64,000 bases of DNA from an uncultured Actinomycetota bacterium (GCA_963770565.1 CAVYQE010000001.1:1024001-1088000); one strand, 5' to 3'. Positions 1-64,000 are shown, counted from the stretch's first letter. Translations and numbers: made by a program. Notes: generated by a model not told the origin, from the letters alone.

Positions 1-2
1 TC

Positions 3-71
3 GTCGTCGTCGCGAACATCATCGTCGACGTCGTCTATGCCTACATCGATCCGAGAGTCGCCGTCGCCTGA
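3..71 (+). CDS. ABC transporter permease (DppB/OppB-like), 3' end only
   Basis: Reads VVVANIIVDVVYAYIDPRVAVA*, matching the conserved N-x-x-x-D-x-x-Y-x-x-x-D-P-R C-terminus of peptide ABC permeases. Confidence 0.8.
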   Translation, partial: VVVANIIVDVVYAYIDPRVAVA

Positions 72-79
72 GCTTCCCA

Positions 80-124
80 ACGAGAAGGGCCGGCAGTAGC
101 ACCACTACTGCCGGCCCTTCTCGT
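80..124. terminator. Bidirectional intrinsic terminator hairpin between convergent genes
   Basis: Perfect 20-bp inverted repeat ACGAGAAGGGCCGGCAGTAG / CTACTGCCGGCCCTTCTCGT with a 5-nt loop (CACCA). Confidence 0.8.
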
Positions 125-132
125 CTGAGCGG

Positions 133-1233
133 TCAGCCGTCGCTGCCGCCGCCGTGACCGTGTTCGCCACCGTCGTTGTGACCACAGGGGTGGTCGTCGT
201 GGTGGTTGAACGCGAACGCAACCTCAGGGATGAGCTGGTTCGTGCCTTCGGCCAGGGTGCCGATGAGCAACAACTTGTCACCGGCGACGAGCTCGCTCGG
301 AGTTGCACCGACGTCACCGTTCAGGGCCAGCGGCACACCGGTCAGCGACACCGTGGTCGTGGTGCCGCGGTCGCGCACCGTGACGTTGTCGCCGCTGACC
401 GACTGGACCTCGCCGCGCATGAACGCCGGCGCGGCGGAGAAGGCGTAGATCGTCGACGCAACCACGGTGTCGTCCGTGACCTCACCGAGGATCGCAACGG
501 TGTCGCCGACCGTGATGGCACCTTCTGCACCGTCGACGGTGATCGCGGCATTGGTGTCGTCAACGGTGATCTGGTGTCCGTGGTGGTCACCGTCCCCGTG
601 GCCGTCACCATGACCGCCGCCGGTTCCGTGGTCGGCCGGCGTACTGTCCTCGCTGACCCCGTGGCCGTGGCCGTGGCAGTCCTTGCCGCGGTGGTGGTCG
701 CCGTTGTCGCGATCGTTCTCCGACACGGTGAGGAAGTCGCCGTTGACCGCGGTTACCGTGCCGAAGAGCAGGGTGGCGGACTCCGATGACACCGACTCGC
801 CGTCGTTGTGGCGGATTCGGAAGACGTGCCAGCTACCCTTGCCCCGCGCAACCAGTCGCAAGTGGTCGCCGGCCGGGATCTTGGTGCGGGCATGGGCCGA
901 GTGCGCGAAGACCAGCTTGATCCGCTTGTTGTGCCGGGTCGTGCCGCCGACCGTCGCGGTCTTGGCGAACACGGTGACGGTCCGGCCGTGGTGGGCGGCC
1001 ACGAGGCCCTTGAGGACGAGTCGTTTGCTGTGGTGCCGGCCGGCCGGATGCTTGGCCGCCGGGTGGCGGGTGGCGGAGTGAGTCGATGCAGCGTGGTGCG
1101 CGACGCCGGCCGACGCGGCTGCGGGGATCGCGGATGCGACCGCGACCGCCAGCGAGAATCCGGCAATGGCGAGGGTGGGAACGAGCGCGGGCGCCCGATG
1201 GCGCCGCGAGTGTCGGTTGAACGTGCCTGACAT
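133..1233 (-). CDS. Secreted His-rich protein with DUF5666-like beta repeats
   Basis: N-terminal signal peptide (…AIPAAASA); three G-x-V-x-x-x-x-G-x-x-x-T-V repeats; His/Gly/Asp-rich inserts. Confidence 0.65.
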   Translation of the reverse strand: MSGTFNRHSRRHRAPALVPTLAIAGFSLAVAVASAIPAAASAGVAHHAASTHSATRHPAAKHPAGRHHSKRLVLKGLVAAHHGRTVTVFAKTATVGGTTRHNKRIKLVFAHSAHARTKIPAGDHLRLVARGKGSWHVFRIRHNDGESVSSESATLLFGTVTAVNGDFLTVSENDRDNGDHHRGKDCHGHGHGVSEDSTPADHGTGGGHGDGHGDGDHHGHQITVDDTNAAITVDGAEGAITVGDTVAILGEVTDDTVVASTIYAFSAAPAFMRGEVQSVSGDNVTVRDRGTTTTVSLTGVPLALNGDVGATPSELVAGDKLLLIGTLAEGTNQLIPEVAFAFNHHDDHPCGHNDGGEHGHGGGSDG

Positions 1234-1380
1234 GAAGTCCTCCTGGCTAGGTCGGTTACGCGCTGACCTTCACGGCTGTCATCGCCGGTGGCCGCCCCGG
1301 GGATACGGGCAGGGGCGGCTTCGGGGTCGGCAAACGGGTGAACCTGGTGGGATCGCCGCTGGCCGGGGAGGATCTGCGTT

Positions 1381-1656
1381 ATGCGGGTACGACGCGAGCG
1401 GGTGCCACCTCGGCCGCGCCTGGACTACCACGACCCCACGGCCGGGATCGGCGGTGCGGCGCCGGCGGCGAGCGCGCTCACCCTGCGGCTGTGGCTGGCC
1501 TCCGCCGCCGTGATCGGATCTCTCGCGGCGATCGGCCTGACCGTTGCCGTCGGCGGCCCGGGCTGGTTGGTCGTCGTACTCGCCCTGGCCGCGCTGTCGG
1601 CGGTCGTGGACCTGGTCGTGATCACGCGCCGGAAGCGGGCCGGCGAGGCGGGATGA
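1381..1656 (+). CDS. Small membrane protein, DUF6343-like
   Basis: DYHDPTAG…SALTLRLWLA motif followed by two hydrophobic helices and a basic tail. Confidence 0.6.
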   Translation: MRVRRERVPPRPRLDYHDPTAGIGGAAPAASALTLRLWLASAAVIGSLAAIGLTVAVGGPGWLVVVLALAALSAVVDLVVITRRKRAGEAG

Positions 1657-1658
1657 GA

Positions 1659-1874
1659 TCAGCCGTCGGGAATCAGCCGGCGCACCCGTTCGATCACCGA
1701 GTCGAGATCGGCCGAGGAGTCGGCCGCCAGCCCGACGAGCAGGCAGGTCAGCGGCGCGGCCGGACGCGCGACGCCGTGGGCGACGTCACGGGCGAGGTCG
1801 AGGACCGCGTTGACCTCGATCGGGCCGAGACCGAGCTCGCGGCTCACCGTCTCGACCCACTCGTCAAGCGTCAC
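1659..1874 (-). CDS. DUF6457 protein (MobA-associated)
   Basis: LDEWV…VLDLARDVAHGVARPAAPLT motif; GTG start overlaps the mobA stop. Confidence 0.75.
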   Translation of the reverse strand: MTLDEWVETVSRELGLGPIEVNAVLDLARDVAHGVARPAAPLTCLLVGLAADSSADLDSVIERVRRLIPDG

Positions 1875-2440
1875 GCCAGCTCCTCGGCCCGGCTCAGGTC
1901 GGCCGGGGTGTCGCAGTCCAATGTCGCCGGGCGGTCTCCGTCCAGGCCCAGCCGGTGGACCGCTCCGGTTCGCTCGAGCTCGGCGAGCAGTGATCGCATC
2001 GGCATCCCTGACGGTACGTCGGGACACGCCGTGCGCAGGCGGGCGGTGTCGTAGCAGCCGATCAGCGGCTGGTCCTGACCGGACTCGTCGACCGCGATCG
2101 CGGCCGCGTCATGGCCCTTTGCGAGCCGGAGCGTGTCGATCGCAGCTGCGGAGATGAAGGGCAGGTCGGCTGCCAGCACGACGACGGTCGGGGCCTCAAC
2201 CAGCGCGAGTCCGGCCGCCAGGGCGGCGACCGGCCCGCCGCCCGGTGGGTCCTCGCGGGTCCAGGTCACGTCGTGCGAGGTGGGCAGCGTCGGTCCGACC
2301 ACGATCGTCGTCGCCGCGCCGGACAACGCGTCGAGCGCGACGTCGAGCAGCCGCCGTCCGCCGACCGTGGCCGCGGGTTTGATGATGCCGCCGAGTCGTC
2401 GGGCTTCGCCACCGGCGAGGACGATCCCGTCGAAACTCAT
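1871..2440 (-). CDS. mobA: Molybdenum cofactor guanylyltransferase
   Basis: GIVLAGGEARRLGG…K, EDPPGGGPVAAL, AADLP and DCDTPADL motifs; downstream of a molybdoenzyme. Confidence 0.85.
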   Translation of the reverse strand: MSFDGIVLAGGEARRLGGIIKPAATVGGRRLLDVALDALSGAATTIVVGPTLPTSHDVTWTREDPPGGGPVAALAAGLALVEAPTVVVLAADLPFISAAAIDTLRLAKGHDAAAIAVDESGQDQPLIGCYDTARLRTACPDVPSGMPMRSLLAELERTGAVHRLGLDGDRPATLDCDTPADLSRAEELA

Positions 2441-2447
2441 CGTGACG

Positions 2448-4763
2448 TCACGAAGGGGGCACTGCGTGCGACCGGGCCGGCTCGAGTCGCAGCACGATCG
2501 CCTTCGACGTCGGCGTACCGCTCCGGTCCGCCTGGCTGTCGAGCGGGACGAGCGAGTTGGCCTCCGGGAAGTACGCGGCGGCGCAACCACGAGCGGTGGG
2601 GAACGCGATGACCCGGAAGTGCTCCGCGATCCGGTCGACGCCGTCGCTCCACTCCGAGTGCAGGTCGACCACGTCGCCGTCGGCGAACCCGACCTCAGCC
2701 AGGTCGTCCGGGTTCACGAACACCACCCGCCGACCCTTGCGGACGCCGCGGTAGCGGTCATCGAGCCCGTAGATCGTGGTGTTGAACTGGTCGTGCGAGC
2801 GCACAGTCTGCAACAGCAGCCGGCCGGGTGGGCAGCGCGGCCACTCCAGCGGGTTAACCGTGATCTCGGCCCGCCCGCTCTTGGTCGGCCAGCGGCGCTC
2901 GTCCCTCGGCGGATGCGGAAGCACGAAGCCCTCAGGCTCGCGGACCCGCCGGTTGTAGTCCTCGCAACCGGGGACCACCCTGGCGATCCGGTCGCGGATC
3001 GCGTCGTAGTCGGCCTCGAAGTCCTTCCACGGCACCGGGCTGGTGTCGCCGAACATCCGCTGGGCCAGCTGGCAGACGATCGCCACCTCCGACCGCAGCG
3101 ACGGCGACGCCGGCTCCAGCTTGCCGTTCGAGGCGTGCACGCGGCAGACCGTGTCCTCGACGCTGACGAACTGCTCGCGGCCGGCCTGCCGGTCGACCTC
3201 GGTCCGGCCGAGTGCCGGCAGGATCAGTGCTTCCTCACCGGTGATGCCGTGCGAGTGGTTGAGCTTGGTGGATACCTGCACGGTCAGCCGGGTACGGCGA
3301 AACGCCGCCTCGGTCGCGACTGTGTCGGAGTTGGCGGCGGCGAAGTTGCCGCCCATCGCCATGAAGACTTTGATGGCGCCGTCGCGCATGTGTCGCACCG
3401 AGTCGACGACGTCGGTGCCGTACTCGCGCGGGAAGCTCATCCCGAACTCGCCTTCGAGCGCGTCGATGAACGCAGCGGTCGGGCGCTCCCAGATACCCAT
3501 CGTGCGGTCGCCCTGCACGTTGCTGTGCCCGCGGATCGGCGAGACGCCTGCACCCGGCTTGCCGATGTTGCCCCGCAGCAGGAGCAGGTTGACGATCTCC
3601 TGGATCGTCACGACGGCGTGCTTGTGCTGGGTCAGGCCCATCGCCCAGCAGATGATGACGCGGTCGGCACTGATGTAGCGCTGCGCGAGCTCGTCGATCT
3701 CCGCCGCCCTGAGGCCGGTTGCCTCCAGTACGTCGGCTTCGGAGAGCTGGCCGAGATGGGCCCGGAACTCCGGCAGGCCGCGGGTGTGCTCGGCGAGGAA
3801 GGCGTGGTCGAGGATCGATCCGGGCGCGCGGTCGTCGGCGTCGATCACCCGCCGGCTGACGGCCTGCATCAAGGCCATGTCGCCGCCGAGCCGGAGCTGG
3901 AGGAACTGGTCGGCGATCTGGGTGCCTCGGCCCAGCACCCCAGACGGTCGCTGCGGGTTCTTGAACCGGATCAGACCCGGCTCCGGCAGCGGGTTGACGG
4001 CGACGATCGACGTACCCCCGCGCTTGGCTTCTTCAAGCGCGGTCAGCATGCGCGGATGGTTCGTCCCGGGGTTCTGGCCCATGATGATGATCAGGTCCGA
4101 CTTGGCGAAATCTTCGTAGCTGACGCTCGACTTCCCGACTCCGATGCTCTCGCCGAGGGCGACGCCGGTGCTCTCGTGGCACATGTTGGAGCAGTCCGGA
4201 AGGTTGTTCGTGCCGAACGCCCGCACGAACAGCTGGTAGACGAAGGCGGCTTCGTTGCTGGTGCGGCCCGAGGTGTAGAAGGCCGCCTGGTTGGGGGAGT
4301 CAAGCGCCTTGAGATGGTGCGCGATCACATCGAACGCGTCGTCCCACGACACCGGCTGGTAGTGATCGCTGCCGGCCGGCTTGTAGACCGGCTCGACCAG
4401 GCGGCCCTGCTGGCCCAGCCAGTACTCGCTGCGCTGAGCGAGGTCGCTGACCGGATGCTCGGCCCAGAACCCGGGCTCCACCCGGAGTACGTCGGCTTCC
4501 CACGCGGTCGCCTTGGCGCCGTTCTCGCAGAACTCGATGGTGTGGCGGTGCGGCGGGTCCGGCCACGCGCAGGAGGTGCAGTCGAACCCGTCCTCCTGGT
4601 TGACCCGGCGCAGCGTCTTGCTGCTTCGCCATGCGCCCATCTCTCGTTCCGCGTGCTGAAGGGCATGGATGACACCGGGTACGCCGGCCGCCCACTGCGG
4701 CGGCTTGCTGACCTTGAGGTCGTCGTCTGTGACGTCCTCGCGGATCCGCTTGCGGCGTGGCAT
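2448..4763 (-). CDS. FdhF/YdeP family molybdopterin oxidoreductase
   Basis: GFDCTSCAWPDP, EFCENGAKA, YTSGRTSNEAAF, NLPDCSNMCHE, RSHDQFNTTIYG. Confidence 0.92.
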   Translation of the reverse strand: MPRRKRIREDVTDDDLKVSKPPQWAAGVPGVIHALQHAEREMGAWRSSKTLRRVNQEDGFDCTSCAWPDPPHRHTIEFCENGAKATAWEADVLRVEPGFWAEHPVSDLAQRSEYWLGQQGRLVEPVYKPAGSDHYQPVSWDDAFDVIAHHLKALDSPNQAAFYTSGRTSNEAAFVYQLFVRAFGTNNLPDCSNMCHESTGVALGESIGVGKSSVSYEDFAKSDLIIIMGQNPGTNHPRMLTALEEAKRGGTSIVAVNPLPEPGLIRFKNPQRPSGVLGRGTQIADQFLQLRLGGDMALMQAVSRRVIDADDRAPGSILDHAFLAEHTRGLPEFRAHLGQLSEADVLEATGLRAAEIDELAQRYISADRVIICWAMGLTQHKHAVVTIQEIVNLLLLRGNIGKPGAGVSPIRGHSNVQGDRTMGIWERPTAAFIDALEGEFGMSFPREYGTDVVDSVRHMRDGAIKVFMAMGGNFAAANSDTVATEAAFRRTRLTVQVSTKLNHSHGITGEEALILPALGRTEVDRQAGREQFVSVEDTVCRVHASNGKLEPASPSLRSEVAIVCQLAQRMFGDTSPVPWKDFEADYDAIRDRIARVVPGCEDYNRRVREPEGFVLPHPPRDERRWPTKSGRAEITVNPLEWPRCPPGRLLLQTVRSHDQFNTTIYGLDDRYRGVRKGRRVVFVNPDDLAEVGFADGDVVDLHSEWSDGVDRIAEHFRVIAFPTARGCAAAYFPEANSLVPLDSQADRSGTPTSKAIVLRLEPARSHAVPPS

Positions 4764-4777
4764 CGGGTCGACGCGCC

Positions 4778-5644
4778 TCAGCCGGTCACGGTCGAGATGA
4801 CCGGTCGGTCAGCAGAGTTGTGCACCCGGCCGGATCCGGCATAGATCACCATCGACGGACCTCGCAGGAAGCCGATCAGGGTCAGGCCGACCCGATCGGC
4901 CAGGTCGACGGCGAGTGCTGACGGAGCGGAAACCGCTGCCATTGCAGGGATACCGGCGACCGCTGCCTTCTGGGCGAGCTCGAACGATGCGCGGCCGGAC
5001 ACCAACAACAAGGTGGCGCGAAGCGGAAGTCGCCCCTCGCGCAATGCCCAGCCGACCACCTTGTCGACCGCGTTGTGCCGGCCGACGTCCTCGCGCAGGA
5101 CCAGCAGTTGCCCTGACGCGACGTCGAAGAGCGCGGCCGCATGCAAGCCGCCGGTCCGCTCGAAGACCTGCTGTGCCGCGCGCAGCTGATCGGGCAGGGT
5201 GGCGATCCACTCGGCGTCGAGGTTGGTCTCGTCGGCGCGCAGGTCGTACGGCGAGGTGACCTCTACGCCGTCGATCGTCGCCTTGCCGCACAGCCCGCAC
5301 GCACTGGTCGTCACCAACGCGCGTTGGAGCGACGTCGGCAGCTCGTCGATGTGCGTCGCGAGGTGGGCGTCCAGGACGTTATAGGTGTTGTGTCCCTCGT
5401 CGTCGACGCCCGCGCAGTAGCGCATCTCGCGGAGGTCTTCGCGATGCCGGATCACGCCTTCGCCGACCAGGAATCCGGCCAGCAGGTCCATGTCGTCGCC
5501 GGGCGTGCGCATCGTCACGGCGATCGCGCGGCCGCCGACCCGCATCTCGAGCGGTTCCTCGGCGACCAGTGTGTCCGGCGCGGTGACGGTCGGTTGGCCG
5601 ACGGTCACCCGTGACACCCGCCTGCTCACCGTTACCCGTCCCAC
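4778..5644 (-). CDS. fdhD: Formate dehydrogenase accessory sulfurtransferase
   Basis: EEPLE, TMRTPGDD, SACGLCGK, TGGLHAAA, REDVGRHNAVDK, SGRASFEL. Confidence 0.92.
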   Translation of the reverse strand: MGRVTVSRRVSRVTVGQPTVTAPDTLVAEEPLEMRVGGRAIAVTMRTPGDDMDLLAGFLVGEGVIRHREDLREMRYCAGVDDEGHNTYNVLDAHLATHIDELPTSLQRALVTTSACGLCGKATIDGVEVTSPYDLRADETNLDAEWIATLPDQLRAAQQVFERTGGLHAAALFDVASGQLLVLREDVGRHNAVDKVVGWALREGRLPLRATLLLVSGRASFELAQKAAVAGIPAMAAVSAPSALAVDLADRVGLTLIGFLRGPSMVIYAGSGRVHNSADRPVISTVTG

Positions 5645-5698
5645 GCCCCAAGTGTGCCCCAGAGGCCGTTGGGTATGCCCGCCCGTCCGGCTCGTGGG

Positions 5699-6130
5699 CT
5701 AGCTGATCGGCTCGCAGACGACCACCGGGATCTCGCGATCGGTCTTGCGTTGGTAGCCGGCGTAGTTGGAGTGCGCCGAGGTGATCTGTGGCCACAGCTC
5801 GGCTCGCTCGTCAGAGTCGGCGATGTGGGCCCGCATCCTGCGGGTCGAACCCTCCATCGTGACCTCGACCTCGGGCGTCTTGCGCAGGTTCTGACACCAC
5901 GAAGGTTCGCGATCGTCGCCGCCGTTCGATGCGACCAGCATCACCTTGTCACCGAGCACCAGCGGCGAGGTCAGCATCGTCGGCCGAGGCTTGCCGCTGG
6001 TCCGACCGGTGGTGGTCAGCTGGAGTACCGGCATCCCCAACGCGCGACCACCGATCCGGCCTTTGCTGGCGTTGAACAGGCTCCGGTGCATGAGGGTGAC
6101 GCTGCGGGACAGCTCGTCTTTGACGTTCAT
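5699..6130 (-). CDS. Deazaflavin (F420)-dependent nitroreductase family protein
   Basis: LTTTGRTSGKPR, VASNGG…PSW, YAGYQRKTDREIPVV. Confidence 0.88.
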   Translation of the reverse strand: MNVKDELSRSVTLMHRSLFNASKGRIGGRALGMPVLQLTTTGRTSGKPRPTMLTSPLVLGDKVMLVASNGGDDREPSWCQNLRKTPEVEVTMEGSTRRMRAHIADSDERAELWPQITSAHSNYAGYQRKTDREIPVVVCEPIS

Positions 6131-6236
6131 GGATCCATGATCGCGCACCGATTCGGCCGGTTGCCACTGGTGCGCGTTGTCCACGGGGACGGCGTTGGTT
6201 TCCGTTGTCCACAAAGGGCTTCTTCGTGCTGCCAGA

Positions 6237-6258
6237 TGTCGGCGGTCGGCAGTAGATT
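6237..6258 (+). promoter_or_regulatory. PafBC / RecA-NDp DNA-damage promoter motif
   Basis: TGTCGG-N10-TAGATT matches TGTCGG-N10-TA-N3-T exactly, upstream of DUF222-HNH. Confidence 0.7.
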
Positions 6259-6269
6259 CTGTTTGGGAG

Positions 6270-6285
6270 TCGAACATACGTTCGA
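6270..6285. promoter_or_regulatory. LexA (SOS) box
   Basis: TCGAACATACGTTCGA matches the actinobacterial TCGAAC-N4-GTTCGA consensus perfectly. Confidence 0.85.
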
Positions 6286-6336
6286 TCAGCGGGCGCGTCG
6301 AGAGTCGCGTCCAAGTGCAGGGATGAGGTGAGGTCG

Positions 6337-7497
6337 ATGTCGGAGTTGCTCTCCGTGCTCGACTCCCTTGCCGTCGATGACGTGCACGCGATGGCGGAGC
6401 CGACGCTCCTTGCCCGGACCGAGACGCTGCTCGCCGCGCGCAACAAGCTCGACGCCGAGATCGCTCGCTCTCTGCAGGCGCTCGACGTGCGCGATGTGAC
6501 GGTGCACGAGTGCGGCCGCACGACCGGTTCGTGGCTGGTCGAGGAGCAGCGGCTCTCCCGGTTGGAGGCAACCCGCCGGATGGGCGTTGCGCGACTGCTG
6601 CCCTATCACCCGGAGCTGACTGCGGGCCTGGCGACCGGTGACGTGTCGCACGAGCACGCCCGGCTGATCCTGGATTGCCTGCGCCGGTTGCCGAGCGAGT
6701 GGGCGCGAGTGGCCGAGCCCGAGCTGATCGCTGCCGCGGCTGAGGTCGATCCCACCTCGCTCGGCCAGTTGTGCCGGGAGCTCCGACTGCGTTCGGGCGC
6801 CGATGAGGATGCCGAGGCCGTCGCCCAGCGGATGTTCCGCGATCGGTGGCTACGACTGTCGACGACCTTTCAGGGCATGGTGCATCTCGAGGGAATGTTG
6901 GATCCCGAGTCCGCTGCGATCGTGACCACGGCGATCACGCCGTTGCTCGCCACCGTCGGCGCTGAGGACCACCGCGACTCGGGTCAGCGTCGAGCCGATG
7001 CCCTCGTCGAGCTCGCCCGGATGGCGCTGGCGGGCGGCAAGCTGCCGGACCACGGCGGGGACCGTCCGCAGATTGTGGTGAGCATCCCGTGGGGGGAGCT
7101 GCGCGACGGCGTTTCGGCCGGGCAGCTGCCGTCCGCAACGCTGAATGGCACGCCGCTCACGCCGGCGATCGCCCGGCGGATCGCATGTGACGCGGGGTTC
7201 ATCCCGGCAGTGCTCGGCGGGCCGTCCGAGATCCTCGACCTCGGCCGTTCGCAGCGCAGTTTCAGCCGCGCACAACGCCGCGCCGCCGCCCTTCGCGACA
7301 AGGGCTGCGTGTTTCCGCAATGCAGGGTCGGCCTCGACCGCTGCCAGTTGCATCACCTGGACTTTTGGGAGTACGGCGGCAAGACGAATCTGCGCGACAG
7401 CGCTTACGTGTGCACGTTCCACCATTGGCTCGTCCACCACACCAGTTGGGTCATCATCCGCAACGCCCAGGGCCGGATCGAGGTCCGACGAACGTGA
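6337..7497 (+). CDS. DUF222 domain HNH endonuclease (13E12-repeat-like)
   Basis: QRRADALVEL, RRIACDA, LDLGRSQR, RDKGCVFPQC…CQLHHL…GGKTNL…CTFHH. Confidence 0.9.
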   Translation: MSELLSVLDSLAVDDVHAMAEPTLLARTETLLAARNKLDAEIARSLQALDVRDVTVHECGRTTGSWLVEEQRLSRLEATRRMGVARLLPYHPELTAGLATGDVSHEHARLILDCLRRLPSEWARVAEPELIAAAAEVDPTSLGQLCRELRLRSGADEDAEAVAQRMFRDRWLRLSTTFQGMVHLEGMLDPESAAIVTTAITPLLATVGAEDHRDSGQRRADALVELARMALAGGKLPDHGGDRPQIVVSIPWGELRDGVSAGQLPSATLNGTPLTPAIARRIACDAGFIPAVLGGPSEILDLGRSQRSFSRAQRRAAALRDKGCVFPQCRVGLDRCQLHHLDFWEYGGKTNLRDSAYVCTFHHWLVHHTSWVIIRNAQGRIEVRRT

Positions 7498-7512
7498 TTC
7501 CTCGGTCGTGCG

Positions 7513-8673
7513 CTATTGCAGCTGTTCGAGCACGGAGCGACCCACTTCGGTCAAGGTCGCCTCCGGTGCGAGCGGGTGGGTGATGCCGGCGCGGACGTCG
7601 CGCAGCGCCTGCTCGTAGGGCTGGCGCCGGAAGTACGACATGCTGCCGAGCATCTCCATCGCGGTTTCGACCATGGCAATCGAGCTCAGCACGATCTGCC
7701 GCTTGGCCAGCATCGTGGCGCGAAAATGCACTTCGGTGAGGAGCGAGTCATCCGTCGTCCGGCGCAGCAGGCCTTCGAGGGCCCACCACGCCAGCCGCGA
7801 TTCCTGACTGAGCGCGCCGACGTGCCGATAGGTGATCGGGTCGTCGGGGTGCCGACCCTTGGTGACGTCGGTGAGCGCGCGTTCCCGGATGCCGTCGCCG
7901 GCGCCGAGATAGACCGCGGCGATCACCGTGAGCGCGATCAACAATCCGGGCGCCCGATGCGTGGTGCGATGCCGATCGGCGGGCTTGATCTCGCTCTCGA
8001 GTTCGTGCGTGCCGGTGATGTCGTCCTCGGGGACGAAGACGTCCTTGATCCCGATCCCGTTGCTCCCCGAGCCGCGCATGCCCATCGCATCCCAGGTATC
8101 GAGCACCTCGACGCCGGGTGCACTCATCGTGATCAGGACCGACGCAGCGACCGGCCCGCGCTGGTCGTCGATCAGGATCGGGGTCGCCAGGACGTCGGCG
8201 CCGGGGCAGCCGCTCGCCAGGCCCTTGCGACCGTTGAGTCGTAGCCCGCCGTCGACCCGGCTCGCGGTCACTCCGGGGTTGAGCGGGTCCGACGTACCGC
8301 TCGAGCACAGGATCAGGCCATCCGCGATCCGGCGTAGTGCGGACTCGACACCGGTATCGCCGCGGCGCCAGCGGCGCGCCATCGACAACACGGTGTGCTG
8401 GTGCATCGAGATTGCGAGGGAGGTATTCACGCACCCGGCGGCCATCGCGGCTTGGGCCCGGCACACGGTCGAGAGATCGTGGCCCCCGCCGCCGAGCTCC
8501 CGCGGAACGGCAACCGTGCCGTACCCGAGTTCGCGGATCGCCTCGTAGCCTTCCGCGACGAAGCTGGCTTCGCGATCGTGGTCGCCGGCGAACGGTTCGG
8601 CATGGCGGCCGATCTCGCGGGCGATCGCGATGACCTCGGACGGATCGAGCGACCCGTCGCCGGCGTCGGTCAT
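7513..8673 (-). CDS. Acyl-CoA dehydrogenase-fold flavoprotein (possible flavin monooxygenase/oxidase), coupled to the MNIO gene
   Basis: VPRELGGGG, LNGRKGLASG, DTWDAMGMRGSGS, EQALRDVRAG; ATG overlaps the DUF692 stop (ATGA). Confidence 0.8.
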   Translation of the reverse strand: MTDAGDGSLDPSEVIAIAREIGRHAEPFAGDHDREASFVAEGYEAIRELGYGTVAVPRELGGGGHDLSTVCRAQAAMAAGCVNTSLAISMHQHTVLSMARRWRRGDTGVESALRRIADGLILCSSGTSDPLNPGVTASRVDGGLRLNGRKGLASGCPGADVLATPILIDDQRGPVAASVLITMSAPGVEVLDTWDAMGMRGSGSNGIGIKDVFVPEDDITGTHELESEIKPADRHRTTHRAPGLLIALTVIAAVYLGAGDGIRERALTDVTKGRHPDDPITYRHVGALSQESRLAWWALEGLLRRTTDDSLLTEVHFRATMLAKRQIVLSSIAMVETAMEMLGSMSYFRRQPYEQALRDVRAGITHPLAPEATLTEVGRSVLEQLQ

Positions 8674-9533
8674 GACCGCGGCGCCGTCAGCTCGCGGGTC
8701 GGGATCGGGTCGGCGGCGGCCAGGATGCTGCGCACCGTGGCAAGGTCGGCGCGGACCTGATCCGCCGCGCCCTCCCAGTCGGTGTCGCGTTCGATGAAGA
8801 TGATGTCGGGGTTGGCTCGCGTCAACACACGTTCGAGCAACCTGAACACCTCCTCGTGCACCGGGCGCGAGTGCGAGTCGATCCATTCCTCGCCATGCCG
8901 GGTCCCGCCGGCCAGGTGGATGTAGCGGATCCGCTCAGCGGGCAGGGAGTCGATGAATGCCTCGGCATCGAGCGGGCGGTTCTGCGAGTTGATCCAGATG
9001 TTGGTCAGGTCGAGCAGGCAGTCCCACTCCGGCGAGGCATCGAGAAGTTCGCGGTAGAACTCTTCCGGCGTGTACGTCGAGCCGCTGATCATCGTCGTGG
9101 TCGCGAGGTTCTCCAGTCGCACTCGTCGGCCGGTCGCCGCCGAGATCCGGGCGATGTTCGCGACGGCGCACTCGAGCAGCTCGTCGTCGAAGCGATTCGG
9201 CGCGAGGTGACCGAGCGCGTGGCCGCCGGCGGCGGTGAATGCCAGGTGGTCGCTGTAGGCAACTGCGCCGACCGCGTCGGCGAGCCGCGCGATCCGGCCG
9301 AGGTAAGCCTCGGTCGGTCCGCTCACCGAAGCGACGTTGCCGCAAAGCCCATGGATCGCGACCGGGATGCCGGCCACGCCGAGCTCACGCAACTCCCACG
9401 ATCGGCAGAAGCCGGAGTCGGCGAAATAACGGTCCGCGACGAGTTCCACCACGTCGACCGCGCAACCGTCCGGTCCGGAGTAGAGCTCCGGCAGCTCGGG
9501 TCGGTAGCCCGCCCCCACCATCGTCAGGCCCAC
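8670..9533 (-). CDS. DUF692 family multinuclear non-heme iron-dependent oxidative enzyme (MNIO; MbnB/TglH/ChrH/BufB family)
   Basis: GAGYRPEL start, IHGL, YSDHLAF, GHLAP, LENLA, LLDLTN, IHLAGG, IDSHS, IERD: full set of DUF692 metal-ligand motifs. Alternative ATG at 9521. Confidence 0.9.
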   Translation of the reverse strand: MGLTMVGAGYRPELPELYSGPDGCAVDVVELVADRYFADSGFCRSWELRELGVAGIPVAIHGLCGNVASVSGPTEAYLGRIARLADAVGAVAYSDHLAFTAAGGHALGHLAPNRFDDELLECAVANIARISAATGRRVRLENLATTTMISGSTYTPEEFYRELLDASPEWDCLLDLTNIWINSQNRPLDAEAFIDSLPAERIRYIHLAGGTRHGEEWIDSHSRPVHEEVFRLLERVLTRANPDIIFIERDTDWEGAADQVRADLATVRSILAAADPIPTRELTAPRS

Positions 9534-10327
9534 TCGAGAACCCCCTGGGAATGCAGTCGTGCCAGCGTAACGATCGTGCGCTCCGGTTGATCGATGTCAA
9601 TGCAAAGCTCAGCGGCGGATTGCGGGCCGTGTTCGCGGAGGCGGGTCAGCGCGGTCGCGGCGGCGGGGAACAGGCGCAGGATCTTCGGGTCGCGGCGCTG
9701 GCCATCTTGGAAGAACAGCAGATCGCACGGATCGGGCGGAAGGTCGCGTAGCTCGGTCAGGGTGAAGGAGCGAAGCTGACGCAGATCCCAGTCAAAATGC
9801 TGCACCTCGATGCTCGGGTGCAGCCGCAGCAGCCGACCGCGATCGAAGGTGTCTGGAGCCGCCTGCGGATTGCTCCGATCGGGTAGAAGTTCCAACGGTG
9901 CCGGCTGCCAGAAAGCCCGGCAGACGGCGAGCTCGAAGATCGCGAGTTCGGCGATCGCCGGGCCGCATTCGCTCGTCGGGGCCGAGTCGACCGCGAGCCG
10001 GACGAGTGCCGCGCCGAAGCCCAGCGGGTCGTCGGACAGCGCTTCGGTCTGCGGTGTGTCGGCGGCGTAGTCCGCCAGCAAAGCCTCCGCCGACGCTCCG
10101 AGCAGCACAAATGTGCGCGGAAGCGCGCGGCGCAGGATCCCCTGACGCTTGTTGACGAAGGAGGCGGTCAGTGCGGCGAGGTCCGGGACCATGGCGACGA
10201 ACGTGTCGAGGTCGGCGCCCGTCAAGCCGAGTCGGCCGGCATATGCCGGGGGATCGGCAAGGCATTCGGACCGGTCACGACGGCTCGTGATGACGGCCCC
10301 CATCGCCGATTCAAGATCGTGGCGCAC
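9524..10327 (-). CDS. MNIO partner protein (DUF2063 / BufC-HvfC-like)
   Basis: LRRALPRTFVLLG…LLADY…P…FGAAL…IAELAIFELAV…LRLHPS…FDWDL pattern; abuts the DUF692 gene. Confidence 0.7.
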   Translation of the reverse strand: MRHDLESAMGAVITSRRDRSECLADPPAYAGRLGLTGADLDTFVAMVPDLAALTASFVNKRQGILRRALPRTFVLLGASAEALLADYAADTPQTEALSDDPLGFGAALVRLAVDSAPTSECGPAIAELAIFELAVCRAFWQPAPLELLPDRSNPQAAPDTFDRGRLLRLHPSIEVQHFDWDLRQLRSFTLTELRDLPPDPCDLLFFQDGQRRDPKILRLFPAAATALTRLREHGPQSAAELCIDIDQPERTIVTLARLHSQGVLEWA

Positions 10328-10414
10328 CTAGCCATTGTGCCGGTCTGGCGTTACCGTGAGCGTGGAAGAGCCTTTGGGTTGGACGGTTGATCGGCTGTCC
10401 TGGGGGAGGCCAGT

Positions 10415-11293
10415 ATGGGCGAGCACGAACTTGCACAGGGTTACTTGCGTGGGGAGATCTCTCGTCGGACCATGATCCGGCGTCTCGTCGGTGGCGGTCT
10501 TTCGCTGGTCGCAGCGTCCGCCTTCGTCGACGAGCTGACGGCGGCGGATGCGGCACCGTCCGCGCACGGCGTGCCGTCGATCACCTCGATCACCCCGTCG
10601 TCGGGACCGCCGTCCGGCGGGACCAAGGTGGTCATCCGCGGCAAGCACTTCCTCGGTACGACGGCGGTGCACTTCGGCTCGCACAAGGCGAAGATCCATT
10701 CGGTGGCGTCGGCCTCGATCCACGTGACGTCGCCGAAGGGCTCGACCGGCTCGGTCGACATCACCGTCACGAACAGTCACGGCACGTCGAAGAAGAGCAA
10801 GCACCATCACTTCACCTACGTCCACAACCTCGCGCCGACGGTGACCAAGGTCGTGCCGGCCTCGGGTCCATCGGCCGGCGGCACCGCGGTAGTCGTTTCC
10901 GGGCGCAACCTCGGCAAGGCCTCGGCGGTTCACTTCGGATCTCGTCGCGGCACGATCACCAAGGTCGGCGCGACGTCGATCCACGTGAAGTCGCCGATCG
11001 GCTCCGGCGTGGTCGACGTCACTGTGACCACCTCGCACGGCACCTCCCACAAGCACGCGGCTGACCACTACCACTTCCTGGTTGCCCCGACACCGACACC
11101 GACGCCGACTCCCACTCCCACGCCGACGCCGACTCCCACTCCGACTCCGACTCCGACGCCGACGCCGACGCCCACGCCCACGCCCACCTCGGGGAGCAGT
11201 TGCAACTCCGGTTGCAGCACGAGTGGCAGTTGTAACTCCGGTTGCGGCGTCGGGTGCAACTCGAGCGGTTGCTTCCAGTGCGGTTCAGGTTGA
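10415..11293 (+). CDS. Predicted Tat-exported protein: 2x IPT/TIG-like domain, (PT)17 linker, Cys-rich C-terminal tail; putative MNIO substrate
   Basis: GGGAGG RBS; ISRRTMIRRL twin-Arg plus hydrophobic stretch and ADA cleavage site; two PxxTxxxPxSGPxxGGTxVVxxGxxxxxxxAVHFG repeats; tail SGSSCNSGCSTSGSCNSGCGVGCNSSGCFQCGSG. Confidence 0.85.
   Translation: MGEHELAQGYLRGEISRRTMIRRLVGGGLSLVAASAFVDELTAADAAPSAHGVPSITSITPSSGPPSGGTKVVIRGKHFLGTTAVHFGSHKAKIHSVASASIHVTSPKGSTGSVDITVTNSHGTSKKSKHHHFTYVHNLAPTVTKVVPASGPSAGGTAVVVSGRNLGKASAVHFGSRRGTITKVGATSIHVKSPIGSGVVDVTVTTSHGTSHKHAADHYHFLVAPTPTPTPTPTPTPTPTPTPTPTPTPTPTPTPTPTSGSSCNSGCSTSGSCNSGCGVGCNSSGCFQCGSG
11087..11188 (+). repeat. Coding hexamer repeat (CCN ACN)x17 encoding a Pro-Thr stalk
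   Basis: 102 nt of CCG/CCC-ACA/ACG/ACT/ACC codon pairs; synonymous variation shows protein-level selection. Confidence 0.9.
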
Positions 11294-11339
11294 GGATCCG
11301 GGTTCCGGAAGTGACGTCCGTCACTGGTGACGGGTTGCG

Positions 11340-12695
11340 GTGACCGAAGGCGGCACCGAGGCCCCTGAGGGGGACGCCGCCGGGCTGCGGTTGGACGAGC
11401 CGGTGGTCGTGCTGACCGGCTCGCGGCACGGTTCGACGTTGGTGCGCTTGATCCTCGACGCCCACCCCTCGCTGGCCTGTCCGGCCGAGACCAACATCCT
11501 CTCGCTGTCGGCGCGGTTGGCGCGGGCCGCCCGGCTACTCGCAAGTTCCGGCGATCCCGCCCTCGGCCCTCCGCTCGACATCGCCCGGGAGACGATCGAC
11601 GCGTTGTTTGCCGACCATCTGCGCCGGGTCGGCAAGCAACGCTGGTGCGACAAGTCGATCGACTCGTCGCGGAACGCCGCTGCGTTTCTCGAGTGGTATC
11701 CGAAGACGAAGTTCCTCTGCCTGTATCGGCACTGCCTCGACGTGATCGATTCAGGCATCGAGGTGACGCCCTGGGGGCTGTCGAGCTTCGGGTTCCGTCC
11801 GTACGGGCAGCGCCACCCGGGCAACGACGTCGCCGCGATCGCCGAGTACTGGTTGACGATGACGACCCGGACGCTCGAGTTCGAGCAGGCTCACCCCGAG
11901 GTCTGCCATCGGGTCTACTACGAGGACCTGGTCGGGGCGCCCGAGGACGTTGCCGCCGAGATCTTCGAGTTCCTCGGCGAGCCCGTCGTACCCGGCATCA
12001 CCGCGACCTGCTTCACCACGGTGGGTGCTCCGGTCGGGCCGGGCGATCCGAAGGTGTGGGCGACGTCGGCCATCTCGGCCAGGTCGATCGGGCGCGGCGC
12101 CCGGGTGCCGCTCGAGCTCATTCCGGTCACCCTTCGCGACCCGGTGTCCGAGCTGCTGGTCGAGCTGGGGTATCCCAAGCTGGGCGACCGGTACGACCAG
12201 GTCGGCCGAGCGCCTTCGAACGGCGCCGCCCCGGCCACTCCAGGCGACGACATCGACCAGCGAATCGGGGCGCACCTGCGCGAAGCCCTCTCGATGCTTC
12301 CCCCGATCAGTGGTTCATGGCGGGCCGCGCTCGACGGCAAGCCGGTGGCGATCGTGGGATCGCCCTGGCCGGATGCGTCGTCGCATTGGCGGGTCGACCT
12401 GGCCGGGCGGAGCTGCGTGCGCTCGAGCGGTGATCCGCTGGACGGCACCGCGTGGGCGGTCCTCGCCGAACCTGACGCGCTGATCGACGTGATGAACGGT
12501 CGGCTCAACCTAGCGATCGCCATGCGGCGGGGCCTGATCCGGATCGAGCGCGACCATTCGACTGCGCTGTCGACGGACGTCAGCCAGCTGGTGCCGCTGG
12601 CCAGGGTCGGGCGCGACGATGTCGTCCGGCTGCAGGTCACCGCGCGGCTGCTCGGCGCCCCGTCGGCCGATCCGGACGAATCATGGGAGCAGTGA
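11340..12695 (+). CDS. PAPS-dependent sulfotransferase (TPST/Sulfotransfer_3-like) with C-terminal SCP2-like domain
   Basis: 5'-PSB-like GSRHGSTLVRLILDAHP, RWCDKS, 3'-PB-like YRHCLDVIDS, YEDLV; C-terminal WRVDL…LIDVMNGRLNLAIAMRRGLIRIE. Confidence 0.85.
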   Translation: MTEGGTEAPEGDAAGLRLDEPVVVLTGSRHGSTLVRLILDAHPSLACPAETNILSLSARLARAARLLASSGDPALGPPLDIARETIDALFADHLRRVGKQRWCDKSIDSSRNAAAFLEWYPKTKFLCLYRHCLDVIDSGIEVTPWGLSSFGFRPYGQRHPGNDVAAIAEYWLTMTTRTLEFEQAHPEVCHRVYYEDLVGAPEDVAAEIFEFLGEPVVPGITATCFTTVGAPVGPGDPKVWATSAISARSIGRGARVPLELIPVTLRDPVSELLVELGYPKLGDRYDQVGRAPSNGAAPATPGDDIDQRIGAHLREALSMLPPISGSWRAALDGKPVAIVGSPWPDASSHWRVDLAGRSCVRSSGDPLDGTAWAVLAEPDALIDVMNGRLNLAIAMRRGLIRIERDHSTALSTDVSQLVPLARVGRDDVVRLQVTARLLGAPSADPDESWEQ

Positions 12696-13780
12696 TGTCT
12701 CCGCAGCCCGAGGACGCGCTGCCCCACGAGAAAGCGCCGCCTCACGAGGAAGCGCTGCCCCACGACGAGCCGGCCGAAGACGAGGTCAGCCCGGAGTGGT
12801 GCCACTGGGCGGCCGTGTCGCTGCTCTCGGGAATGCCCCTGGCCGAGGTGATCTCGACGATGGCCGCGCAGGGCGTGCCCGAGCCGGATGCCGCGCGGGT
12901 GTGCGCGGCGGCGTTCATGGATCCGATGTTCGAGGCCGCGCAGACAATTGCACAGCAACACCGCAAGCTCGTCTCGGTGCTGGCGATGCGATCGACGATG
13001 CTGGACCTGGCCGAGAACGGGCGCGCGATCGAGCGCCGGTCCGGACTGAGCCGCAAGGAGTTCCTCGACGACTACTACGCCCGCAACCGGCCGGTCGTCC
13101 TCGAGGACGTCTGTGACACCTGGCCGGCGGTCGCGCAGTGGACCCCTGAGTACCTGGCCGAGGTGATCGGCTCCGCCGAGGTCGAGGTGATGTCCGACCG
13201 CGATGCCGACGACGACTACGAGATCAACGCGGACGCGCACAAGCAGTACATGCCCTTCGACGACTATGTTGCCCGGGTCCTCGCCGCTCAGTCGACGAAC
13301 GATCTCTATCTGGTGGCGAACAACCACCTGTTGGAGTCCGGCGTGGCCGAGCCGCTCTGGCGAGACATCGCGCTCGACGAGCGATACCTGGATCGCGGCG
13401 ATGCCGCGAGCCGGACCTACCTGTGGTTCGGCGCGGGTGGCACGATCACCAAGCTCCACCACGACGTGATGAACGTGATGTTCCACCAGGTCATGGGCTG
13501 GAAGCAGTTCACCTTGATCTCGCCGCTGGAGACCCCGCACCTCTATAACAACGCGTCGGTCTACAGCGATGTCGACCCGAAGTCGCCCGACTACACCCGG
13601 TTCCCGGCGTACGCGAATGCGCACCCGATCCATGTCACGGTCGGCCCGGGTGAGGCCTTGTTCGTGCCGGTCGGGTGGTGGCACCACGTCGAGGCGCTCG
13701 AGATGAGCATCAGCGTCTCGTCCACGAGCTTCGCCTTCCCGAACTCGATCGAGTGGTTCCATCCGGAGCGGCTGGGCTGA
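12695..13780 (+). CDS. JmjC / Cupin_8 Fe(II)-2OG oxygenase
   Basis: NRPVVL…WPA…WT, LWFG…TKLHHD (HxD), QVMGWKQFTLISP, GEALFVPVGWWHHV; ATG overlaps the sulfotransferase TGA. Confidence 0.88.
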   Translation: MSPQPEDALPHEKAPPHEEALPHDEPAEDEVSPEWCHWAAVSLLSGMPLAEVISTMAAQGVPEPDAARVCAAAFMDPMFEAAQTIAQQHRKLVSVLAMRSTMLDLAENGRAIERRSGLSRKEFLDDYYARNRPVVLEDVCDTWPAVAQWTPEYLAEVIGSAEVEVMSDRDADDDYEINADAHKQYMPFDDYVARVLAAQSTNDLYLVANNHLLESGVAEPLWRDIALDERYLDRGDAASRTYLWFGAGGTITKLHHDVMNVMFHQVMGWKQFTLISPLETPHLYNNASVYSDVDPKSPDYTRFPAYANAHPIHVTVGPGEALFVPVGWWHHVEALEMSISVSSTSFAFPNSIEWFHPERLG

Positions 13781-13816
13781 GCCTCGCGGTCCGGTCGGCG
13801 GCGATACCTTCAGGAC

Positions 13817-15043
13817 ATGACCGAGACCTCGGTGACGTTCCAGCCGTTCAGCGCGGCGTTCACCGATGACCCGTATCCGCACTACGCGGAGCTCCGGGCC
13901 CAGGTGCCGGTGGAGCAGCATGCGCTCGGCTTCTGGGCGCTGTGGCGGCATGCGGACGTGACCGAGGTGCTGCGGGCCCGGCTGTCGGTCGAGGAGGGCA
14001 ATGTCACCAGCTTCGGGCCGATGCGAGCGGTGTACGACGAGATCTACCGGGAGGCCAACACCGGCCGGCGCGGCGAGGGCATGTCGATGCTCGACCGCGA
14101 TCCGCCGGACCACACCCGGCTTCGCCGGCTCGTGTCGCGCGCGTTCACGCCACGCCGGATCGAGACCCTCATCCCGGTCGTCCAGTCCCTCGTCGACGAC
14201 GCGCTGGACCGGATCGCCGACGCCGGCGAAGTCGACCTCATCGAGGCGCTGGCGTTTCCCCTGCCGTTCGCGGTGATCTCGACGATGCTCGGGATGCCGG
14301 AGACCGATGTCACGCGGTTGCGCGAGCTGTCTCACCTGATCGTCAAGTCGCTCGAACCGGTGCCGGACGAGCAGACCATCCGCGAGATCATCCTGGCCGA
14401 CAAGGAGATGGCCGACCGTACCGCCGAGGCGATCGAGTGGAAGCGCGATCATCCCGCCGACGACCTGCTGACCGCGCTGATCAACGCCGAAGACGGCGGT
14501 GATGTGCTCAGCGACGAGGAGCTGATCGGTCAGGTGGTGCTGCTCTACGTCGCGGGTCACGAGACGACGGTCAACCTGATCGGCAATGGCACGCTGGCGC
14601 TGCTCAACGACCCCGCGCAGGCCGCGCTCTGGCGGGAGCGACCCGATCTCGACGACAACGCGGTCGAGGAGCTGCTGCGCTACGACAGTCCGGTGCAGCT
14701 GACCCGGCGGATCACCCTCGAGGACTACGAGGTCGACGGCCACGTCATCCCGAAGGGGAGTTTCGTCATGGCCAGCCTCGGCTCGGCCAACCGCGACGGG
14801 GCGCAGTTCGGGCCGGACGCCGACCGGGTCAGGCTCGATCGCGCGAACGCGAAGCAGCATGCGTCGTTCGGCGGCGGCGTCCACCACTGTCTCGGCGCCG
14901 CGCTGGCCCGGACCGAGGGCCGGATCGCGCTGTCGTCGCTGGTCCGCCGGTTCCCGTCGCTCGCCCTCGCCGGCGAGCCGGCCCGCAACGGGCGGATCAA
15001 CCTGCGCGGCCTCACCGCGCTCCCGGTCAGCGTCGAGTCATGA
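13817..15043 (+). CDS. Cytochrome P450
   Basis: DPPDHTRLRRLV, AGHETT, EELLRY, FGGGVHHCLG heme motif. Confidence 0.95.
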   Translation: MTETSVTFQPFSAAFTDDPYPHYAELRAQVPVEQHALGFWALWRHADVTEVLRARLSVEEGNVTSFGPMRAVYDEIYREANTGRRGEGMSMLDRDPPDHTRLRRLVSRAFTPRRIETLIPVVQSLVDDALDRIADAGEVDLIEALAFPLPFAVISTMLGMPETDVTRLRELSHLIVKSLEPVPDEQTIREIILADKEMADRTAEAIEWKRDHPADDLLTALINAEDGGDVLSDEELIGQVVLLYVAGHETTVNLIGNGTLALLNDPAQAALWRERPDLDDNAVEELLRYDSPVQLTRRITLEDYEVDGHVIPKGSFVMASLGSANRDGAQFGPDADRVRLDRANAKQHASFGGGVHHCLGAALARTEGRIALSSLVRRFPSLALAGEPARNGRINLRGLTALPVSVES

Positions 15044-15597
15044 CCACCGAGTCGCTGAAGGGCAAACTGCTCATCGCCGCGCCGGGGATGCAGGAGCCGA
15101 CCTTTTCGCGCACCGTGATCAGCGTGCTCGAGCACACCGACGACGGCGCACTGGGTGTCGTGATCAACCGCCCCGGTGACGCCTCGCTGATCGACATCGT
15201 GCCGCCGGTGGCTGAGCTCGCGAGCGAGCCGGCGGTGCTGTTCGCCGGCGGCCCGGTCGAACCGCAAGCCGCGATCGCCCTCGGTTTCGTCACCGGGACC
15301 GCAGCCGGCGACGCCTGCCGGCCGGTCGTTCCGCCATTGGTGACGGTGGACCTGGACTCCGATCCGGCCATCCTTGCCGCCTCGCTCCGAGAGCTCCGCG
15401 TCTTCTCCGGGTACGCCGGTTGGTCGGCCGGCCAGCTCGAGGGCGAGATCGCGGTCGGCGCCTGGTATGTCGTCGAGGCGTTGCCGCTCGACGCGTTCGA
15501 CGCGGAGCCGGGCCGGCTGTGGGCGGCGGTCCTTCGCCGGCAGCCGTGGCCGTTGTGTGCGGTCGCGACCTGTCCCATCGATCCGACCATGAACTGA
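15040..15597 (+). CDS. YqgE/AlgH family protein
   Basis: LKGKLLIAAP, FSRTVI, GVVINRP, GGPV, RVFSGYAGWSAGQLEGE. Confidence 0.9.
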   Translation: MTTESLKGKLLIAAPGMQEPTFSRTVISVLEHTDDGALGVVINRPGDASLIDIVPPVAELASEPAVLFAGGPVEPQAAIALGFVTGTAAGDACRPVVPPLVTVDLDSDPAILAASLRELRVFSGYAGWSAGQLEGEIAVGAWYVVEALPLDAFDAEPGRLWAAVLRRQPWPLCAVATCPIDPTMN

Positions 15598-15609
15598 GAG
15601 GCACCTGCG

Positions 15610-16524
15610 GTGGTTGCGCCGAGCGGCGAGCAGTTCGAGATCACGTCCGGTGAGCAGCGCGCGACCGTGGTCGAGGTCGGCGGCGGTCTCCGTACCTACA
15701 CGGTCGGTGACCGCGCGGTCCTCGACGGGTACGACGAGGCCGCGACCTGCGACGGAGCGCGCTGCCAGACCCTCGTGCCGTGGCCGAACCGCGTGCATGA
15801 CGGGAAGTGGAACTGGCGCGGCGCGGACTTGCAGCTCGCGCTGACCGAACCCGAGCAGCACAACGCGATTCACGGCCTGGTGCGTTGGATGCCATGGTCG
15901 GTGATCGAGCGCGCTGCCTCGTCGATCACGGTCGGCTGCACCTCACATCCGCAACCGGGCTATCCGTGGACGATCGAGGTTCGCAACGCGTGGTCGCTCG
16001 GCGCGGACGGTGTTGCGGTCGAAACCACGATCGTCAACCGCAGCGAGTCGATCGCACCGGTCGCTGCCGGGTTTCATCCTTACGTGCGGGTCGGAACCTC
16101 GACGATCGACGACGCCGTGCTGACCGTGCCCGGCGACACCCGGATCCTGACCGGCGAGCAGCAGATCCCGACCGGCCGCGAGCCGGTTGCCGGCACGGCA
16201 TACGACTTCCGGTCACCGCGCCGGATCGGCGACCTCGCGATCGACCACACCTATACCGACCTGCACCGCGACGACGACGGCCTAGCTCGCCTTCGGCTGG
16301 CCGCACCCGACCGAAGCGAGCAAGTGACGGTCTGGGTCGACGGGGCGTACCCGTACCTCGAGCTGTTCACCGGTGACGCGCTTCCAGATCCATCGCGCCG
16401 ACGCCAGGGGCTGGGAGTGGAGCCGATGTCGGTCCCGCCGAACGCGCTGGTCACTGGCGAGTCGGTGGTCGCACTCGAGCCAGGCGGGTCTTGGCGGGGA
16501 CATTGGGGAATCAACCCCTTCTAA
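15610..16524 (+). CDS. Aldose 1-epimerase family protein
   Basis: LVPWPNRV, HNAIHGLV, GFHPY, VEPMS. Confidence 0.88.
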   Translation: MVAPSGEQFEITSGEQRATVVEVGGGLRTYTVGDRAVLDGYDEAATCDGARCQTLVPWPNRVHDGKWNWRGADLQLALTEPEQHNAIHGLVRWMPWSVIERAASSITVGCTSHPQPGYPWTIEVRNAWSLGADGVAVETTIVNRSESIAPVAAGFHPYVRVGTSTIDDAVLTVPGDTRILTGEQQIPTGREPVAGTAYDFRSPRRIGDLAIDHTYTDLHRDDDGLARLRLAAPDRSEQVTVWVDGAYPYLELFTGDALPDPSRRRQGLGVEPMSVPPNALVTGESVVALEPGGSWRGHWGINPF

Positions 16525-16590
16525 CCTCGCGACCTTCACATCCGGAGTGGGACCGGAAGACTGGGCAGCAATCGCCGTACGATACGGCGC

Positions 16591-16974
16591 GTGCGCGATG
16601 AGGTTCGGCTGCCGCCACACCCCGCAAGCGTCGGGCGGGCGCGCCGTTTCGTCGTCGACCGGCTGGCCGAACTCGGAGTTGCCGATCCCGCCGCCAATGC
16701 CGCGCTGATCGTCAGCGAACTCGTGACGAACGCCGTGATGCACGCCGGTACGACGATCACCGTGCGCGTCACCGCGGCGGGTGCCGGGGCGCGGGTGGAG
16801 GTCGTGGACGGCAGCCAGGTGCTCCCCGGACTGCGGGTGGTGTCGGTCGGGTCAGGCTCGGGACGCGGGATGTCCCTGGTCGCGCATTTCGCCAGCCAGT
16901 GGGGGGCCGAACGCACCGCCGTCGGCAAGGTCGTCTGGTTCGTCATCGGTGCGGCCGCCGAGGCGACCGGCTAG
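16591..16974 (+). CDS. ATP-binding protein, RsbW-like anti-sigma factor (HATPase_c_2)
   Basis: SVGRARRF, SELVTNAVMH, GRGMSLV…WG…GKVVWF. Confidence 0.85.
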   Translation: MRDEVRLPPHPASVGRARRFVVDRLAELGVADPAANAALIVSELVTNAVMHAGTTITVRVTAAGAGARVEVVDGSQVLPGLRVVSVGSGSGRGMSLVAHFASQWGAERTAVGKVVWFVIGAAAEATG

Positions 16975-16984
16975 ACAGTAGGTC

Positions 16985-18625
16985 GTGGTCTTCGATCGGC
17001 TGAGCACCCTCGCGTCCGATGCGGCGAGTGCGGGCTGGGCGACGGCCAAGGTCGCGGCCCGGGTGGGAATCGGCCCACCGCTTCGCCCGGACCGGTTGTT
17101 CGGGGTGGCGCAGGCCCTACGGCACTGGGGCATGACCCCGGCTGCGGTCTGTGCCGCCAACGCGGTCCGGGACCCCGATCGGCCCGCGGTGATCGACGAC
17201 CGGGAGTCGCTCGGCTGGGCCGAGCTCGACCGACGGAGCAGCATCGTCGCGGCCGCTCTTGCCGAGCAGGGCGTCGGCGTCGGTGCCGCGGTCGGGTTGC
17301 TGGCCCGCAACTCGGCCGACTTCGTCGTCGCCCAGATCGCGGTCAGCAAGCTCGGTGCCGACCTGCTGTACCTGAACACCGGCTTTGCCGGACCGCAGCT
17401 CGCCGATGTCCTGGACCACCAGAACGCGGCCGCCGTCATCGCCGACGACGAGTTCGAGCCGTTGCTCGAGGAGTTCGCGGGCTCGATGCCGCGCCTGACC
17501 GCGTGGGTCCAGGACGGCAGCGCGCCGGCGGGAAGCATCGCCGCCCTCGTGCTGGCCGCCGCGGGCACCGCGACGCCCAACCTGCCGGCACCAGGACAGG
17601 ACGGGCGCCACGTCATCCTGACCAGCGGCACGACCGGGCGGCCGAAAGGGGCGCCGCGCGGTGCGCCCAACCCGCTGGCCGGCGTGATCGCCGCAGTGGC
17701 GCTCCTCGACGCGATTCCCTACCGGGCCAGGCGCACGACGGTGCTCGCCGCCCCGGCGTTCCATGCCTGGGGGCTCGGCAACCTGATCATGGCGTCGTTG
17801 TTGCAGTCGACCGTGGTGATGACGCGACGGTTCGACCCGGTTACAACCCTGGAGCTCGTCGACCGGCACGACGCGCACACGTTGGTCGCCGTACCGGTGA
17901 TGTGCGAGCGGCTGCTCGAGGTCGACCCGCCCGCAGTCGCGCCGTCGCTGCAGGTGGTCGCGGTCTCGGGTTCGGCACTGCCACCGACTCTGGCGACCCG
18001 GTTCATGGATCGGTTCGGTGACGTGCTCTACAACCTGTACGGCTCGACCGAGGTTGCGTTCGTCAGCGTGGCCGGGCCGGCAGACCTGCGCGCCGCGCCG
18101 ACCAGCGCCGGGCGGGTGCTGCGCGGCGTGCACGTGCGGCTGGTCGACCCGGACGGCCACGAGGTCGGCGCCGGCGAGATCGGCCGGGTGTTCGCCGGCA
18201 GTGGCCTGTCGATCGACGGATACACCGGCGATGACGACAAGCCGCGCCTCGACGGGCTCACCGCGACCGGTGACCTCGGGCGGTTCGGCGATGACGGCCG
18301 GCTCTATCTCGAGGGTCGGGACGACGACATGATCATCACCGGCGGGGAGAACGTCGTGCCGGCCGAGATCGAGACCAGCCTTCATCGCCACCCCGACGTT
18401 GCCGAGGTCGCGGTCGTCGGGGTTCCCGACGAGCGGTTCGGCCAGGCCGTGGTCGCGCACGTGGTGCTCCGCCCTGGCGGCTCGGCAACCGAGAGCGATC
18501 TGCGCGCGCACGTGAAGGCGCGGCTCGCGACGTACAAGGTGCCGCGGAACGTGGTCTTTCGCGACCGGATGCCGCGCAACGAGACCGGCAAGATCGTCAA
18601 GAGCGAGCTGAACGACCTGACTTAG
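16985..18625 (+). CDS. Acyl-CoA synthetase (AMP-binding)
   Basis: LTSGTTGRPKG, YGSTE, TGDLG, GRDDDMIITGGENV, TGKI. Confidence 0.92.
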   Translation: MVFDRLSTLASDAASAGWATAKVAARVGIGPPLRPDRLFGVAQALRHWGMTPAAVCAANAVRDPDRPAVIDDRESLGWAELDRRSSIVAAALAEQGVGVGAAVGLLARNSADFVVAQIAVSKLGADLLYLNTGFAGPQLADVLDHQNAAAVIADDEFEPLLEEFAGSMPRLTAWVQDGSAPAGSIAALVLAAAGTATPNLPAPGQDGRHVILTSGTTGRPKGAPRGAPNPLAGVIAAVALLDAIPYRARRTTVLAAPAFHAWGLGNLIMASLLQSTVVMTRRFDPVTTLELVDRHDAHTLVAVPVMCERLLEVDPPAVAPSLQVVAVSGSALPPTLATRFMDRFGDVLYNLYGSTEVAFVSVAGPADLRAAPTSAGRVLRGVHVRLVDPDGHEVGAGEIGRVFAGSGLSIDGYTGDDDKPRLDGLTATGDLGRFGDDGRLYLEGRDDDMIITGGENVVPAEIETSLHRHPDVAEVAVVGVPDERFGQAVVAHVVLRPGGSATESDLRAHVKARLATYKVPRNVVFRDRMPRNETGKIVKSELNDLT

Positions 18626-19194
18626 CGGTGGACCTCGCCGACCAGCGTGACGCCCGCTGCGCTCATCTCGGCAAGTGCGGCCTGAACAGTGTCCGGCGCG
18701 ACCCCGGCGGTGAGGTCGAGCAGGACGGTGGGCGCGAAGCCCTCGCGAGCCGCGTCGATCGCGGTGGCCCGGACGCAGTGGTCCGTCGCGAGCCCGACGA
18801 TGTCGACCCGGTCGACGTCGCGCTCGCGCAGCCAGTCGGCCAGCGTGCTGCCTTCGCCATTGGTGCCCTCGAATCCGCTGTACGCCGCTTCCCACTCGCC
18901 CTTGTCGAACACCGCGTCGAGTCGTTGGGTGTCGAGGTTCGGGTGGAGCTCCGCACCCGCGGTGCCGATCTTGCAGTGCGCCGGCCATGAGTCGACATAG
19001 TCGGGCGTGGATGAGAAGTGCCCGTCCGGGTCGCGGTGCGCGTCGCGGGTCGCGGCGACGACCGGATAGTCGGCCGTGGCGAGCAGCGCACTGATGCCGG
19101 CCGCCACCGCGGCGCCGCCGGGGACCGCGAGCGAGCCACCCTCGCAGAAGTCGTTCTGGACGTCGACGACGAGCAGCGCCTTGACCACGCTCAC
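18622..19194 (-). CDS. pncA: Nicotinamidase/pyrazinamidase
   Basis: VVDVQNDFCEGGSL, HFS…WPAHC, GLATDHCVRATA. Confidence 0.92.
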   Translation of the reverse strand: MSVVKALLVVDVQNDFCEGGSLAVPGGAAVAAGISALLATADYPVVAATRDAHRDPDGHFSSTPDYVDSWPAHCKIGTAGAELHPNLDTQRLDAVFDKGEWEAAYSGFEGTNGEGSTLADWLRERDVDRVDIVGLATDHCVRATAIDAAREGFAPTVLLDLTAGVAPDTVQAALAEMSAAGVTLVGEVHR

Positions 19195-20483
19195 GCCTCC
19201 ACGATCACGGTCTCGATCGCCGGCTCGCCCGCGGACAGCTTCATCGCGTGGGCCGGCAGCTCCGCGACCGAAGCCGCGCATCGCTTGCGGGCGGCGTCGA
19301 GGCCGGCGTCGGCCACGACTTCACCTTCACGCATCGCCGGCACCTGCAGGTCGCGCTCGTCGTCGCGGCGTGACGGGGCGACCTCGGCCCGGATGAGCTC
19401 GGCGATCGCGGTGCCGGCCTGATCGAGTCGGCGGGAGGCGAGCTTGCGGCCGCCGATCGTGGCCTTGCCGAGCGAGCGCTTGGCGACCGGCTGCCAGGTC
19501 CCGTCGTCGGCTTGCCGGGCGACCAGCTTGTAGACGAAGCCAGCGGTCGGGGAGCCGCTGCCGGTCACCAGCGAGGTGCCGACGCCGTACCCGTCGACCG
19601 GGGCGGAGGCCAACCCGGCGATTGCGAACTCGTCGAGGTCGCCGGTGACGACGATCCGGGTCTGCGTGGCGCCGAGCTCGTCCAGCAGCGTCCGGGCGTC
19701 GCGCGCCTGGGTCAGCAGGTCGCCGGAGTCCAGCCGGATCGCGCCGAGCGATGTCCCGGCGACCTCGACCGCGGTGCGAATCCCCTTGCTCACGTCGTAG
19801 GTATCGACGAGCAGGGTGGTGCCGCGGCCGAGTGCGTCGACCTGCGCCTGGAAAGCGGTGCGCTCGTCGCCGTGAATCATCGTGAACGCGTGCGCGGCGG
19901 TGCCGGCGGTCGGGATCGCCCAGCGCTGTCCGGCCGCGAGGTTGGAGCTGGCCGCGAAGCCACCGATATAGGCGGCCCGCGCCGCGGCCACCGCGGCCTG
20001 CTCATGGGTGCGTCGCGACCCCATTTCGATGCACGGCCGGCCGCTCGCCGCGTTCACCATCCGGGCGGCCGCAGTGGCCACCGCGCTGTCATGGTTGAGG
20101 ACCGAGAGCACGAGGGTCTCGAGCAGGACGCATTCGGCGAAGCTGCCCTCCACCATGAGCACCGGCGAGCCCGGGAAGTAGACCTCGCCCTCGGCGTAGC
20201 TGTCGATCGAGCCGGTGAACCGGTAGTCGGCGAGCCAGGTGCGAGTGGCGTGGTCGATGACCTCGTGGGTGGTGAGGAAGTCAAGCGCCTCGTCGTCGAA
20301 ACGGAAGCGGGTGAGCTCATCGAGCAGGCGGCCGAGACCGGCCACGACGGCGTAGCGGCGACGGCCCGGCAGCGACCGGGCGAACACCTCGAAGGCGCAC
20401 CGGCGGTCTGCCTCGCCGCTGCGCAGCGCCGCGTCCACCATCGTCAATTCGTAGTGGTCGGTCAGCAGGGCTGGTGTGCTCAC
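19191..20483 (-). CDS. pncB: Nicotinate phosphoribosyltransferase
   Basis: [44 protein letters not shown]. Confidence 0.93.
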
Positions 20484-21472
20484 GCATGAACCTCATCAGG
20501 TGCGGGTATCGGCAGTTCCGGCGGCACCGGCCTGGCCGGCATCCGGAGCAGCATCAGGATCACGCCGGCCACCACCGCGCAGGTCGCGATCGCCGATCGG
20601 ACGGTGAACGCCTCGTTCAGGACGAGCGAGCCGAGGATAACCGCAACGACCGGGTTCACGAACGCGTACGTCGTGACCAGAGACAGCTCGGCGTTGCGCA
20701 GCAGCCAGATGTAGGCGCTGTAGGCGACGATCGAGCCGATCACGGTCAGATAGCCGAAGGCCAGCCAGGCGTGCGCGGTGAGCTGATCGGTATGCAGCTC
20801 GCCGAACTCGCCGGTGCCGGCTGCGACGACCAGGCAGGCAACCCCGCCGCAGAGCATTTCCATGCCGGTCGCGACCAGGGGGCGGCGCGTGGTCGGCGCG
20901 TTGGTCGAGTACACCGTGCCCGACGCCCAGGACACGGCGGCGACGACGGTGATCAGGATGCCGGCCAGGCTCGCCTTGCCGCTGCCGGTGCCCACGACCA
21001 TCGCGGCGACCCCGGTGAAGCCGAGTGCGAGCCCGATCACGTGCCGGGCGCTCATCCGCTCGCGGCCGATCGCCGCCGCGAACAGGGCGGCCCAGATCGG
21101 GATCGTCGCCACGATCACCGCTGCGGTGCCGGACGGCACCTTGCGTTCCGCGACCGTGACCAGCCCGTTGCCACCGAACGGCAGCGCCAGCCCGATCACG
21201 GCCGCCGCGAACCACTGCCGGCGCCCGAGCGGATCGGGGCGCCGGTCCAGCGCCGGACGGCGTACCGCGAATGCCAGCATGATCAGCCCGGCCAGCGTGA
21301 ACCGCACTCCGGCGAGCAGCATCGGCGGCAACCCCTGGCCGTGGCTCGGGTGGACCGCGACCCGGATCGCGAGGTACGTCGAACCCCAGACGAGGTAGAC
21401 GGTGGAGAGCGCCAGCCAGATCCTGGCCGGGCTCGGGTGACGGCCCATGCTGGTTGCAACCGGTGGATTCAC
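20480..21472 (-). CDS. EamA/DMT family transporter
   Basis: [26 protein letters not shown], about 10 TM helices; start is GTG 21472 or ATG 21448. Confidence 0.88.
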
Positions 21473-21520
21473 CGAGGTTGTTCCCTTCCGCCGAGGTCCT
21501 CGCGATGCGACCATTGGGGC

Positions 21521-21811
21521 ATGTCTGCCCCGGCAATCGAGCGGACGACGGGGCCCACGGCCGAGGACGATGTCGACGTCGAGCGGCCGTGGGTGGCGAT
21601 CGTGTGGAACGACCCGATCAACCTGATGAGCTACGTCGCCTGGGTCTTCCAGAAGCTGTTCGGCTACAGCAAGGAGAAGGCCAACCGGCTCATGCTCGAC
21701 GTCCACCACAAGGGGCGCGCCGCGGTGTCCTCCGGTAGCCGGGAGCAGGTCGAGCACGACGTCGAGCGGCTGCACGCTGCCGGACTCTGGGCAACCGTGG
21801 CGCAGGACTGA
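21521..21811 (+). CDS. clpS: ATP-dependent Clp protease adaptor
   Basis: [31 protein letters not shown]. Confidence 0.92.
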
Positions 21812-21813
21812 GG

Positions 21814-22407
21814 GTGGGCGCGGTCCGCCGTCGCGGCAAGCAGGTCCGGGTCAGCCTTGACGACGAGGAGGTCCGGCTGCTGCTCGAGCTGGTCGAGCAG
21901 GTCTCCGAGCTGCTCGGTGGCGACGATCCATCGGTCCCCGTCGCGGACGACGAGGACGAGACCGAGACCGAGATGTTGGAGCACATGCTCGACTCGTCGG
22001 CGGGGCCGGTGGTCGCCCCCGACGATCCGGTCCTGCGCCGGCTGCTGCCGGACGGCTATCGCAACGACGACGACGCAGCCGGGGAGTTCCGCCGGCTGAC
22101 CGAATCGAGCCTGCGATCGACGAAGCGGGTCGCATTGCAACGGATGATCGACGACCTGTCGAAGCCTTCCGCGCAGCAGAAGGACGGCACCTTCCGGTTC
22201 GACCTCGACGAGACGGCGATCGAAGCCTGGCTGCCGGCGCTGACCGACCTGCGACTGGCGTTCGGCACCCGGATCGGGGTCACCGAGGACATCGACGCCG
22301 AGCGGGCCGAGGTGATGGAAGGGTCGTTGCGCCACGCCGAGCTCGCGGCGTACGACTGGATGTCGTGGCTTCAGGACGCCATCGTCCGTGGCCTCACCGG
22401 CGACTGA
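21814..22407 (+). CDS. DUF2017 family protein
   Basis: DPVLRRLLPDGY…EFRRLTE, WLPALTDLRL; canonical position after clpS. Confidence 0.85.
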   Translation: MGAVRRRGKQVRVSLDDEEVRLLLELVEQVSELLGGDDPSVPVADDEDETETEMLEHMLDSSAGPVVAPDDPVLRRLLPDGYRNDDDAAGEFRRLTESSLRSTKRVALQRMIDDLSKPSAQQKDGTFRFDLDETAIEAWLPALTDLRLAFGTRIGVTEDIDAERAEVMEGSLRHAELAAYDWMSWLQDAIVRGLTGD

Positions 22408-22454
22408 CCCACACGCCACTGCCCTGCTCGCGCCGGACGTCGTACCCTCGGGCC

Positions 22455-22862
22455 GTGCTCCGGATCAGCCAGCAGCTGTACGACGAGATCGTCGCGCATG
22501 CCCGCCGCGACCATCCCGACGAGGCCTGCGGGGTGCTCGCGGGACCGGTCGGCAGCGACCGCCCGGCCCGCTTCGTCCCGATGCTCAACGCCGAGCGGTC
22601 GCCGACCTTCTACCGGTTCGACTCGATGGAGCAGCTGCAGGTGTGGAAGGAGATGGACTCGCGCGACGAGGAGCCGATCGTGATCTACCACTCGCACACC
22701 GCCACCGAAGCCCGCCCGTCGCGTACCGACGTCACCCTGGCCAGCGAGCCGGGTGCGCACTACGTATTGGTGTCGACCCGCGAGCCCGACCAGACCGAGT
22801 TCCGCAGCTTCCGGATCCTCGCGGGGCAGGTCACCGAGGAGCCGGTGGAGATCATCGGTTAG
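22455..22862 (+). CDS. mec: M67/JAMM metallopeptidase (CysO-cysteine peptidase)
   Basis: HARRDHPDEACG, YHSHTATEARPSRTD. Confidence 0.9.
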   Translation: MLRISQQLYDEIVAHARRDHPDEACGVLAGPVGSDRPARFVPMLNAERSPTFYRFDSMEQLQVWKEMDSRDEEPIVIYHSHTATEARPSRTDVTLASEPGAHYVLVSTREPDQTEFRSFRILAGQVTEEPVEIIG

Positions 22863-22901
22863 GGGGCGGAATCCGGGCTCGACCTCGCGCGTTGCGAGGA
22901 T

Positions 22902-23183
22902 ATGGCCATGGCGATCGAAGCACGCATCCCGACGATCCTGCGCACCTACACGGCTGGCGAGAAGGCGGTCGAGGGCAACGGGCAGACGCTGGCCGAGTTC
23001 TTCGTGGACCTCGACTCGCGGCACGCCGGGCTGCGGGATCGGCTGGTCGGCGAGGACGGCTCGCTCAACCGGTTCGTAAACGTCTACCTCAACGACGAGG
23101 ACGTCCGGTTCCTCGGCGGTCCGGAAACCCCGCTGTCGGACGGCGACGTCGTGACGATCCTCCCGGCCGTCGCCGGCGGCTGA
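22902..23183 (+). CDS. cysO: MoaD/ThiS family sulfur carrier
   Basis: IPTILRTYT, RFVNVYLNDEDVRF, C-terminal AVAGG; between mec and cysM. Confidence 0.88.
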   Translation: MAMAIEARIPTILRTYTAGEKAVEGNGQTLAEFFVDLDSRHAGLRDRLVGEDGSLNRFVNVYLNDEDVRFLGGPETPLSDGDVVTILPAVAGG

Positions 23184-24176
<993 letters not shown>

Positions 24177-24202
24177 TGATACCGCCCGCGGTACGCCGCG
24201 CA

Positions 24203-25153
24203 TCACAGTCCAGCCGGCAACGTCGTGGGGCAGTCCCGACAGCGCCGAAATGTACCGGTCCATCCCTGCTGGCGCAGCACCACGCCCTCCTCGATCGCGA
24301 CGTAGCAAGGCCGGTCGACCACGTCGCCCCATCCGTATCGCAGTTGGCGCAGGCCGAGTAGCTCGCTGCGATTGTCCCGCCTCATGTCGCGCCAGACCTC
24401 TCGGGCGCGGTCGTGCCCGAGCCGCCCGTCGAGTTCGATGTGCAGCCGCCATTCCTCGATCAGGATGTCGAGGTACTCGGTCCCGTCGCCACGCCGCGAC
24501 GCCTGGCGTCGTCCGGCCGGAAGACCATGGCGGCGACGCAACCGCGCCTCGCGAACTTCGAGCGGAGACTGCGCCCCCTCGCTCAGATCTGGTAGCGCGT
24601 CGTTGACGACCTTTCGCCAACGAGTCTTCGGGTGGCGCTCGAGGGCGGCGCGAAGTGAGGTGGGCGACGTCAGAGCAGTTCGCAACGCATCGGCGACGAG
24701 CCCGAGGGCGCGGTCCGCGGTCTCCCGGCTCGCAAGCAGGTCGAGCACGGTTCGTTCGATCGTCGTACGCGGAGGGCGGAACACGCGATGGACGTCGTCA
24801 TCGCAGAGGCCTCGTGATCGGTGCACGACTAGTTGAGGTTGTGGGCGGATCGCCCGCTCGAAGGGCACGGTGACGTGGATCAGTGCTGCTGCGCGACAGA
24901 GTTGCCAGAAGCAAGCAGCCGTCTCGTGGCTTAGGACGGCGCCGGTGCCGGCGTACAGAACCGCTGCGTGGTGCATCGTCGCGGCCGGAATTGGCCCGTT
25001 GAAGGTGACATACACCCGTGGCAACGGCGACTGCCAACGACCCGACGCGACCAGCCGGTGAAGCTGGCGATGAGTCAGACCGCTCGCTTTGGCGGCGGCA
25101 AGGGCGATCGCACCACCGGTCCGGGCGCCGAGCGAAGCGGCAAGCGTCTGCAC
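24203..25153 (-). CDS. AbiEi-like N-terminal / DUF559-like C-terminal protein
   Basis: LVASGRWQ…[38 protein letters not shown]…RDMRRDN. Confidence 0.75.
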
Positions 25154-25296
25154 AGCTCCAACGGTCGTCGGCAGGCAGCATCGAGGACAGGCACCCGGCC
25201 AACCTGTGGACTGGCAGTACGTCGTCGCCAACTGTGCAGCGCCCGCCACCGCCGGCGGTACGGTGCGCTGCACGGACCGGATGGGAGAATGGCGGG

Positions 25297-26097
25297 GTGG
25301 ATGCGCCGATCGGGATCTTTGACAGCGGCGTCGGTGGCCTGACCGTTGCCCGTGCCGTCCTCGACCAGCTTCCGGCCGAGTCGATCGTGTACGTCGGCGA
25401 CACCGCGAACGGGCCCTACGGGCCACGCCGGATCGCCGAGGTGAGGGCGCTCGCGCTCGCGGTCCTGGATGACCTGGTCGAGCACCACGGCGTGAAGCTG
25501 CTGGTGATCGCCTGCAACTCGGCGAGCGCGGCGTGCCTGCGCGACGCCCGCGAGCGGTACCCGATCCCGGTGGTGGAGGTGATCCAGCCGGCGGTGCGCC
25601 GGGCGGTTGCCGCGACCCGCAACGGCCGGATCGGCGTCATCGGCACCGCCGCGACGGTGACGAGCAAGGCCTATGACGACGCGTTCGCGGCCGCTCCTCA
25701 GGTGAGCCTGACGAGCGTCGCCTGCCCGCGGTTCGTGGAGTTCGTCGAACGCGGCGACACCAGCAGTGCCGAGCTCCTCACGGTCGCCGAGGACTATCTC
25801 GCGCCGATCATCGCCGCCGAGGTCGACACGCTGGTCCTGGGCTGCACGCACTACCCGTTGCTGACCGGCGTCATCTCCTACGTGGTCGGCGATGACATCA
25901 CGCTGGTGTCCAGTGCCGAGGAGACCGCAAAGGACGTCTACCACGAGCTTGCGAGTACGGCGGGCTTCCGCGACGAGTCGCTCGGGGCCCCCGAGCACCG
26001 ATTTCTCGCGACCGGCGACCCGGAGCCGTTCGCCCGCCTCGGCCGGCGCTTCCTCGGCCCGGAGGTCGGCGAGGTCGCGGCCGCGCTGCCGGCCTGA
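25297..26097 (+). CDS. murI: Glutamate racemase
   Basis: [29 protein letters not shown]. Confidence 0.95.
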
Positions 26098-26157
26098 CCT
26101 GCAGTCGCAGGGGGTTGGTCGCGCAGGGTGTCGGTCGAGCGCCGTACCCTCGCGTCC

Positions 26158-26892
26158 GTGAGTGACACCGCGACGACCCGACCGGACGGCCGCTCGGCCG
26201 ATCAACTGCGACCGGTCACGATCACCCGGAGCTGGCTCGATCATGCCGAGGGCTCGGTGCTGGTCGAGTTCGGGCGGACCCGCGTGCTGTGCGCCGCCTC
26301 GGTGACTGAGGGGGTGCCGCGCTGGCGCAAGGGGAGCGGGCTGGGCTGGGTGACCGCCGAGTACGCGATGCTGCCCCGCGCCACCCATACCCGCAGCGAC
26401 CGCGAGTCGGTCAAGGGTCGGATCGGCGGGCGGACCCACGAGATCTCGCGGCTGGTCGGCCGGTCGTTGCGGGCGGCGATCGACTACAAGGCGCTCGGTG
26501 AGAACACCATCGTGATCGACTGCGACGTCCTGCAGGCCGACGGTGGCACCCGCACCGCCGCGATCACCGGCGCGTATGTCGCGCTGGCCGACGCGGTGTC
26601 GTGGCTGCGCGGCCGCAACGCCCTCGCCGGTGAGCCGCTCGTCTCCTCGGTTGCGGCGGTGAGCGTCGGCATCGTGGCCGGTCTGGCCTGTCTCGATCTC
26701 TGTTACGACGAGGACGTCGCGGCCGAGACCGACATGAACGTGGTCTGCACTGGCGATGGTCGCTTCGTCGAGGTCCAGGGCACCGCCGAGGGTGCGCCGT
26801 TCGACCGGGCCGAGCTCGACGGCCTGCTCGATCTCGCCGTCAAGGGCTGCGCCGACCTCACCGCGCTGCAGGAAGCGGCGCTCCGCGGGTGA
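26158..26892 (+). CDS. rph: Ribonuclease PH
   Basis: [50 protein letters not shown]. Confidence 0.95.
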
Positions 26893-27509
26893 CGGTCACG
26901 GTCGTCCTCGCCACCCGCAACCCGGGCAAGATCGAGGAGCTCCGCCGGATCCTGGCGGCGTACGACGTCGACCTGGTCGGCCTCGACGCCTACCCCGACG
27001 TGCCCGACGTCCCGGAGACCGGCGCGACCTTCGCCGAGAACGCGTTGCTCAAGGCCCACGCGGTGAGCGCCGCGACCGGATTGCCGGCAATCGCCGACGA
27101 CAGCGGCCTCGCGGTCGACGCGCTCAACCAGATGCCCGGAGTGCTCTCCGCGCGCTGGTCCGGCCGGCACGGTGACGACGCCGCCAACCTCGCGCTGGTG
27201 CTGGCCCAGATCGCCGACATCCCCGACGATCGCCGCGGCGCGGCTTTCGTCTGTGCGGCCGCGGTCGCGACCCCGGAGGGCCGCGAGGAAGTCGTCGAGG
27301 CCAGGCTCGAAGGCGAGCTCGTGCGCGCGCCGCGCGGCACCAACGGCTTCGGCTACGACCCGATCTTCCGGCCGCACGGACACCAGGTGACCACCGCCGA
27401 GATGGCGCCGGCGGACAAGGACGAGATCAGCCATCGTGGCAAGGCCTTTCGGGCCCTTGCGCCCCGGCTGGCCGAACTGCTGAGCGCGGACGACGGCCTT
27501 GCGGGCTAG
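26889..27509 (+). CDS. rdgB: Non-canonical purine NTP pyrophosphatase
   Basis: [26 protein letters not shown]. Confidence 0.95.
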
Positions 27510-28447
27510 TCGCTCAGGTGGGCGCGAAAATACTCGATCGTCTTTTCAAGCCCGTAGCGCCAGGTCGATCTTGGGCTCCCAGCCGAGTACGTCGCGCGCG
27601 AGCGTGATGTCCGGCTGGCGAATCGTCGGATCATCCTCAGGCCGCGCGATGAACGTCAGCTCGCTGGTCGAGCCGCACAGGTCACGCACGATCTTGGCCA
27701 GCTCGAGCATCGACACCTCGTGCGGGTTGCCGATGTTGATCGGGCCGGAGTGGCCGGACCAGAGCATCCGCACCGCACCCTCGACCAGGTCGTCGACGTA
27801 CTGGATCGAGCGGGTCTGGCTGCCGTCGCCGGCCACGGTGATCGGTTCGCCGCGCAGCGCCTGACCGACGAACGCCGGGATCGCGCGGCCGTCATTGAGC
27901 CGCATCCGCGGCCCGTGGGTGTTGAAGATCCGGATGATCGCAGTGTCGACGTCGTGGTAGCGGCGGTACGCCATCGTCATCGCCTCGGCGAACCGCTTGG
28001 CCTCGTCGTACACACCGCGTGGGCCGACCGGGTTGACATGCCCCCAGTACGTCTCGGGCTGCGGGTGCTGCTTGGGGTCGCCGTAGGTTTCTGAGCTCGA
28101 GGCGAGCAGGTAACGCGCACCTTTCTCCTTCGCGAGGCCGAGGGTGTGCAGCGTGCCGATCGAGCCGACCTTGAGGGTCTCGATCGGAAGCTGGAGGTAG
28201 TCGACCGGCGACGCCGGCGAGGCGAAGTGCAGGACGGCGTCGACTCGCCGATGACATGGACGAAGTCGGTAACGTCGGCGCGGATCAGCCGGAAGCCGTC
28301 GCGTTCGACCAGATGAGAGACGTTCGCCGGGGTGCCGGTCAGGAAGTTGTCGAGGCAGATCACCTCGGCGCCGTCGTCCAGCAGCCGCTCGCAGAGGTGG
28401 GATCCGAGGAACCCGGCGCCCCCGGTCACCACAATTCGCTTCATCAT
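27506..28447 (-). CDS. UDP-glucuronate decarboxylase family SDR, apparent frameshifts near 28245 and 27556
   Basis: [13 protein letters not shown]; [35 protein letters not shown]; expected end GLEKTIEYF lies in a shifted frame. Confidence 0.85.
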
Positions 28448-28492
28448 TGTCCCCTGTTGCCCTTCCCACCCGTGCTGAGACGATGGTGGCAC

Positions 28493-28565
28493 GGGGTCGT
28501 AGCCCAACGGCAGAGGCACGTGCCTTAGGAGCACGCCAGTGCGGGTTCGAATCCCGCCGACCCCA
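28493..28565 (+). tRNA. tRNA-Leu (anticodon UAG), short variable loop, no encoded CCA
   Basis: Acceptor GGGGTCG/CGACCCC plus A73; D arm; anticodon stem CGTGC/GCACG with loop CTTAGGA; T arm GCGGG-TTCGAAT-CCCGC. Confidence 0.9.
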
Positions 28566-28694
28566 CGCCGACCGTGCCTGCTCTCTCGCTCCGCATACAG
28601 GAAACACCCCAGACCGGAACTCTTGATCCGCCATCCGGCCGAATCTCGTTGGCCGCCCGAACCCGGCGTTGACCTATGGTGGGATTGACCGCCC

Positions 28695-29918
28695 ATGAGC
28701 GCCCACCCGATGCCTGACGTCGACGTTGCCGTTGTCGGCGGCGGACCGGCCGGCCTGGCCGCGGCCGCTGAGGCGGCCAGGGGCGGGCTGCGGGTCGTCG
28801 TCCTCGAGCGGGCCCATGCGATCGGCGAGCCGGTCCGGACCAGCGGCGGCAGTTTCGTCAAGCCGCTGCAGGCGATGGGGGTGCCGGCTCGTTGCTACCA
28901 CCCGATCCACCGGATCCGGGTGATCGGGCCGACCACCGAGGCGCTCAAGACCTACCCGCGCGCGGTCGGCTGCGTCCTCGATGTCCGGGGCACTTACCAG
29001 TGGCTGGCCCAGCAGGCGATCGAGGCCGGCGCCGAGGTCCGGCTGCGCGCCCAGGTCGAGGGCCCGCTGCGCAACGGCCGGGTCCGTGGCGTCGCGGTCC
29101 GCGATCCGTTCCGCGGGAAGTACGACGTCACCTCGCACGTCGTCGTCGACGCCAGCGGGCACACCGGTTTCCTGGCCCGCGACACGGGCTTGCGGCCTGG
29201 CAACGAGCGCAGCGCGGTCGGCATGGAGCTCGAGCTGCACAGCCCGGCGTACGACCAGGACGAGGTGATCTTCTGGCTCGGCGACGACGTCGCACCCGGT
29301 GGGTACGGCTGGGCGTTTCCGTGCGGCGACGGCCGGGTCCGGCTCGGCGTCGGCGTGGTGCGGCCGGACAGCGAGGCCGAGCCGCGGGTGCTACTTGATT
29401 CGTTGCGCGAAGAGTTCGTCCGGCTGGTCGGGCCGAGCTCCGGATCCGGCGTGTTGGAGATGCACAGCGGGCTGATGCCGGTGCTCAAGCCGGACGCAAC
29501 GACGCTGGTCGGCGACGGCATCGTGGTGACCGGCGACGCCGCCGGGCAGGGTTCGACGCTGCTCGGTGAGGGAATCCGTTATGCGATCCTCGCCGGCCGC
29601 GGCGCCGGCCAGGCGATCGTCGCGGCCGGCGGGGACTACACCGCGCGCGGCCTCGCGTCGTACCCCAAAGAGTGGCGCCGGATGAGCGGGCGCAACCTGC
29701 GGATCTCCTACGCCGTGAATGAGCGGATCTGTCGCTTCGAGGATGCCGACTGGGATCGGGTCATCCGCCGGATGGACAAGCTCACCCCGCACCAGGCCGC
29801 GGCGGTGTTCTCGAGCTCGTTCAGCCCGTGGTGGGCGCTGTCGGTGCTCTGGACCGACCCGTCACTGGTCCGCTCCGTCTGGCGGGCGCTCAGAAGCCCG
29901 TCGGTGCGTCGAGCTTGA
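28695..29918 (+). CDS. FAD-dependent oxidoreductase, geranylgeranyl reductase-like
   Basis: [28 protein letters not shown]…GEGIRYAI. Confidence 0.85.
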
Positions 29919-30393
29919 GGTTGCGCAGCAGCTTGGCGACGTGCCCGGTGGCCTTCACGTTGTAGAACGCGTGCGCGATCTTGCCCTTTGGATCGACCAC
30001 GAAGGTGGACCGGATCACGCCGGTGACGGTCTTGCCGTACATCGTCTTCTCGCCCCACGCGCCGTACGCCGACAAGATCTCCTTGTCCGGGTCGGAGAGC
30101 AGCGGGAAGGTCAGGTCGTGGGTCTCGCGGAACTTGCGTAGCTTGGCCGGCTTGTCGGGCGAGATTCCCACCACCGCGAAGTCGGAGCCGTCCAGCAAGG
30201 CGAGGTTGTCGCGGAAGTCGCAGGCCTGCTTGGTACAGCCGGGGGTCAGTGCGGCCGGGTAGAAGTAGAGGACGACGTTGCGCCCGCGGAACTCCTTCAG
30301 GGTCCGGGTCTGCTCGTCGGCGTCGAGCGCGCTGAAGGCAGGGGCAGGGTCACCGGGGGACAATCGCATGGGATCAGACGCTAGTACGCTCAT
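29890..30393 (-). CDS. bcp: Thioredoxin-dependent thiol peroxidase
   Basis: LYFYPAALTPGCTKQACDFRD, YGAWGEK, RSTFV. Confidence 0.93.
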   Translation of the reverse strand: MSVLASDPMRLSPGDPAPAFSALDADEQTRTLKEFRGRNVVLYFYPAALTPGCTKQACDFRDNLALLDGSDFAVVGISPDKPAKLRKFRETHDLTFPLLSDPDKEILSAYGAWGEKTMYGKTVTGVIRSTFVVDPKGKIAHAFYNVKATGHVAKLLRNLKLDAPTGF

Positions 30394-30413
30394 CACCCGA
30401 CGATGGAGGACAC

Positions 30414-30656
30414 GTGGCGCCGAGCCGGGACCCAGACGCGATCGAGCGGGACATCGAAGCAACCAGGGCCGAATTGGCCGACGCGATCGACGCGATCGCT
30501 GAACGGATGAGTCCGAAGCGGGTGGCATCCCGAGGGGTCGAGGTGCTCCGGGAGCAGGCCACCACGGTCTCGTCCCGGCCGCCGGGTCAGCTGGCCGCGG
30601 TGGCCGCGGTCGTGATCGTCGTCGTGGTGATCTTCTGGCGCCGCCGCTCCCGCTGA
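30414..30656 (+). CDS. DUF3618 protein
   Basis: RDPDAIERDIEATRAELADAIDAI…P, C-terminal TM helix; usual neighbour of bcp. Confidence 0.85.
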   Translation: MAPSRDPDAIERDIEATRAELADAIDAIAERMSPKRVASRGVEVLREQATTVSSRPPGQLAAVAAVVIVVVVIFWRRRSR

Positions 30657-30704
30657 TCGCGACGATGCGAGCGAAATCAGCTCCGGTGCGGCAGACTGCC
30701 CACT

Positions 30705-31160
30705 GTGCGCATCTCGGCGAAGTCTGACTACGCGGTCCGGGCGATGGCTGAGCTCGCCGTGTCCGGCGAGCAGGGCGCCGTCAAGGCCGAGCAGATCGCG
30801 GTCGCCCAGGACATCCCGCTGAACTTCCTGCTGGGGATCCTCCGCGAGCTCCGCAACTCACATCTGGTCCGCAGTCAGCGCGGCCGCGACGGTGGCTACG
30901 TCCTGAGCCGCCCGGCCGCGCAGATCACCCTCGCCGACGTGATTCGCGCGGTCGACGGGCCGCTGGCCAATGTTCGCGATCTCAGCCTGACCGAGCTCAG
31001 CTACCCCGGCGCCGCCGAGTCGCTGCGCGAGGTCTGGATGGCGGTACGCGGCAGCCTGCGTGAGGTGCTGGAGAACGTCACGGTCGCCGATCTGGCGAGC
31101 GGCCGGCTACCCCGCAACGTCAAGACGCTGGCGGCGCGTCATCAGGCCGAACGCAACTAG
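30705..31160 (+). CDS. Rrf2 family transcriptional regulator
   Basis: MRISAKSDYAVRA, SQRGRDGGY, ITLADVIRAVDGPL. Confidence 0.92.
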   Translation: MRISAKSDYAVRAMAELAVSGEQGAVKAEQIAVAQDIPLNFLLGILRELRNSHLVRSQRGRDGGYVLSRPAAQITLADVIRAVDGPLANVRDLSLTELSYPGAAESLREVWMAVRGSLREVLENVTVADLASGRLPRNVKTLAARHQAERN

Positions 31161-31186
31161 GCCCAACCCGTAGTCCCGGTACGGCG

Positions 31187-32233
31187 CTACTTACGGGTCG
31201 GCCGGCTGCCCTTCGGCAACAGCTCGATCCAGGTGCGGCCAGGAGCCAGATTGATCACATGGCCGCTCGCATCGAGCAGGGTCAGCGCTGAGGTGACCGT
31301 CGGCCGCTTCCAGGTGCCCTTGATGATCTTGCCGTTGCGCATCACCCATACCGGGTTGCTGCCGACCGTCACGTCGAGCGGCGAGGCATTGCCGAGTACG
31401 TCGTGCAGGCCGGTGCTGGCGATGTCGACCGACATGATGACGACGTTGGTCGCGCTGACCTGCTTACCGTTGGTCAGCATGTCCGCCGAGCCGTCCTGGG
31501 TCCGCAGCCAGCTGTTGTGCGACCAGGTCCACACCGCGTTGGCCGCCGGCCAGTTCAGCGAGATGTGTTTGGCTCCGCGCGCGCTCGAGTCGATCGAGCC
31601 GTAGCTGAACAGCGGCTTGGGTGCGGTGAGCTTGGACCGCTTCTGCAGCCCGGCGTGCCGGAGCCGCTTGGTCGAGGAGAACACGTTGTGCGGCGCCGGC
31701 CGCGACAGGTTGCGGTCGAAGTACTGCGGATCGTTGTCCTGCGAGATCAGGACGGTGTCGCCGTGCGCTTCGATCGGCGGCAGGTCCTTGGGGTTGGCAC
31801 CGGAGAAGCCGAGGATGCTGCCGTGCAATAACGCGAGCAGGTCGGCGTCGGTGATCCGGGCCGAGCGAATCGGGCCGACCAGAGGCGCCGCAGTGCACTG
31901 GAAGATCGCCATCAGCCGGGTCAGCCCGCCCTCGACGAGCTCCTCAACCACGATGTCGGCCTGGTTGTCACCGGCCTGCGGGAGCGCCTGGGCAACGTTG
32001 TCGATCTTCACCGCGACCGCCGCCCGGGTCGCCGACTGATGCTTCTGTTGGGCCATCCCGGTCAACGAGCAGGTCGGCCGGGCTCCGGGCGATGTGCTGG
32101 TCGAGACCGAAGCCGACGGCGACGTCGTCGCGGACCCCCCAGGACTCGACGGGGTGGAGCTTCCGCTGCACCCGGCCATCGCAAGGACGGCCAGGAGGCC
32201 GGTGATCGTGGTTGCGCTGCGCTTTAGCTGCAT
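31187..32233 (-). CDS. DUF3048 domain lipoprotein
   Basis: Lipobox MAGC, AVKIDN, EELVEGGLTR, GPIRSAR, APHNVF, LAPGRTWIEL. Confidence 0.88.
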   Translation of the reverse strand: MQLKRSATTITGLLAVLAMAGCSGSSTPSSPGGSATTSPSASVSTSTSPGARPTCSLTGMAQQKHQSATRAAVAVKIDNVAQALPQAGDNQADIVVEELVEGGLTRLMAIFQCTAAPLVGPIRSARITDADLLALLHGSILGFSGANPKDLPPIEAHGDTVLISQDNDPQYFDRNLSRPAPHNVFSSTKRLRHAGLQKRSKLTAPKPLFSYGSIDSSARGAKHISLNWPAANAVWTWSHNSWLRTQDGSADMLTNGKQVSATNVVIMSVDIASTGLHDVLGNASPLDVTVGSNPVWVMRNGKIIKGTWKRPTVTSALTLLDASGHVINLAPGRTWIELLPKGSRPTRK

Positions 32234-33798
32234 GGGTTGGTCGCCCCTGTTCGGACGGTCGGGGTCGCGGTCGATGTGGAGACCTTGACCGGTTTGACCC
32301 CCGAATAGGTGGAACCCAGGATGAGCTCGATCCGGGTGCCGAGGGCGTTGGACTCGCGTTCGACCGAGCCCGGGACGGCGGCTGCAAGCGTCTTGGCGGA
32401 GTCGGCCCGGCTCGGGCCATAGAGTACGACGGTCGTGGCCGGGCTGGTGCCCTTTGGCGCGTTCCCCGTGCCGCTGATCAGGAAGCCTTCCCCGGACAAC
32501 GCCTGTCCGGCCGACGCCGCCAGGCCGCCGGTCGAGGTCGCGTTGAGGACCTTCACTGCGATGTCGCCCGGCGGGATGGTGAGCCGCTGCGGCCGGGTCA
32601 CGTTCGTGATCGACTTGTCAGCGGTGAAGTCGTGGAACAGCCGCTTGGACAGGACCGGGTCCCACTTGACCGCGGATCCCACCGGCGTCGCGAGGGCGGT
32701 ATTGGACAGCGGCACGGTGAGCAGGTTGACGTTCTTGGGCGACATCGAGTGCAGCGTCGACGCCAGCCGGAGGATCTGCGCCGTACCCAGCCCCTTGTCG
32801 GTGGTCAGCGACCCGGCCACGCTCTTGAGGAAGCCGTCCAGCTTGGGCAGGTTGAGCAGTACGCCGGCACTCTCGGCCTTGTCGAGCATCGCGCTCATGA
32901 ACTTCTGCTGGCGCTGGATCCGGCCGAGGTCACCTTGCGCCGGGTCGAACTCGCGGGCCCGGACGTACTCGAGCGCACTGGTGCCGTTCAGGTGACTGGT
33001 GCCGGCCGGGAGCTTCAGCCCGCTGCCGACGTAGCCGCCGGTCGCCGAGTCGAAGTGGACCGGGTCATTGATCGCCTTGGCGTTGCAGACGTTCACCCCG
33101 CCGAGGGCCTGCACCATGTTGACGAAGCCGAGGAAGTTGATCTCGATGTAGTGGTCGATCCGGACGTGGGTGTTGTATTCGACGGTCTGGATCGTGAGCT
33201 GCGCGCCGCCGAGAGAGTAGGCCGCGTTCAGCTTGTTCATCTGGGCCGGCACCTCGTGGCCGTGGGAGCGGTGCGCGGGGATCGTGACGTAGGAGTCGCG
33301 CGGCAGGCTGACCATGTCGGCCTTGCCGCCGCCGGCCGGGATGTGCAGCAGGATCATCGTGTCGGAGCGCTGCCCGGCGTCGTGACCGACGTGCAGGTTC
33401 TTCTGCTGCGCCTTGGTCAACCCGGCCCGGCTGTCCGAACCGACGATCAGGATGTTGAGGTCACCGATCGCCCCGCCGGTCGGCCGGGATCCGGACGGGA
33501 ACGGGTTGATCTTGTGGATCTTGTCCAGGATGGACAGTCCGGCGAGCGCGGCGAGTCCGACCACCAGCACCATGACCGCGGCCATCACTCCCGCGATCGT
33601 GGCGATCATCCGCTTGCGCGACCACTCGCGGAAGCCGCGCAGGCCCCGGCGGCGCCCCGGCGGGCCGGGCGGTTTCGGGGGCTGACCGGGCCGGCCGGGT
33701 CGACTGCGCGACGGTGGCCGGCGTGGATCAAGCTCGGGTGGCAGGGTCCGGGTGGCCGTTTCCCCACCATGCGGCGGCCCGTCGTACGTTCCGCTCAC
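32224..33798 (-). CDS. LCP (LytR-CpsA-Psr) protein with LytR_C domain
   Basis: TM helix, NILIVGSDSR, RSDTMIL, SLPRDS, DLGRIQRQQ, VKVLNAT. Confidence 0.92.
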   Translation of the reverse strand: MSGTYDGPPHGGETATRTLPPELDPRRPPSRSRPGRPGQPPKPPGPPGRRRGLRGFREWSRKRMIATIAGVMAAVMVLVVGLAALAGLSILDKIHKINPFPSGSRPTGGAIGDLNILIVGSDSRAGLTKAQQKNLHVGHDAGQRSDTMILLHIPAGGGKADMVSLPRDSYVTIPAHRSHGHEVPAQMNKLNAAYSLGGAQLTIQTVEYNTHVRIDHYIEINFLGFVNMVQALGGVNVCNAKAINDPVHFDSATGGYVGSGLKLPAGTSHLNGTSALEYVRAREFDPAQGDLGRIQRQQKFMSAMLDKAESAGVLLNLPKLDGFLKSVAGSLTTDKGLGTAQILRLASTLHSMSPKNVNLLTVPLSNTALATPVGSAVKWDPVLSKRLFHDFTADKSITNVTRPQRLTIPPGDIAVKVLNATSTGGLAASAGQALSGEGFLISGTGNAPKGTSPATTVVLYGPSRADSAKTLAAAVPGSVERESNALGTRIELILGSTYSGVKPVKVSTSTATPTVRTGATNPCS

Positions 33799-33902
33799 GT
33801 GCTGGAACCTCCGACGATAGGGACATATGGGGCCGACCCGGTATCGATGCTAGGTGAGTGGCCCGCGATCGGCCGGGATGCCACGCGGTAGCGTGCCGCG
33901 CG

Positions 33903-34886
33903 ATGGCACGCACACAATCCGGGCCCGGGCCGGCCGTCTCGGTCATCCTGACGGTGCTCAACGAGGAGCGCCACCTGCGCGCGGCGGTCGGCTCCGTGCT
34001 CGCTCAGGACTACCCGGCCGAGCTCGAGGTCGTGCTCGCGCTCGGTCCCTCGCGGGACCACTCCGATGCGGTCGCGAAGGAGCTCGCCGCGGACCCTCGG
34101 GTGATCCTGGTCGCCAATCCCACCGGCCGGACGCCGAACGGGCTCAACCTTGCGGTCGCGGCGAGCCGGTTCCCGGTGGTGGCCCGGGTCGACGGGCATT
34201 CGGTCATCCCGCCGGACTACCTGCGCAACGCGGTGGAGGTACTCGAGCGGACCGGTGCGGACAACGTCGGCGGGCTGATGTCGGCCCGCGGCGTGACGAC
34301 CATCGAGCAGGCGATCGCGACCGCGATGACGAGCAAGCTCGGCGTCGGCAACGCGCCGTTCCACGTCGGCGGCACGGAGGGTCAGGCCGACACGGTCTAT
34401 CTGGGGGTATTCCGCCGCAGCGCCCTGGACCGGGTCGGCGGGTACGACGAGACCTTCACCCGGGCCCAGGACTGGGAGATGAACTACCGGATCCGGGCGT
34501 CGGGCGGACTGGTTTGGTTCTCGCCGACGCTGTCGGTGTCCTACCGCCCGCGGCACTCGCTCGCGGCGCTGGCCCGGCAGTATTTCCACTACGGGCGCTG
34601 GCGTCGCCAAGTGATGCGCGCTCATCCGGGTTCGGTCAACCTTCGCTATCTGGCCCCGCCTGCGGCGGTGCTGGGTGTTGTTGCGGGTCTCGTTCTCTCA
34701 ACGTTTCTGTCGGTCTGGGCGTTGACTGCGCCGGCGGCTTATCTCCTGCTCGATGTCGTGGGCTCGCTGGTGATCGGCCGCCGGCTGCCCTGGCGGGCCT
34801 GGCTCGCGCTGCCGGTGGTCATCGCGACCATGCACATGGCCTGGGGCGTCGGCTTTTTGTCGGCCTGGCGCCGGCCGCCGAGCTAG
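33903..34886 (+). CDS. Glycosyltransferase family 2
   Basis: VSVILTVLNEE, RVDGH, GGYDE…AQDWEMNYR, QYFHYGRWR. Confidence 0.9.
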   Translation: MARTQSGPGPAVSVILTVLNEERHLRAAVGSVLAQDYPAELEVVLALGPSRDHSDAVAKELAADPRVILVANPTGRTPNGLNLAVAASRFPVVARVDGHSVIPPDYLRNAVEVLERTGADNVGGLMSARGVTTIEQAIATAMTSKLGVGNAPFHVGGTEGQADTVYLGVFRRSALDRVGGYDETFTRAQDWEMNYRIRASGGLVWFSPTLSVSYRPRHSLAALARQYFHYGRWRRQVMRAHPGSVNLRYLAPPAAVLGVVAGLVLSTFLSVWALTAPAAYLLLDVVGSLVIGRRLPWRAWLALPVVIATMHMAWGVGFLSAWRRPPS

Positions 34887-34902
34887 AGCTTCGATCGATC
34901 GG

Positions 34903-36423
34903 CTAGCTGAGACATCCTTCGTTGCTGGCCGTGGTGGGGTTGATTCCGGACTGCGACGGCGCGGCGCTGATCTTGACCGGGACCACGGACGTGTAGTTGC
35001 TGCCGACGATCACCGTGATGGTGTCGCCGGCGGACAGGTTGTTGGTGCTGGTCGCGCCGGTAATCGAGGCGGTGACGGTCTGTGACGACTGGACCTTGTC
35101 GCTGCCGTACTCAACCGTGGTCGTGGCGTAGCCGGTGTTCGGGGCCTTCCCGACGCTGACGATGTGGAAGCCCTGCGCGGCGAGCGCGTTGGCGACCGTG
35201 TGCCCGAGGCGCTTCTGGGTGGTGCCGTTCTCGACGATCACGTTGATCGCGCTCGGCGCGATGGTGAGCGTCGGACCACTGGCCCGTGCCGCCTTTGCGC
35301 TGCCCGGGATCGGCTTGTCGTGCCGGATCGCGTTCCAAAGCTTCGCGGACTTGACCGGATCCCACGCCACGTCCGCGGTCGGGACGCCAGGCGGCAAGGT
35401 CGTCGCGAGCGGGACGGTCAGGATCTGGATCCCGCCCGGGCCGACGCCGTGGATCGCCTTCGCGAGCTTGATCATCTCCCGCAGGCCGAACCCGTCGGTC
35501 TGCAGTGACTTGGTCCCGGCGTTGATGACCCGGGCCAGCTTGAGCGGATCGAGCAGGAGGCCGGTGCTGAAGGCCTTGCGAATGACCGCGCCGATGAACT
35601 CCTGTTGCCGCTTGATCCGAGGCAGGTCGCCGCCGCCGTCGAGGGCGTAGCGGGCCCGCATCAGCGCCAGCGCCTGGGTACCGTCGATCTCGACGCTCTG
35701 GCCGGCCGGCAGATTGAGGCCGCTGCCGTGGTAGCCGGAGGCGTCGTGGACGATCGGATCCTGCAGCGGCTCGGCCACGCACATCCGGATGCCGCCGAGC
35801 GCGTCGACCACCTTCTCGAAACCGATGAAGTTGATCACGGCGTAGTGGTCGATGTGGACGTGGGTGAGCTTCTCGACCGTCGCGATCGTGCAGCTCGGCG
35901 CGTACTTCGGGCCGGCCTGCTCGCCGATCGAGAACGCCTCGTTGAACTTCCCGACGGTCGGTGCCGACTTCTGGCCGTTCGGCCCGATCACGCAGGCCGG
36001 GATCTGGACGTAGGAGTCACGCGGGATGCTGACCATGGTGGCCTTGCGGTCACCGGCGGACAGGTGCAGCAGGATCGTGGTGTCGGACCGGGCGCCCTGG
36101 ATGTCGTTGCCGCCGGTGCCTTTTCCGCTCGCGCCGGCGCGGCTGTCCGAGCCCATCAACAGGAAGTTCTCCGCATTGGCCACGATCTTGGTGGCCGTGA
36201 TACCCGATCCGGGGCCGGTGTCGACCACGATCGGATCGGTGGTGATCTGCCCGAAATAGTGCCGATAAAGGAGGTATCCGCCGCCGCCGACGAGCACCAG
36301 AAGGACGGCGAGGGAGATCGACGTCCACTTCAGGACCCGCCTCCAGCGTTGCGGAGGACGCGGTTGCGCGGACGCCAGGGGCGTCGTCACCGAAAGGTTG
36401 CTCCTTGTTCGACGGCTGGTCAC
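34903..36423 (-). CDS. LCP (LytR-CpsA-Psr) protein with LytR_C domain
   Basis: NFLLMGSDSR, RSDTTILLH, SIPRDS, DLPRIKRQQ, VIVENGT. Confidence 0.92.
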   Translation of the reverse strand: MTSRRTRSNLSVTTPLASAQPRPPQRWRRVLKWTSISLAVLLVLVGGGGYLLYRHYFGQITTDPIVVDTGPGSGITATKIVANAENFLLMGSDSRAGASGKGTGGNDIQGARSDTTILLHLSAGDRKATMVSIPRDSYVQIPACVIGPNGQKSAPTVGKFNEAFSIGEQAGPKYAPSCTIATVEKLTHVHIDHYAVINFIGFEKVVDALGGIRMCVAEPLQDPIVHDASGYHGSGLNLPAGQSVEIDGTQALALMRARYALDGGGDLPRIKRQQEFIGAVIRKAFSTGLLLDPLKLARVINAGTKSLQTDGFGLREMIKLAKAIHGVGPGGIQILTVPLATTLPPGVPTADVAWDPVKSAKLWNAIRHDKPIPGSAKAARASGPTLTIAPSAINVIVENGTTQKRLGHTVANALAAQGFHIVSVGKAPNTGYATTTVEYGSDKVQSSQTVTASITGATSTNNLSAGDTITVIVGSNYTSVVPVKISAAPSQSGINPTTASNEGCLS

Positions 36424-36567
36424 CCGGCCGATGAATTCACAGGATAGGTGCCGTTTGCTGAGGAGACGCTGAAGGGCCCGCGGCGGTTGGCTCGTGGCGC
36501 GCGGTGGCGCGCCCGGTCTCGGACATTGCGGTCAAGACGCCGTATGGTTGGGACGATTGTGACTGGT

Positions 36568-38118
36568 GTGACACGTTCCTTCCCGCGCCGGCGACGCCTC
36601 GCGGCCGGTTCCCTCGGCGCAGGTCTGGCCGGCCTCGCGATCGTCCCGATGGTCCTCGTGCCCGCTGCGCCGGCTGCTGCGACACCCGTGCACGGCGCGA
36701 ATGGGGCCCTGGCCCGGCACGAGGTCTACCCGGTGCCGCCCGGCGGCGTCTACACGATCCACGGGCGTGGAAACGGACATGGCCACGGCATGTCGCAATG
36801 GGGCGCGATGGGCGCCGCCAGGGTCGACCACCTGTCGGTCAACCAGATCCTGCACTTCTACTACCCGACCACGACGCTGGCGACCCGGTCGACGAAGCGG
36901 ACGATCCGGGTCCTGCTCACTGCCGTCGACGCGCCCGCGCGCGGCTACGTGCAGGTCAGCCCGGCGCTCGGGCTGGCCCTCACCCCGGCCGGCGGGAAGC
37001 CGTCGGTGCTGCCCACCAAGACCACGACCCATCACGCCATCACCGGCTGGCGGCTGCAGCACAGCGGTGCCTCGATCGTGTTGCGCAACCTGTCGTCCGG
37101 GGCCTGGCACACCACGAAGAGGCTCGGGACCGGCGCGACCTTCACCGACACCGCGCAGCAGATCCCGGTCAGCACCCCCGGCGGGCCGATCAGCTATCGC
37201 GGCTCGATCGTGGGCGAGCTCGAGTCGGGCTCGATGGAGGCGGTCAACGTCGTCGACATCGAGCAGTACCTGCTCTCGGTGGTGCCGTCGGAGATGCCGT
37301 CGGGCTGGCCCGCCGCAACACTGCAGGCGCAGGCAGTCGCGGCGCGGACCTACGCCCGGCACGGCCTGAGTGATCCGAAGACCAGCTGGTACGACGTCGA
37401 CGGCGACACCCGTGACCAGGCCTATGGCGGAGTCGGGGTGGAGACGCCTCGGGCCACCAACGCGGTCGAGGCCACCGCGGGCGAGACCATCGTCGACCGC
37501 CACGGCCACGCGGTGCTCGCGCAGTACGCCTCGGCCGACGGCGGTTGGACGGTGTCCGGCGGCGTGCCCTACCTTCCGGCCGAAGCCGATCCATACGACG
37601 GCGCGGTGGCCAACTCCGACCATGCCTGGACCAGGTCGGTGTCGGCCAGCACGCTCGAGTCGGCGTACCCGCAGCTCGGGACCTTGTCGGAGATCGAGAT
37701 CACCGGTCGTGACGGCGACGGGGCGTGGGGCGGCCGGGTCACCACATTGACGCTGGTCGGCAGTAAGGCGGCGGTGCAGCTCACCGGGACCGACCTGCAG
37801 GCAACGCTTGGGTTCGGCAGCACCTGGTTCCGGCCGACCCCGCTGCCGGCCGCGCCGTCGAAGCTGACCGCCAAGGCGTCCGGCCAGACCGTGACCGCGA
37901 CCTGGGCCGCGCCGGCGTCGGTGTCGGGGGCGGCGGCGGTCACCGGCTACCGGTTCACGCTGACACCGGGCGGCCACCACCAGAGCCTCAAACCGACCGT
38001 GCTCAAGGCCTCCGTCGCGAAGCTCGCCGCCGGCACCTACACGGTGAGCGTCGTGGCGGTGAGCAAGGCCGGCAACAGCCCGGCCGCGACCACCACGGTC
38101 AAGGTCACGGCCGGTTGA
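36568..38118 (+). CDS. SpoIID/LytB domain protein with C-terminal FN3 domain
   Basis: GNGHGHGMSQWGA, YLLSVVPSEMPSGW, QAQAVAARTYA; PAAPS…W…GY…YTVSVVAVS; start uncertain. Confidence 0.85.
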   Translation: MTRSFPRRRRLAAGSLGAGLAGLAIVPMVLVPAAPAAATPVHGANGALARHEVYPVPPGGVYTIHGRGNGHGHGMSQWGAMGAARVDHLSVNQILHFYYPTTTLATRSTKRTIRVLLTAVDAPARGYVQVSPALGLALTPAGGKPSVLPTKTTTHHAITGWRLQHSGASIVLRNLSSGAWHTTKRLGTGATFTDTAQQIPVSTPGGPISYRGSIVGELESGSMEAVNVVDIEQYLLSVVPSEMPSGWPAATLQAQAVAARTYARHGLSDPKTSWYDVDGDTRDQAYGGVGVETPRATNAVEATAGETIVDRHGHAVLAQYASADGGWTVSGGVPYLPAEADPYDGAVANSDHAWTRSVSASTLESAYPQLGTLSEIEITGRDGDGAWGGRVTTLTLVGSKAAVQLTGTDLQATLGFGSTWFRPTPLPAAPSKLTAKASGQTVTATWAAPASVSGAAAVTGYRFTLTPGGHHQSLKPTVLKASVAKLAAGTYTVSVVAVSKAGNSPAATTTVKVTAG

Positions 38119-38125
38119 TGGGGCG

Positions 38126-39073
38126 TTAGTTCCGCCCGAGCCGTCCGGACTGATAGTCCTCGACGGCCTGCAGCACTTCGGCCTTGGTGTTCATCACGAA
38201 CGGGCCCATCCAGGCCACCGGCTCGCGGATCGGTGCTCCACCGAGCAGGATGACGTCGAGCCCGGCGGCGTACCGGGCGTCCTGGCCGGGAGCTGCGCCG
38301 ACCGTGACGCTCTCGCCCGGCCCGAACACCGCCAGCTGGCCGGTCTCGATGTCTACCGCCTCGGCGCCGACCGTGCCGCGGCCGGCGAGGACGTAGGCGA
38401 GCGCGTTGAAGTCGGCCCGCCACGGCAGCGTCAACGATGCACCGGGCGCGACGGTCGCGTGCACCATCGTCATCGGCGTGTACGTCGACCCCGGGCCGGC
38501 GTGCCCGTCGACCTCGCCCGCGATCACCCGGACCAGCGATCCGGCGTCCGGCGAGGTGAGGAGCGCGACCTGGCCGCTGCGTAAGTCCTGGTAGCGCGGG
38601 GCGACGAGCTTCTGCGCGCGCGGCAGGTTGACCCACAGCTGGATCCCGTGGAAGAGCCCGCCGCTCGCCACCAGCGCCTCCGGTGGCTTCTCGATGTGCA
38701 GGATGCCGCCGCCGGCGGTCATCCACTGCGTGTCGCCGTTGGTGATCACGCCGCCGCCGCCGTTGGAGTCCTGGTGCTCGAAGGTGCCGTCGATGATGTA
38801 GGTGACGGTCTCGAACCCGCGGTGCGGGTGCCAGGACGTGCCCTTCGCCTCGCCCGGGGAGTATTCGACCTCGCCCATCTGATCCATGTGGACGAACGGG
38901 TCGAGGTCGGCAAGGTCGACGCCGGCGAACGCGCGTCGGACCGGGAAGCCCTCGCCTTCATAGCCGCTCGGGGCCCGGGTCAGGCTCTTGACCGGGCGCG
39001 GGGCGGCCGTCGTGGGCTCGATCGACGTCACCCGGGTGAGGGTGGACAGGTCGTCGACGGTGACAGCGGGCAT
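38126..39073 (-). CDS. Pirin family protein
   Basis: DPFVHMDQM, WHPHRGFETVTY, QWMTAGGGILHIE, GPFVMNT. Confidence 0.93.
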   Translation of the reverse strand: MPAVTVDDLSTLTRVTSIEPTTAAPRPVKSLTRAPSGYEGEGFPVRRAFAGVDLADLDPFVHMDQMGEVEYSPGEAKGTSWHPHRGFETVTYIIDGTFEHQDSNGGGGVITNGDTQWMTAGGGILHIEKPPEALVASGGLFHGIQLWVNLPRAQKLVAPRYQDLRSGQVALLTSPDAGSLVRVIAGEVDGHAGPGSTYTPMTMVHATVAPGASLTLPWRADFNALAYVLAGRGTVGAEAVDIETGQLAVFGPGESVTVGAAPGQDARYAAGLDVILLGGAPIREPVAWMGPFVMNTKAEVLQAVEDYQSGRLGRN

Positions 39074-39186
39074 CGTGCGCCTCCGGTAGGGACGTCGTTG
39101 AACAGATCGATTGCCTCCACAACATAATTGTGGACGCAACAATTCCGGGTGATCGGTGGCCGAGGTGTCGGGGCGTGCGGCGAAAC

Positions 39187-39200
39187 TGAAACCTGTTCTA
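39187..39200. promoter_or_regulatory. KstR-type operator
   Basis: TGAAACCTGTTCTA fits TnnAACnnGTTnnA, 2 nt before the ATG of a FadE34-like gene. Confidence 0.65.
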
Positions 39201-39202
39201 GT

Positions 39203-41317
39203 ATGACCGGCGTGCGCCCGTCCGCGCTCGCCGGATCAGACGAGCAAGCTGCACTCGCCGACGCGGTCAGCGGCTTCGCCGAGCGGGCCGGCCTGACGCA
39301 GCAAGCCCGGGCCACGCTCGACCAGGACCTCGATCGGCTTCCACCCGGCTGGCCGGCGCTGGCCGATCAAGAACTGCTGGCGCTGCCGTGGGATGCCCAC
39401 GTCGTCGAGACCTGCGTCGCACTCGAGGTGCTCGGCCGGGCGGTCGCGCCGGGACCGGTCCTGCCCACCATGCTCGCCGGGTTGCTGATCGCCAGGTTCG
39501 GATCGGCGGAATTCGCGGCCAAGGTCGAGGCGGCCGCTCGGGACGGCAGCTTCTCGGCGGCGGTCAGCATCAACGGCCAGCTCCTCGGCGGTGCGGATGT
39601 GAGCACGGTCGTGCTGCCGGTCGATGGCGTTTGGTACGCCGTCGACGCGGCCGGCCTGGCGCTGACCTCGACGCCGGGAATCGACCCGAGCCGCCGGATC
39701 GCGGTCGCTACCGTCGCTCCGAGCGCCGCGGCCGACCGGGCCCTCACCGGCCTGACCGATGCCACGGTCGAGGCCTACGCGGTGGTACTTCTCGCCGCCG
39801 AAGCGGCGGGCGTCGCGTCGTGGTGCGTCGACACCGCGGTCGCCTACGCGAAGGTGCGCGAGCAGTTCGGGCAGCCGATCGGGGCGTTCCAGGCGGTCAA
39901 GCATCGGTGCGCGGACATGCTGTGCGATCTCGAGCTGGCCCGCGCCGCCGCGTGGGATGCGGCCACCGCACTCGACGATCCCGACACCGACGACCCGGCG
40001 CGGTCGCTCGCCGTTGTGGTCGCGGCCGCGGTCGCCCCGCAGGCCGCGGTCGATGTCGCGAAGAGCCTGATCCAGGTGCTCGGCGGGATCGGCTTCACCT
40101 GGGAGCACGACGCGCACCTCTACCTCAAACGTGCGCTGGCCGCCCGCCAGCTGCTCGGCGGCACCGGCGGGTGGCATCGCCGCGCCGCGGACCTCGCCCG
40201 CACCGGCGTACGACGGCACCACGCGGTCGAGCTCGGCGCGGCCGCCGAACCGATCCGAGCCGAGGTCCGGGAGTTCGTGGCCGGCCTCGACGGGCTCGAC
40301 CCGACGGCGGCCCGAGTGGCGATCGCCGATGCCGGCTATCTCGTGCCGCACTGGCCGGCGCCGTACGGCCGGGCCGCCGGTCCGGTCGAGCAACTGGTGA
40401 TCGACGAGGAGTTCGCGCGGGCCGGTGTGGCCCGGCCCGATCTGGTGATCGGCAGCTGGGCGTTGTCGACGATCCTCGCGCACGGCACGGACGAGCAACG
40501 GGCCCGGTTTGCGCCACCCACGCTGTACGGCGAGATCAGCTGGTGCCAGATGTTCAGCGAGCCGGGCGCCGGGTCGGACCTGGCCGCGCTGCAGACCGCC
40601 GCGGTCCGGGTCGACGGTGGCTGGTCGCTGACCGGACAGAAGGTGTGGACGTCACAGGCGCAGGTTGCGGACTGGGCGATCTGCCTGGCCCGCACCTCGA
40701 GCAGCCCGAACCGGCACGACGGGATCACCTACTTCCTGGTCGACATGCGCACGGGAGGTATCGACGTCCGCCCGCTCCGTGAGCTGACGGGCGACGCGAT
40801 GTTCAACGAGATCTTTCTGACCGACGTCTTCGTGCCCGACGACTGCGTGGTCGGCGAGGTCGACGGCGGCTGGCGACTGGCCAGGACCACGTTGGCCAAC
40901 GAGCGGGTCGCGATGAGCAGCGGCGCGGCCTTCCCGTCCGGGGTCGAAGAGGTGCTCGGCGCGCTTGCCCGCAGCAGCGAACCCGACGATCCGGCCGAGC
41001 TGGCCCGGGTCGGTGCGCTCGTGTGCGCGGCGCAGGCCGACGCGATGCTCGGCGTGCGGGCCACGCTCGCCCGGGTCTCCGGCGTCGATCCCGGCGCGGT
41101 GTCGAGCGTGCGCAAGCTGGTCGGCATGCACCTGCGGCAGGACGCCTCGGAGCTGGCGCTCGAGCTGCTCGGCCCGGCCGCGACCGGCGTGACCGACGCT
41201 CCGACCAACTGGGCGCTGCGGCGGTTCCTCGGCAACCGCGCTCTCACGATCGCCGGCGGCACCAGCGAGGTGCTGCACAACGTGATCGGCGAGCGGATCC
41301 TCGGGCTGCCGCGATGA
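39203..41317 (+). CDS. Double-domain acyl-CoA dehydrogenase (FadE34/ChsE3-like)
   Basis: Two fused ACAD halves: REQFGQPIGAFQAVKHRCA…GGIGFTWEHD and WCQMFSEPGAGSDLA…TIAGGTSEV. Confidence 0.85.
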   Translation: MTGVRPSALAGSDEQAALADAVSGFAERAGLTQQARATLDQDLDRLPPGWPALADQELLALPWDAHVVETCVALEVLGRAVAPGPVLPTMLAGLLIARFGSAEFAAKVEAAARDGSFSAAVSINGQLLGGADVSTVVLPVDGVWYAVDAAGLALTSTPGIDPSRRIAVATVAPSAAADRALTGLTDATVEAYAVVLLAAEAAGVASWCVDTAVAYAKVREQFGQPIGAFQAVKHRCADMLCDLELARAAAWDAATALDDPDTDDPARSLAVVVAAAVAPQAAVDVAKSLIQVLGGIGFTWEHDAHLYLKRALAARQLLGGTGGWHRRAADLARTGVRRHHAVELGAAAEPIRAEVREFVAGLDGLDPTAARVAIADAGYLVPHWPAPYGRAAGPVEQLVIDEEFARAGVARPDLVIGSWALSTILAHGTDEQRARFAPPTLYGEISWCQMFSEPGAGSDLAALQTAAVRVDGGWSLTGQKVWTSQAQVADWAICLARTSSSPNRHDGITYFLVDMRTGGIDVRPLRELTGDAMFNEIFLTDVFVPDDCVVGEVDGGWRLARTTLANERVAMSSGAAFPSGVEEVLGALARSSEPDDPAELARVGALVCAAQADAMLGVRATLARVSGVDPGAVSSVRKLVGMHLRQDASELALELLGPAATGVTDAPTNWALRRFLGNRALTIAGGTSEVLHNVIGERILGLPR

Positions 41318-41342
41318 GCGGGCGCTGGATGAGTGGGCACTG

Positions 41343-42356
41343 ATGGTCCAGGACCTGCGACTCGGGCTGATGCTCGGTTACTGGGGCGCGAACCCCGACG
41401 ACGCGACTGACAGCGTGCGGGCGGCCGAGGACGTCGGCTTCGACTCGGTGTGGACCGCCGAGGCCTATGGCTCCGACGCGTTCACCCCGCTGACCTGGTA
41501 CGCCGCGCGCACGTCCCGGATCAAGCTCGGCACCGGCATCGTGCAGATGTCGGCGCGGACTCCGGCTGCGACCGCGATGAGTGCGGCGACGCTCGACGCG
41601 CTCTCCGGCGGCCGGCTCAGCCTCGGCCTCGGCGTGTCCGGACCGCAGGTGGTCGAGGGGTGGTACGGCGTACCGTTCCCGAAGCCGTTGGAGCGGACCC
41701 GCGACTACGTCGAGATCGTGCGGTCGGTGTGGCGGCGCGACGTGGTGAGCAGTGCCAGTGAGCACTACCCGCTGCCGTATCCCGGCGGGACCGGGCTCGG
41801 CAAGTCGATCAAGCTCACCCTGCATCCGGTGCGCGAGCGGATCCCGATCCTGCTCGGGGCCGAGGGCCCGAAGAACGTCGCGCTGGCGACCGAGATCGCC
41901 GATGGCTGGCTGCCGATCTTCTTCCACGCCGAGCGCGGCGCCGAGGTGTACGCCGAGGCGCTGTCGGGTGCACCCGAAGGCTTCGAGGTCTGCTGCCCCG
42001 TCACGGTCGTCGTCAACGACGACGTCGACGCGGCGCGCGAGGTGGTCAAGTGGACGTTGGCCTTCTACATCGGCGGGATGGGCGCGGCGAATCTCAACTT
42101 CCATCTCAACGTGATCGGCCGGTTCGGGTACGCCGACGCGGCCGCGCAGGTGCAGCAGCTGTTCATGTCCGGCGACCGCGAGGCGGCGATGCGTGCCGTG
42201 CCCGACGACCTCGCAGACGGGATCGCACTGTGCGGTCCGCTGGACCGGATCCGGGAGCGGCTCGAGCTATGGCGGGCCGGTCCGGTGACCACGATGCTCG
42301 TCGGCGGCGTACGGGATCCGGCCCACCTCGCGGCGCTCGCCGACCTGGTCCGCTGA
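41343..42356 (+). CDS. LLM class F420-dependent oxidoreductase
   Basis: WTAEAYGSDA, LGLGVSGPQVVEGWYG, GAEGPKNV. Confidence 0.9.
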   Translation: MVQDLRLGLMLGYWGANPDDATDSVRAAEDVGFDSVWTAEAYGSDAFTPLTWYAARTSRIKLGTGIVQMSARTPAATAMSAATLDALSGGRLSLGLGVSGPQVVEGWYGVPFPKPLERTRDYVEIVRSVWRRDVVSSASEHYPLPYPGGTGLGKSIKLTLHPVRERIPILLGAEGPKNVALATEIADGWLPIFFHAERGAEVYAEALSGAPEGFEVCCPVTVVVNDDVDAAREVVKWTLAFYIGGMGAANLNFHLNVIGRFGYADAAAQVQQLFMSGDREAAMRAVPDDLADGIALCGPLDRIRERLELWRAGPVTTMLVGGVRDPAHLAALADLVR

Positions 42357-42363
42357 GCGGGAC

Positions 42364-43482
42364 ATGAGCGACGTGAGCACGACGCTCGATCCGTCGGCGG
42401 TCGATGCGCTGGTGGCCCGGTGCCGGCGCGATGTCGACGACGGGTTGCTGCCGTCGTGCCAGCTCGCTCTCGGCCTCGGCGGTGAGATCGTGGTCAACGA
42501 GACGATCGGCGCGGAGGCCGGGTCACGGTACGTGACGTTCAGCGTCACGAAGGCGTTCAGCGCCGCGCTCGCCTGGTTGCTGATCGGCGACGGTGTGCTC
42601 TCCGATCACACCCGGGTGGCCGAGGTCGTGCCGGAGTTCGCGACCCACGGCAAGCAGGTCGTGACGATCGAGCATCTGCTCACCCACACGGCCGGCTTCG
42701 CGCGGGCGCCGATGCGACCCGAAGAGGGCGCCGACCGCGAGCAGCGGCTCAAGCGGTTCGCGACCTGGGAGCTCGACTGGGAGCCGGGTACGCGAACCGA
42801 GTATCACGCGACCTCGGCGTACTGGGCGCTGGTCGAGGTGATCGACCGGCTCACCGGCAGCGACTTCCGGACCGTGTTCGCCGATCGGATCGCGGCGCCC
42901 CTGGGGATCACCGGTCTGACCATGGGTGCGCCGGTAGGGGCGCAAGCCGATGTCGCCGTACTCGAACTGGTCGGAGCGCCCGGCGCGGACGGTGAGTCGC
43001 TCGGCGACCGGGTGCGCGAGACCGGCGAGAACTTCCTGTTGCGCTTCAACGAGCCCGAGGTGCTGGCCGCCGGCGTGCCCGGCGCGGGTGCGGTGGCGAG
43101 TGCGGCCGACGTCGCGATGTTCTACCAGGCCTTGCTCCACAATCCAGGTGACGTGTGGTCGGCGGACGTGTTGCACGACGCGACGGCGAATGTGCGCAAC
43201 ACCCTGGTCGATCCACTGTTCACCTGTCCGGCCAACCGGACCCTCGGCCTGGTGGTCGCCGGCGACGACGACAACGCGGTCGTGCGCGGGTTCGGGCGAA
43301 GCGCCGGTCCGCGCGCCTTCGGGGCGATGGGGGTCGGCGGTCAGATCGCCTGGGCCGATCCTGACAGCGGGCTGTCGTTCGCCTACCTCACCAACGGCCT
43401 CGACGTGAATGTTGTGTCGTCGTTCACCCGCTCGGCGAAGATCGCCGGACTGGCCGCGCGGACGGTCCGTCAGCTGTCCTGA
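42364..43482 (+). CDS. Serine hydrolase, beta-lactamase-like esterase
   Basis: FSVTK (SxxK), LLTHTAG, WEPGT…YH, AWADP. Confidence 0.85.
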   Translation: MSDVSTTLDPSAVDALVARCRRDVDDGLLPSCQLALGLGGEIVVNETIGAEAGSRYVTFSVTKAFSAALAWLLIGDGVLSDHTRVAEVVPEFATHGKQVVTIEHLLTHTAGFARAPMRPEEGADREQRLKRFATWELDWEPGTRTEYHATSAYWALVEVIDRLTGSDFRTVFADRIAAPLGITGLTMGAPVGAQADVAVLELVGAPGADGESLGDRVRETGENFLLRFNEPEVLAAGVPGAGAVASAADVAMFYQALLHNPGDVWSADVLHDATANVRNTLVDPLFTCPANRTLGLVVAGDDDNAVVRGFGRSAGPRAFGAMGVGGQIAWADPDSGLSFAYLTNGLDVNVVSSFTRSAKIAGLAARTVRQLS

Positions 43483-44612
43483 ACAACGGCGGGCTCGCCG
43501 TCATCGAGTACGGCGGCCGCGATCAGCTCGTTGAGGTAGCGGGTGTCCCAGTGGTTGAGCTGCAGTGACTTCGCGCGGCGGAAGAACAGCTGGATGTCGA
43601 AGTCGAGGGTGAACCCGTTGCCCCCGAAGATCTGCTGCGCGGTCGCGGTCACGTCACGGAACGTCTGGCAGGCGAAGCTCTTGGCCATCGGCGCGAACAC
43701 CGCGAACCGATCGGTTCGGCCGCTCGCCCAGGCGGCCTCCCAGGCGAGGGCTTGCGCACCGTCGACCGCGGTTGTCGCGTCGGCGAGGTAGTGCGAGATC
43801 GCCTGGAACGCGGCGAGCGGCTTGCCGAACTGCTCGCGGGTGTTCGCGTATGCCACCGCGAGCTCGAGCGCCGCGCGCGCTCCGCCGGCCGCCTGTGCGG
43901 CAAGCAGGGTCGCGCCGTCGAGCATCGTGTCGTGCCAGGGCTGCCAGGCCTCGCGGTGCACCAGCGCATCGGCCGGCACGACGACGTCGTCGAACCGGAT
44001 CCTGAACTGGGAGTCCGACGCGACGGTGAGCTGCTGCTCGAGCGTGAGTCCGGCCGCCGTCGTTGGGACCAACACGGCGACGATCCCGCCGGAGGTTTCG
44101 CGGCCGAGGACCGCCATCGAATCGGCGGCCTGTGCGAACGGCACGTGCACCTTCGTTCCCGAGAGCCGCCAGCCGTCACCGTCCGGCGTTGCGCGGAGCT
44201 GAACCCCGGCGGGTCCGTAGCCGCAGTCGGGTTCGAGCGCCGCGACCGTGACGACCGAGTCGCCACTGGCGATCCCGGGCAGGACGCGCGACTTCAACGC
44301 CTGGTCGGACGTACGACCGATCAGGCCGGCCGCCAGGACGCAACTGACGAAATGCGGGCTCGGGACGAGCGCCCGGCCCAGCTCCTCGTAGACCACCGCG
44401 GCGTCGAGCATCGTCATGCCGCTGCCGCCGTACCGCTCGCTGATCAAGACGCCGAGTACGCCGAGTTCGCCGAGCTGGGACCACAGCGCGGCGGAGTAGC
44501 CGACCGGGTCGTCCTCGAGCTTGCGGGCGGTGTCGAGGCCGCCGTGCCGCTCGCAGCTGCGGCGCACGGACTCGCGCAGCAGGTCCTGCTCGGCGGTGAA
44601 GTCCAGGTCCAT
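43470..44612 (-). CDS. Acyl-CoA dehydrogenase (heteromeric-type subunit)
   Basis: MDLDFTAEQ, REQFGKPLAAFQAISH, QIFGGNGFT. Confidence 0.88.
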   Translation of the reverse strand: MDLDFTAEQDLLRESVRRSCERHGGLDTARKLEDDPVGYSAALWSQLGELGVLGVLISERYGGSGMTMLDAAVVYEELGRALVPSPHFVSCVLAAGLIGRTSDQALKSRVLPGIASGDSVVTVAALEPDCGYGPAGVQLRATPDGDGWRLSGTKVHVPFAQAADSMAVLGRETSGGIVAVLVPTTAAGLTLEQQLTVASDSQFRIRFDDVVVPADALVHREAWQPWHDTMLDGATLLAAQAAGGARAALELAVAYANTREQFGKPLAAFQAISHYLADATTAVDGAQALAWEAAWASGRTDRFAVFAPMAKSFACQTFRDVTATAQQIFGGNGFTLDFDIQLFFRRAKSLQLNHWDTRYLNELIAAAVLDDGEPAVVQDS

Positions 44613-44627
44613 CGAGGCTCGCTCCGG

Positions 44628-45104
44628 TCAGGGTTGCCAGCGCTCGCCGTGGCGAGCCCAGGGGTTGTCGTCGGCGCCGGCCGGTAGTGCGATCCGGGCG
44701 TTGCAGACGGTGCACTTCCGGTCGCCGACCGCCACCACGATCTCGAGACCGACCCAGCCGCAACCCTGCTCGTCGGTCTCGACCGCGCTGACCGACCCGG
44801 TGAACACCATCGTGTCGCCGGCGCAGATCGAGTCGAACATTCGGAACGACATCCGGCCGAGCCGGCCGGCCGGTCCGCTCCAGTCGGTGATGTATCGCTC
44901 GAACCAGGCGGCCTGGTTGGGTGCGCTGATGAAGATGTCGCGCATCCCGTTGCGCTCGGTCGCGAAGTGGTAGTCGTGATGCTGCGGTCGCCAGTCGCGG
45001 GTCGCGAGTGCGCCCCCGACGACCGTCGTCGCGCTCACGTCGTAGGACAGCGAAGGCAAGGCGGCTCCGACCGTGACGTCGGCCAATGCGCGGGTCGCGA
45101 TCAT
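44628..45104 (-). CDS. MaoC-like hot-dog hydratase subunit (ChsH1-like)
   Basis: GALATRDWRPQHHD…DIF; W-x-GP motif. Confidence 0.75.
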   Translation of the reverse strand: MIATRALADVTVGAALPSLSYDVSATTVVGGALATRDWRPQHHDYHFATERNGMRDIFISAPNQAAWFERYITDWSGPAGRLGRMSFRMFDSICAGDTMVFTGSVSAVETDEQGCGWVGLEIVVAVGDRKCTVCNARIALPAGADDNPWARHGERWQP

Positions 45105-45616
45105 GAGGCCTTCCGTCGATAGCCGAAGCCGGTCCACGACTCGACCCCGACCAGGTCGCCGCGCTGGTTGTGGTACTCGACGTCGATCACCCAGAACCGG
45201 CCGATGCCGAGCTTGGTGTCCTTCTCGGCGCTGACCGACCGCAGCCGCTGACAGCTGGTGATCCGGTCGCCGGGCCGGACCGGTTCGTGGAAGATCAGCG
45301 TGTTGTCGGTCATCACGGCCTCGGGCAGATCGAAGGCCTCCTTCAGATCGAAGTGGATCTGCAGCGGCAGCTTGGGTGCATCGCGGTTCGGCGCCCAGTG
45401 ATGCGGGCGCAGCCAGGTCGAGAGCATCGACGGTGCCGCGATCGGCCCGTCGGTCAGCTCGGCGGCGACCGCGTCGTCCCAGAACAGCGGGTTGCCGTTC
45501 TCGACCGACGCGCACGAGGTCCAGATGTAGCCGCGCTCGACCGGGAACTCGGCCGCCTCTTCGTACTGCGGCTGGTCGATCACGGCACTGATCCGGGCCG
45601 GCAGGTCGCTCGTCAT
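45101..45616 (-). CDS. MaoC-like / FAS1 dehydratase N-terminal subunit (ChsH2-N-like)
   Basis: PVE…I…C…NPLFWD…APSMLSTW, PVRPGDRI, NQRGDLVG. Confidence 0.75.
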   Translation of the reverse strand: MTSDLPARISAVIDQPQYEEAAEFPVERGYIWTSCASVENGNPLFWDDAVAAELTDGPIAAPSMLSTWLRPHHWAPNRDAPKLPLQIHFDLKEAFDLPEAVMTDNTLIFHEPVRPGDRITSCQRLRSVSAEKDTKLGIGRFWVIDVEYHNQRGDLVGVESWTGFGYRRKAS

Positions 45617-46773
45617 GCGATCGCCCCCGCGCTGCGCAGCTCGGCGACCTCGTCGGCGCTCAGCCCGGCTTCGGCAAAGATGAGGTCCGTGTCGGTGACC
45701 GACCGGTCGGGCAGCGCATAGCTGCCCTGGCGGGTGACGCCCGCGAACTGCGGCGCGAGCTGAGCGGCACCGGGCCCGGCCGAGCCGGTCGTCTCCGCGA
45801 AAGCGCGCCGAGACCTGAAGCCGGGATCGGCAGCCGCCTCACTCGCGGTCAAGACCGGCGCGACGCAAGTGTCGGCGTCGGCCAGCAGGTCCACCCACTC
45901 GTCTCGCGGTTTCGTGGCGAACGTCGCGGTGAGTGCGGCCCGGAGCTCGTCCTGCGCGTCCTCGTCGTACTGGCGGTCGACCGGCGAGTCGAGGCCGAGC
46001 GCGGTGCAGAGGTTGGCCCAGAACTTCGGCTCGATCGCGGCGACCGTGAGCCAGCCGCCGTCGGCGGCCCGATACGTGTCGTAGCAGGCGAACCGGCCGG
46101 ACAGCGGCGCGCACCCCGGCAGCTGTTCGGCGCCGGTGGCGAGCACGTCGTCGATCTGAAGCGACATGAGTGCAAGGACGCCGTCGGCTACCGCGACATC
46201 GAGGTAGCGGCCTTCACCAGAGCCGGTTCGCGCCACCAAGGCGGCCAGGATTGCGATGACGGCCTGCATCCCGCCGCCCGCACTGTCGGCGATGGTCGCG
46301 CCGGGCAACGGCGGCTTGCCCTCGGCGACCGGCTCGGCGCCGGCGAGGTAGCCGCTGACCCCGAGGTAGTTGAGGTCATGACCGGCCCACTGCGCGCGGA
46401 GACCGCTCTGGCCGTAGCCGGTCGTCGAGCAGTAGACGATGCCGCGGTTGACCGTTTTGACGTCGTCGTAGCCGATACCGAGGCGGTCGACGACGCCGGG
46501 GCGGAAGCTCTCGATCACGACGTCGGCGTGCCCGGCCAGTCGGAGAAACGCGGCCCGACCGGCGTCGGACTTCAGGTCGATCTGCACCTGCCGAGTGCCG
46601 CGACCGCCGCTGTAGTAGTGCGGTTTCGGCACGAGTTGCACGTCCTGGTCGCGCGCGGTGGGTCCGACCCGGATCACGTCGGCGCCGTAGTCGGCGAGCC
46701 ACCCGGAGGCGCGCACGGCCGGGCCCACACTGGCCAGGTCGAGCACTGTGATGCCCTCGAGTAGTCCGGTCAT
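45613..46773 (-). CDS. CaiB/BaiF CoA-transferase family III / acyl-CoA racemase
   Basis: LADYGADVIRV, ESFRPGVVDRLG, GHDLNY, YRAADG…AIEPKFW. Confidence 0.88.
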   Translation of the reverse strand: MTGLLEGITVLDLASVGPAVRASGWLADYGADVIRVGPTARDQDVQLVPKPHYYSGGRGTRQVQIDLKSDAGRAAFLRLAGHADVVIESFRPGVVDRLGIGYDDVKTVNRGIVYCSTTGYGQSGLRAQWAGHDLNYLGVSGYLAGAEPVAEGKPPLPGATIADSAGGGMQAVIAILAALVARTGSGEGRYLDVAVADGVLALMSLQIDDVLATGAEQLPGCAPLSGRFACYDTYRAADGGWLTVAAIEPKFWANLCTALGLDSPVDRQYDEDAQDELRAALTATFATKPRDEWVDLLADADTCVAPVLTASEAAADPGFRSRRAFAETTGSAGPGAAQLAPQFAGVTRQGSYALPDRSVTDTDLIFAEAGLSADEVAELRSAGAIA

Positions 46774-46791
46774 CGGCTCAGGTGCCCGCCG

Positions 46792-47976
46792 TCACGCGAA
46801 GTTCTTCGGAAGGCCGAGCTTGCGCCTCGAGATGATGTTCTTCTGCACCTCCGACGTGCCGCCGCCGATGGTGTCGAGGACGGTGTAGCGGTACGTCGAC
46901 TCGGTGCGGCCGCGCATCGGGGCGTCATCCGTACCGACCCGAAGCTGCGTGCCAGGTCCGGCGATGTCCATCGCCGCATCGGCGAGCTGCTTGGAGAACT
47001 CGGTCGCGAACAGCTTGTATTCGCTTGCCTCCGCGGTCGGCGCGGCCCCGCCCTTCACCGACTTGGCGAGGAAGCGCAGACCGAGCACCCGCGCCACCTC
47101 GGCTCTGGTCGTCAGCTCGGCGACCTGCGAACGCACCAGTGGGTCCGCGCGCAACGGCTTGCCGTCGCGGGTCGCGGTCTTGACGTGGTCGACGAGCAGG
47201 TCGAGCCGCTGTTTGATCGGCGAGAAGGTGAACATCGTGAAGCGCTCGAGGTCGAGCGCCTCGGAAATGTACTGGAATCCGCGGCCGAGGTCACCGACGA
47301 CGTAGTCGTTGGGCACTCGAACGTCGTCGAAGAACACCTCGTTGGTGCGCTCGTTGCCCATCGTGCGGATCTCTTTGACGGTGAGCCCCGGGTGGTCCAT
47401 CGGCACCAGGAACAACGTGATGCCGTGGTGCTTGGGCGCCTCCGGATCGGTCCGGGCGCCGACCCAGTACCAGTCAGCGAAATGCGCGGACGTGGTCCAG
47501 ATCTTCTGTCCGTTGAGCACCCACTCGTCGCCGTCCCGTACGGCCGAGAGCCGCATCGCCGCGGCGTCGCTTCCGGCGTCCGGCTCGCTGTAGCCCACCG
47601 CGAACTCGATCTCGGCGTTCATGATCTTCGGCAGGAACTCGGCCTTGAGTCGATCACTGCCGTGCCGCAGCAGGGTCTTGCCGATGATCCCGACGCCCTT
47701 GCCGATCTGCGGTCCGCCTCTGGCGGCGAGTGCCTCGTTCAACAGGTATTCGTAGACCCCGTCGCCGTCTTTGCCGCCCCACTCCTTGGGCCAGGTGATG
47801 CCGAGCCAGCCGCGTTTGGCGAGCTTTGCCATGAACGCGCGCCGGGCGGGGGTGTCCACGATCTGCGCCATGTTCTCCCGGGTGAGGTCGAACACCTCGG
47901 GGTCGTCGTTGGCGTCCAGGAAGTCCTCGACCTCAGCGAGGAAGGCTCGCTGCTCGGGGGTGAAGTCGAAGTCCAT
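46792..47976 (-). CDS. Acyl-CoA dehydrogenase (FadE26/FadE29-like)
   Basis: FAVGYSEPDAGSD, NGQKIWTT, NEVFFDDVRVP, TIGGGTSEVQKNII. Confidence 0.88.
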   Translation of the reverse strand: MDFDFTPEQRAFLAEVEDFLDANDDPEVFDLTRENMAQIVDTPARRAFMAKLAKRGWLGITWPKEWGGKDGDGVYEYLLNEALAARGGPQIGKGVGIIGKTLLRHGSDRLKAEFLPKIMNAEIEFAVGYSEPDAGSDAAAMRLSAVRDGDEWVLNGQKIWTTSAHFADWYWVGARTDPEAPKHHGITLFLVPMDHPGLTVKEIRTMGNERTNEVFFDDVRVPNDYVVGDLGRGFQYISEALDLERFTMFTFSPIKQRLDLLVDHVKTATRDGKPLRADPLVRSQVAELTTRAEVARVLGLRFLAKSVKGGAAPTAEASEYKLFATEFSKQLADAAMDIAGPGTQLRVGTDDAPMRGRTESTYRYTVLDTIGGGTSEVQKNIISRRKLGLPKNFA

Positions 47977-47993
47977 CGGCGGGGAGTCTATCC

Positions 47994-48018
47994 AGAATCT
48001 GACGGGTCGTCAGATTCT
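47994..48018. promoter_or_regulatory. Palindromic operator between divergent ACAD genes
   Basis: AGAATCTGACG-GGT-CGTCAGATTCT, perfect 11-bp arms. Confidence 0.7.
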
Positions 48019-48044
48019 CTGCCAGGTCACTAGGATCGGTCGTG

Positions 48045-49100
48045 ATGGACTTCACCTTCAGCCCAGAGCAAGAGGATCTGCGCCGTGCGCTCCGCGCAGT
48101 CGCGGCCGACCATTGCGCGCCGGCGCGACTGCGTGAGGTCATCGGCTCCGACGACGGGTACGACGACAACCTATGGCGCATGTTGGCCGACGAGCTCGGC
48201 CTGACCGGACTGGTTGTCAGCGAGACGCACGGCGGCAGCGGCGGATCGTTCGTCGACGCGGCGGTCGCACTCGAGGTGGCCGGCGCTGCACTGTTTCCGG
48301 TGCCGTTGCTGACCAGCCTGGTCGCGGCGGCGGCGATCGAACGCTCCGACTCCAGTTGCGGCGCCGATGTGCTGCCGGCGATCTCCGCCGGCGAACGACT
48401 TGCCGCGGTCGTGGTGGCGCCGGACCTGCACGGCGCGAGTGGTCGGTTGACCGGCACGATCCGACATGTGATCGACGGTCATCGCGCCGACCTGCTTGTC
48501 GTTGCGGCGGACGATGGTCTGTGGCTGGTCGACCGGTCGGCTCCGGGGGTCGAGGTCGACGGGGCGCGAACCCTCGATCTCACCCGGTCGCAGGCGAGCG
48601 TGTCGCTCGACGCCTGCCCGGCCGAGCGACTCGGTGATGTCGCAGTGTCGGCTGCGGCGGTCGACCTGCTTCGGACCGCGTTGGCGGTGGAGTCGATCGG
48701 AGTCACGCGGCACTGTCTGGACTCGACCGTCGACTACCTCAAGACCCGCGTGCAGTTCGGCCGGCCGATCGGTTCGTTCCAGGCGCTGCAGCATCGAGCC
48801 GCGGACCTGGTCGTGGAGCTGGAGTCGGCGGCTTCGACGGCGTACTACGCGGCCTGGGCCGCCGCGGACTCGCCGGCCGAGCTACCGGTCGTGGCACCGT
48901 TGGCAAAGTCGGTCTGCGCGGATGCGGCCTACCGGATCGCGGCCGAGACGATCCAGCTGCACGGCGGGATGGGCTTCACCTGGGAACACGACGCGCACCT
49001 GTATTTCAAGCGTGCAACCGCCACTCGATTGATGCTCGGGGACAGCCACATCCAACGGCAACTGGTCGCCGAACGCGCCGGGATCTTCATCGCGGGTTAG
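48045..49100 (+). CDS. Acyl-CoA dehydrogenase family protein
   Basis: MDFTFSPEQ, RVQFGRPIGSFQALQHR, QLHGGMGFTWEHDAHLYFKRA. Confidence 0.88.
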   Translation: MDFTFSPEQEDLRRALRAVAADHCAPARLREVIGSDDGYDDNLWRMLADELGLTGLVVSETHGGSGGSFVDAAVALEVAGAALFPVPLLTSLVAAAAIERSDSSCGADVLPAISAGERLAAVVVAPDLHGASGRLTGTIRHVIDGHRADLLVVAADDGLWLVDRSAPGVEVDGARTLDLTRSQASVSLDACPAERLGDVAVSAAAVDLLRTALAVESIGVTRHCLDSTVDYLKTRVQFGRPIGSFQALQHRAADLVVELESAASTAYYAAWAAADSPAELPVVAPLAKSVCADAAYRIAAETIQLHGGMGFTWEHDAHLYFKRATATRLMLGDSHIQRQLVAERAGIFIAG

Positions 49101-49165
49101 CCGACCGCGCGGCCCACATCGTCGCTGTCCTCTCCACAGGCAGGTCGGCTCGATACCGTGGTCGG

Positions 49166-49432
49166 GTGAGCGGCGAGCGAGTGCCCGGCGGGGTGGTGCA
49201 CAAACTTCCCCCGGACCTGCGCGTGGCGCTGGTCGGCAACATCACGGCACTCGATGCGTGGAAGGACATCACCCCGTTGGCCCGCAACGAGTTCATCTGC
49301 TGGGTCGAGGACGCCAAGCAAGAGAAGACCCGGATCCGCCGGATCCGCCGTACCCAGGAGGAGCTGGAGGAGGGCATGCGCCGGCCCTGTTGCTGGCCGG
49401 GGTGCAGCCACCGGGAGCGCAACGGCAGATAG
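49166..49432 (+). CDS. YdeI/OmpD-associated family protein
   Basis: LPPDLRVAL…ITPLARNEFICWVEDAK…RRPCCWPGC. Confidence 0.8.
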   Translation: MSGERVPGGVVHKLPPDLRVALVGNITALDAWKDITPLARNEFICWVEDAKQEKTRIRRIRRTQEELEEGMRRPCCWPGCSHRERNGR

Positions 49433-49470
49433 CTTGCTTATTGCGCCAAGTCTTCCTTACCGTACTAAGG

Positions 49471-50581
49471 GTGGGGTTGACGGAGCGCGAGCGCGAGATC
49501 GTGGAGTTGCTACGCCGCGACCCGCTGATCAGCTCCGAGGCAATCGCCGGCCTGCTCGGGACGTCTCGGGCATCGGTCAACGTCCACCTGTCGAACCTCG
49601 GTAAGAAGGGCGTCATCCTCGGCCGGGGCTACATCCTCGGCGAGCAGCCGGGCGTCGTGGTCATCGGTGGGTCGAACGTCGACATCAAGGCCCACAGCAC
49701 GGCGCGCGCGACGCCGAAGACCAGCAACCCCGGGCGGGCTTCGATGACGCCTGGTGGTGTCGGCCGCAACATCGCGGAGAACCTCGCGCGGCTCGGAGTT
49801 CGGACGTACCTGGTCAGCGCCGTAGGTCGCGACCCGTTGGGCGACAGTCTGTTGAGCGAGACGGTTGCGGCCGGAGTGCGCTGCGAGTACGTGCACCGAA
49901 CGGACCAGTCGACCGGCACCTACACCGCGGTTCTCGACTCTGACGGAGAGTTGCTGGTTGCGGTCTCTGACATGGCGGCGGTCGCTGCGATCGGGCCCGG
50001 GCACGTCAACGAGGCCCGGGACGTCATCGCGACGGCCGGCCTGCTCGTGCTCGACGGCAACCTTGCGGTCCCGGCGATCACCCATGCCCGCGACCTCGCG
50101 GCCGCAGCGAATGTGCGCGTCATCCTCGAGCCGGTCAGCGTGCCCAAGGCGACGGTGATCGCGTCGTGTATCTCGCGCGGACCAGCCGCTGTACGCCGTC
50201 ACCCCCAACCGCGACGAGCTCGCTGCCTTGACCGGCCTTCCCACCAAGACCGACCCGCAGATGCGGAAGGCGATCGCCCGCCTGCACGGACGCGGCGTCG
50301 ACCATGTCTGGGTGCGCCTCGGCGCCGGCGGCTCGCTGCTCAGTACGGCGTCGTCCGGTACGACGTTGCTGCCGGCCGGCGCCGCCACCGTCGAGGACGT
50401 GACCGGCGCCGGCGACGCGATGCTGGCCGCGTTCTGTTACGCCGTGCTCAACGGCAGCGACCCGGTCGACGGCGCGCGTTACGGTCAGGCCGCCGCGGTG
50501 CTCACCCTCGCCAGCCCCCACACGGTCCGCCCCGATCTCACCTCGCGGCTGATCGAGTCCGCGCTGACCTCGGCGCGCTGA
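49471..50581 (+). CDS. HTH-PfkB carbohydrate kinase (pseudouridine kinase-like), apparent frameshift near 50177
   Basis: N-terminal wHTH (LTEREREI…SRASVNVHLSNL), GGVGRNIAENL, then DVTGAGDA in the shifted frame; upstream of psuG. Confidence 0.8.
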
Positions 50582-50592
50582 GGAGAATCCCT

Positions 50593-51521
50593 GTGACGAC
50601 CCCGCATCCGTCCCTCATGTCCTCACCGACGAGGTGGCCAGAGCCTTACGCGACGGTGCTCCCGTCGTCGCGCTGGAGAGCACGATCATCAGTCACGGCA
50701 TGCCGTATCCGCAGAACGTCGAGATGGCCACCGGGGTCGAGCAGATCGTCCGGAGCCTCGGCGCGGTGCCGGCGACCATCGCCGTCCTGAGTGGCCGGCC
50801 ACGGATCGGCCTCGAGGCGGCGGACGTCGAACTGCTCGCGTCCAGCCCGGACGTCATGAAGGTGAGCGTCCGCGACCTTCCGGTCGTCATTGCAAGGGGC
50901 GGCCACGGCGCCACTACGGTGGCTGCGACGATGCGGCTGGCAGCGCTGGCCGGGATCCGGGTCTTCGTCACCGGCGGACTCGGCGGCGTACACCGCGGCG
51001 CGCAACAAAGTTTCGACGTCAGCGCCGATCTGACCGAGCTGTCCACGACCGATGTCGCGGTGATCTCCGCCGGCGTGAAGAGCATCCTCGACATCGGTCT
51101 CACCCTCGAGGCGCTGGAAACCCTGCGGGTGCCGGTCCTCGCCTATCGCACCGACGAGTTCCCGGCGTTCTTTTCACGGAGCAGTGGATGCCCGGCGCCG
51201 GCCCGCGCCGACACCCCGGAGGAGGTCGCCGCGGTCATGGCCACCAAGTGGGACCTCGGCATCGACGGCGGGATCGTGGTCGCCAACCCGATCCCCACCG
51301 CCGACGAGATCCCGGCCGAGAAGATCGACGCGATCATCGAGCGTGCGCTCGAAGACATGGACGCCGGCGGCATTCAGGGCAAGGAGGCCACCCCGTTCTT
51401 GCTCCGCCGGATCGTGGAGCTCACCGGCGGAGCCAGCCTCACCGCCAACATCGCGCTTGTGAACAACAACGCCCGACTCGGCGCCGAGATCGCCATCGCG
51501 TACGCCGCACTCACCCGCTGA
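50593..51521 (+). CDS. psuG: Pseudouridine-5'-phosphate glycosidase, apparent frameshift near 50617
   Basis: PVVALESTIISHGMPYPQN, ATTVAATM, TGGLGGVHRG, DVSADLTEL; RBS AGGAG before GTG 50593. Confidence 0.88.
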
Positions 51522-51605
51522 CACCGAAGCCTCGGAAGCCGCGACGTCTACTGAGCAGCGTTCGGAATTCCGAGCACCGGCAGGCATTCCTCAACGCTCT
51601 GGCGG

Positions 51606-52193
51606 TCAGTCGACGAGCGCGGTGCCGTAGACCGTGCAGTCGCTGTGCGCACCAAATGTCGAGGCGCGGTCAAACGCAAGGTCCAAAGTGATCGTCTTGC
51701 CGCTGAAGGTCGCGTACACCGCAGTGAGGCTGCCTTCGTTATGACCGGCGAGCATGCTGGCGGTGAATGCTGTGGACTCGTCGAAGTTGTATTGGGTCCC
51801 GTCACCCACGCCGCTCACATGAAACTCGCTGGCCGGCGCAGTCGCTTCGAGGGTGGGCGCCGTGCCCGTGCACCCGGCCTTGAGGACCAGACCGTCTGCG
51901 CTGAAGACGGTCCGAGCCGAGGTGTTCTGCGGTTCGGCGAAGAAGACCTTCCTGATCGTGAATCCGTTCACGGTGGCGGCCTTGGGGACGCTCCCGAGCG
52001 TCGACTCCCGGATCTGTGTCCCGGTCAACGAGTCTTTCCGGATCCGGTTGCCCGACAGCGAGTGCACCTTGATCAGCTTGTCGCCGCTGCTCCGATGGGC
52101 GGCGGCCGCCTCTGCCGATCCGGCGAATGCGATCACCACCGCCGCGACCGCGATGAGCGTCGCCGTCCGACGACCCGGGATCGAAACCTTCAT
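51606..52193 (-). CDS. Secreted hypothetical protein
   Basis: Signal peptide, SLSGNRIRKDSLTGTQIRESTL short repeats, GGAG RBS. Confidence 0.6.
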   Translation of the reverse strand: MKVSIPGRRTATLIAVAAVVIAFAGSAEAAAAHRSSGDKLIKVHSLSGNRIRKDSLTGTQIRESTLGSVPKAATVNGFTIRKVFFAEPQNTSARTVFSADGLVLKAGCTGTAPTLEATAPASEFHVSGVGDGTQYNFDESTAFTASMLAGHNEGSLTAVYATFSGKTITLDLAFDRASTFGAHSDCTVYGTALVD

Positions 52194-52287
52194 GGCTCCT
52201 CCTGTCACTCCGGCCAATCAGCCCGGCAGGCGCCGGCGCGGCGAGCGTTTCACTTTCGTTCTGGGTGCGCTACGGCAAGATGCGACT

Positions 52288-52905
52288 ATGCGGCACAGTC
52301 CTGAACACGCGACGAGCGACGTCGAGGTGGTTCGTCGCCTGATCCGCGAGAACCCGTGGGCGATCCTGGTCAGCAACAACGACGGTGATCTGGTCGCCTC
52401 GCACTACCCGATCCTGCTCGACGACGGGGCCGAGGACCTGACGGTGCTCACCCATGTCGGCCGGCCCGATGACAAGCTGCACGGGTTCGGGGAGCGGGAA
52501 GTCCTGTTGATCGTGCAGGCCCGCATCAACGGCTACATCTCGCCGAGCTGGTACGCGCCCGGTGCAATCCGCGCGCCAACGTGGAACTTCAGCGCCGCGC
52601 ATTGTTACGGCGTACCTCAGCTGCTCGACGAGGACGAAAACCTCGACGTGCTCGCCAGGCTGGTCGCCAACTTCGAGGCCCGAGTGGACGAACCGATGCT
52701 GCTGGATCCGTCCTGGGCTCGTCCGCTGGCCCGAGGCACGGTGGGCATCCGGCTCCCGATCACGCGCTTCGTGTGCAAGGTCAAGATGAGCCAGGACAAG
52801 GACCCGGTCACCCAACGTCAGGTGATCGCGGCCTTGCGAGCGCCCGGGCCGTTCCACAACTCCGAGCTCGCGGAGGAGATGGTGCGGACTCTGTACGGCG
52901 ACTAA
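52288..52905 (+). CDS. FMN-binding negative transcriptional regulator (PaiB-like)
   Basis: ASHYP, GYISPSWY…PTWNFSAAH, KMSQDK. Confidence 0.85.
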   Translation: MRHSPEHATSDVEVVRRLIRENPWAILVSNNDGDLVASHYPILLDDGAEDLTVLTHVGRPDDKLHGFGEREVLLIVQARINGYISPSWYAPGAIRAPTWNFSAAHCYGVPQLLDEDENLDVLARLVANFEARVDEPMLLDPSWARPLARGTVGIRLPITRFVCKVKMSQDKDPVTQRQVIAALRAPGPFHNSELAEEMVRTLYGD

Positions 52906-52939
52906 GTGTGAGGGTTTGGCCGAGACCTAGGCTCGGTCC

Positions 52940-53548
52940 ATGGCGATGAACCCCGATCAGTTCTATCAACATGCGCTGGCTGCTGCGGACACTGACCGTC
53001 GCTTGCCGCTGTCGCGGATGACGGGTTGGGAGATCAGCCCGTTCGAGCCGGATGGTCTGCGGGTTTCTCCGTTGCGCCCGCCCGTTCTGCCGGAGCCCGC
53101 GCGACAGGGTGAGGACCCGTCCGACTGCCACTCGTGTCGTCGCCGCGACGAAGGCATCTGGCTCGACGAGCACTGGCGGATGACCCGGATCCCCGGTGTC
53201 GGCGTGCCGTTGGTGCTCATGCTGCACCCGCGCGACCACTACGACCTCGGCGACCTTCCTGATGAGATGGCTGCCGAGCTCGGCGTGCTGACCGCGCAGG
53301 TTGCTCGGCACATCGAGCGGTTGCCGAACGTCTCGCGCGCGCATGTCTACCGGATCGGGGATGGCGGTGCGCACCTGCACGTCTGGTTCTTCGCCCGGCC
53401 CGAAGGGCAGGCCCAGCTCTACGGATCGTGGCTGGTCGTGTGGGACGACCTGCTGCCGGAGTACCCGGCCGATCCCGCGGACCACGATGCGAGAGTCGTG
53501 GCCGAAGCACTGGCTGCCTCCTACGGCGGCACCACCTCGGCGCACTGA
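52940..53548 (+). CDS. HIT-like family protein
   Basis: C-x-x-C, GDGGAHLHVWFFARP. Confidence 0.7.
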   Translation: MAMNPDQFYQHALAAADTDRRLPLSRMTGWEISPFEPDGLRVSPLRPPVLPEPARQGEDPSDCHSCRRRDEGIWLDEHWRMTRIPGVGVPLVLMLHPRDHYDLGDLPDEMAAELGVLTAQVARHIERLPNVSRAHVYRIGDGGAHLHVWFFARPEGQAQLYGSWLVVWDDLLPEYPADPADHDARVVAEALAASYGGTTSAH

Positions 53549-53560
53549 AGCCTCAGCTCG

Positions 53561-54301
53561 TCAGGAGGGCCACGGATTCGCTGCCTGGCGCCGATGCCAC
53601 CGCTGTCCGCCGTCGGTGGAGCGGTATATCCAGGTCGCGAGCGGAGCGGTATCACTTCCCGGTGGCAACGCGTCTCCGGTCGCCCGGACGATGATCCCGT
53701 TGCCGACAACGCGGAGGCTGAGAACGCCGCCGGGAAACAACGCCTGGACCCAATGCCGGCCGAGGTCGCCGGACGTCTTGACCAGATTGCCGGTTTGACC
53801 CCACGCGATCAGGGTGGCGTTGGCCAATGACACGAGCTGAGTCGTCGTACCTGGTCCGTCGGCCCCCGCGTGGTAGAACTGCGGTCCGTCGACGCTCCAT
53901 GACCGGCCGCCGTCGCGGCTCAGGGCCGGGTAGGCGAATCCGAAGAGCGTCCCTTGATCCGCCAGACCAGCGTCCACGCCGGCACCCAGATCGACCCTGG
54001 AGCGGATGTCTCGCGAAGGGACCGTTGTGCCCGGTGGCAGCCAGGCCAGCCCGCCGCCCGGATCGGTCGCCGGGTCGGGAGTGGCCACGATCGTCTTCGG
54101 GAAGCCGAGCGTGCCCGGCGGCAGCGTGCGCTCCAGCCGAGCGAGGTTCGCGGGTGGCGGCGAGGCGGTCCGGCTGTCGACCGGCGAGGCGACCGAGGGC
54201 GTTGACGGCGGGCCGGCTCCCCGTGCGCGGGGACTGCTTGAGCAGCCGCTGATGATGACGGCGACGACAACCGCCGCGCTCGCGACGCATCGGCGGCCCA
54301 C
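53561..54301 (-). CDS. Putative lipoprotein with Asp-box (BNR) motifs
   Basis: IISGC lipobox; SRDGGRSW, SGDLGRHW, STDGGQRW; start uncertain. Confidence 0.55.
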   Translation of the reverse strand: MGRRCVASAAVVVAVIISGCSSSPRARGAGPPSTPSVASPVDSRTASPPPANLARLERTLPPGTLGFPKTIVATPDPATDPGGGLAWLPPGTTVPSRDIRSRVDLGAGVDAGLADQGTLFGFAYPALSRDGGRSWSVDGPQFYHAGADGPGTTTQLVSLANATLIAWGQTGNLVKTSGDLGRHWVQALFPGGVLSLRVVGNGIIVRATGDALPPGSDTAPLATWIYRSTDGGQRWHRRQAANPWPS

Positions 54302-54371
54302 GCTAGGTAGACGGGGCTTGTGGCGTGCTGGTTGGTGACCCGACCGCGAGCGGGCGTGACAGGGTGTCGTC

Positions 54372-54734
54372 GTGCAGGTGAAGGGGATCGTGTTCGTCGG
54401 TACGGCGACACCCGCGCGCCCGGAGATGTCGCGGTTCGTCCGCGAGGTCCTCGGGCTCACGCCCGGCCACGTCGAGGGGATCGAGGCGGATCTGTTCGAC
54501 CTGCCGGACGGCTCGTCCCTAGTGGTCGCTTCCGTGGACGGGATCGGCGACACCGAGCGCAGCGTCGGCTTCCTCGTCGATGACGTCGAAGCCGGTGCGG
54601 GCGAGTTACGAGCCGCGGGCACCCGCGTCGACGCCGAGATCTCATCGAACGCGCGGTACCGCTACGTCCACTTCTGGGCGCCCGACGGGCAGATCTACGA
54701 GCTCGTCGAGGAGATCGGTCGCACGACGGCGTAG
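54372..54734 (+). CDS. VOC/glyoxalase family protein
   Basis: FVREVLGL, GFLVDDV, HFWAPDGQIYEL. Confidence 0.82.
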   Translation: MQVKGIVFVGTATPARPEMSRFVREVLGLTPGHVEGIEADLFDLPDGSSLVVASVDGIGDTERSVGFLVDDVEAGAGELRAAGTRVDAEISSNARYRYVHFWAPDGQIYELVEEIGRTTA

Positions 54735-54738
54735 GCCG

Positions 54739-55035
54739 TTAGGCCCGGTCGACCTCGGTGAAGTGCTCGACGACCGGGAACGGGTCGTAGAAGTGGTGCA
54801 GCATCGAACGCCACTCCTGGAACTCGGGCGAGCCGCGAAACCCCTCGGTGTGGTCCTCGAGCGTCTGCCACTGCACCAGCAGCAAGTAGTTGCTCGGCCG
54901 CTCGATGCACCGCGACAGCGTGAGCCCGATGAAGCCGGGCATGGCGCTGATGATCAGCTTCGCCCGCCCGAACGCCTCCTCGAACTCGGCTTCGCGGCCA
55001 GGAAGGACGGGCAGCTCTGCGCGCTCGGTGATCAT
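54739..55035 (-). CDS. Antibiotic biosynthesis monooxygenase (ABM) family protein
   Basis: PGREAEFEEAF, YLLLVQWQTLEDHTEGFRGS. Confidence 0.85.
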   Translation of the reverse strand: MITERAELPVLPGREAEFEEAFGRAKLIISAMPGFIGLTLSRCIERPSNYLLLVQWQTLEDHTEGFRGSPEFQEWRSMLHHFYDPFPVVEHFTEVDRA

Positions 55036-55113
55036 GAGCGCAAGATATCGACCGGCCTCCACCGGTACGGACTCAGAGGCAATCTTTGGCCTCGTCAGGG
55101 AGTCTTTGCCCTT

Positions 55114-55647
55114 GTGAGGGACCAGCGCCCCGACGACTTCGCGGTCTTCGTCGCCGACTCGGCCACCGACCTTGCGCGGCTGGCCAGGGTGCTGTCCTCG
55201 GATCCCGCGTCGGCCGAGGATCTCCTTCAGTCAACCTTGCTCCGGGTATGGCGGTCCTGGCCGAAGGTACGAGCCGCGGACCATCCTCCGGCATACGCCC
55301 GCCGGATCATGGTCAACGTCGCGACCTCGGGCTGGCGTCGTCGATGGCGGGCCGAGATCCCGACCGAGCGCCTCCCGGAGCCCTCGGTGGGCGACCAGCA
55401 GCACGCCGTGGCCGATCGCGACTGGCTGATCAGAGCGGTCCGCGACCTGCCGGCCCGGCAGCGCGCGGCGATCGTCCTGCGCTACTTCGTCGACCTTGAC
55501 GACGCCGCTATTGCCGACCAGCTCGGCTGCTCCGTTGCCACGGTTCGCAGCCAGATCAGCCGTGCCTTGGACCGTTTGCGAGTGACCGGGTCCGATTCAG
55601 CGGCAACCGGAGGTGATGACGATCGTGACCATGTACACCGAGCATGA
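55114..55647 (+). CDS. SigE-family ECF sigma factor
   Basis: AEDLLQSTL…W, AYARRIMVN, LPARQRAAIVLRYF…TVRSQISRAL. Confidence 0.88.
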   Translation: MRDQRPDDFAVFVADSATDLARLARVLSSDPASAEDLLQSTLLRVWRSWPKVRAADHPPAYARRIMVNVATSGWRRRWRAEIPTERLPEPSVGDQQHAVADRDWLIRAVRDLPARQRAAIVLRYFVDLDDAAIADQLGCSVATVRSQISRALDRLRVTGSDSAATGGDDDRDHVHRA

Positions 55648-56404
55648 CCTGCGGCGGGCGCTGTCCGCGGAAGCGGCCGCCGCCGAGGCGCGAAGCGACT
55701 CGCTGTGGGATCAGTTGCGTGCCCGTCGGGCCCGGCAGCGCCGGCGCCAGGCGGTCGCGGCGACCCTTTCGGTGCTCGCCGTCGGGGGCGCCGTCCTCGG
55801 CATCGCGGTCGTGGGGCGACCAGCTCGCATCGGGCCGTCGGCGCAGCCGTCGTACCAGCGGATCTGCGCCCATGAGCCGGACGTGTGCGTGCGGGTCGAG
55901 AAGGGGACCTTGCCGGCCGGGCTGACCCGCCCGCTGCACCTTCCCCGGCTCGCGCCCGGCGCACGCTGCCCGGTGACCACGGGGCGCGACAGCACAACTC
56001 GCTACGTCGGTGGGCTCATGTTCGGCGACACTCCGGTCCAGATGATCTTCGGCGATCGGGGCGATCCGGCTCGCGGGCTCGTCGAACTCGGCGCTCCCGA
56101 GCAGACGTCCTGGCTCGCGGCCGAGAATTCGTTACTCATCAGTCCCGACTATCGGGGTCCCGTCCTCCTTCGGGGCCGTCGGCTGGACAGTCCTGGTACC
56201 GCGTTCTTCGACGGCTCGACCGTGAGCTCTTATGTGGACCCGCCGCACGATGCGAACACGCAGAGCGATGGTTCGCGGACGCCACCGGCCAGCGTCTTCG
56301 TGCGCTCCGCCGGTTGTTACGGCTTCCAGATCGACGGGACGACCTTCAGTGAAACCATCGTGGTGGATCTGACCGCGCCATCGCACAGGACGCGCTCTGC
56401 TTAG
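55613..56404 (+). CDS. Membrane-anchored protein, probable anti-sigma partner
   Basis: Overlaps the sigma gene; EHDLRRAL…RRRR plus TM helix; AGCYGFQIDG C-terminus; start uncertain. Confidence 0.6.
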   Translation: MMTIVTMYTEHDLRRALSAEAAAAEARSDSLWDQLRARRARQRRRQAVAATLSVLAVGGAVLGIAVVGRPARIGPSAQPSYQRICAHEPDVCVRVEKGTLPAGLTRPLHLPRLAPGARCPVTTGRDSTTRYVGGLMFGDTPVQMIFGDRGDPARGLVELGAPEQTSWLAAENSLLISPDYRGPVLLRGRRLDSPGTAFFDGSTVSSYVDPPHDANTQSDGSRTPPASVFVRSAGCYGFQIDGTTFSETIVVDLTAPSHRTRSA

Positions 56405-57120
56405 CGCGGCGTCGGCACCTTGGGGCCGTTGACGCCCCAGTAGATCAGCCGGATCATCGCGTCGCGGACGTGGGCGAAGGAGATGTCCCAGGCTTCGAAC
56501 CCGCCCTGGTGGCCGGCCATCTGAGGCAACATGCCGATCAAGGACCCGGCCATCGCCATCGGGTCGACCTCGCAGTCCTTGCCTTGCACCGCCTCGATCT
56601 CCGCGGCCAGCGCCTTGGTCATCCCGTTCAGCATCACCACGCGGGTGTGCCGGAACCGCTTGTCACCCTCGGTCGAGAGCAGGTCGATGACCCGCAGCGT
56701 CGGTCGGTGCGTCCGCCAGAATTCGATGAACGCGTCGACCAGCCGCTCGGCGCTCGCGACCCCGGCGGCGCCTTTCCACGGCTGCCCGGCGATCAGCGCG
56801 ACGAGCGCCTGGCCTTCCTCGGCGGTGCGCTCGGCGACGGCGAGCAACACCGTCTCGAGATCGACGAAGTACTGGTAGAAGGTGGCCGGTGAGGTGCCCG
56901 CCGCCCGGGTGATGTCGGTGATCTTCAGATCCCGGTACGGCGTACTGCTCAGCAACTCGATCGTGCAGTCGAGCAACCGTTGGCGGGTGGCCAGGCCGCG
57001 TCGTCCGGGCACCCGGCCGTCGACCGCTCGGAGCGGGGGCGCCGACCGCTTGCTCCGCGGAGTTGACGGGGCGTCAGATTTCGGCACGGTCGCGATCGTA
57101 GTCGCTGGACGGCGGGTCAT
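56401..57120 (-). CDS. TetR family transcriptional regulator
   Basis: TRQRLLD…ITDITRAAGTSPATFYQYF. Confidence 0.9.
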   Translation of the reverse strand: MTRRPATTIATVPKSDAPSTPRSKRSAPPLRAVDGRVPGRRGLATRQRLLDCTIELLSSTPYRDLKITDITRAAGTSPATFYQYFVDLETVLLAVAERTAEEGQALVALIAGQPWKGAAGVASAERLVDAFIEFWRTHRPTLRVIDLLSTEGDKRFRHTRVVMLNGMTKALAAEIEAVQGKDCEVDPMAMAGSLIGMLPQMAGHQGGFEAWDISFAHVRDAMIRLIYWGVNGPKVPTPR

Positions 57121-57863
57121 GGCTCGAGTGCCAACAGGAACGGCGGCGGCTCGCCGCCACCGTGTACGGCGAGGTCGGCGCCGGTCACGAAGGCCGCTTC
57201 GGGCGAGGCCAGGAACAGGCAGGCTTGGGCCACGTCGTGCGGCTGGACCAGGCGGTTCATCGGGATCGTGTCCACCACCACCTCGAATGCCTGGTCGCTT
57301 CCGTAGTGAAGCGCGGTCTGCTCGGTCTCGAGATAGCCGACCGTGACGATGTTGACCCGGACCTTCGGCGCCCACTCCATCGCGAGGGTCGTGGTGAGGT
57401 TGGCAAGCCCCGCCTTGGCCGCGCCGTACGCCGCAGTGCCGGGGGAGGGCCGATGGCCGGACAGGCTGCCGATGTTGATGATCGAGCCGCCGTCCGTCTG
57501 CCCCTGCATGACCCGATTCGCGGCCTGCGCGACGTAGAACGGCGCGAGCAGGTTGAGCGCGACGACCTTCTCGACGAAGTGCGGCGAGACCTCGGCCGAG
57601 GATGACGGTGGCGACCCGCCGGCGTTGTTGATCACCAGGTCGAGCCGGCCGAATCGACTCACGGTGGCCTCGACCACGCCGGCCGCAGCCGCCGGATCAC
57701 GAAGGTCGGCGGTCACGAAGGCCTCGAACGGCTCGGCCGGAGCGTGGCGGGCGCACGTCATCACGTCGGCGCCAGCGGCCCGGAACTCCTGTACAAGCCC
57801 ACGCCCGAGGCCCTTCGTGCCACCGGTGATCAGGACGACGCGGCCACTCAGGTCGACGCTCAC
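57117..57863 (-). CDS. SDR oxidoreductase (Rv3549c-like)
   Basis: ITGGTKGLG, NNAGGSP, YGAAKAG; divergent from echA20. Confidence 0.88.
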   Translation of the reverse strand: MSVDLSGRVVLITGGTKGLGRGLVQEFRAAGADVMTCARHAPAEPFEAFVTADLRDPAAAAGVVEATVSRFGRLDLVINNAGGSPPSSSAEVSPHFVEKVVALNLLAPFYVAQAANRVMQGQTDGGSIINIGSLSGHRPSPGTAAYGAAKAGLANLTTTLAMEWAPKVRVNIVTVGYLETEQTALHYGSDQAFEVVVDTIPMNRLVQPHDVAQACLFLASPEAAFVTGADLAVHGGGEPPPFLLALEP

Positions 57864-57911
57864 CGGTTCATCGTCGCAAAGCCCGCCTCAGGTGGCAGGA
57901 TTGGCGCGCAG

Positions 57912-57932
57912 GAATCTGACGCCACATCAGAA
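57912..57932. promoter_or_regulatory. Operator-like TCTGAC-N5-ATCAGA upstream of echA20
   Basis: GAATCTGACGCCACATCAGAA, one mismatch to the 47994 palindrome core. Confidence 0.55.
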
Positions 57933-57940
57933 AGGCCATC

Positions 57941-58711
57941 GTGGGGATCACGACCGACGTCACCGACCACATCGCGGAGGTGGTCGTCGATGTGCCGCCG
58001 GTCAATGCGCTGCCGGTCGCCGGTTGGTTCGAGCTGGCCGACGCGCTGACCGCCGCGGGTCGGAATCCCGACGTGCGGGTGGTCGTGCTTGCAGCCGAGG
58101 GCAAGGGCTTCAACGCCGGCGTCGACATCAAGGAGATGCAGTCGACCGACGGTTTCACAGCCCTCGTCGGCGCCAATCAGGGGTGCGCGGCGGCGTTCGC
58201 GGCGGTCTATGACTGCGCGGTTCCGGTCATCGCGGCAGTGCAGGGCTACTGCCTCGGTGGCGGCATCGGCTTGGCCGGCAACGCCGACCTGATCGTCGCC
58301 TCGGACGACGCGACCTTCGGCCTGCCCGAGGTCAAGCAGGGTGCGCTCGGCGCCGCGACCCACCTCGCCCGCTTGGTGCCGCAGCAGCGGATGCGGCACC
58401 TCGTCTACACCGCCGAGCACGCGACCGCGCAGGAGCTGGCGTCGTACGGCACGGTGCTCACCGTCGTGCCCCGCGAGCAGCTGCGGATGGCGGCCCGGGT
58501 GGTGGCGGCGCAGATCGCCGCGATGGACCCCACCGTGATCCGCGCCGCGAAGGCATCGCTCAACGGCATCGACCCGGTCGACGTCAAGCGGTCGTACCGG
58601 TTCGAGCAGGGCTTCACCTTCGAGCTCAACCTGACCGGCGTCTCCGACCAGGCCCGCGATGCGTTCGTCGACCGGCGCGACCGGTGGGCGGCGGACCCTC
58701 CCGATGCCTGA
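57941..58711 (+). CDS. echA20: Enoyl-CoA hydratase of steroid C/D-ring (HIP) catabolism
   Basis: PPVNAL, FNAGVDIKEMQ, GALGAATHLARLVP, SYRFEQGFTFELNL; synteny with ipdAB. Confidence 0.8.
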   Translation: MGITTDVTDHIAEVVVDVPPVNALPVAGWFELADALTAAGRNPDVRVVVLAAEGKGFNAGVDIKEMQSTDGFTALVGANQGCAAAFAAVYDCAVPVIAAVQGYCLGGGIGLAGNADLIVASDDATFGLPEVKQGALGAATHLARLVPQQRMRHLVYTAEHATAQELASYGTVLTVVPREQLRMAARVVAAQIAAMDPTVIRAAKASLNGIDPVDVKRSYRFEQGFTFELNLTGVSDQARDAFVDRRDRWAADPPDA

Positions 58712-59553
58712 CAAACGGATGACCGTCGATGAGATCGTCGGCGAGCTGCGTGACGGCATGACGATCGGAATCGGCGGGTGGGGGTCTCGGCGCAAGCCGA
58801 TGACGTTGGTGCGGGCGATGCTTCGGTCGGCGCTCACCGACCTGACCGTCGTGTCGTACGGCGGGCCCGACGTCGGCATGTTGTGCGCCGCGGGCAAGGT
58901 GCGCAAGGTGGTCTTCGCGTTCGTGTCGTTGGACTCGATCGCGCTCGAGCCGCACTTCCGGGTCGCGCGGCAGAACGGTGCGGTCGACTCGCTCGAGCTC
59001 GACGAGGGGATGTTGCTCCTCGGTCTGCAAGCGGCTGCGTGGCGGGTGCCGTTCCTGCCGACCCGGGCCGGGCTCGGCTCCGACGTGGTCGAGAAGCAGG
59101 CCGAGATCCGAACCGTCACCTCGCCGTACGACGACGGCGAGACGCTGGCGGCGATGCCGGCCTTGCCCCTCGACGTCGCACTCGTGCATCAGAACCGGGC
59201 CGACGCGGCCGGCAACGCGCAGTTCCTCGGCCCGGACCTGTACTTCGACGACCTGATTTGCCAGGCCGCGATCGCGTTCGTTCGTGAGCTGCGAGCGACT
59301 GGTCGACACCGCTGACTTCGTCAAGGCCGGATCGCACCACACCCAGCGGATCAGCCGGCTCTGGACCGACGGGGTGGTCGAGACGCCGAACGGCGCCCAC
59401 TTCACGTCGTGCGCGCCCGACTACGAGCGCGACGAGGAGTTCCAAACGGAGTACGCCGCGTCCGCAGCATCGCCGGAGGCGTGGCAGCAGTGGCGGGCCG
59501 ACTGGGTCGACCTCAGCGAGGTCGACTACCAGCGGAAGGTCGCGGCCCGCTGA
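58704..59553 (+). CDS. ipdA: CoA-transferase-like subunit A, apparent frameshift near 59275
   Basis: GMTIGIGGWGSRRKPM, FVSLDSI, PTRAGLGSD, GPDLYFDDL; continues SCERLV…GAHFTSC in the shifted frame. Confidence 0.8.
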
Positions 59554-60278
59554 TGGCGACCCGGGCCGACGTCTGTTGCGTGGCGCTCGCCGAGTGCTTT
59601 CGCGGCGACGGCGAGATCGTCGCCAACCCGATCGGCACCCTTCCGCGCCTCGGCGGCCTGCTGGCCCGGCGCTCGTTCGAGCCTGACCTGGTGATGACCG
59701 ACGGCGAGGCGATGTTCACCGGACCGACCGGCCTGGTCGAGGCGTGGAACCCGTATCGCTCGATGTTCGAGGTCGTGTGGTCCGGCCGGCGGCACGTGAT
59801 CATGGGCGGCTCGCAACTCGACCCGCACGGCAATCACAACTTCGCCGCGATCGGCAACATGAAGCGACCGAAGGCTCAGTTACTCGGCTTCCGCGGGGCG
59901 CCTGGCAACACCGTCAACAACGTCACGTCGTACTGGGTGCCGAACCATGGTCCGCGAGTGTTCGTCGAGCAGGTCGACGTCGTCACTGGCGTCGGCTACG
60001 ACCGGGCGGCGGCGGCCGGTCCAGCGGCGTCGAGGTTCCACGAGCTGCGCAACGTCGTGACGAACCTCGCGGTCCTCGACTTCGACACCCCGGATCGGCG
60101 GATGCGGCTGAAGTCCGTGCATCCCGGCGTCGGTGTCGACGACGTCGTGGCCGCGACCGGCTTCGAGCTGGTGGTCCCGGCCGAGGTCGGTGAGTCGAGG
60201 CTGCCCACCGATGACGAGCTCTTGCTGATCGCCGAGCTCGACCCCGATGGCACCCGCTTTCAAGAAGTGCCGGCGTGA
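59553..60278 (+). CDS. ipdB: CoA-transferase-like subunit B
   Basis: TRADVC, FRGDGEI, TDGEA, GRRHVIMG, RGAPGNTVN, SVHPGV. Confidence 0.82.
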   Translation: MATRADVCCVALAECFRGDGEIVANPIGTLPRLGGLLARRSFEPDLVMTDGEAMFTGPTGLVEAWNPYRSMFEVVWSGRRHVIMGGSQLDPHGNHNFAAIGNMKRPKAQLLGFRGAPGNTVNNVTSYWVPNHGPRVFVEQVDVVTGVGYDRAAAAGPAASRFHELRNVVTNLAVLDFDTPDRRMRLKSVHPGVGVDDVVAATGFELVVPAEVGESRLPTDDELLLIAELDPDGTRFQEVPA

Positions 60279-61338
60279 GCCATCCGGCGCTGTCCACCCG
60301 GTTCACCGAGCTCGTCGGTGTGCGCTATCCGATCGTGCAGACCGGGATGGGCTGGGTCTCGACGCCGCAACTCGTGGCGGCGACCGCGGCGGCCGGCGGG
60401 CTCGGCATCCTGGCCGCGGCGACGATGTCGTACGACGAGTTGGTCGCCGCAGTCGCGGAGGTCAAGCGCCGTACGCCGGAGCCGTTCGGGGTGAACCTCC
60501 GGGCGGACCAGCCCGATGTGCGCGAGCGGATCGACGTGTTGGTGGAGCAAGGGTGTGCGGCTGGCGTCGTTCGCGATGGCGCCGAAGCCGGACTTGATCG
60601 CGCGGTTGCGGCACGGTGGCGTCCTGGTGATGCCGTCGATCGGCGCGAAACGTCACGCCGAGAAGGTCGCCGCGTGGGGGGTCGACGCCGTACTCGTGCA
60701 GGGCGGCGAGGGTGGCGGGCACACCGGATCGGTGCCGACCTCGCTGTTGCTGCCGCAGGTCGTCGACGTGGTGGGGGACGACCTGCCGGTCGTCGCGGCC
60801 GGCGGGTATTTCGACGGCCGTGGCCTGGTCGCTGCGCTTGCCTACGGTGCCAGCGCGATCGCGATGGGCACCCGCTTCCTGCTGACCGGCGACTCGCCGG
60901 TGCCGCAGTCGGTCAAGGAGCTGTATCTGTCGAAGACCGTGACTGAGACGGTGGTGACCGATCAGGTCGACGGCGTGCCGCACCGGGTCCTGCGCAGCCC
61001 GCTGGTGGAGCAGCTCGAAGGCACGTCGTCGGTGCGCCGGGTCGGCGGCGCGGTGCGCAACGCGATGCGGTTCCGCAGGAGAGCGGCGCGTCGTGGCGCG
61101 ACCTGCTCCGCGAGGGCCGGGCGATGCGCAAGGACGCAGGAGCTGTCGTGGAGCCAGGTCGTGATGGCCGGCAACACGCCGATCATGCTGCGCGCCGCGA
61201 TGGTCGACGGCCGGGTCGATCTCGGGGTGATGGCGAGCGGACAGGTGGTCGGCATGATCGACGACCTGCCGAGCTGCGCCGAGCTGATCGAGCGGATCGA
61301 TCGCCCAGGCCGAGGACGTCCTCGACCGCCTCGCCTGA
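60275..61338 (+). CDS. ipdC: Nitronate monooxygenase family flavoprotein (IpdC-like), several apparent frameshifts (~60550, ~61080-61130, ~61298)
   Basis: PIVQTGMGWV, PFGVNLRAD; QGGEGGGHTG, AAGGYFDGRG, MGTRFLLT, ASGQVVGMIDDLPSC. Confidence 0.72.
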
Positions 61339-61401
61339 GCGCGGCGCACGCGGGCCGATCGAGCACTTCATCCGGCTGCTCGGGATGCCGATCAAGAGAG
61401 T

Positions 61402-61770
61402 GTGCGTACCTCGTGGCTCGCGGCCGGTGCGGTCGCGTCCTTGATCCTTCTCGCCGGCTGCGGCGGTGGCGCGAGCAAGCTCGTGCCCGGGCAGTCGGAC
61501 GCCGCGGCCGCCTGCCAGTCCAGCGGCGCTCACGCGGCAGCGCTCGCGACCCACGCCGCCGCGGTGAACCCGCGCTACGCGGTCCTGGCCGGTGACGAGG
61601 GCGCCCTCGCGGCGAACGAGGCCAACCAGGAGGGCGAGCTCTCGGACGGCACCAGCGCGGACGACAACGGTCTCGGTGCCCTCGCCGGTGCGAGCGCGGT
61701 CGGCTCGAGCGCCGACAACAACGTGATCAGAGACTGCATGGCACTCGGCCTGTCCGTCACCCACCACTGA
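61402..61770 (+). CDS. Putative lipoprotein
   Basis: LLAGC lipobox after a hydrophobic segment. Confidence 0.55.
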   Translation: MRTSWLAAGAVASLILLAGCGGGASKLVPGQSDAAAACQSSGAHAAALATHAAAVNPRYAVLAGDEGALAANEANQEGELSDGTSADDNGLGALAGASAVGSSADNNVIRDCMALGLSVTHH

Positions 61771-61804
61771 GCCGCGCCATCGTCACTGCCCGGGTCTCGG
61801 TGAC

Positions 61805-62741
61805 CTAGGTCTGCATGAGGTCGGGGCGCAGCGCCTCGACCATCCGCCGGAAGCCGTCGCGCCAGTGCACGGTCGAGCGACCGACCAGCTCGTGCATCCG
61901 GTCGAGGTCGAGAGCGACGCTCGCGAGCGACTGCTCGGACGTGACCAGCTTCGGCTCGAGTCCGGTCAGCTCGCCGAGGTACGCCGTCCACTCCTCGATG
62001 CTGGCCTTCTCCTCGCCGCCCCAGTTGACGGTCGTCGCCGGCACGCCGGCGACCGCGAGCAGCTTCGGCACCATCGCGACGATGTCGTCGGAGTGGATCG
62101 GCTGGAAGATGCTCGGCGCGTCCGGATGGACGCCGATCTCGTCGCCGGCCTCCATCTGGGCCAGGTGAAACGCCGGCCAGCCGCCGCCGTCGCCGTACGG
62201 CACGTTGAGCCGCGCGATCGTCGTCGGCAGGTCGTAGCGCCGGGCGCCGTGCCGCGCGGTGGCTTCAGCCGCGATCTTCGAGATCGAGTACGTCGGCAGG
62301 TAGTAGTTGCGATGGCTGTCGCCCAGCGGCGAGTCCTCGCTGAACTCCACGTGATCGTTCGGTTGGTAGACCGCGGTCGTCGAGCAGTGCATGAAGGCCC
62401 GCGCGTTCTGGTAGCGCTCCATCAGGTAGGCGAGGCCGCTGACGTTGCCGTCGAGGTCGACCGACCACTTCCCGCTCTTGACCACCGCGAAATGCACGAC
62501 GTAGTCGACCTCGTCGGGCAGGTCGTCGAGGTCGGCCCGGACCAGGTCGAGCCGCACGGTCCGTACGCCGCCGTCGTGCAGCGGCTCACGCGCGGCCGGG
62601 TCGCGGAACCGCGCCGCGCCGAAGACCTCGTTGTCGACGGGCGAGCGACAGTGCCACCGGCTTCGCGACCTCGCTGGTGACGCCGGTGACCAGGATGCGC
62701 GCACCCGAGATCGCTGCGGTCGCGTCCTCCGGCGCGGTCAT
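61805..62741 (-). CDS. NAD-dependent epimerase/dehydratase, apparent frameshift near 62640
   Basis: ILVTGVTSEVAKPVA in one frame; NEVFGAARF…YSISKIAAE…ARLNVPYG in the next. Confidence 0.78.
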
Positions 62742-63845
62742 GGCGCCACCGAGCCGAGATCGGCAAACCCGCTCGGCGCGTGCCGCCCGATCGTGCCGTG
62801 CTCGAACAGTCCCCAGCCGACGTCGCCGTTGCAGCTGGCCCGTCCGACGTGATCGACGACGCCCCACGCCGATCGCGCGTCGACTGCCGGGTCGTCGAAG
62901 TCGTACGTGGCGCTGTCGAGCCAGTCGCGACCCCGCCACTGACCGTGTCCCCACTCGGGATCCCCGCCGTAGCCGCAGCCCACGTGCAGCGGCACCGGGG
63001 CGAGCGTGTCGACCTCGAGGACGAGGGGCGAGCCGTCGGGTTCGGTGAGCTCGATCCGGGCGTGCTCGGGATGCCGGCTGCCCGAGCGGTAGGTGATCCG
63101 CACCCGCGGCCAGCCGAGCTGCTCGATCGTCCCGTCCGGGCGGATGCGCACCGCGTCGTTCAGGGTGCGGTGGCCGCTGCCGTCCTCCTGCGCGATCAGC
63201 ACGATCGCGTAGTCGTCGAAGCGGATCGGCACGTACAGCCACCAGAAGCCGAAGTCGTTCGGGTCGTCGGCCGGCCGCCCGGCCGGGTCGGCCTCGCCGA
63301 CCGGTCGGATGCCCCACGAGCGGTCCCGCGATCCGACCCAGCGGTCGGGCGACACCTCGAAGGTCTCGCCGGCCACTCGCAGCTCGACCGGACCAGGTGC
63401 CCAGCTGGGCGAAGCGCCAGGTGTCGAGGATCGGCCGGATGCCGGTGCGCAGCAGGTGGCGCTCCTCGTCGATCGCGGCGAACGATCCTTCCCAGGTCAG
63501 GTCGAAGCCGATCCCGGCCTCGTCGGCGTCGAGCACCAGGTGGATCCGTTGCAGCGGTTCGAGCACCTCGATCCGGTACGGTCCGACCGCGAGGTTGAGG
63601 CGCTCGTCGTCGAGCGCGTCGGAGCACCGCACGACGTGTTGCAGGTTGCCGCGCCGCACTACCGCGTACGCGTCCTTCACCCCGAGCTGCGGGTAGATGC
63701 CGGCGCCGGTGACGAGGAAGATCTCGCCGGTCCGGTCGTGGGCGTTGAAGTAGCACCGGTCGTAGAAGTTCCGGTCGCTGCTCGCGACGTACCGCATCGA
63801 CAGCGGCGCCTGGTGCAGCGGGTATTCGTCGAGTGCTACGGGCAT
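62738..63845 (-). CDS. Conserved hypothetical protein (Rv3169-like), apparent frameshift near 63390
   Basis: LDEYPLHQ…SSDRNFYDRCYFNAHDRTG; GSRDRSWGIRPVGE…GLFEHGTIGRHAPSGF. Confidence 0.75.
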
Positions 63846-63856
63846 GTGGCGACCTT

Positions 63857-64000
63857 TCAGATCCCATCCAGATCGGCGAGCAACGACTCCAGGTGCGGCC
63901 GGTTGTGCAGCAGGTCCTCGGGGTTCGCCGGCATCTCCCGTTCGCCGAAGTGCGCCTGCCGCTGACCGGTCCGCAGGAACACGATGCCCCACTGCACCGC
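63857..64000 (-). CDS. Phosphotransferase (Rv3168/APH-like), 3' end only
   Basis: AVQWGIVFLRTGQRQAHFGEREMP…; sits upstream of the Rv3169-like gene. Confidence 0.6.
   Translation of the reverse strand, partial: AVQWGIVFLRTGQRQAHFGEREMPANPEDLLHNRPHLESLLADLDGI

Follow-up and report, generated by a model that had tools for sequence, protein, structure and literature searches.

The stretch of DNA analysed here (the window, 64,000 nucleotides in full) comes from an uncultured Actinomycetota bacterium, a soil actinobacterium (GCA_963770565.1 CAVYQE010000001.1:1024001-1088000), and its positions 7499-13778 hold six genes arranged in two divergent units. The minus-strand unit encodes a partner protein, a MNIO enzyme (PF05114) and an ACAD-fold flavoenzyme, and the plus-strand unit a protein with a Tat signal, two TIG domains, a (PT)n stretch and a cysteine tail, which we call the precursor, followed by a sulfotransferase and a JmjC/Cupin_8 enzyme. 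All six open reading frames lie where the initial annotation had placed them, and Pfam backs five of the six (all but the partner). The divergent layout around an 87-bp gap (10328..10414, between the partner and precursor genes) and the abutting or overlapping start and stop codons that it had described were likewise confirmed in the sequence: the partner stop abuts or overlaps the MNIO start, the MNIO stop and the flavoenzyme start have a common ATGA, and the sulfotransferase stop and the JmjC start a common TGATG. Non-coding DNA within the island amounts to 87 bp and 46 bp only. Neither the list of open reading frames nor Pfam revealed a copper-related gene, a transporter or a protease in the island, and a scan for sigma-70-like promoters and terminators returned 0 sites each, the consensus saying little for a high-GC actinobacterium.

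The six genes are inherited as a block. A genome of the same genus (G003) is collinear with the window on either side of the island and, as its aligned junction reveals, is without exactly 7499-13778; identity reaches 89-90% over window positions 2000-7498 and 13779-19000, and about 44 bp replace the island. The whole 6.3-kb block (7499..13778), with a GC content similar to that of its flanks, is thus present in one genome and absent from the other. Because both are kept in this island-less sister genome, a P450 gene (13817-15043) and a DUF222/HNH gene (6328-7497) were rejected as members. Taken together, the block-wise absence in the sister genome and the recurrence of the gene set in 16 related loci (see below) are more than chance. 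Contigs from an RNA-library soil run match the precursor, sulfotransferase and JmjC genes with 0 mismatches and are absent over the MNIO, partner and flavoenzyme genes, such gaps in cover not being a sign of silence; they give a weak hint that the island is expressed, DNA carry-over being a possible source.

The MNIO gene (8670..9533, minus strand) had been called DUF692, and the family match agrees: the protein scores 185.2 bits against PF05114 (MbnB_TglH_ChrH; cut-off 25), spanning profile positions 2-262 of 263, and is the only PF05114 match in the whole genome. It falls below the NCBIfam equivalog cut-offs of BufB (148 vs 310) and HvfB (119 vs 360), its best two, as well as those of ApyH (79 vs 400), MbnB (43 vs 325) and ChrH (37 vs 600), and therefore its reaction cannot be inferred from family. 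The closest solved chain is 3bww. Nine positions (H61, H96, E141, D175, N178, H206, D219, H221 and E248) are invariant among seven family members and align to identical residues of 3bww; these His, Asp, Glu and Asn residues are putative iron ligands.

Upstream of the MNIO gene lies that of the partner (9524..10327, minus strand), which has no Pfam match even at E<=10 and no NCBIfam match, and whose profile retrieved nothing meaningful from PDB sequences (best E 0.68). Its AlphaFold2 model (pLDDT 90) has a helical N-terminal domain and an RRE-like winged-helix C-terminal domain, and the top three Foldseek matches, at probability 1.00, are 8hi7_A (E 3.7e-5) and 8hci_A, both from TglHI, and 3dee (NGO1945; E 1.9e-4). 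One of seven partner relatives matches NGO1945_C (E 0.0029), and the 65 distant matches of the partner profile include 17 with NGO1945_C, 15 with PqqD and four with DUF2063. The initial annotation had proposed a DUF2063-like partner; the fold of TglI and of the DUF2063 protein NGO1945 bears this out, and the PF09836 signature itself is absent. By its modelled NGO1945/TglI-like structure, the missing DUF2063 signature and its place beside a MNIO, the protein fits the description of a 'PME-type 2' partner (Antoine et al. 2025).

The flavoenzyme (7513..8673, minus strand; Pfam Acyl-CoA_dh_N/M/2) had been annotated as an ACAD-fold flavoprotein. Its Acyl-CoA_dh_N domain exceeds the Pfam cut-off at 35.6 bits, with the M domain (28.5 vs 33.3) and the C domain (21.6 vs 22.7) just under theirs. 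Weak NCBIfam matches to SfnB, HsaA and DszC were found, and the closest solved chains are 5gj7/5z8t, 4kcf/3m9v, 4zxv and 3mxl, so that N-oxygenases, HsaA and DszC rank ahead of true ACADs. The protein may therefore sit nearest to the group D flavin monooxygenases (the branch of KijD3/DnmZ/nitrososynthase, HsaA and DszC), with putative flavin use. The last plus-strand gene (12695..13780, with an alternative ATG at 12683) is also what it had been said to be, a JmjC enzyme: Cupin_8 scores 160 bits, JmjC_2 is matched too, and the HxD...H iron-triad motif is found in the translation as H-H-D and a later W-W-H-H-V. This protein carries a conserved N-terminal extension of about 120 aa; among solved chains it is nearest to JMJD5, an arginyl hydroxylase (E 7e-32), followed by TYW5, JMJD7 and FIH.

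The precursor (10415..11293, plus strand, 292 aa) consists of a leader, two TIG domains, a linker and a cysteine tail. The IPT/TIG assignment stands, PF01833 being above cut-off with 91.8 bits in two stretches; NCBIfam CoaZ_rpt_PGGG also matches (49.7 bits, cut-off 30), and TIG and low-complexity matches are all that Pfam and NCBIfam return. Neither the precursor nor four relatives match TIGR04222, and the precursor does not match DUF2282, the Buf2 and EGKCG profiles lying outside the libraries used. The leader (10415..10552, approximately 46 aa, with the signal end approximate) was delimited in a 12-sequence alignment in which L6, G13, R17, R18, L24, G28, A34 and F37 are invariant. Export via the twin-arginine (Tat) route was judged by a Z-R-R-x-hydrophobic-hydrophobic motif, an h-region, an A-x-A site and Tat machinery in the genome, and the leader fits this pattern: the window protein reads S-R-R-T-M-I at the motif, all 12 aligned sequences keep R17, R18 and the h-region, and TatC scores 224 bits. 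Thus the precursor is predicted to be exported, as had been suggested, with the route corrected to Tat. Across 41 kin genomes, the leader profile matched at E ~1e-24 only in the two that hold the MNIO, which sets this leader apart from a generic Tat signal; a homologue search with leader residues 1-50 that needs shared exact words gave no match and is uninformative.

The linker of the precursor is (PT)17 (residues 225-258; 11087..11188), and the 34 residues that follow (11189..11290) form the proposed core, with seven cysteines among Ser, Gly, Asn and Thr. All seven cysteines of the protein lie within residues 263-289, and the length of the tail agrees with the earlier description. Their spacing is irregular (C-x2-5-C). 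Of the two genomic matches to a small-residue Cys-repeat pattern, only that of the tail is close to a C-terminus. Cysteine density was rejected as a statistic: 205 of the 26,782 six-frame ORFs in this genome reach seven or more Cys within 40 aa, because high GC content frequently makes off-frame ORFs rich in Cys.

To see what recurs around this enzyme, we collected related loci with the MNIO alignment, which yielded 16 loci with a MNIO 56-65% identical to that of the window. The shared neighbourhood that the initial annotation had foreseen exists in large part: partner and MNIO occur together in all 16, the flavoenzyme follows the MNIO in 12 (of the other four, three are without it and one is truncated at a contig end), the JmjC gene is adjacent in nine, with three more loci cut by contig ends, and a precursor is adjacent in 12; the window's sulfotransferase is found in 0/16. 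The genomes of L010, L012 and L018 encode JmjC homologues at other sites (44-46% identical), but as no precursor or flavoenzyme adjoins these, they were not counted as part of the system. Six of the 12 adjacent precursors are intact, three are cut at contig ends and three carry frameshifts that fall within low-complexity repeats of long-read MAGs. Three further precursors are unlinked, in the same genomes as loci that hold only partner and MNIO, and two of these adjoin a flavoenzyme orthologue. In L018 and L012 the space after the MNIO contains unrelated genes and no small ORF, and an all-against-all comparison gave no further conserved ORF family beyond the known enzymes.

The precursors of these loci share only the twin-arginine leader, the Pro/Thr linker and the C-terminal Cys repeat. 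Linkers of TP, HP or FTP units, varying in length, are present in all complete homologues; the repeat usually has a Cys at every third residue, homologues ending in (S/G)-C-x-x repeats; and 0, 2 or 4 TIG domains lie between leader and linker. That leader, linker and Cys repeat stay constant while the middle varies points to the tail as the substrate. In most relatives the Cys run is also followed by a segment rich in Arg and Lys, which the window and L007 proteins are without. In a 17th kind of locus (L021), partner, MNIO and flavoenzyme are present without a Tat-leader precursor, and a different 200-aa protein ends in a short S-C-S-S-C-S motif. This neighbourhood analysis, with a precursor adjacent in 12 loci and unlinked in three more, supports the earlier suggestion that the MNIO probably acts on the Cys tail.

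The sulfotransferase (11340..12695, plus strand) lies within the block missing from the sister genome. It scores 80.5 bits against Sulfotransfer_3 (PF13469), and its AlphaFold2 model (pLDDT 82.7) joins a TPST/CurM-like N-terminal domain to an alpha/beta domain at residues 300-440, the best Foldseek matches being TPST1/2, tick TPST and the CurM sulfotransferase. Of the sulfotransferase-SCP2 fusion first annotated here, the sulfotransferase part holds and the SCP2 part was not confirmed: residues 230-451 have no Pfam match of any kind at E<=1, and a precomputed PF02036 is found in one relative only, with 34% identity. A tblastn search found no orthologue in the 16 related loci, and none of 79 loci with relatives of this protein has a MNIO gene beside it; the window's sulfotransferase is a one-off recruit. 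Six related loci have a sulfotransferase of a different family, Stf0 (PF09037), and the independent recruitment of two families argues that sulfation matters for the product.

We consider it rather probable that the island encodes a RiPP-like protein-maturation system, built on a MNIO, that modifies the Cys tail of a precursor destined for export. In the cytoplasm, the MNIO and its TglI/DUF2063-like partner would oxidise cysteines of the C-terminal Cys-repeat tail, the likeliest products, by analogy with the nearest curated families BufB and HvfB, being Cys-derived heterocycles such as thiooxazoles or oxazolone/thioamides. The flavin monooxygenase-like ACAD-fold enzyme and the JMJD5-like hydroxylase would carry out further oxidations, and in this genome the TPST-like sulfotransferase may add sulfate, perhaps on Ser/Thr beside modified Cys or on Tyr. 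The finished protein would then leave by the Tat pathway via its twin-arginine leader and, on the Pro/Thr stalk, present the modified tail outside the cell, where it would most likely serve to bind metal (copper). What the sequences and models show is the gene content, its inheritance as a block and its conservation, along with the partner fold and the modular build of the precursors; we infer the substrate role of the tail, its chemistry, the order of the steps, Tat export and metal binding. Counting against this reading are the low equivalog scores of the MNIO, the irregular Cys spacing and missing basic segment of the window's tail, a sulfotransferase that is not conserved with the system, the absence of copper-related, transporter and protease genes from the island, and L021, where partner, MNIO and flavoenzyme do without the Tat-leader precursor.

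Other readings of the same genes have to be weighed. The Cys tail may need no modification and act like a metallothionein, through thiolates or disulfides, with the MNIO, flavoenzyme and JmjC enzyme acting on the leader, on Pro, Thr or His of the linker, or on the basic follower. The likeness of the JmjC enzyme to an arginyl hydroxylase, the Arg/Lys-rich segment of most relatives and the fact that some MNIOs act on Asp, Asn or Phe (PMC12452194, Table 1) all speak for this, but the window protein has no basic follower, Cys is the target of most known MNIOs, and the Cys repeat is what all complete precursors have in common with the otherwise unrelated L021 protein; we regard this reading as unlikely. 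Alternatively, the true MNIO substrate could be a small molecule or a short peptide that escaped annotation, the Tat protein being a co-functioning binding, receptor or surface protein. ORF calling often misses RiPP precursors, and many clusters without an identifiable precursor are reported in the MNIO survey (PMC12452194). However, the island leaves only the 87 bp and 46 bp to hide such a gene, the all-against-all comparison brought up no candidate family, the precursor stays beside the flavoenzyme in split systems, and only the tail carries the Cys-repeat pattern near a C-terminus, and we hold a separate substrate to be quite improbable.

A sorting or anchoring role for the C-terminal Cys/Gly/Ser run and its basic residues, with the enzymes processing or attaching the protein, for example by lipidation or envelope cross-linking, appears very unlikely. 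The TIG repeats do match 'choice-of-anchor Z' repeat domains of NCBIfam, a family name that refers to variable C-terminal anchors, and a motif followed by a basic cluster loosely resembles tripartite sorting signals. Yet no hydrophobic helix lies between motif and basic cluster, the window and L007 proteins have no such cluster at all, and Pfam finds no sortase or exosortase-type gene in the island.

Returning to modification of the tail, a bolder version seems doubtful to us as a whole: a new class in which the Tat leader doubles as a RiPP leader and the tail becomes a heterocyclic, polymeric metal-binding or redox appendage. Here the RRE domain of the partner would hold the conserved Tat n-region in the manner of a Tat proofreading chaperone, and export would wait for finished maturation. 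The tail (seven to about 17 Cys, at every third residue) would be turned into a run of sulfur/nitrogen heterocycles, which the flavoenzyme and the JmjC enzyme would oxidise further and which, in some lineages, would also receive sulfate or sugar groups. The appendage would sit on interchangeable cargo (0-4 TIG domains), with release by an A4 peptidase outside the cell perhaps in some lineages.

Since the same kit recurs in related bacteria, it is a promising candidate for a new family of proteins that are modified and probably bind metal. The number of new peptide chemistries and copper-handling molecules traced to MNIO enzymes is rising fast, and this family would add a substrate predicted to leave by Tat, not Sec. 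The modular design of leader, any cargo, linker and Cys-repeat core suggests that the tail is a portable tag for different proteins. An ACAD-fold flavoenzyme and a JMJD5-like hydroxylase are conserved co-enzymes, neither of which our searches of the MNIO literature found paired with such a substrate. The compact six-gene unit, for which a sister genome provides a natural 'empty site', is directly clonable and testable.

The initial annotation knew of no described MNIO cluster with this combination; partial precedents that it did not name are Group II methanobactin (MbnS/MbnF) and TIGR04222 tails. The biphenomycin clusters (PMC12257519) likewise place a MNIO and a JmjC-type/cupin hydroxylase in one RiPP cluster, but their MNIO hydroxylates Phe, their precursors are short, and a B12-rSAM enzyme and an arginase are needed. 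In the pearlin system TglHI, TglI (with NGO1945) is the best structural match of the island partner, at 13-17% identity, whereas the target of TglH is a C-terminal Cys appended to a scaffold peptide. Group II methanobactin operons (PMC3621798) combine MbnB/C with the sulfotransferase MbnS, which sulfonates a threonine next to a heterocycle, and the flavoenzyme MbnF, and so resemble the island in having a MNIO and partner that act on Cys, a sulfotransferase and a flavin monooxygenase. However, MbnS (PF00685) and MbnF (PF01494) are not homologous to the island enzymes, and MbnA, unlike the island precursor, is a short leader-core peptide, its product leaving the cell through MATE pumps.

According to the survey of MNIOs, these enzymes mostly modify Cys and work with TglI/DUF2063-like partners (PMC12452194). 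TIGR04222 membrane proteins near Actinomycetota MNIOs have C-terminal Ser/Gly/Cys tails proposed as MNIO substrates, and some of their clusters have PME-type 2 partners like that of the island (PMC12452194), whereas the window protein and four relatives are soluble Tat-signal proteins with no transmembrane segments and another conserved gene set. Bufferins (BufA/BufB/BufC) and oxazolins (HvfA/HvfB/HvfC), which are exported copper binders, share with the island a MNIO with a DUF2063-RRE-type partner and a Cys-rich precursor with an export signal in place of a classical leader (PMC12452194). In contrast to both, the partner gene of the island precedes the MNIO gene and its product has no DUF2063 Pfam signature, the signal is twin-arginine where theirs is Sec, and the precursor is modular, with a C-terminal repeat core that is not DUF2282, Buf_6/12Cys or EGKCG; in place of DoxX or sigma/anti-sigma genes, it is the flavoenzyme and the JmjC enzyme that are conserved.

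The six genes of the island are one unit, encoding a partner, an MNIO (DUF692) enzyme and an ACAD-fold flavoenzyme on one side and a precursor, a sulfotransferase and a JmjC enzyme on the other. Using ORF listing and HMM scans of the window, we confirmed the six-gene, two-unit arrangement claimed in the initial annotation, with 87 bp between the divergent units. The left unit (minus strand) holds the partner (267 aa, 9524-10327, an ORF with no Pfam or NCBIfam match), the MNIO (8670-9533; PF05114, 185 bits) and the ACAD-fold protein found by HMM scan (7513-8673). The right unit (plus strand) holds the precursor (292 aa, 10415-11293, from ORF and HMM scan), the sulfotransferase (11340-12695) and the Cupin_8/JmjC enzyme (12695-13780; 160 bits). 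The genes are tightly packed: the partner stop abuts or overlaps the MNIO start, ATGA is common to the MNIO stop and the start of the ACAD-fold gene, and TGATG is common to the sulfotransferase stop and the JmjC ATG. The MNIO is present as a single copy in the source genome, which also carries a TatC gene.

In a same-genus comparison, a sister genome without the island (G003) aligned with window 2000-7498 and 13779-19000 at 89-90% identity, and the junction alignment revealed ~44 bp where the window has 7499-13778; the bounds of the island thus agree almost to the base with those first proposed. A DNA contig from a second study spans the left junction (7109-7642), and the GC content of the island is no different from that of its flanks. 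The island is flanked by a DUF222/HNH gene on one side and a P450 gene on the other, and both were rejected as parts of the system because both are kept in the sister genome. The DUF222 gene (6328-7497, plus strand; PF02720, 116 bits), whose product has a C-terminus resembling HNH endonucleases, runs right up to the left edge of the island, and stretches like it occur in many copies in kin genomes. The cytochrome P450 gene (13817-15043, plus strand) begins 37 bp past the JmjC gene; it is not part of the indel block, and kin genomes conserve it.

Of 41 kin genomes, two, the source genome among them, contain the MNIO subfamily; this and every other kin-genome tally takes in one genome flagged as unpublished (G040). 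Pattern scans of ~186,000 species genomes returned 16 distinct loci with an MNIO 56-65% identical to that of the window, and two further, distant matches (32-34% identity). All 16 come from MAGs of actinobacteria, whose labels read Acidimicrobiales/Acidimicrobiaceae, Streptosporangiaceae, Mycobacteriales or just Actinomycetes. Judged by tblastn, ORF reading and family HMMs, the DUF692 homologues do share a neighbourhood: the partner is present in 16/16 loci, an ACAD-fold gene directly after the MNIO in 12 (absent from L010, L012 and L018, while L025 stops within the MNIO), an adjacent JmjC gene in nine, with a contig edge at that point in three more, and an adjacent precursor-like gene in 12. 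Comparative genomics therefore supports the initial interpretation of a candidate new MNIO system with a Cys-rich tail.

Six of the 12 adjacent precursor genes are intact, three are truncated by contig ends past the leader, and three (L007, L011 and L019) carry apparent frameshifts within Pro-rich and Cys-repeat low-complexity coding repeats. Decay of these genes would be one explanation; assembly error in repeats or homopolymers seems likelier, since other genes in those assemblies are also frameshifted, among them the flavoenzyme genes of L011 and L019 and the JmjC gene of L019. In the genomes of the three loci with partner and MNIO only (L010, L012 and L018), a precursor is encoded elsewhere (leader profile E ~1e-15), and in two of the three this unlinked precursor is divergent from an adjoining orthologue of the ACAD-fold gene. 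Another locus, L021, keeps partner, MNIO and flavoenzyme and has a different upstream set of genes. This variant cluster (L021 2115-6229), directly upstream of the three, encodes a 200-aa protein with P-Y-D-D repeats and a C-terminal S-C-S-S-C-S; next come a gene for a radical-SAM/2OG-Fe(II) oxygenase fusion of 915 aa and a PhyH-like gene. In L010, the ORF that lies upstream of the partner (216-1688, minus strand) has a LanC-like look, from a GxxG / CCG-type motif pattern seen by eye. Directly before one distant MNIO (L027; 32% identical, BufB 204 bits) lies a 268-aa protein (6178-6984, plus strand) with N-terminal CxxC pairs, hydrophobic segments and a Ser/Gly/Cys-rich C-terminal tail, and with no TIGR04222 or other NCBIfam match.

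The precursor had been described as an exported protein; a predicted signal was indeed found, its type being corrected to Tat (twin-arginine). It is followed by two TIG domains, a (PT)17 linker (residues 225-258) and a 34-aa tail, SGSSCNSGCSTSGSCNSGCGVGCNSSGCFQCGSG, which contains all seven Cys of the protein. The precursors of the relatives have only three features in common: leader, linker and C-terminal Cys run. The leader is a ~45-aa N-terminus in which L6, G13, R17, R18, L24, G28, A34 and F37 are invariant across 12 sequences. The linkers are of Pro/Thr, Pro/His or Phe/Thr/Pro type and very different in length, and 0, 2 or 4 TIG domains separate them from the leader. In the Cys run, 7 to ~17 Cys are interspersed with Ser, Gly, Ala and Thr, usually with one Cys in every three positions; a segment rich in Arg/Lys often comes after the run and in some cases includes a conserved Trp. 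The window tail is atypical, with irregular spacing (C-x2-5-C), Asn present and no basic follower. Several relatives (L004, L019 and L125-L127) carry a short Pro/Ala-Ala/Ser-Trp motif in the basic segment past the Cys run, a possible recognition element of the follower that is missing from the window precursor.

Among close relatives, repeat numbers vary with the reading frame maintained, the pattern expected if leader and tail were the functional ends and the middle were cargo. Cys density is uninformative as a statistic, since 205 of 26,782 six-frame ORFs of the genome reach at least 7 Cys in 40 aa; the small-residue Cys-repeat pattern near the C-terminus occurs once in the genome. Judged by profile searches, the leader is not a generic Tat signal, because strong matches (E ~1e-24) are confined to exactly the two MNIO-holding kin genomes of the 41 searched, one other matching weakly (7.5e-4).

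The best NCBIfam scores of the MNIO, BufB (148 bits) and HvfB (119 bits), are far under the equivalog cut-offs; its closest solved relative is 3bww, in which the subfamily-invariant motif positions are also present. The partner model (pLDDT 90) combines a helical domain with a beta/winged-helix domain, and its three best PDB matches are two TglHI entries and then NGO1945, the DUF2063 prototype. Searched against 1.84 billion representatives, the partner profile matched 338 proteins at E<=1e-3 and 42 at E<=1e-30; 65 distant matches, mostly full-length, were scanned and contained NGO1945_C (17/65), PqqD (15/65) and DUF2063 (4/65), one being fused to an MNIO. Given these structural matches and distant-relative domains, the predicted partner fits the 'PME-type 2' helpers, which resemble NGO1945/TglI without the DUF2063 signature, as outlined in the main text of Antoine et al. 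(PMC12452194). The ACAD-fold protein is nearer to the flavin oxygenases KijD3, DnmZ, nitrososynthase, HsaA and DszC than to acyl-CoA dehydrogenases. The JmjC enzyme most resembles the arginyl hydroxylase JMJD5 (E 7e-32), with TYW5, JMJD7 and FIH next in line, and has a conserved ~120-aa N-terminal extension with no Pfam match.

The window sulfotransferase (model pLDDT 82.7) is most similar to protein-tyrosine sulfotransferases and the CurM sulfotransferase. Its initial reading as 'sulfotransferase-SCP2' held for the first part (Sulfotransfer_3, 80.5 bits), but SCP2 was not confirmed, with no Pfam match at E<=1; PF02036 is precomputed for one relative 34% identical to it, and residues 300-440 form an alpha/beta domain in the model. 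The window enzyme is a member of a two-domain family with ~45 metagenomic relatives, strongly expanded in Streptosporangiaceae-labelled MAGs with several paralogues per genome; when the neighbourhoods of these relatives (L045-L123) were checked for island genes, none of the 79 loci had MNIO, partner, JmjC, flavoenzyme or precursor genes. As a part of the system the window enzyme is lineage-specific, with orthologues in 0/16 related MNIO loci, but sulfotransferases as such recur. In L005, L009 and L022 the JmjC gene has a gene for an Stf0-type enzyme (PF09037) as its neighbour, and an HMM built from these three proteins gave matches behind the flavoenzyme gene in three more loci (L011, L017 and L019), with a weaker match in L004. 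With Stf0-type genes in related loci and the window type in this one, two unrelated sulfotransferase families have been independently recruited to one system. Other recurrent accessories are EryCIII-like glycosyltransferases (five related loci), a separate glycosyltransferase-like gene (five loci), an LRV/HEAT-repeat gene (seven loci), which adjoins that glycosyltransferase-like gene in four, and secreted A4 peptidases (four).

RiPP-like protein maturation is the best reading of this system. The partner would present the precursor to the MNIO, which would oxidise Cys residues of the tail; the flavoenzyme and JmjC enzyme would contribute further oxidations, and the product would be decorated by the sulfotransferase, or by glycosyltransferases in other lineages, before the finished protein is exported via the Tat pathway. 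Tat export would fit because the substrate would be modified, with folded TIG domains, before crossing the membrane. We infer that the conserved n-region of the signal is the part bound by the RRE domain of the partner. Heterocycle chemistry and copper binding of the tail are suggested by analogy to bufferins, oxazolins and methanobactins, as these appear in the main text of PMC12452194. A soil metatranscriptome library contained 0-mismatch contigs on the precursor (10661-10853, 10916-11063), sulfotransferase (11655-11814) and JmjC (13041-13206) genes and on the neighbouring P450 (13846-13993), and none on the left unit (MNIO, partner and flavoenzyme). This is a weak hint that the right-unit genes are expressed, since these matches are contigs, the study behind them also gave the best DNA match, and DNA carry-over is possible.

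According to its main text, the MNIO landscape paper, which spans ~14,000 MNIOs, sought precursors among ORFs preceding MNIO genes, with stress on Sec signals (PMC12452194). Here the partner gene precedes the MNIO and the precursor gene is divergent, and such a screen would therefore miss it. That main text contains no 'Tat', 'JmjC', 'cupin', 'acyl-CoA' or 'Acidimicrobi', and its supplementary tables may include this MNIO group without comment, among small groups left unnamed. A full-text literature search found no paper with 'MNIO' plus 'sulfotransferase', and no 'twin-arginine' in MNIO/DUF692 papers among the matches listed; 'multinuclear', 'RiPP' and 'Tat' together returned only an unrelated paper. 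The system is small, self-contained and directly testable. Partial precedents are the tails of TIGR04222 proteins for the Cys tail, MbnS and MbnF of group II methanobactin operons, as covered in parts of PMC3621798, and the JmjC/cupin hydroxylases of biphenomycin clusters, as covered in parts of PMC12257519. To conclude, this MNIO-partner system is new in its precursor architecture and in its conserved co-enzymes but does not amount to a new category.
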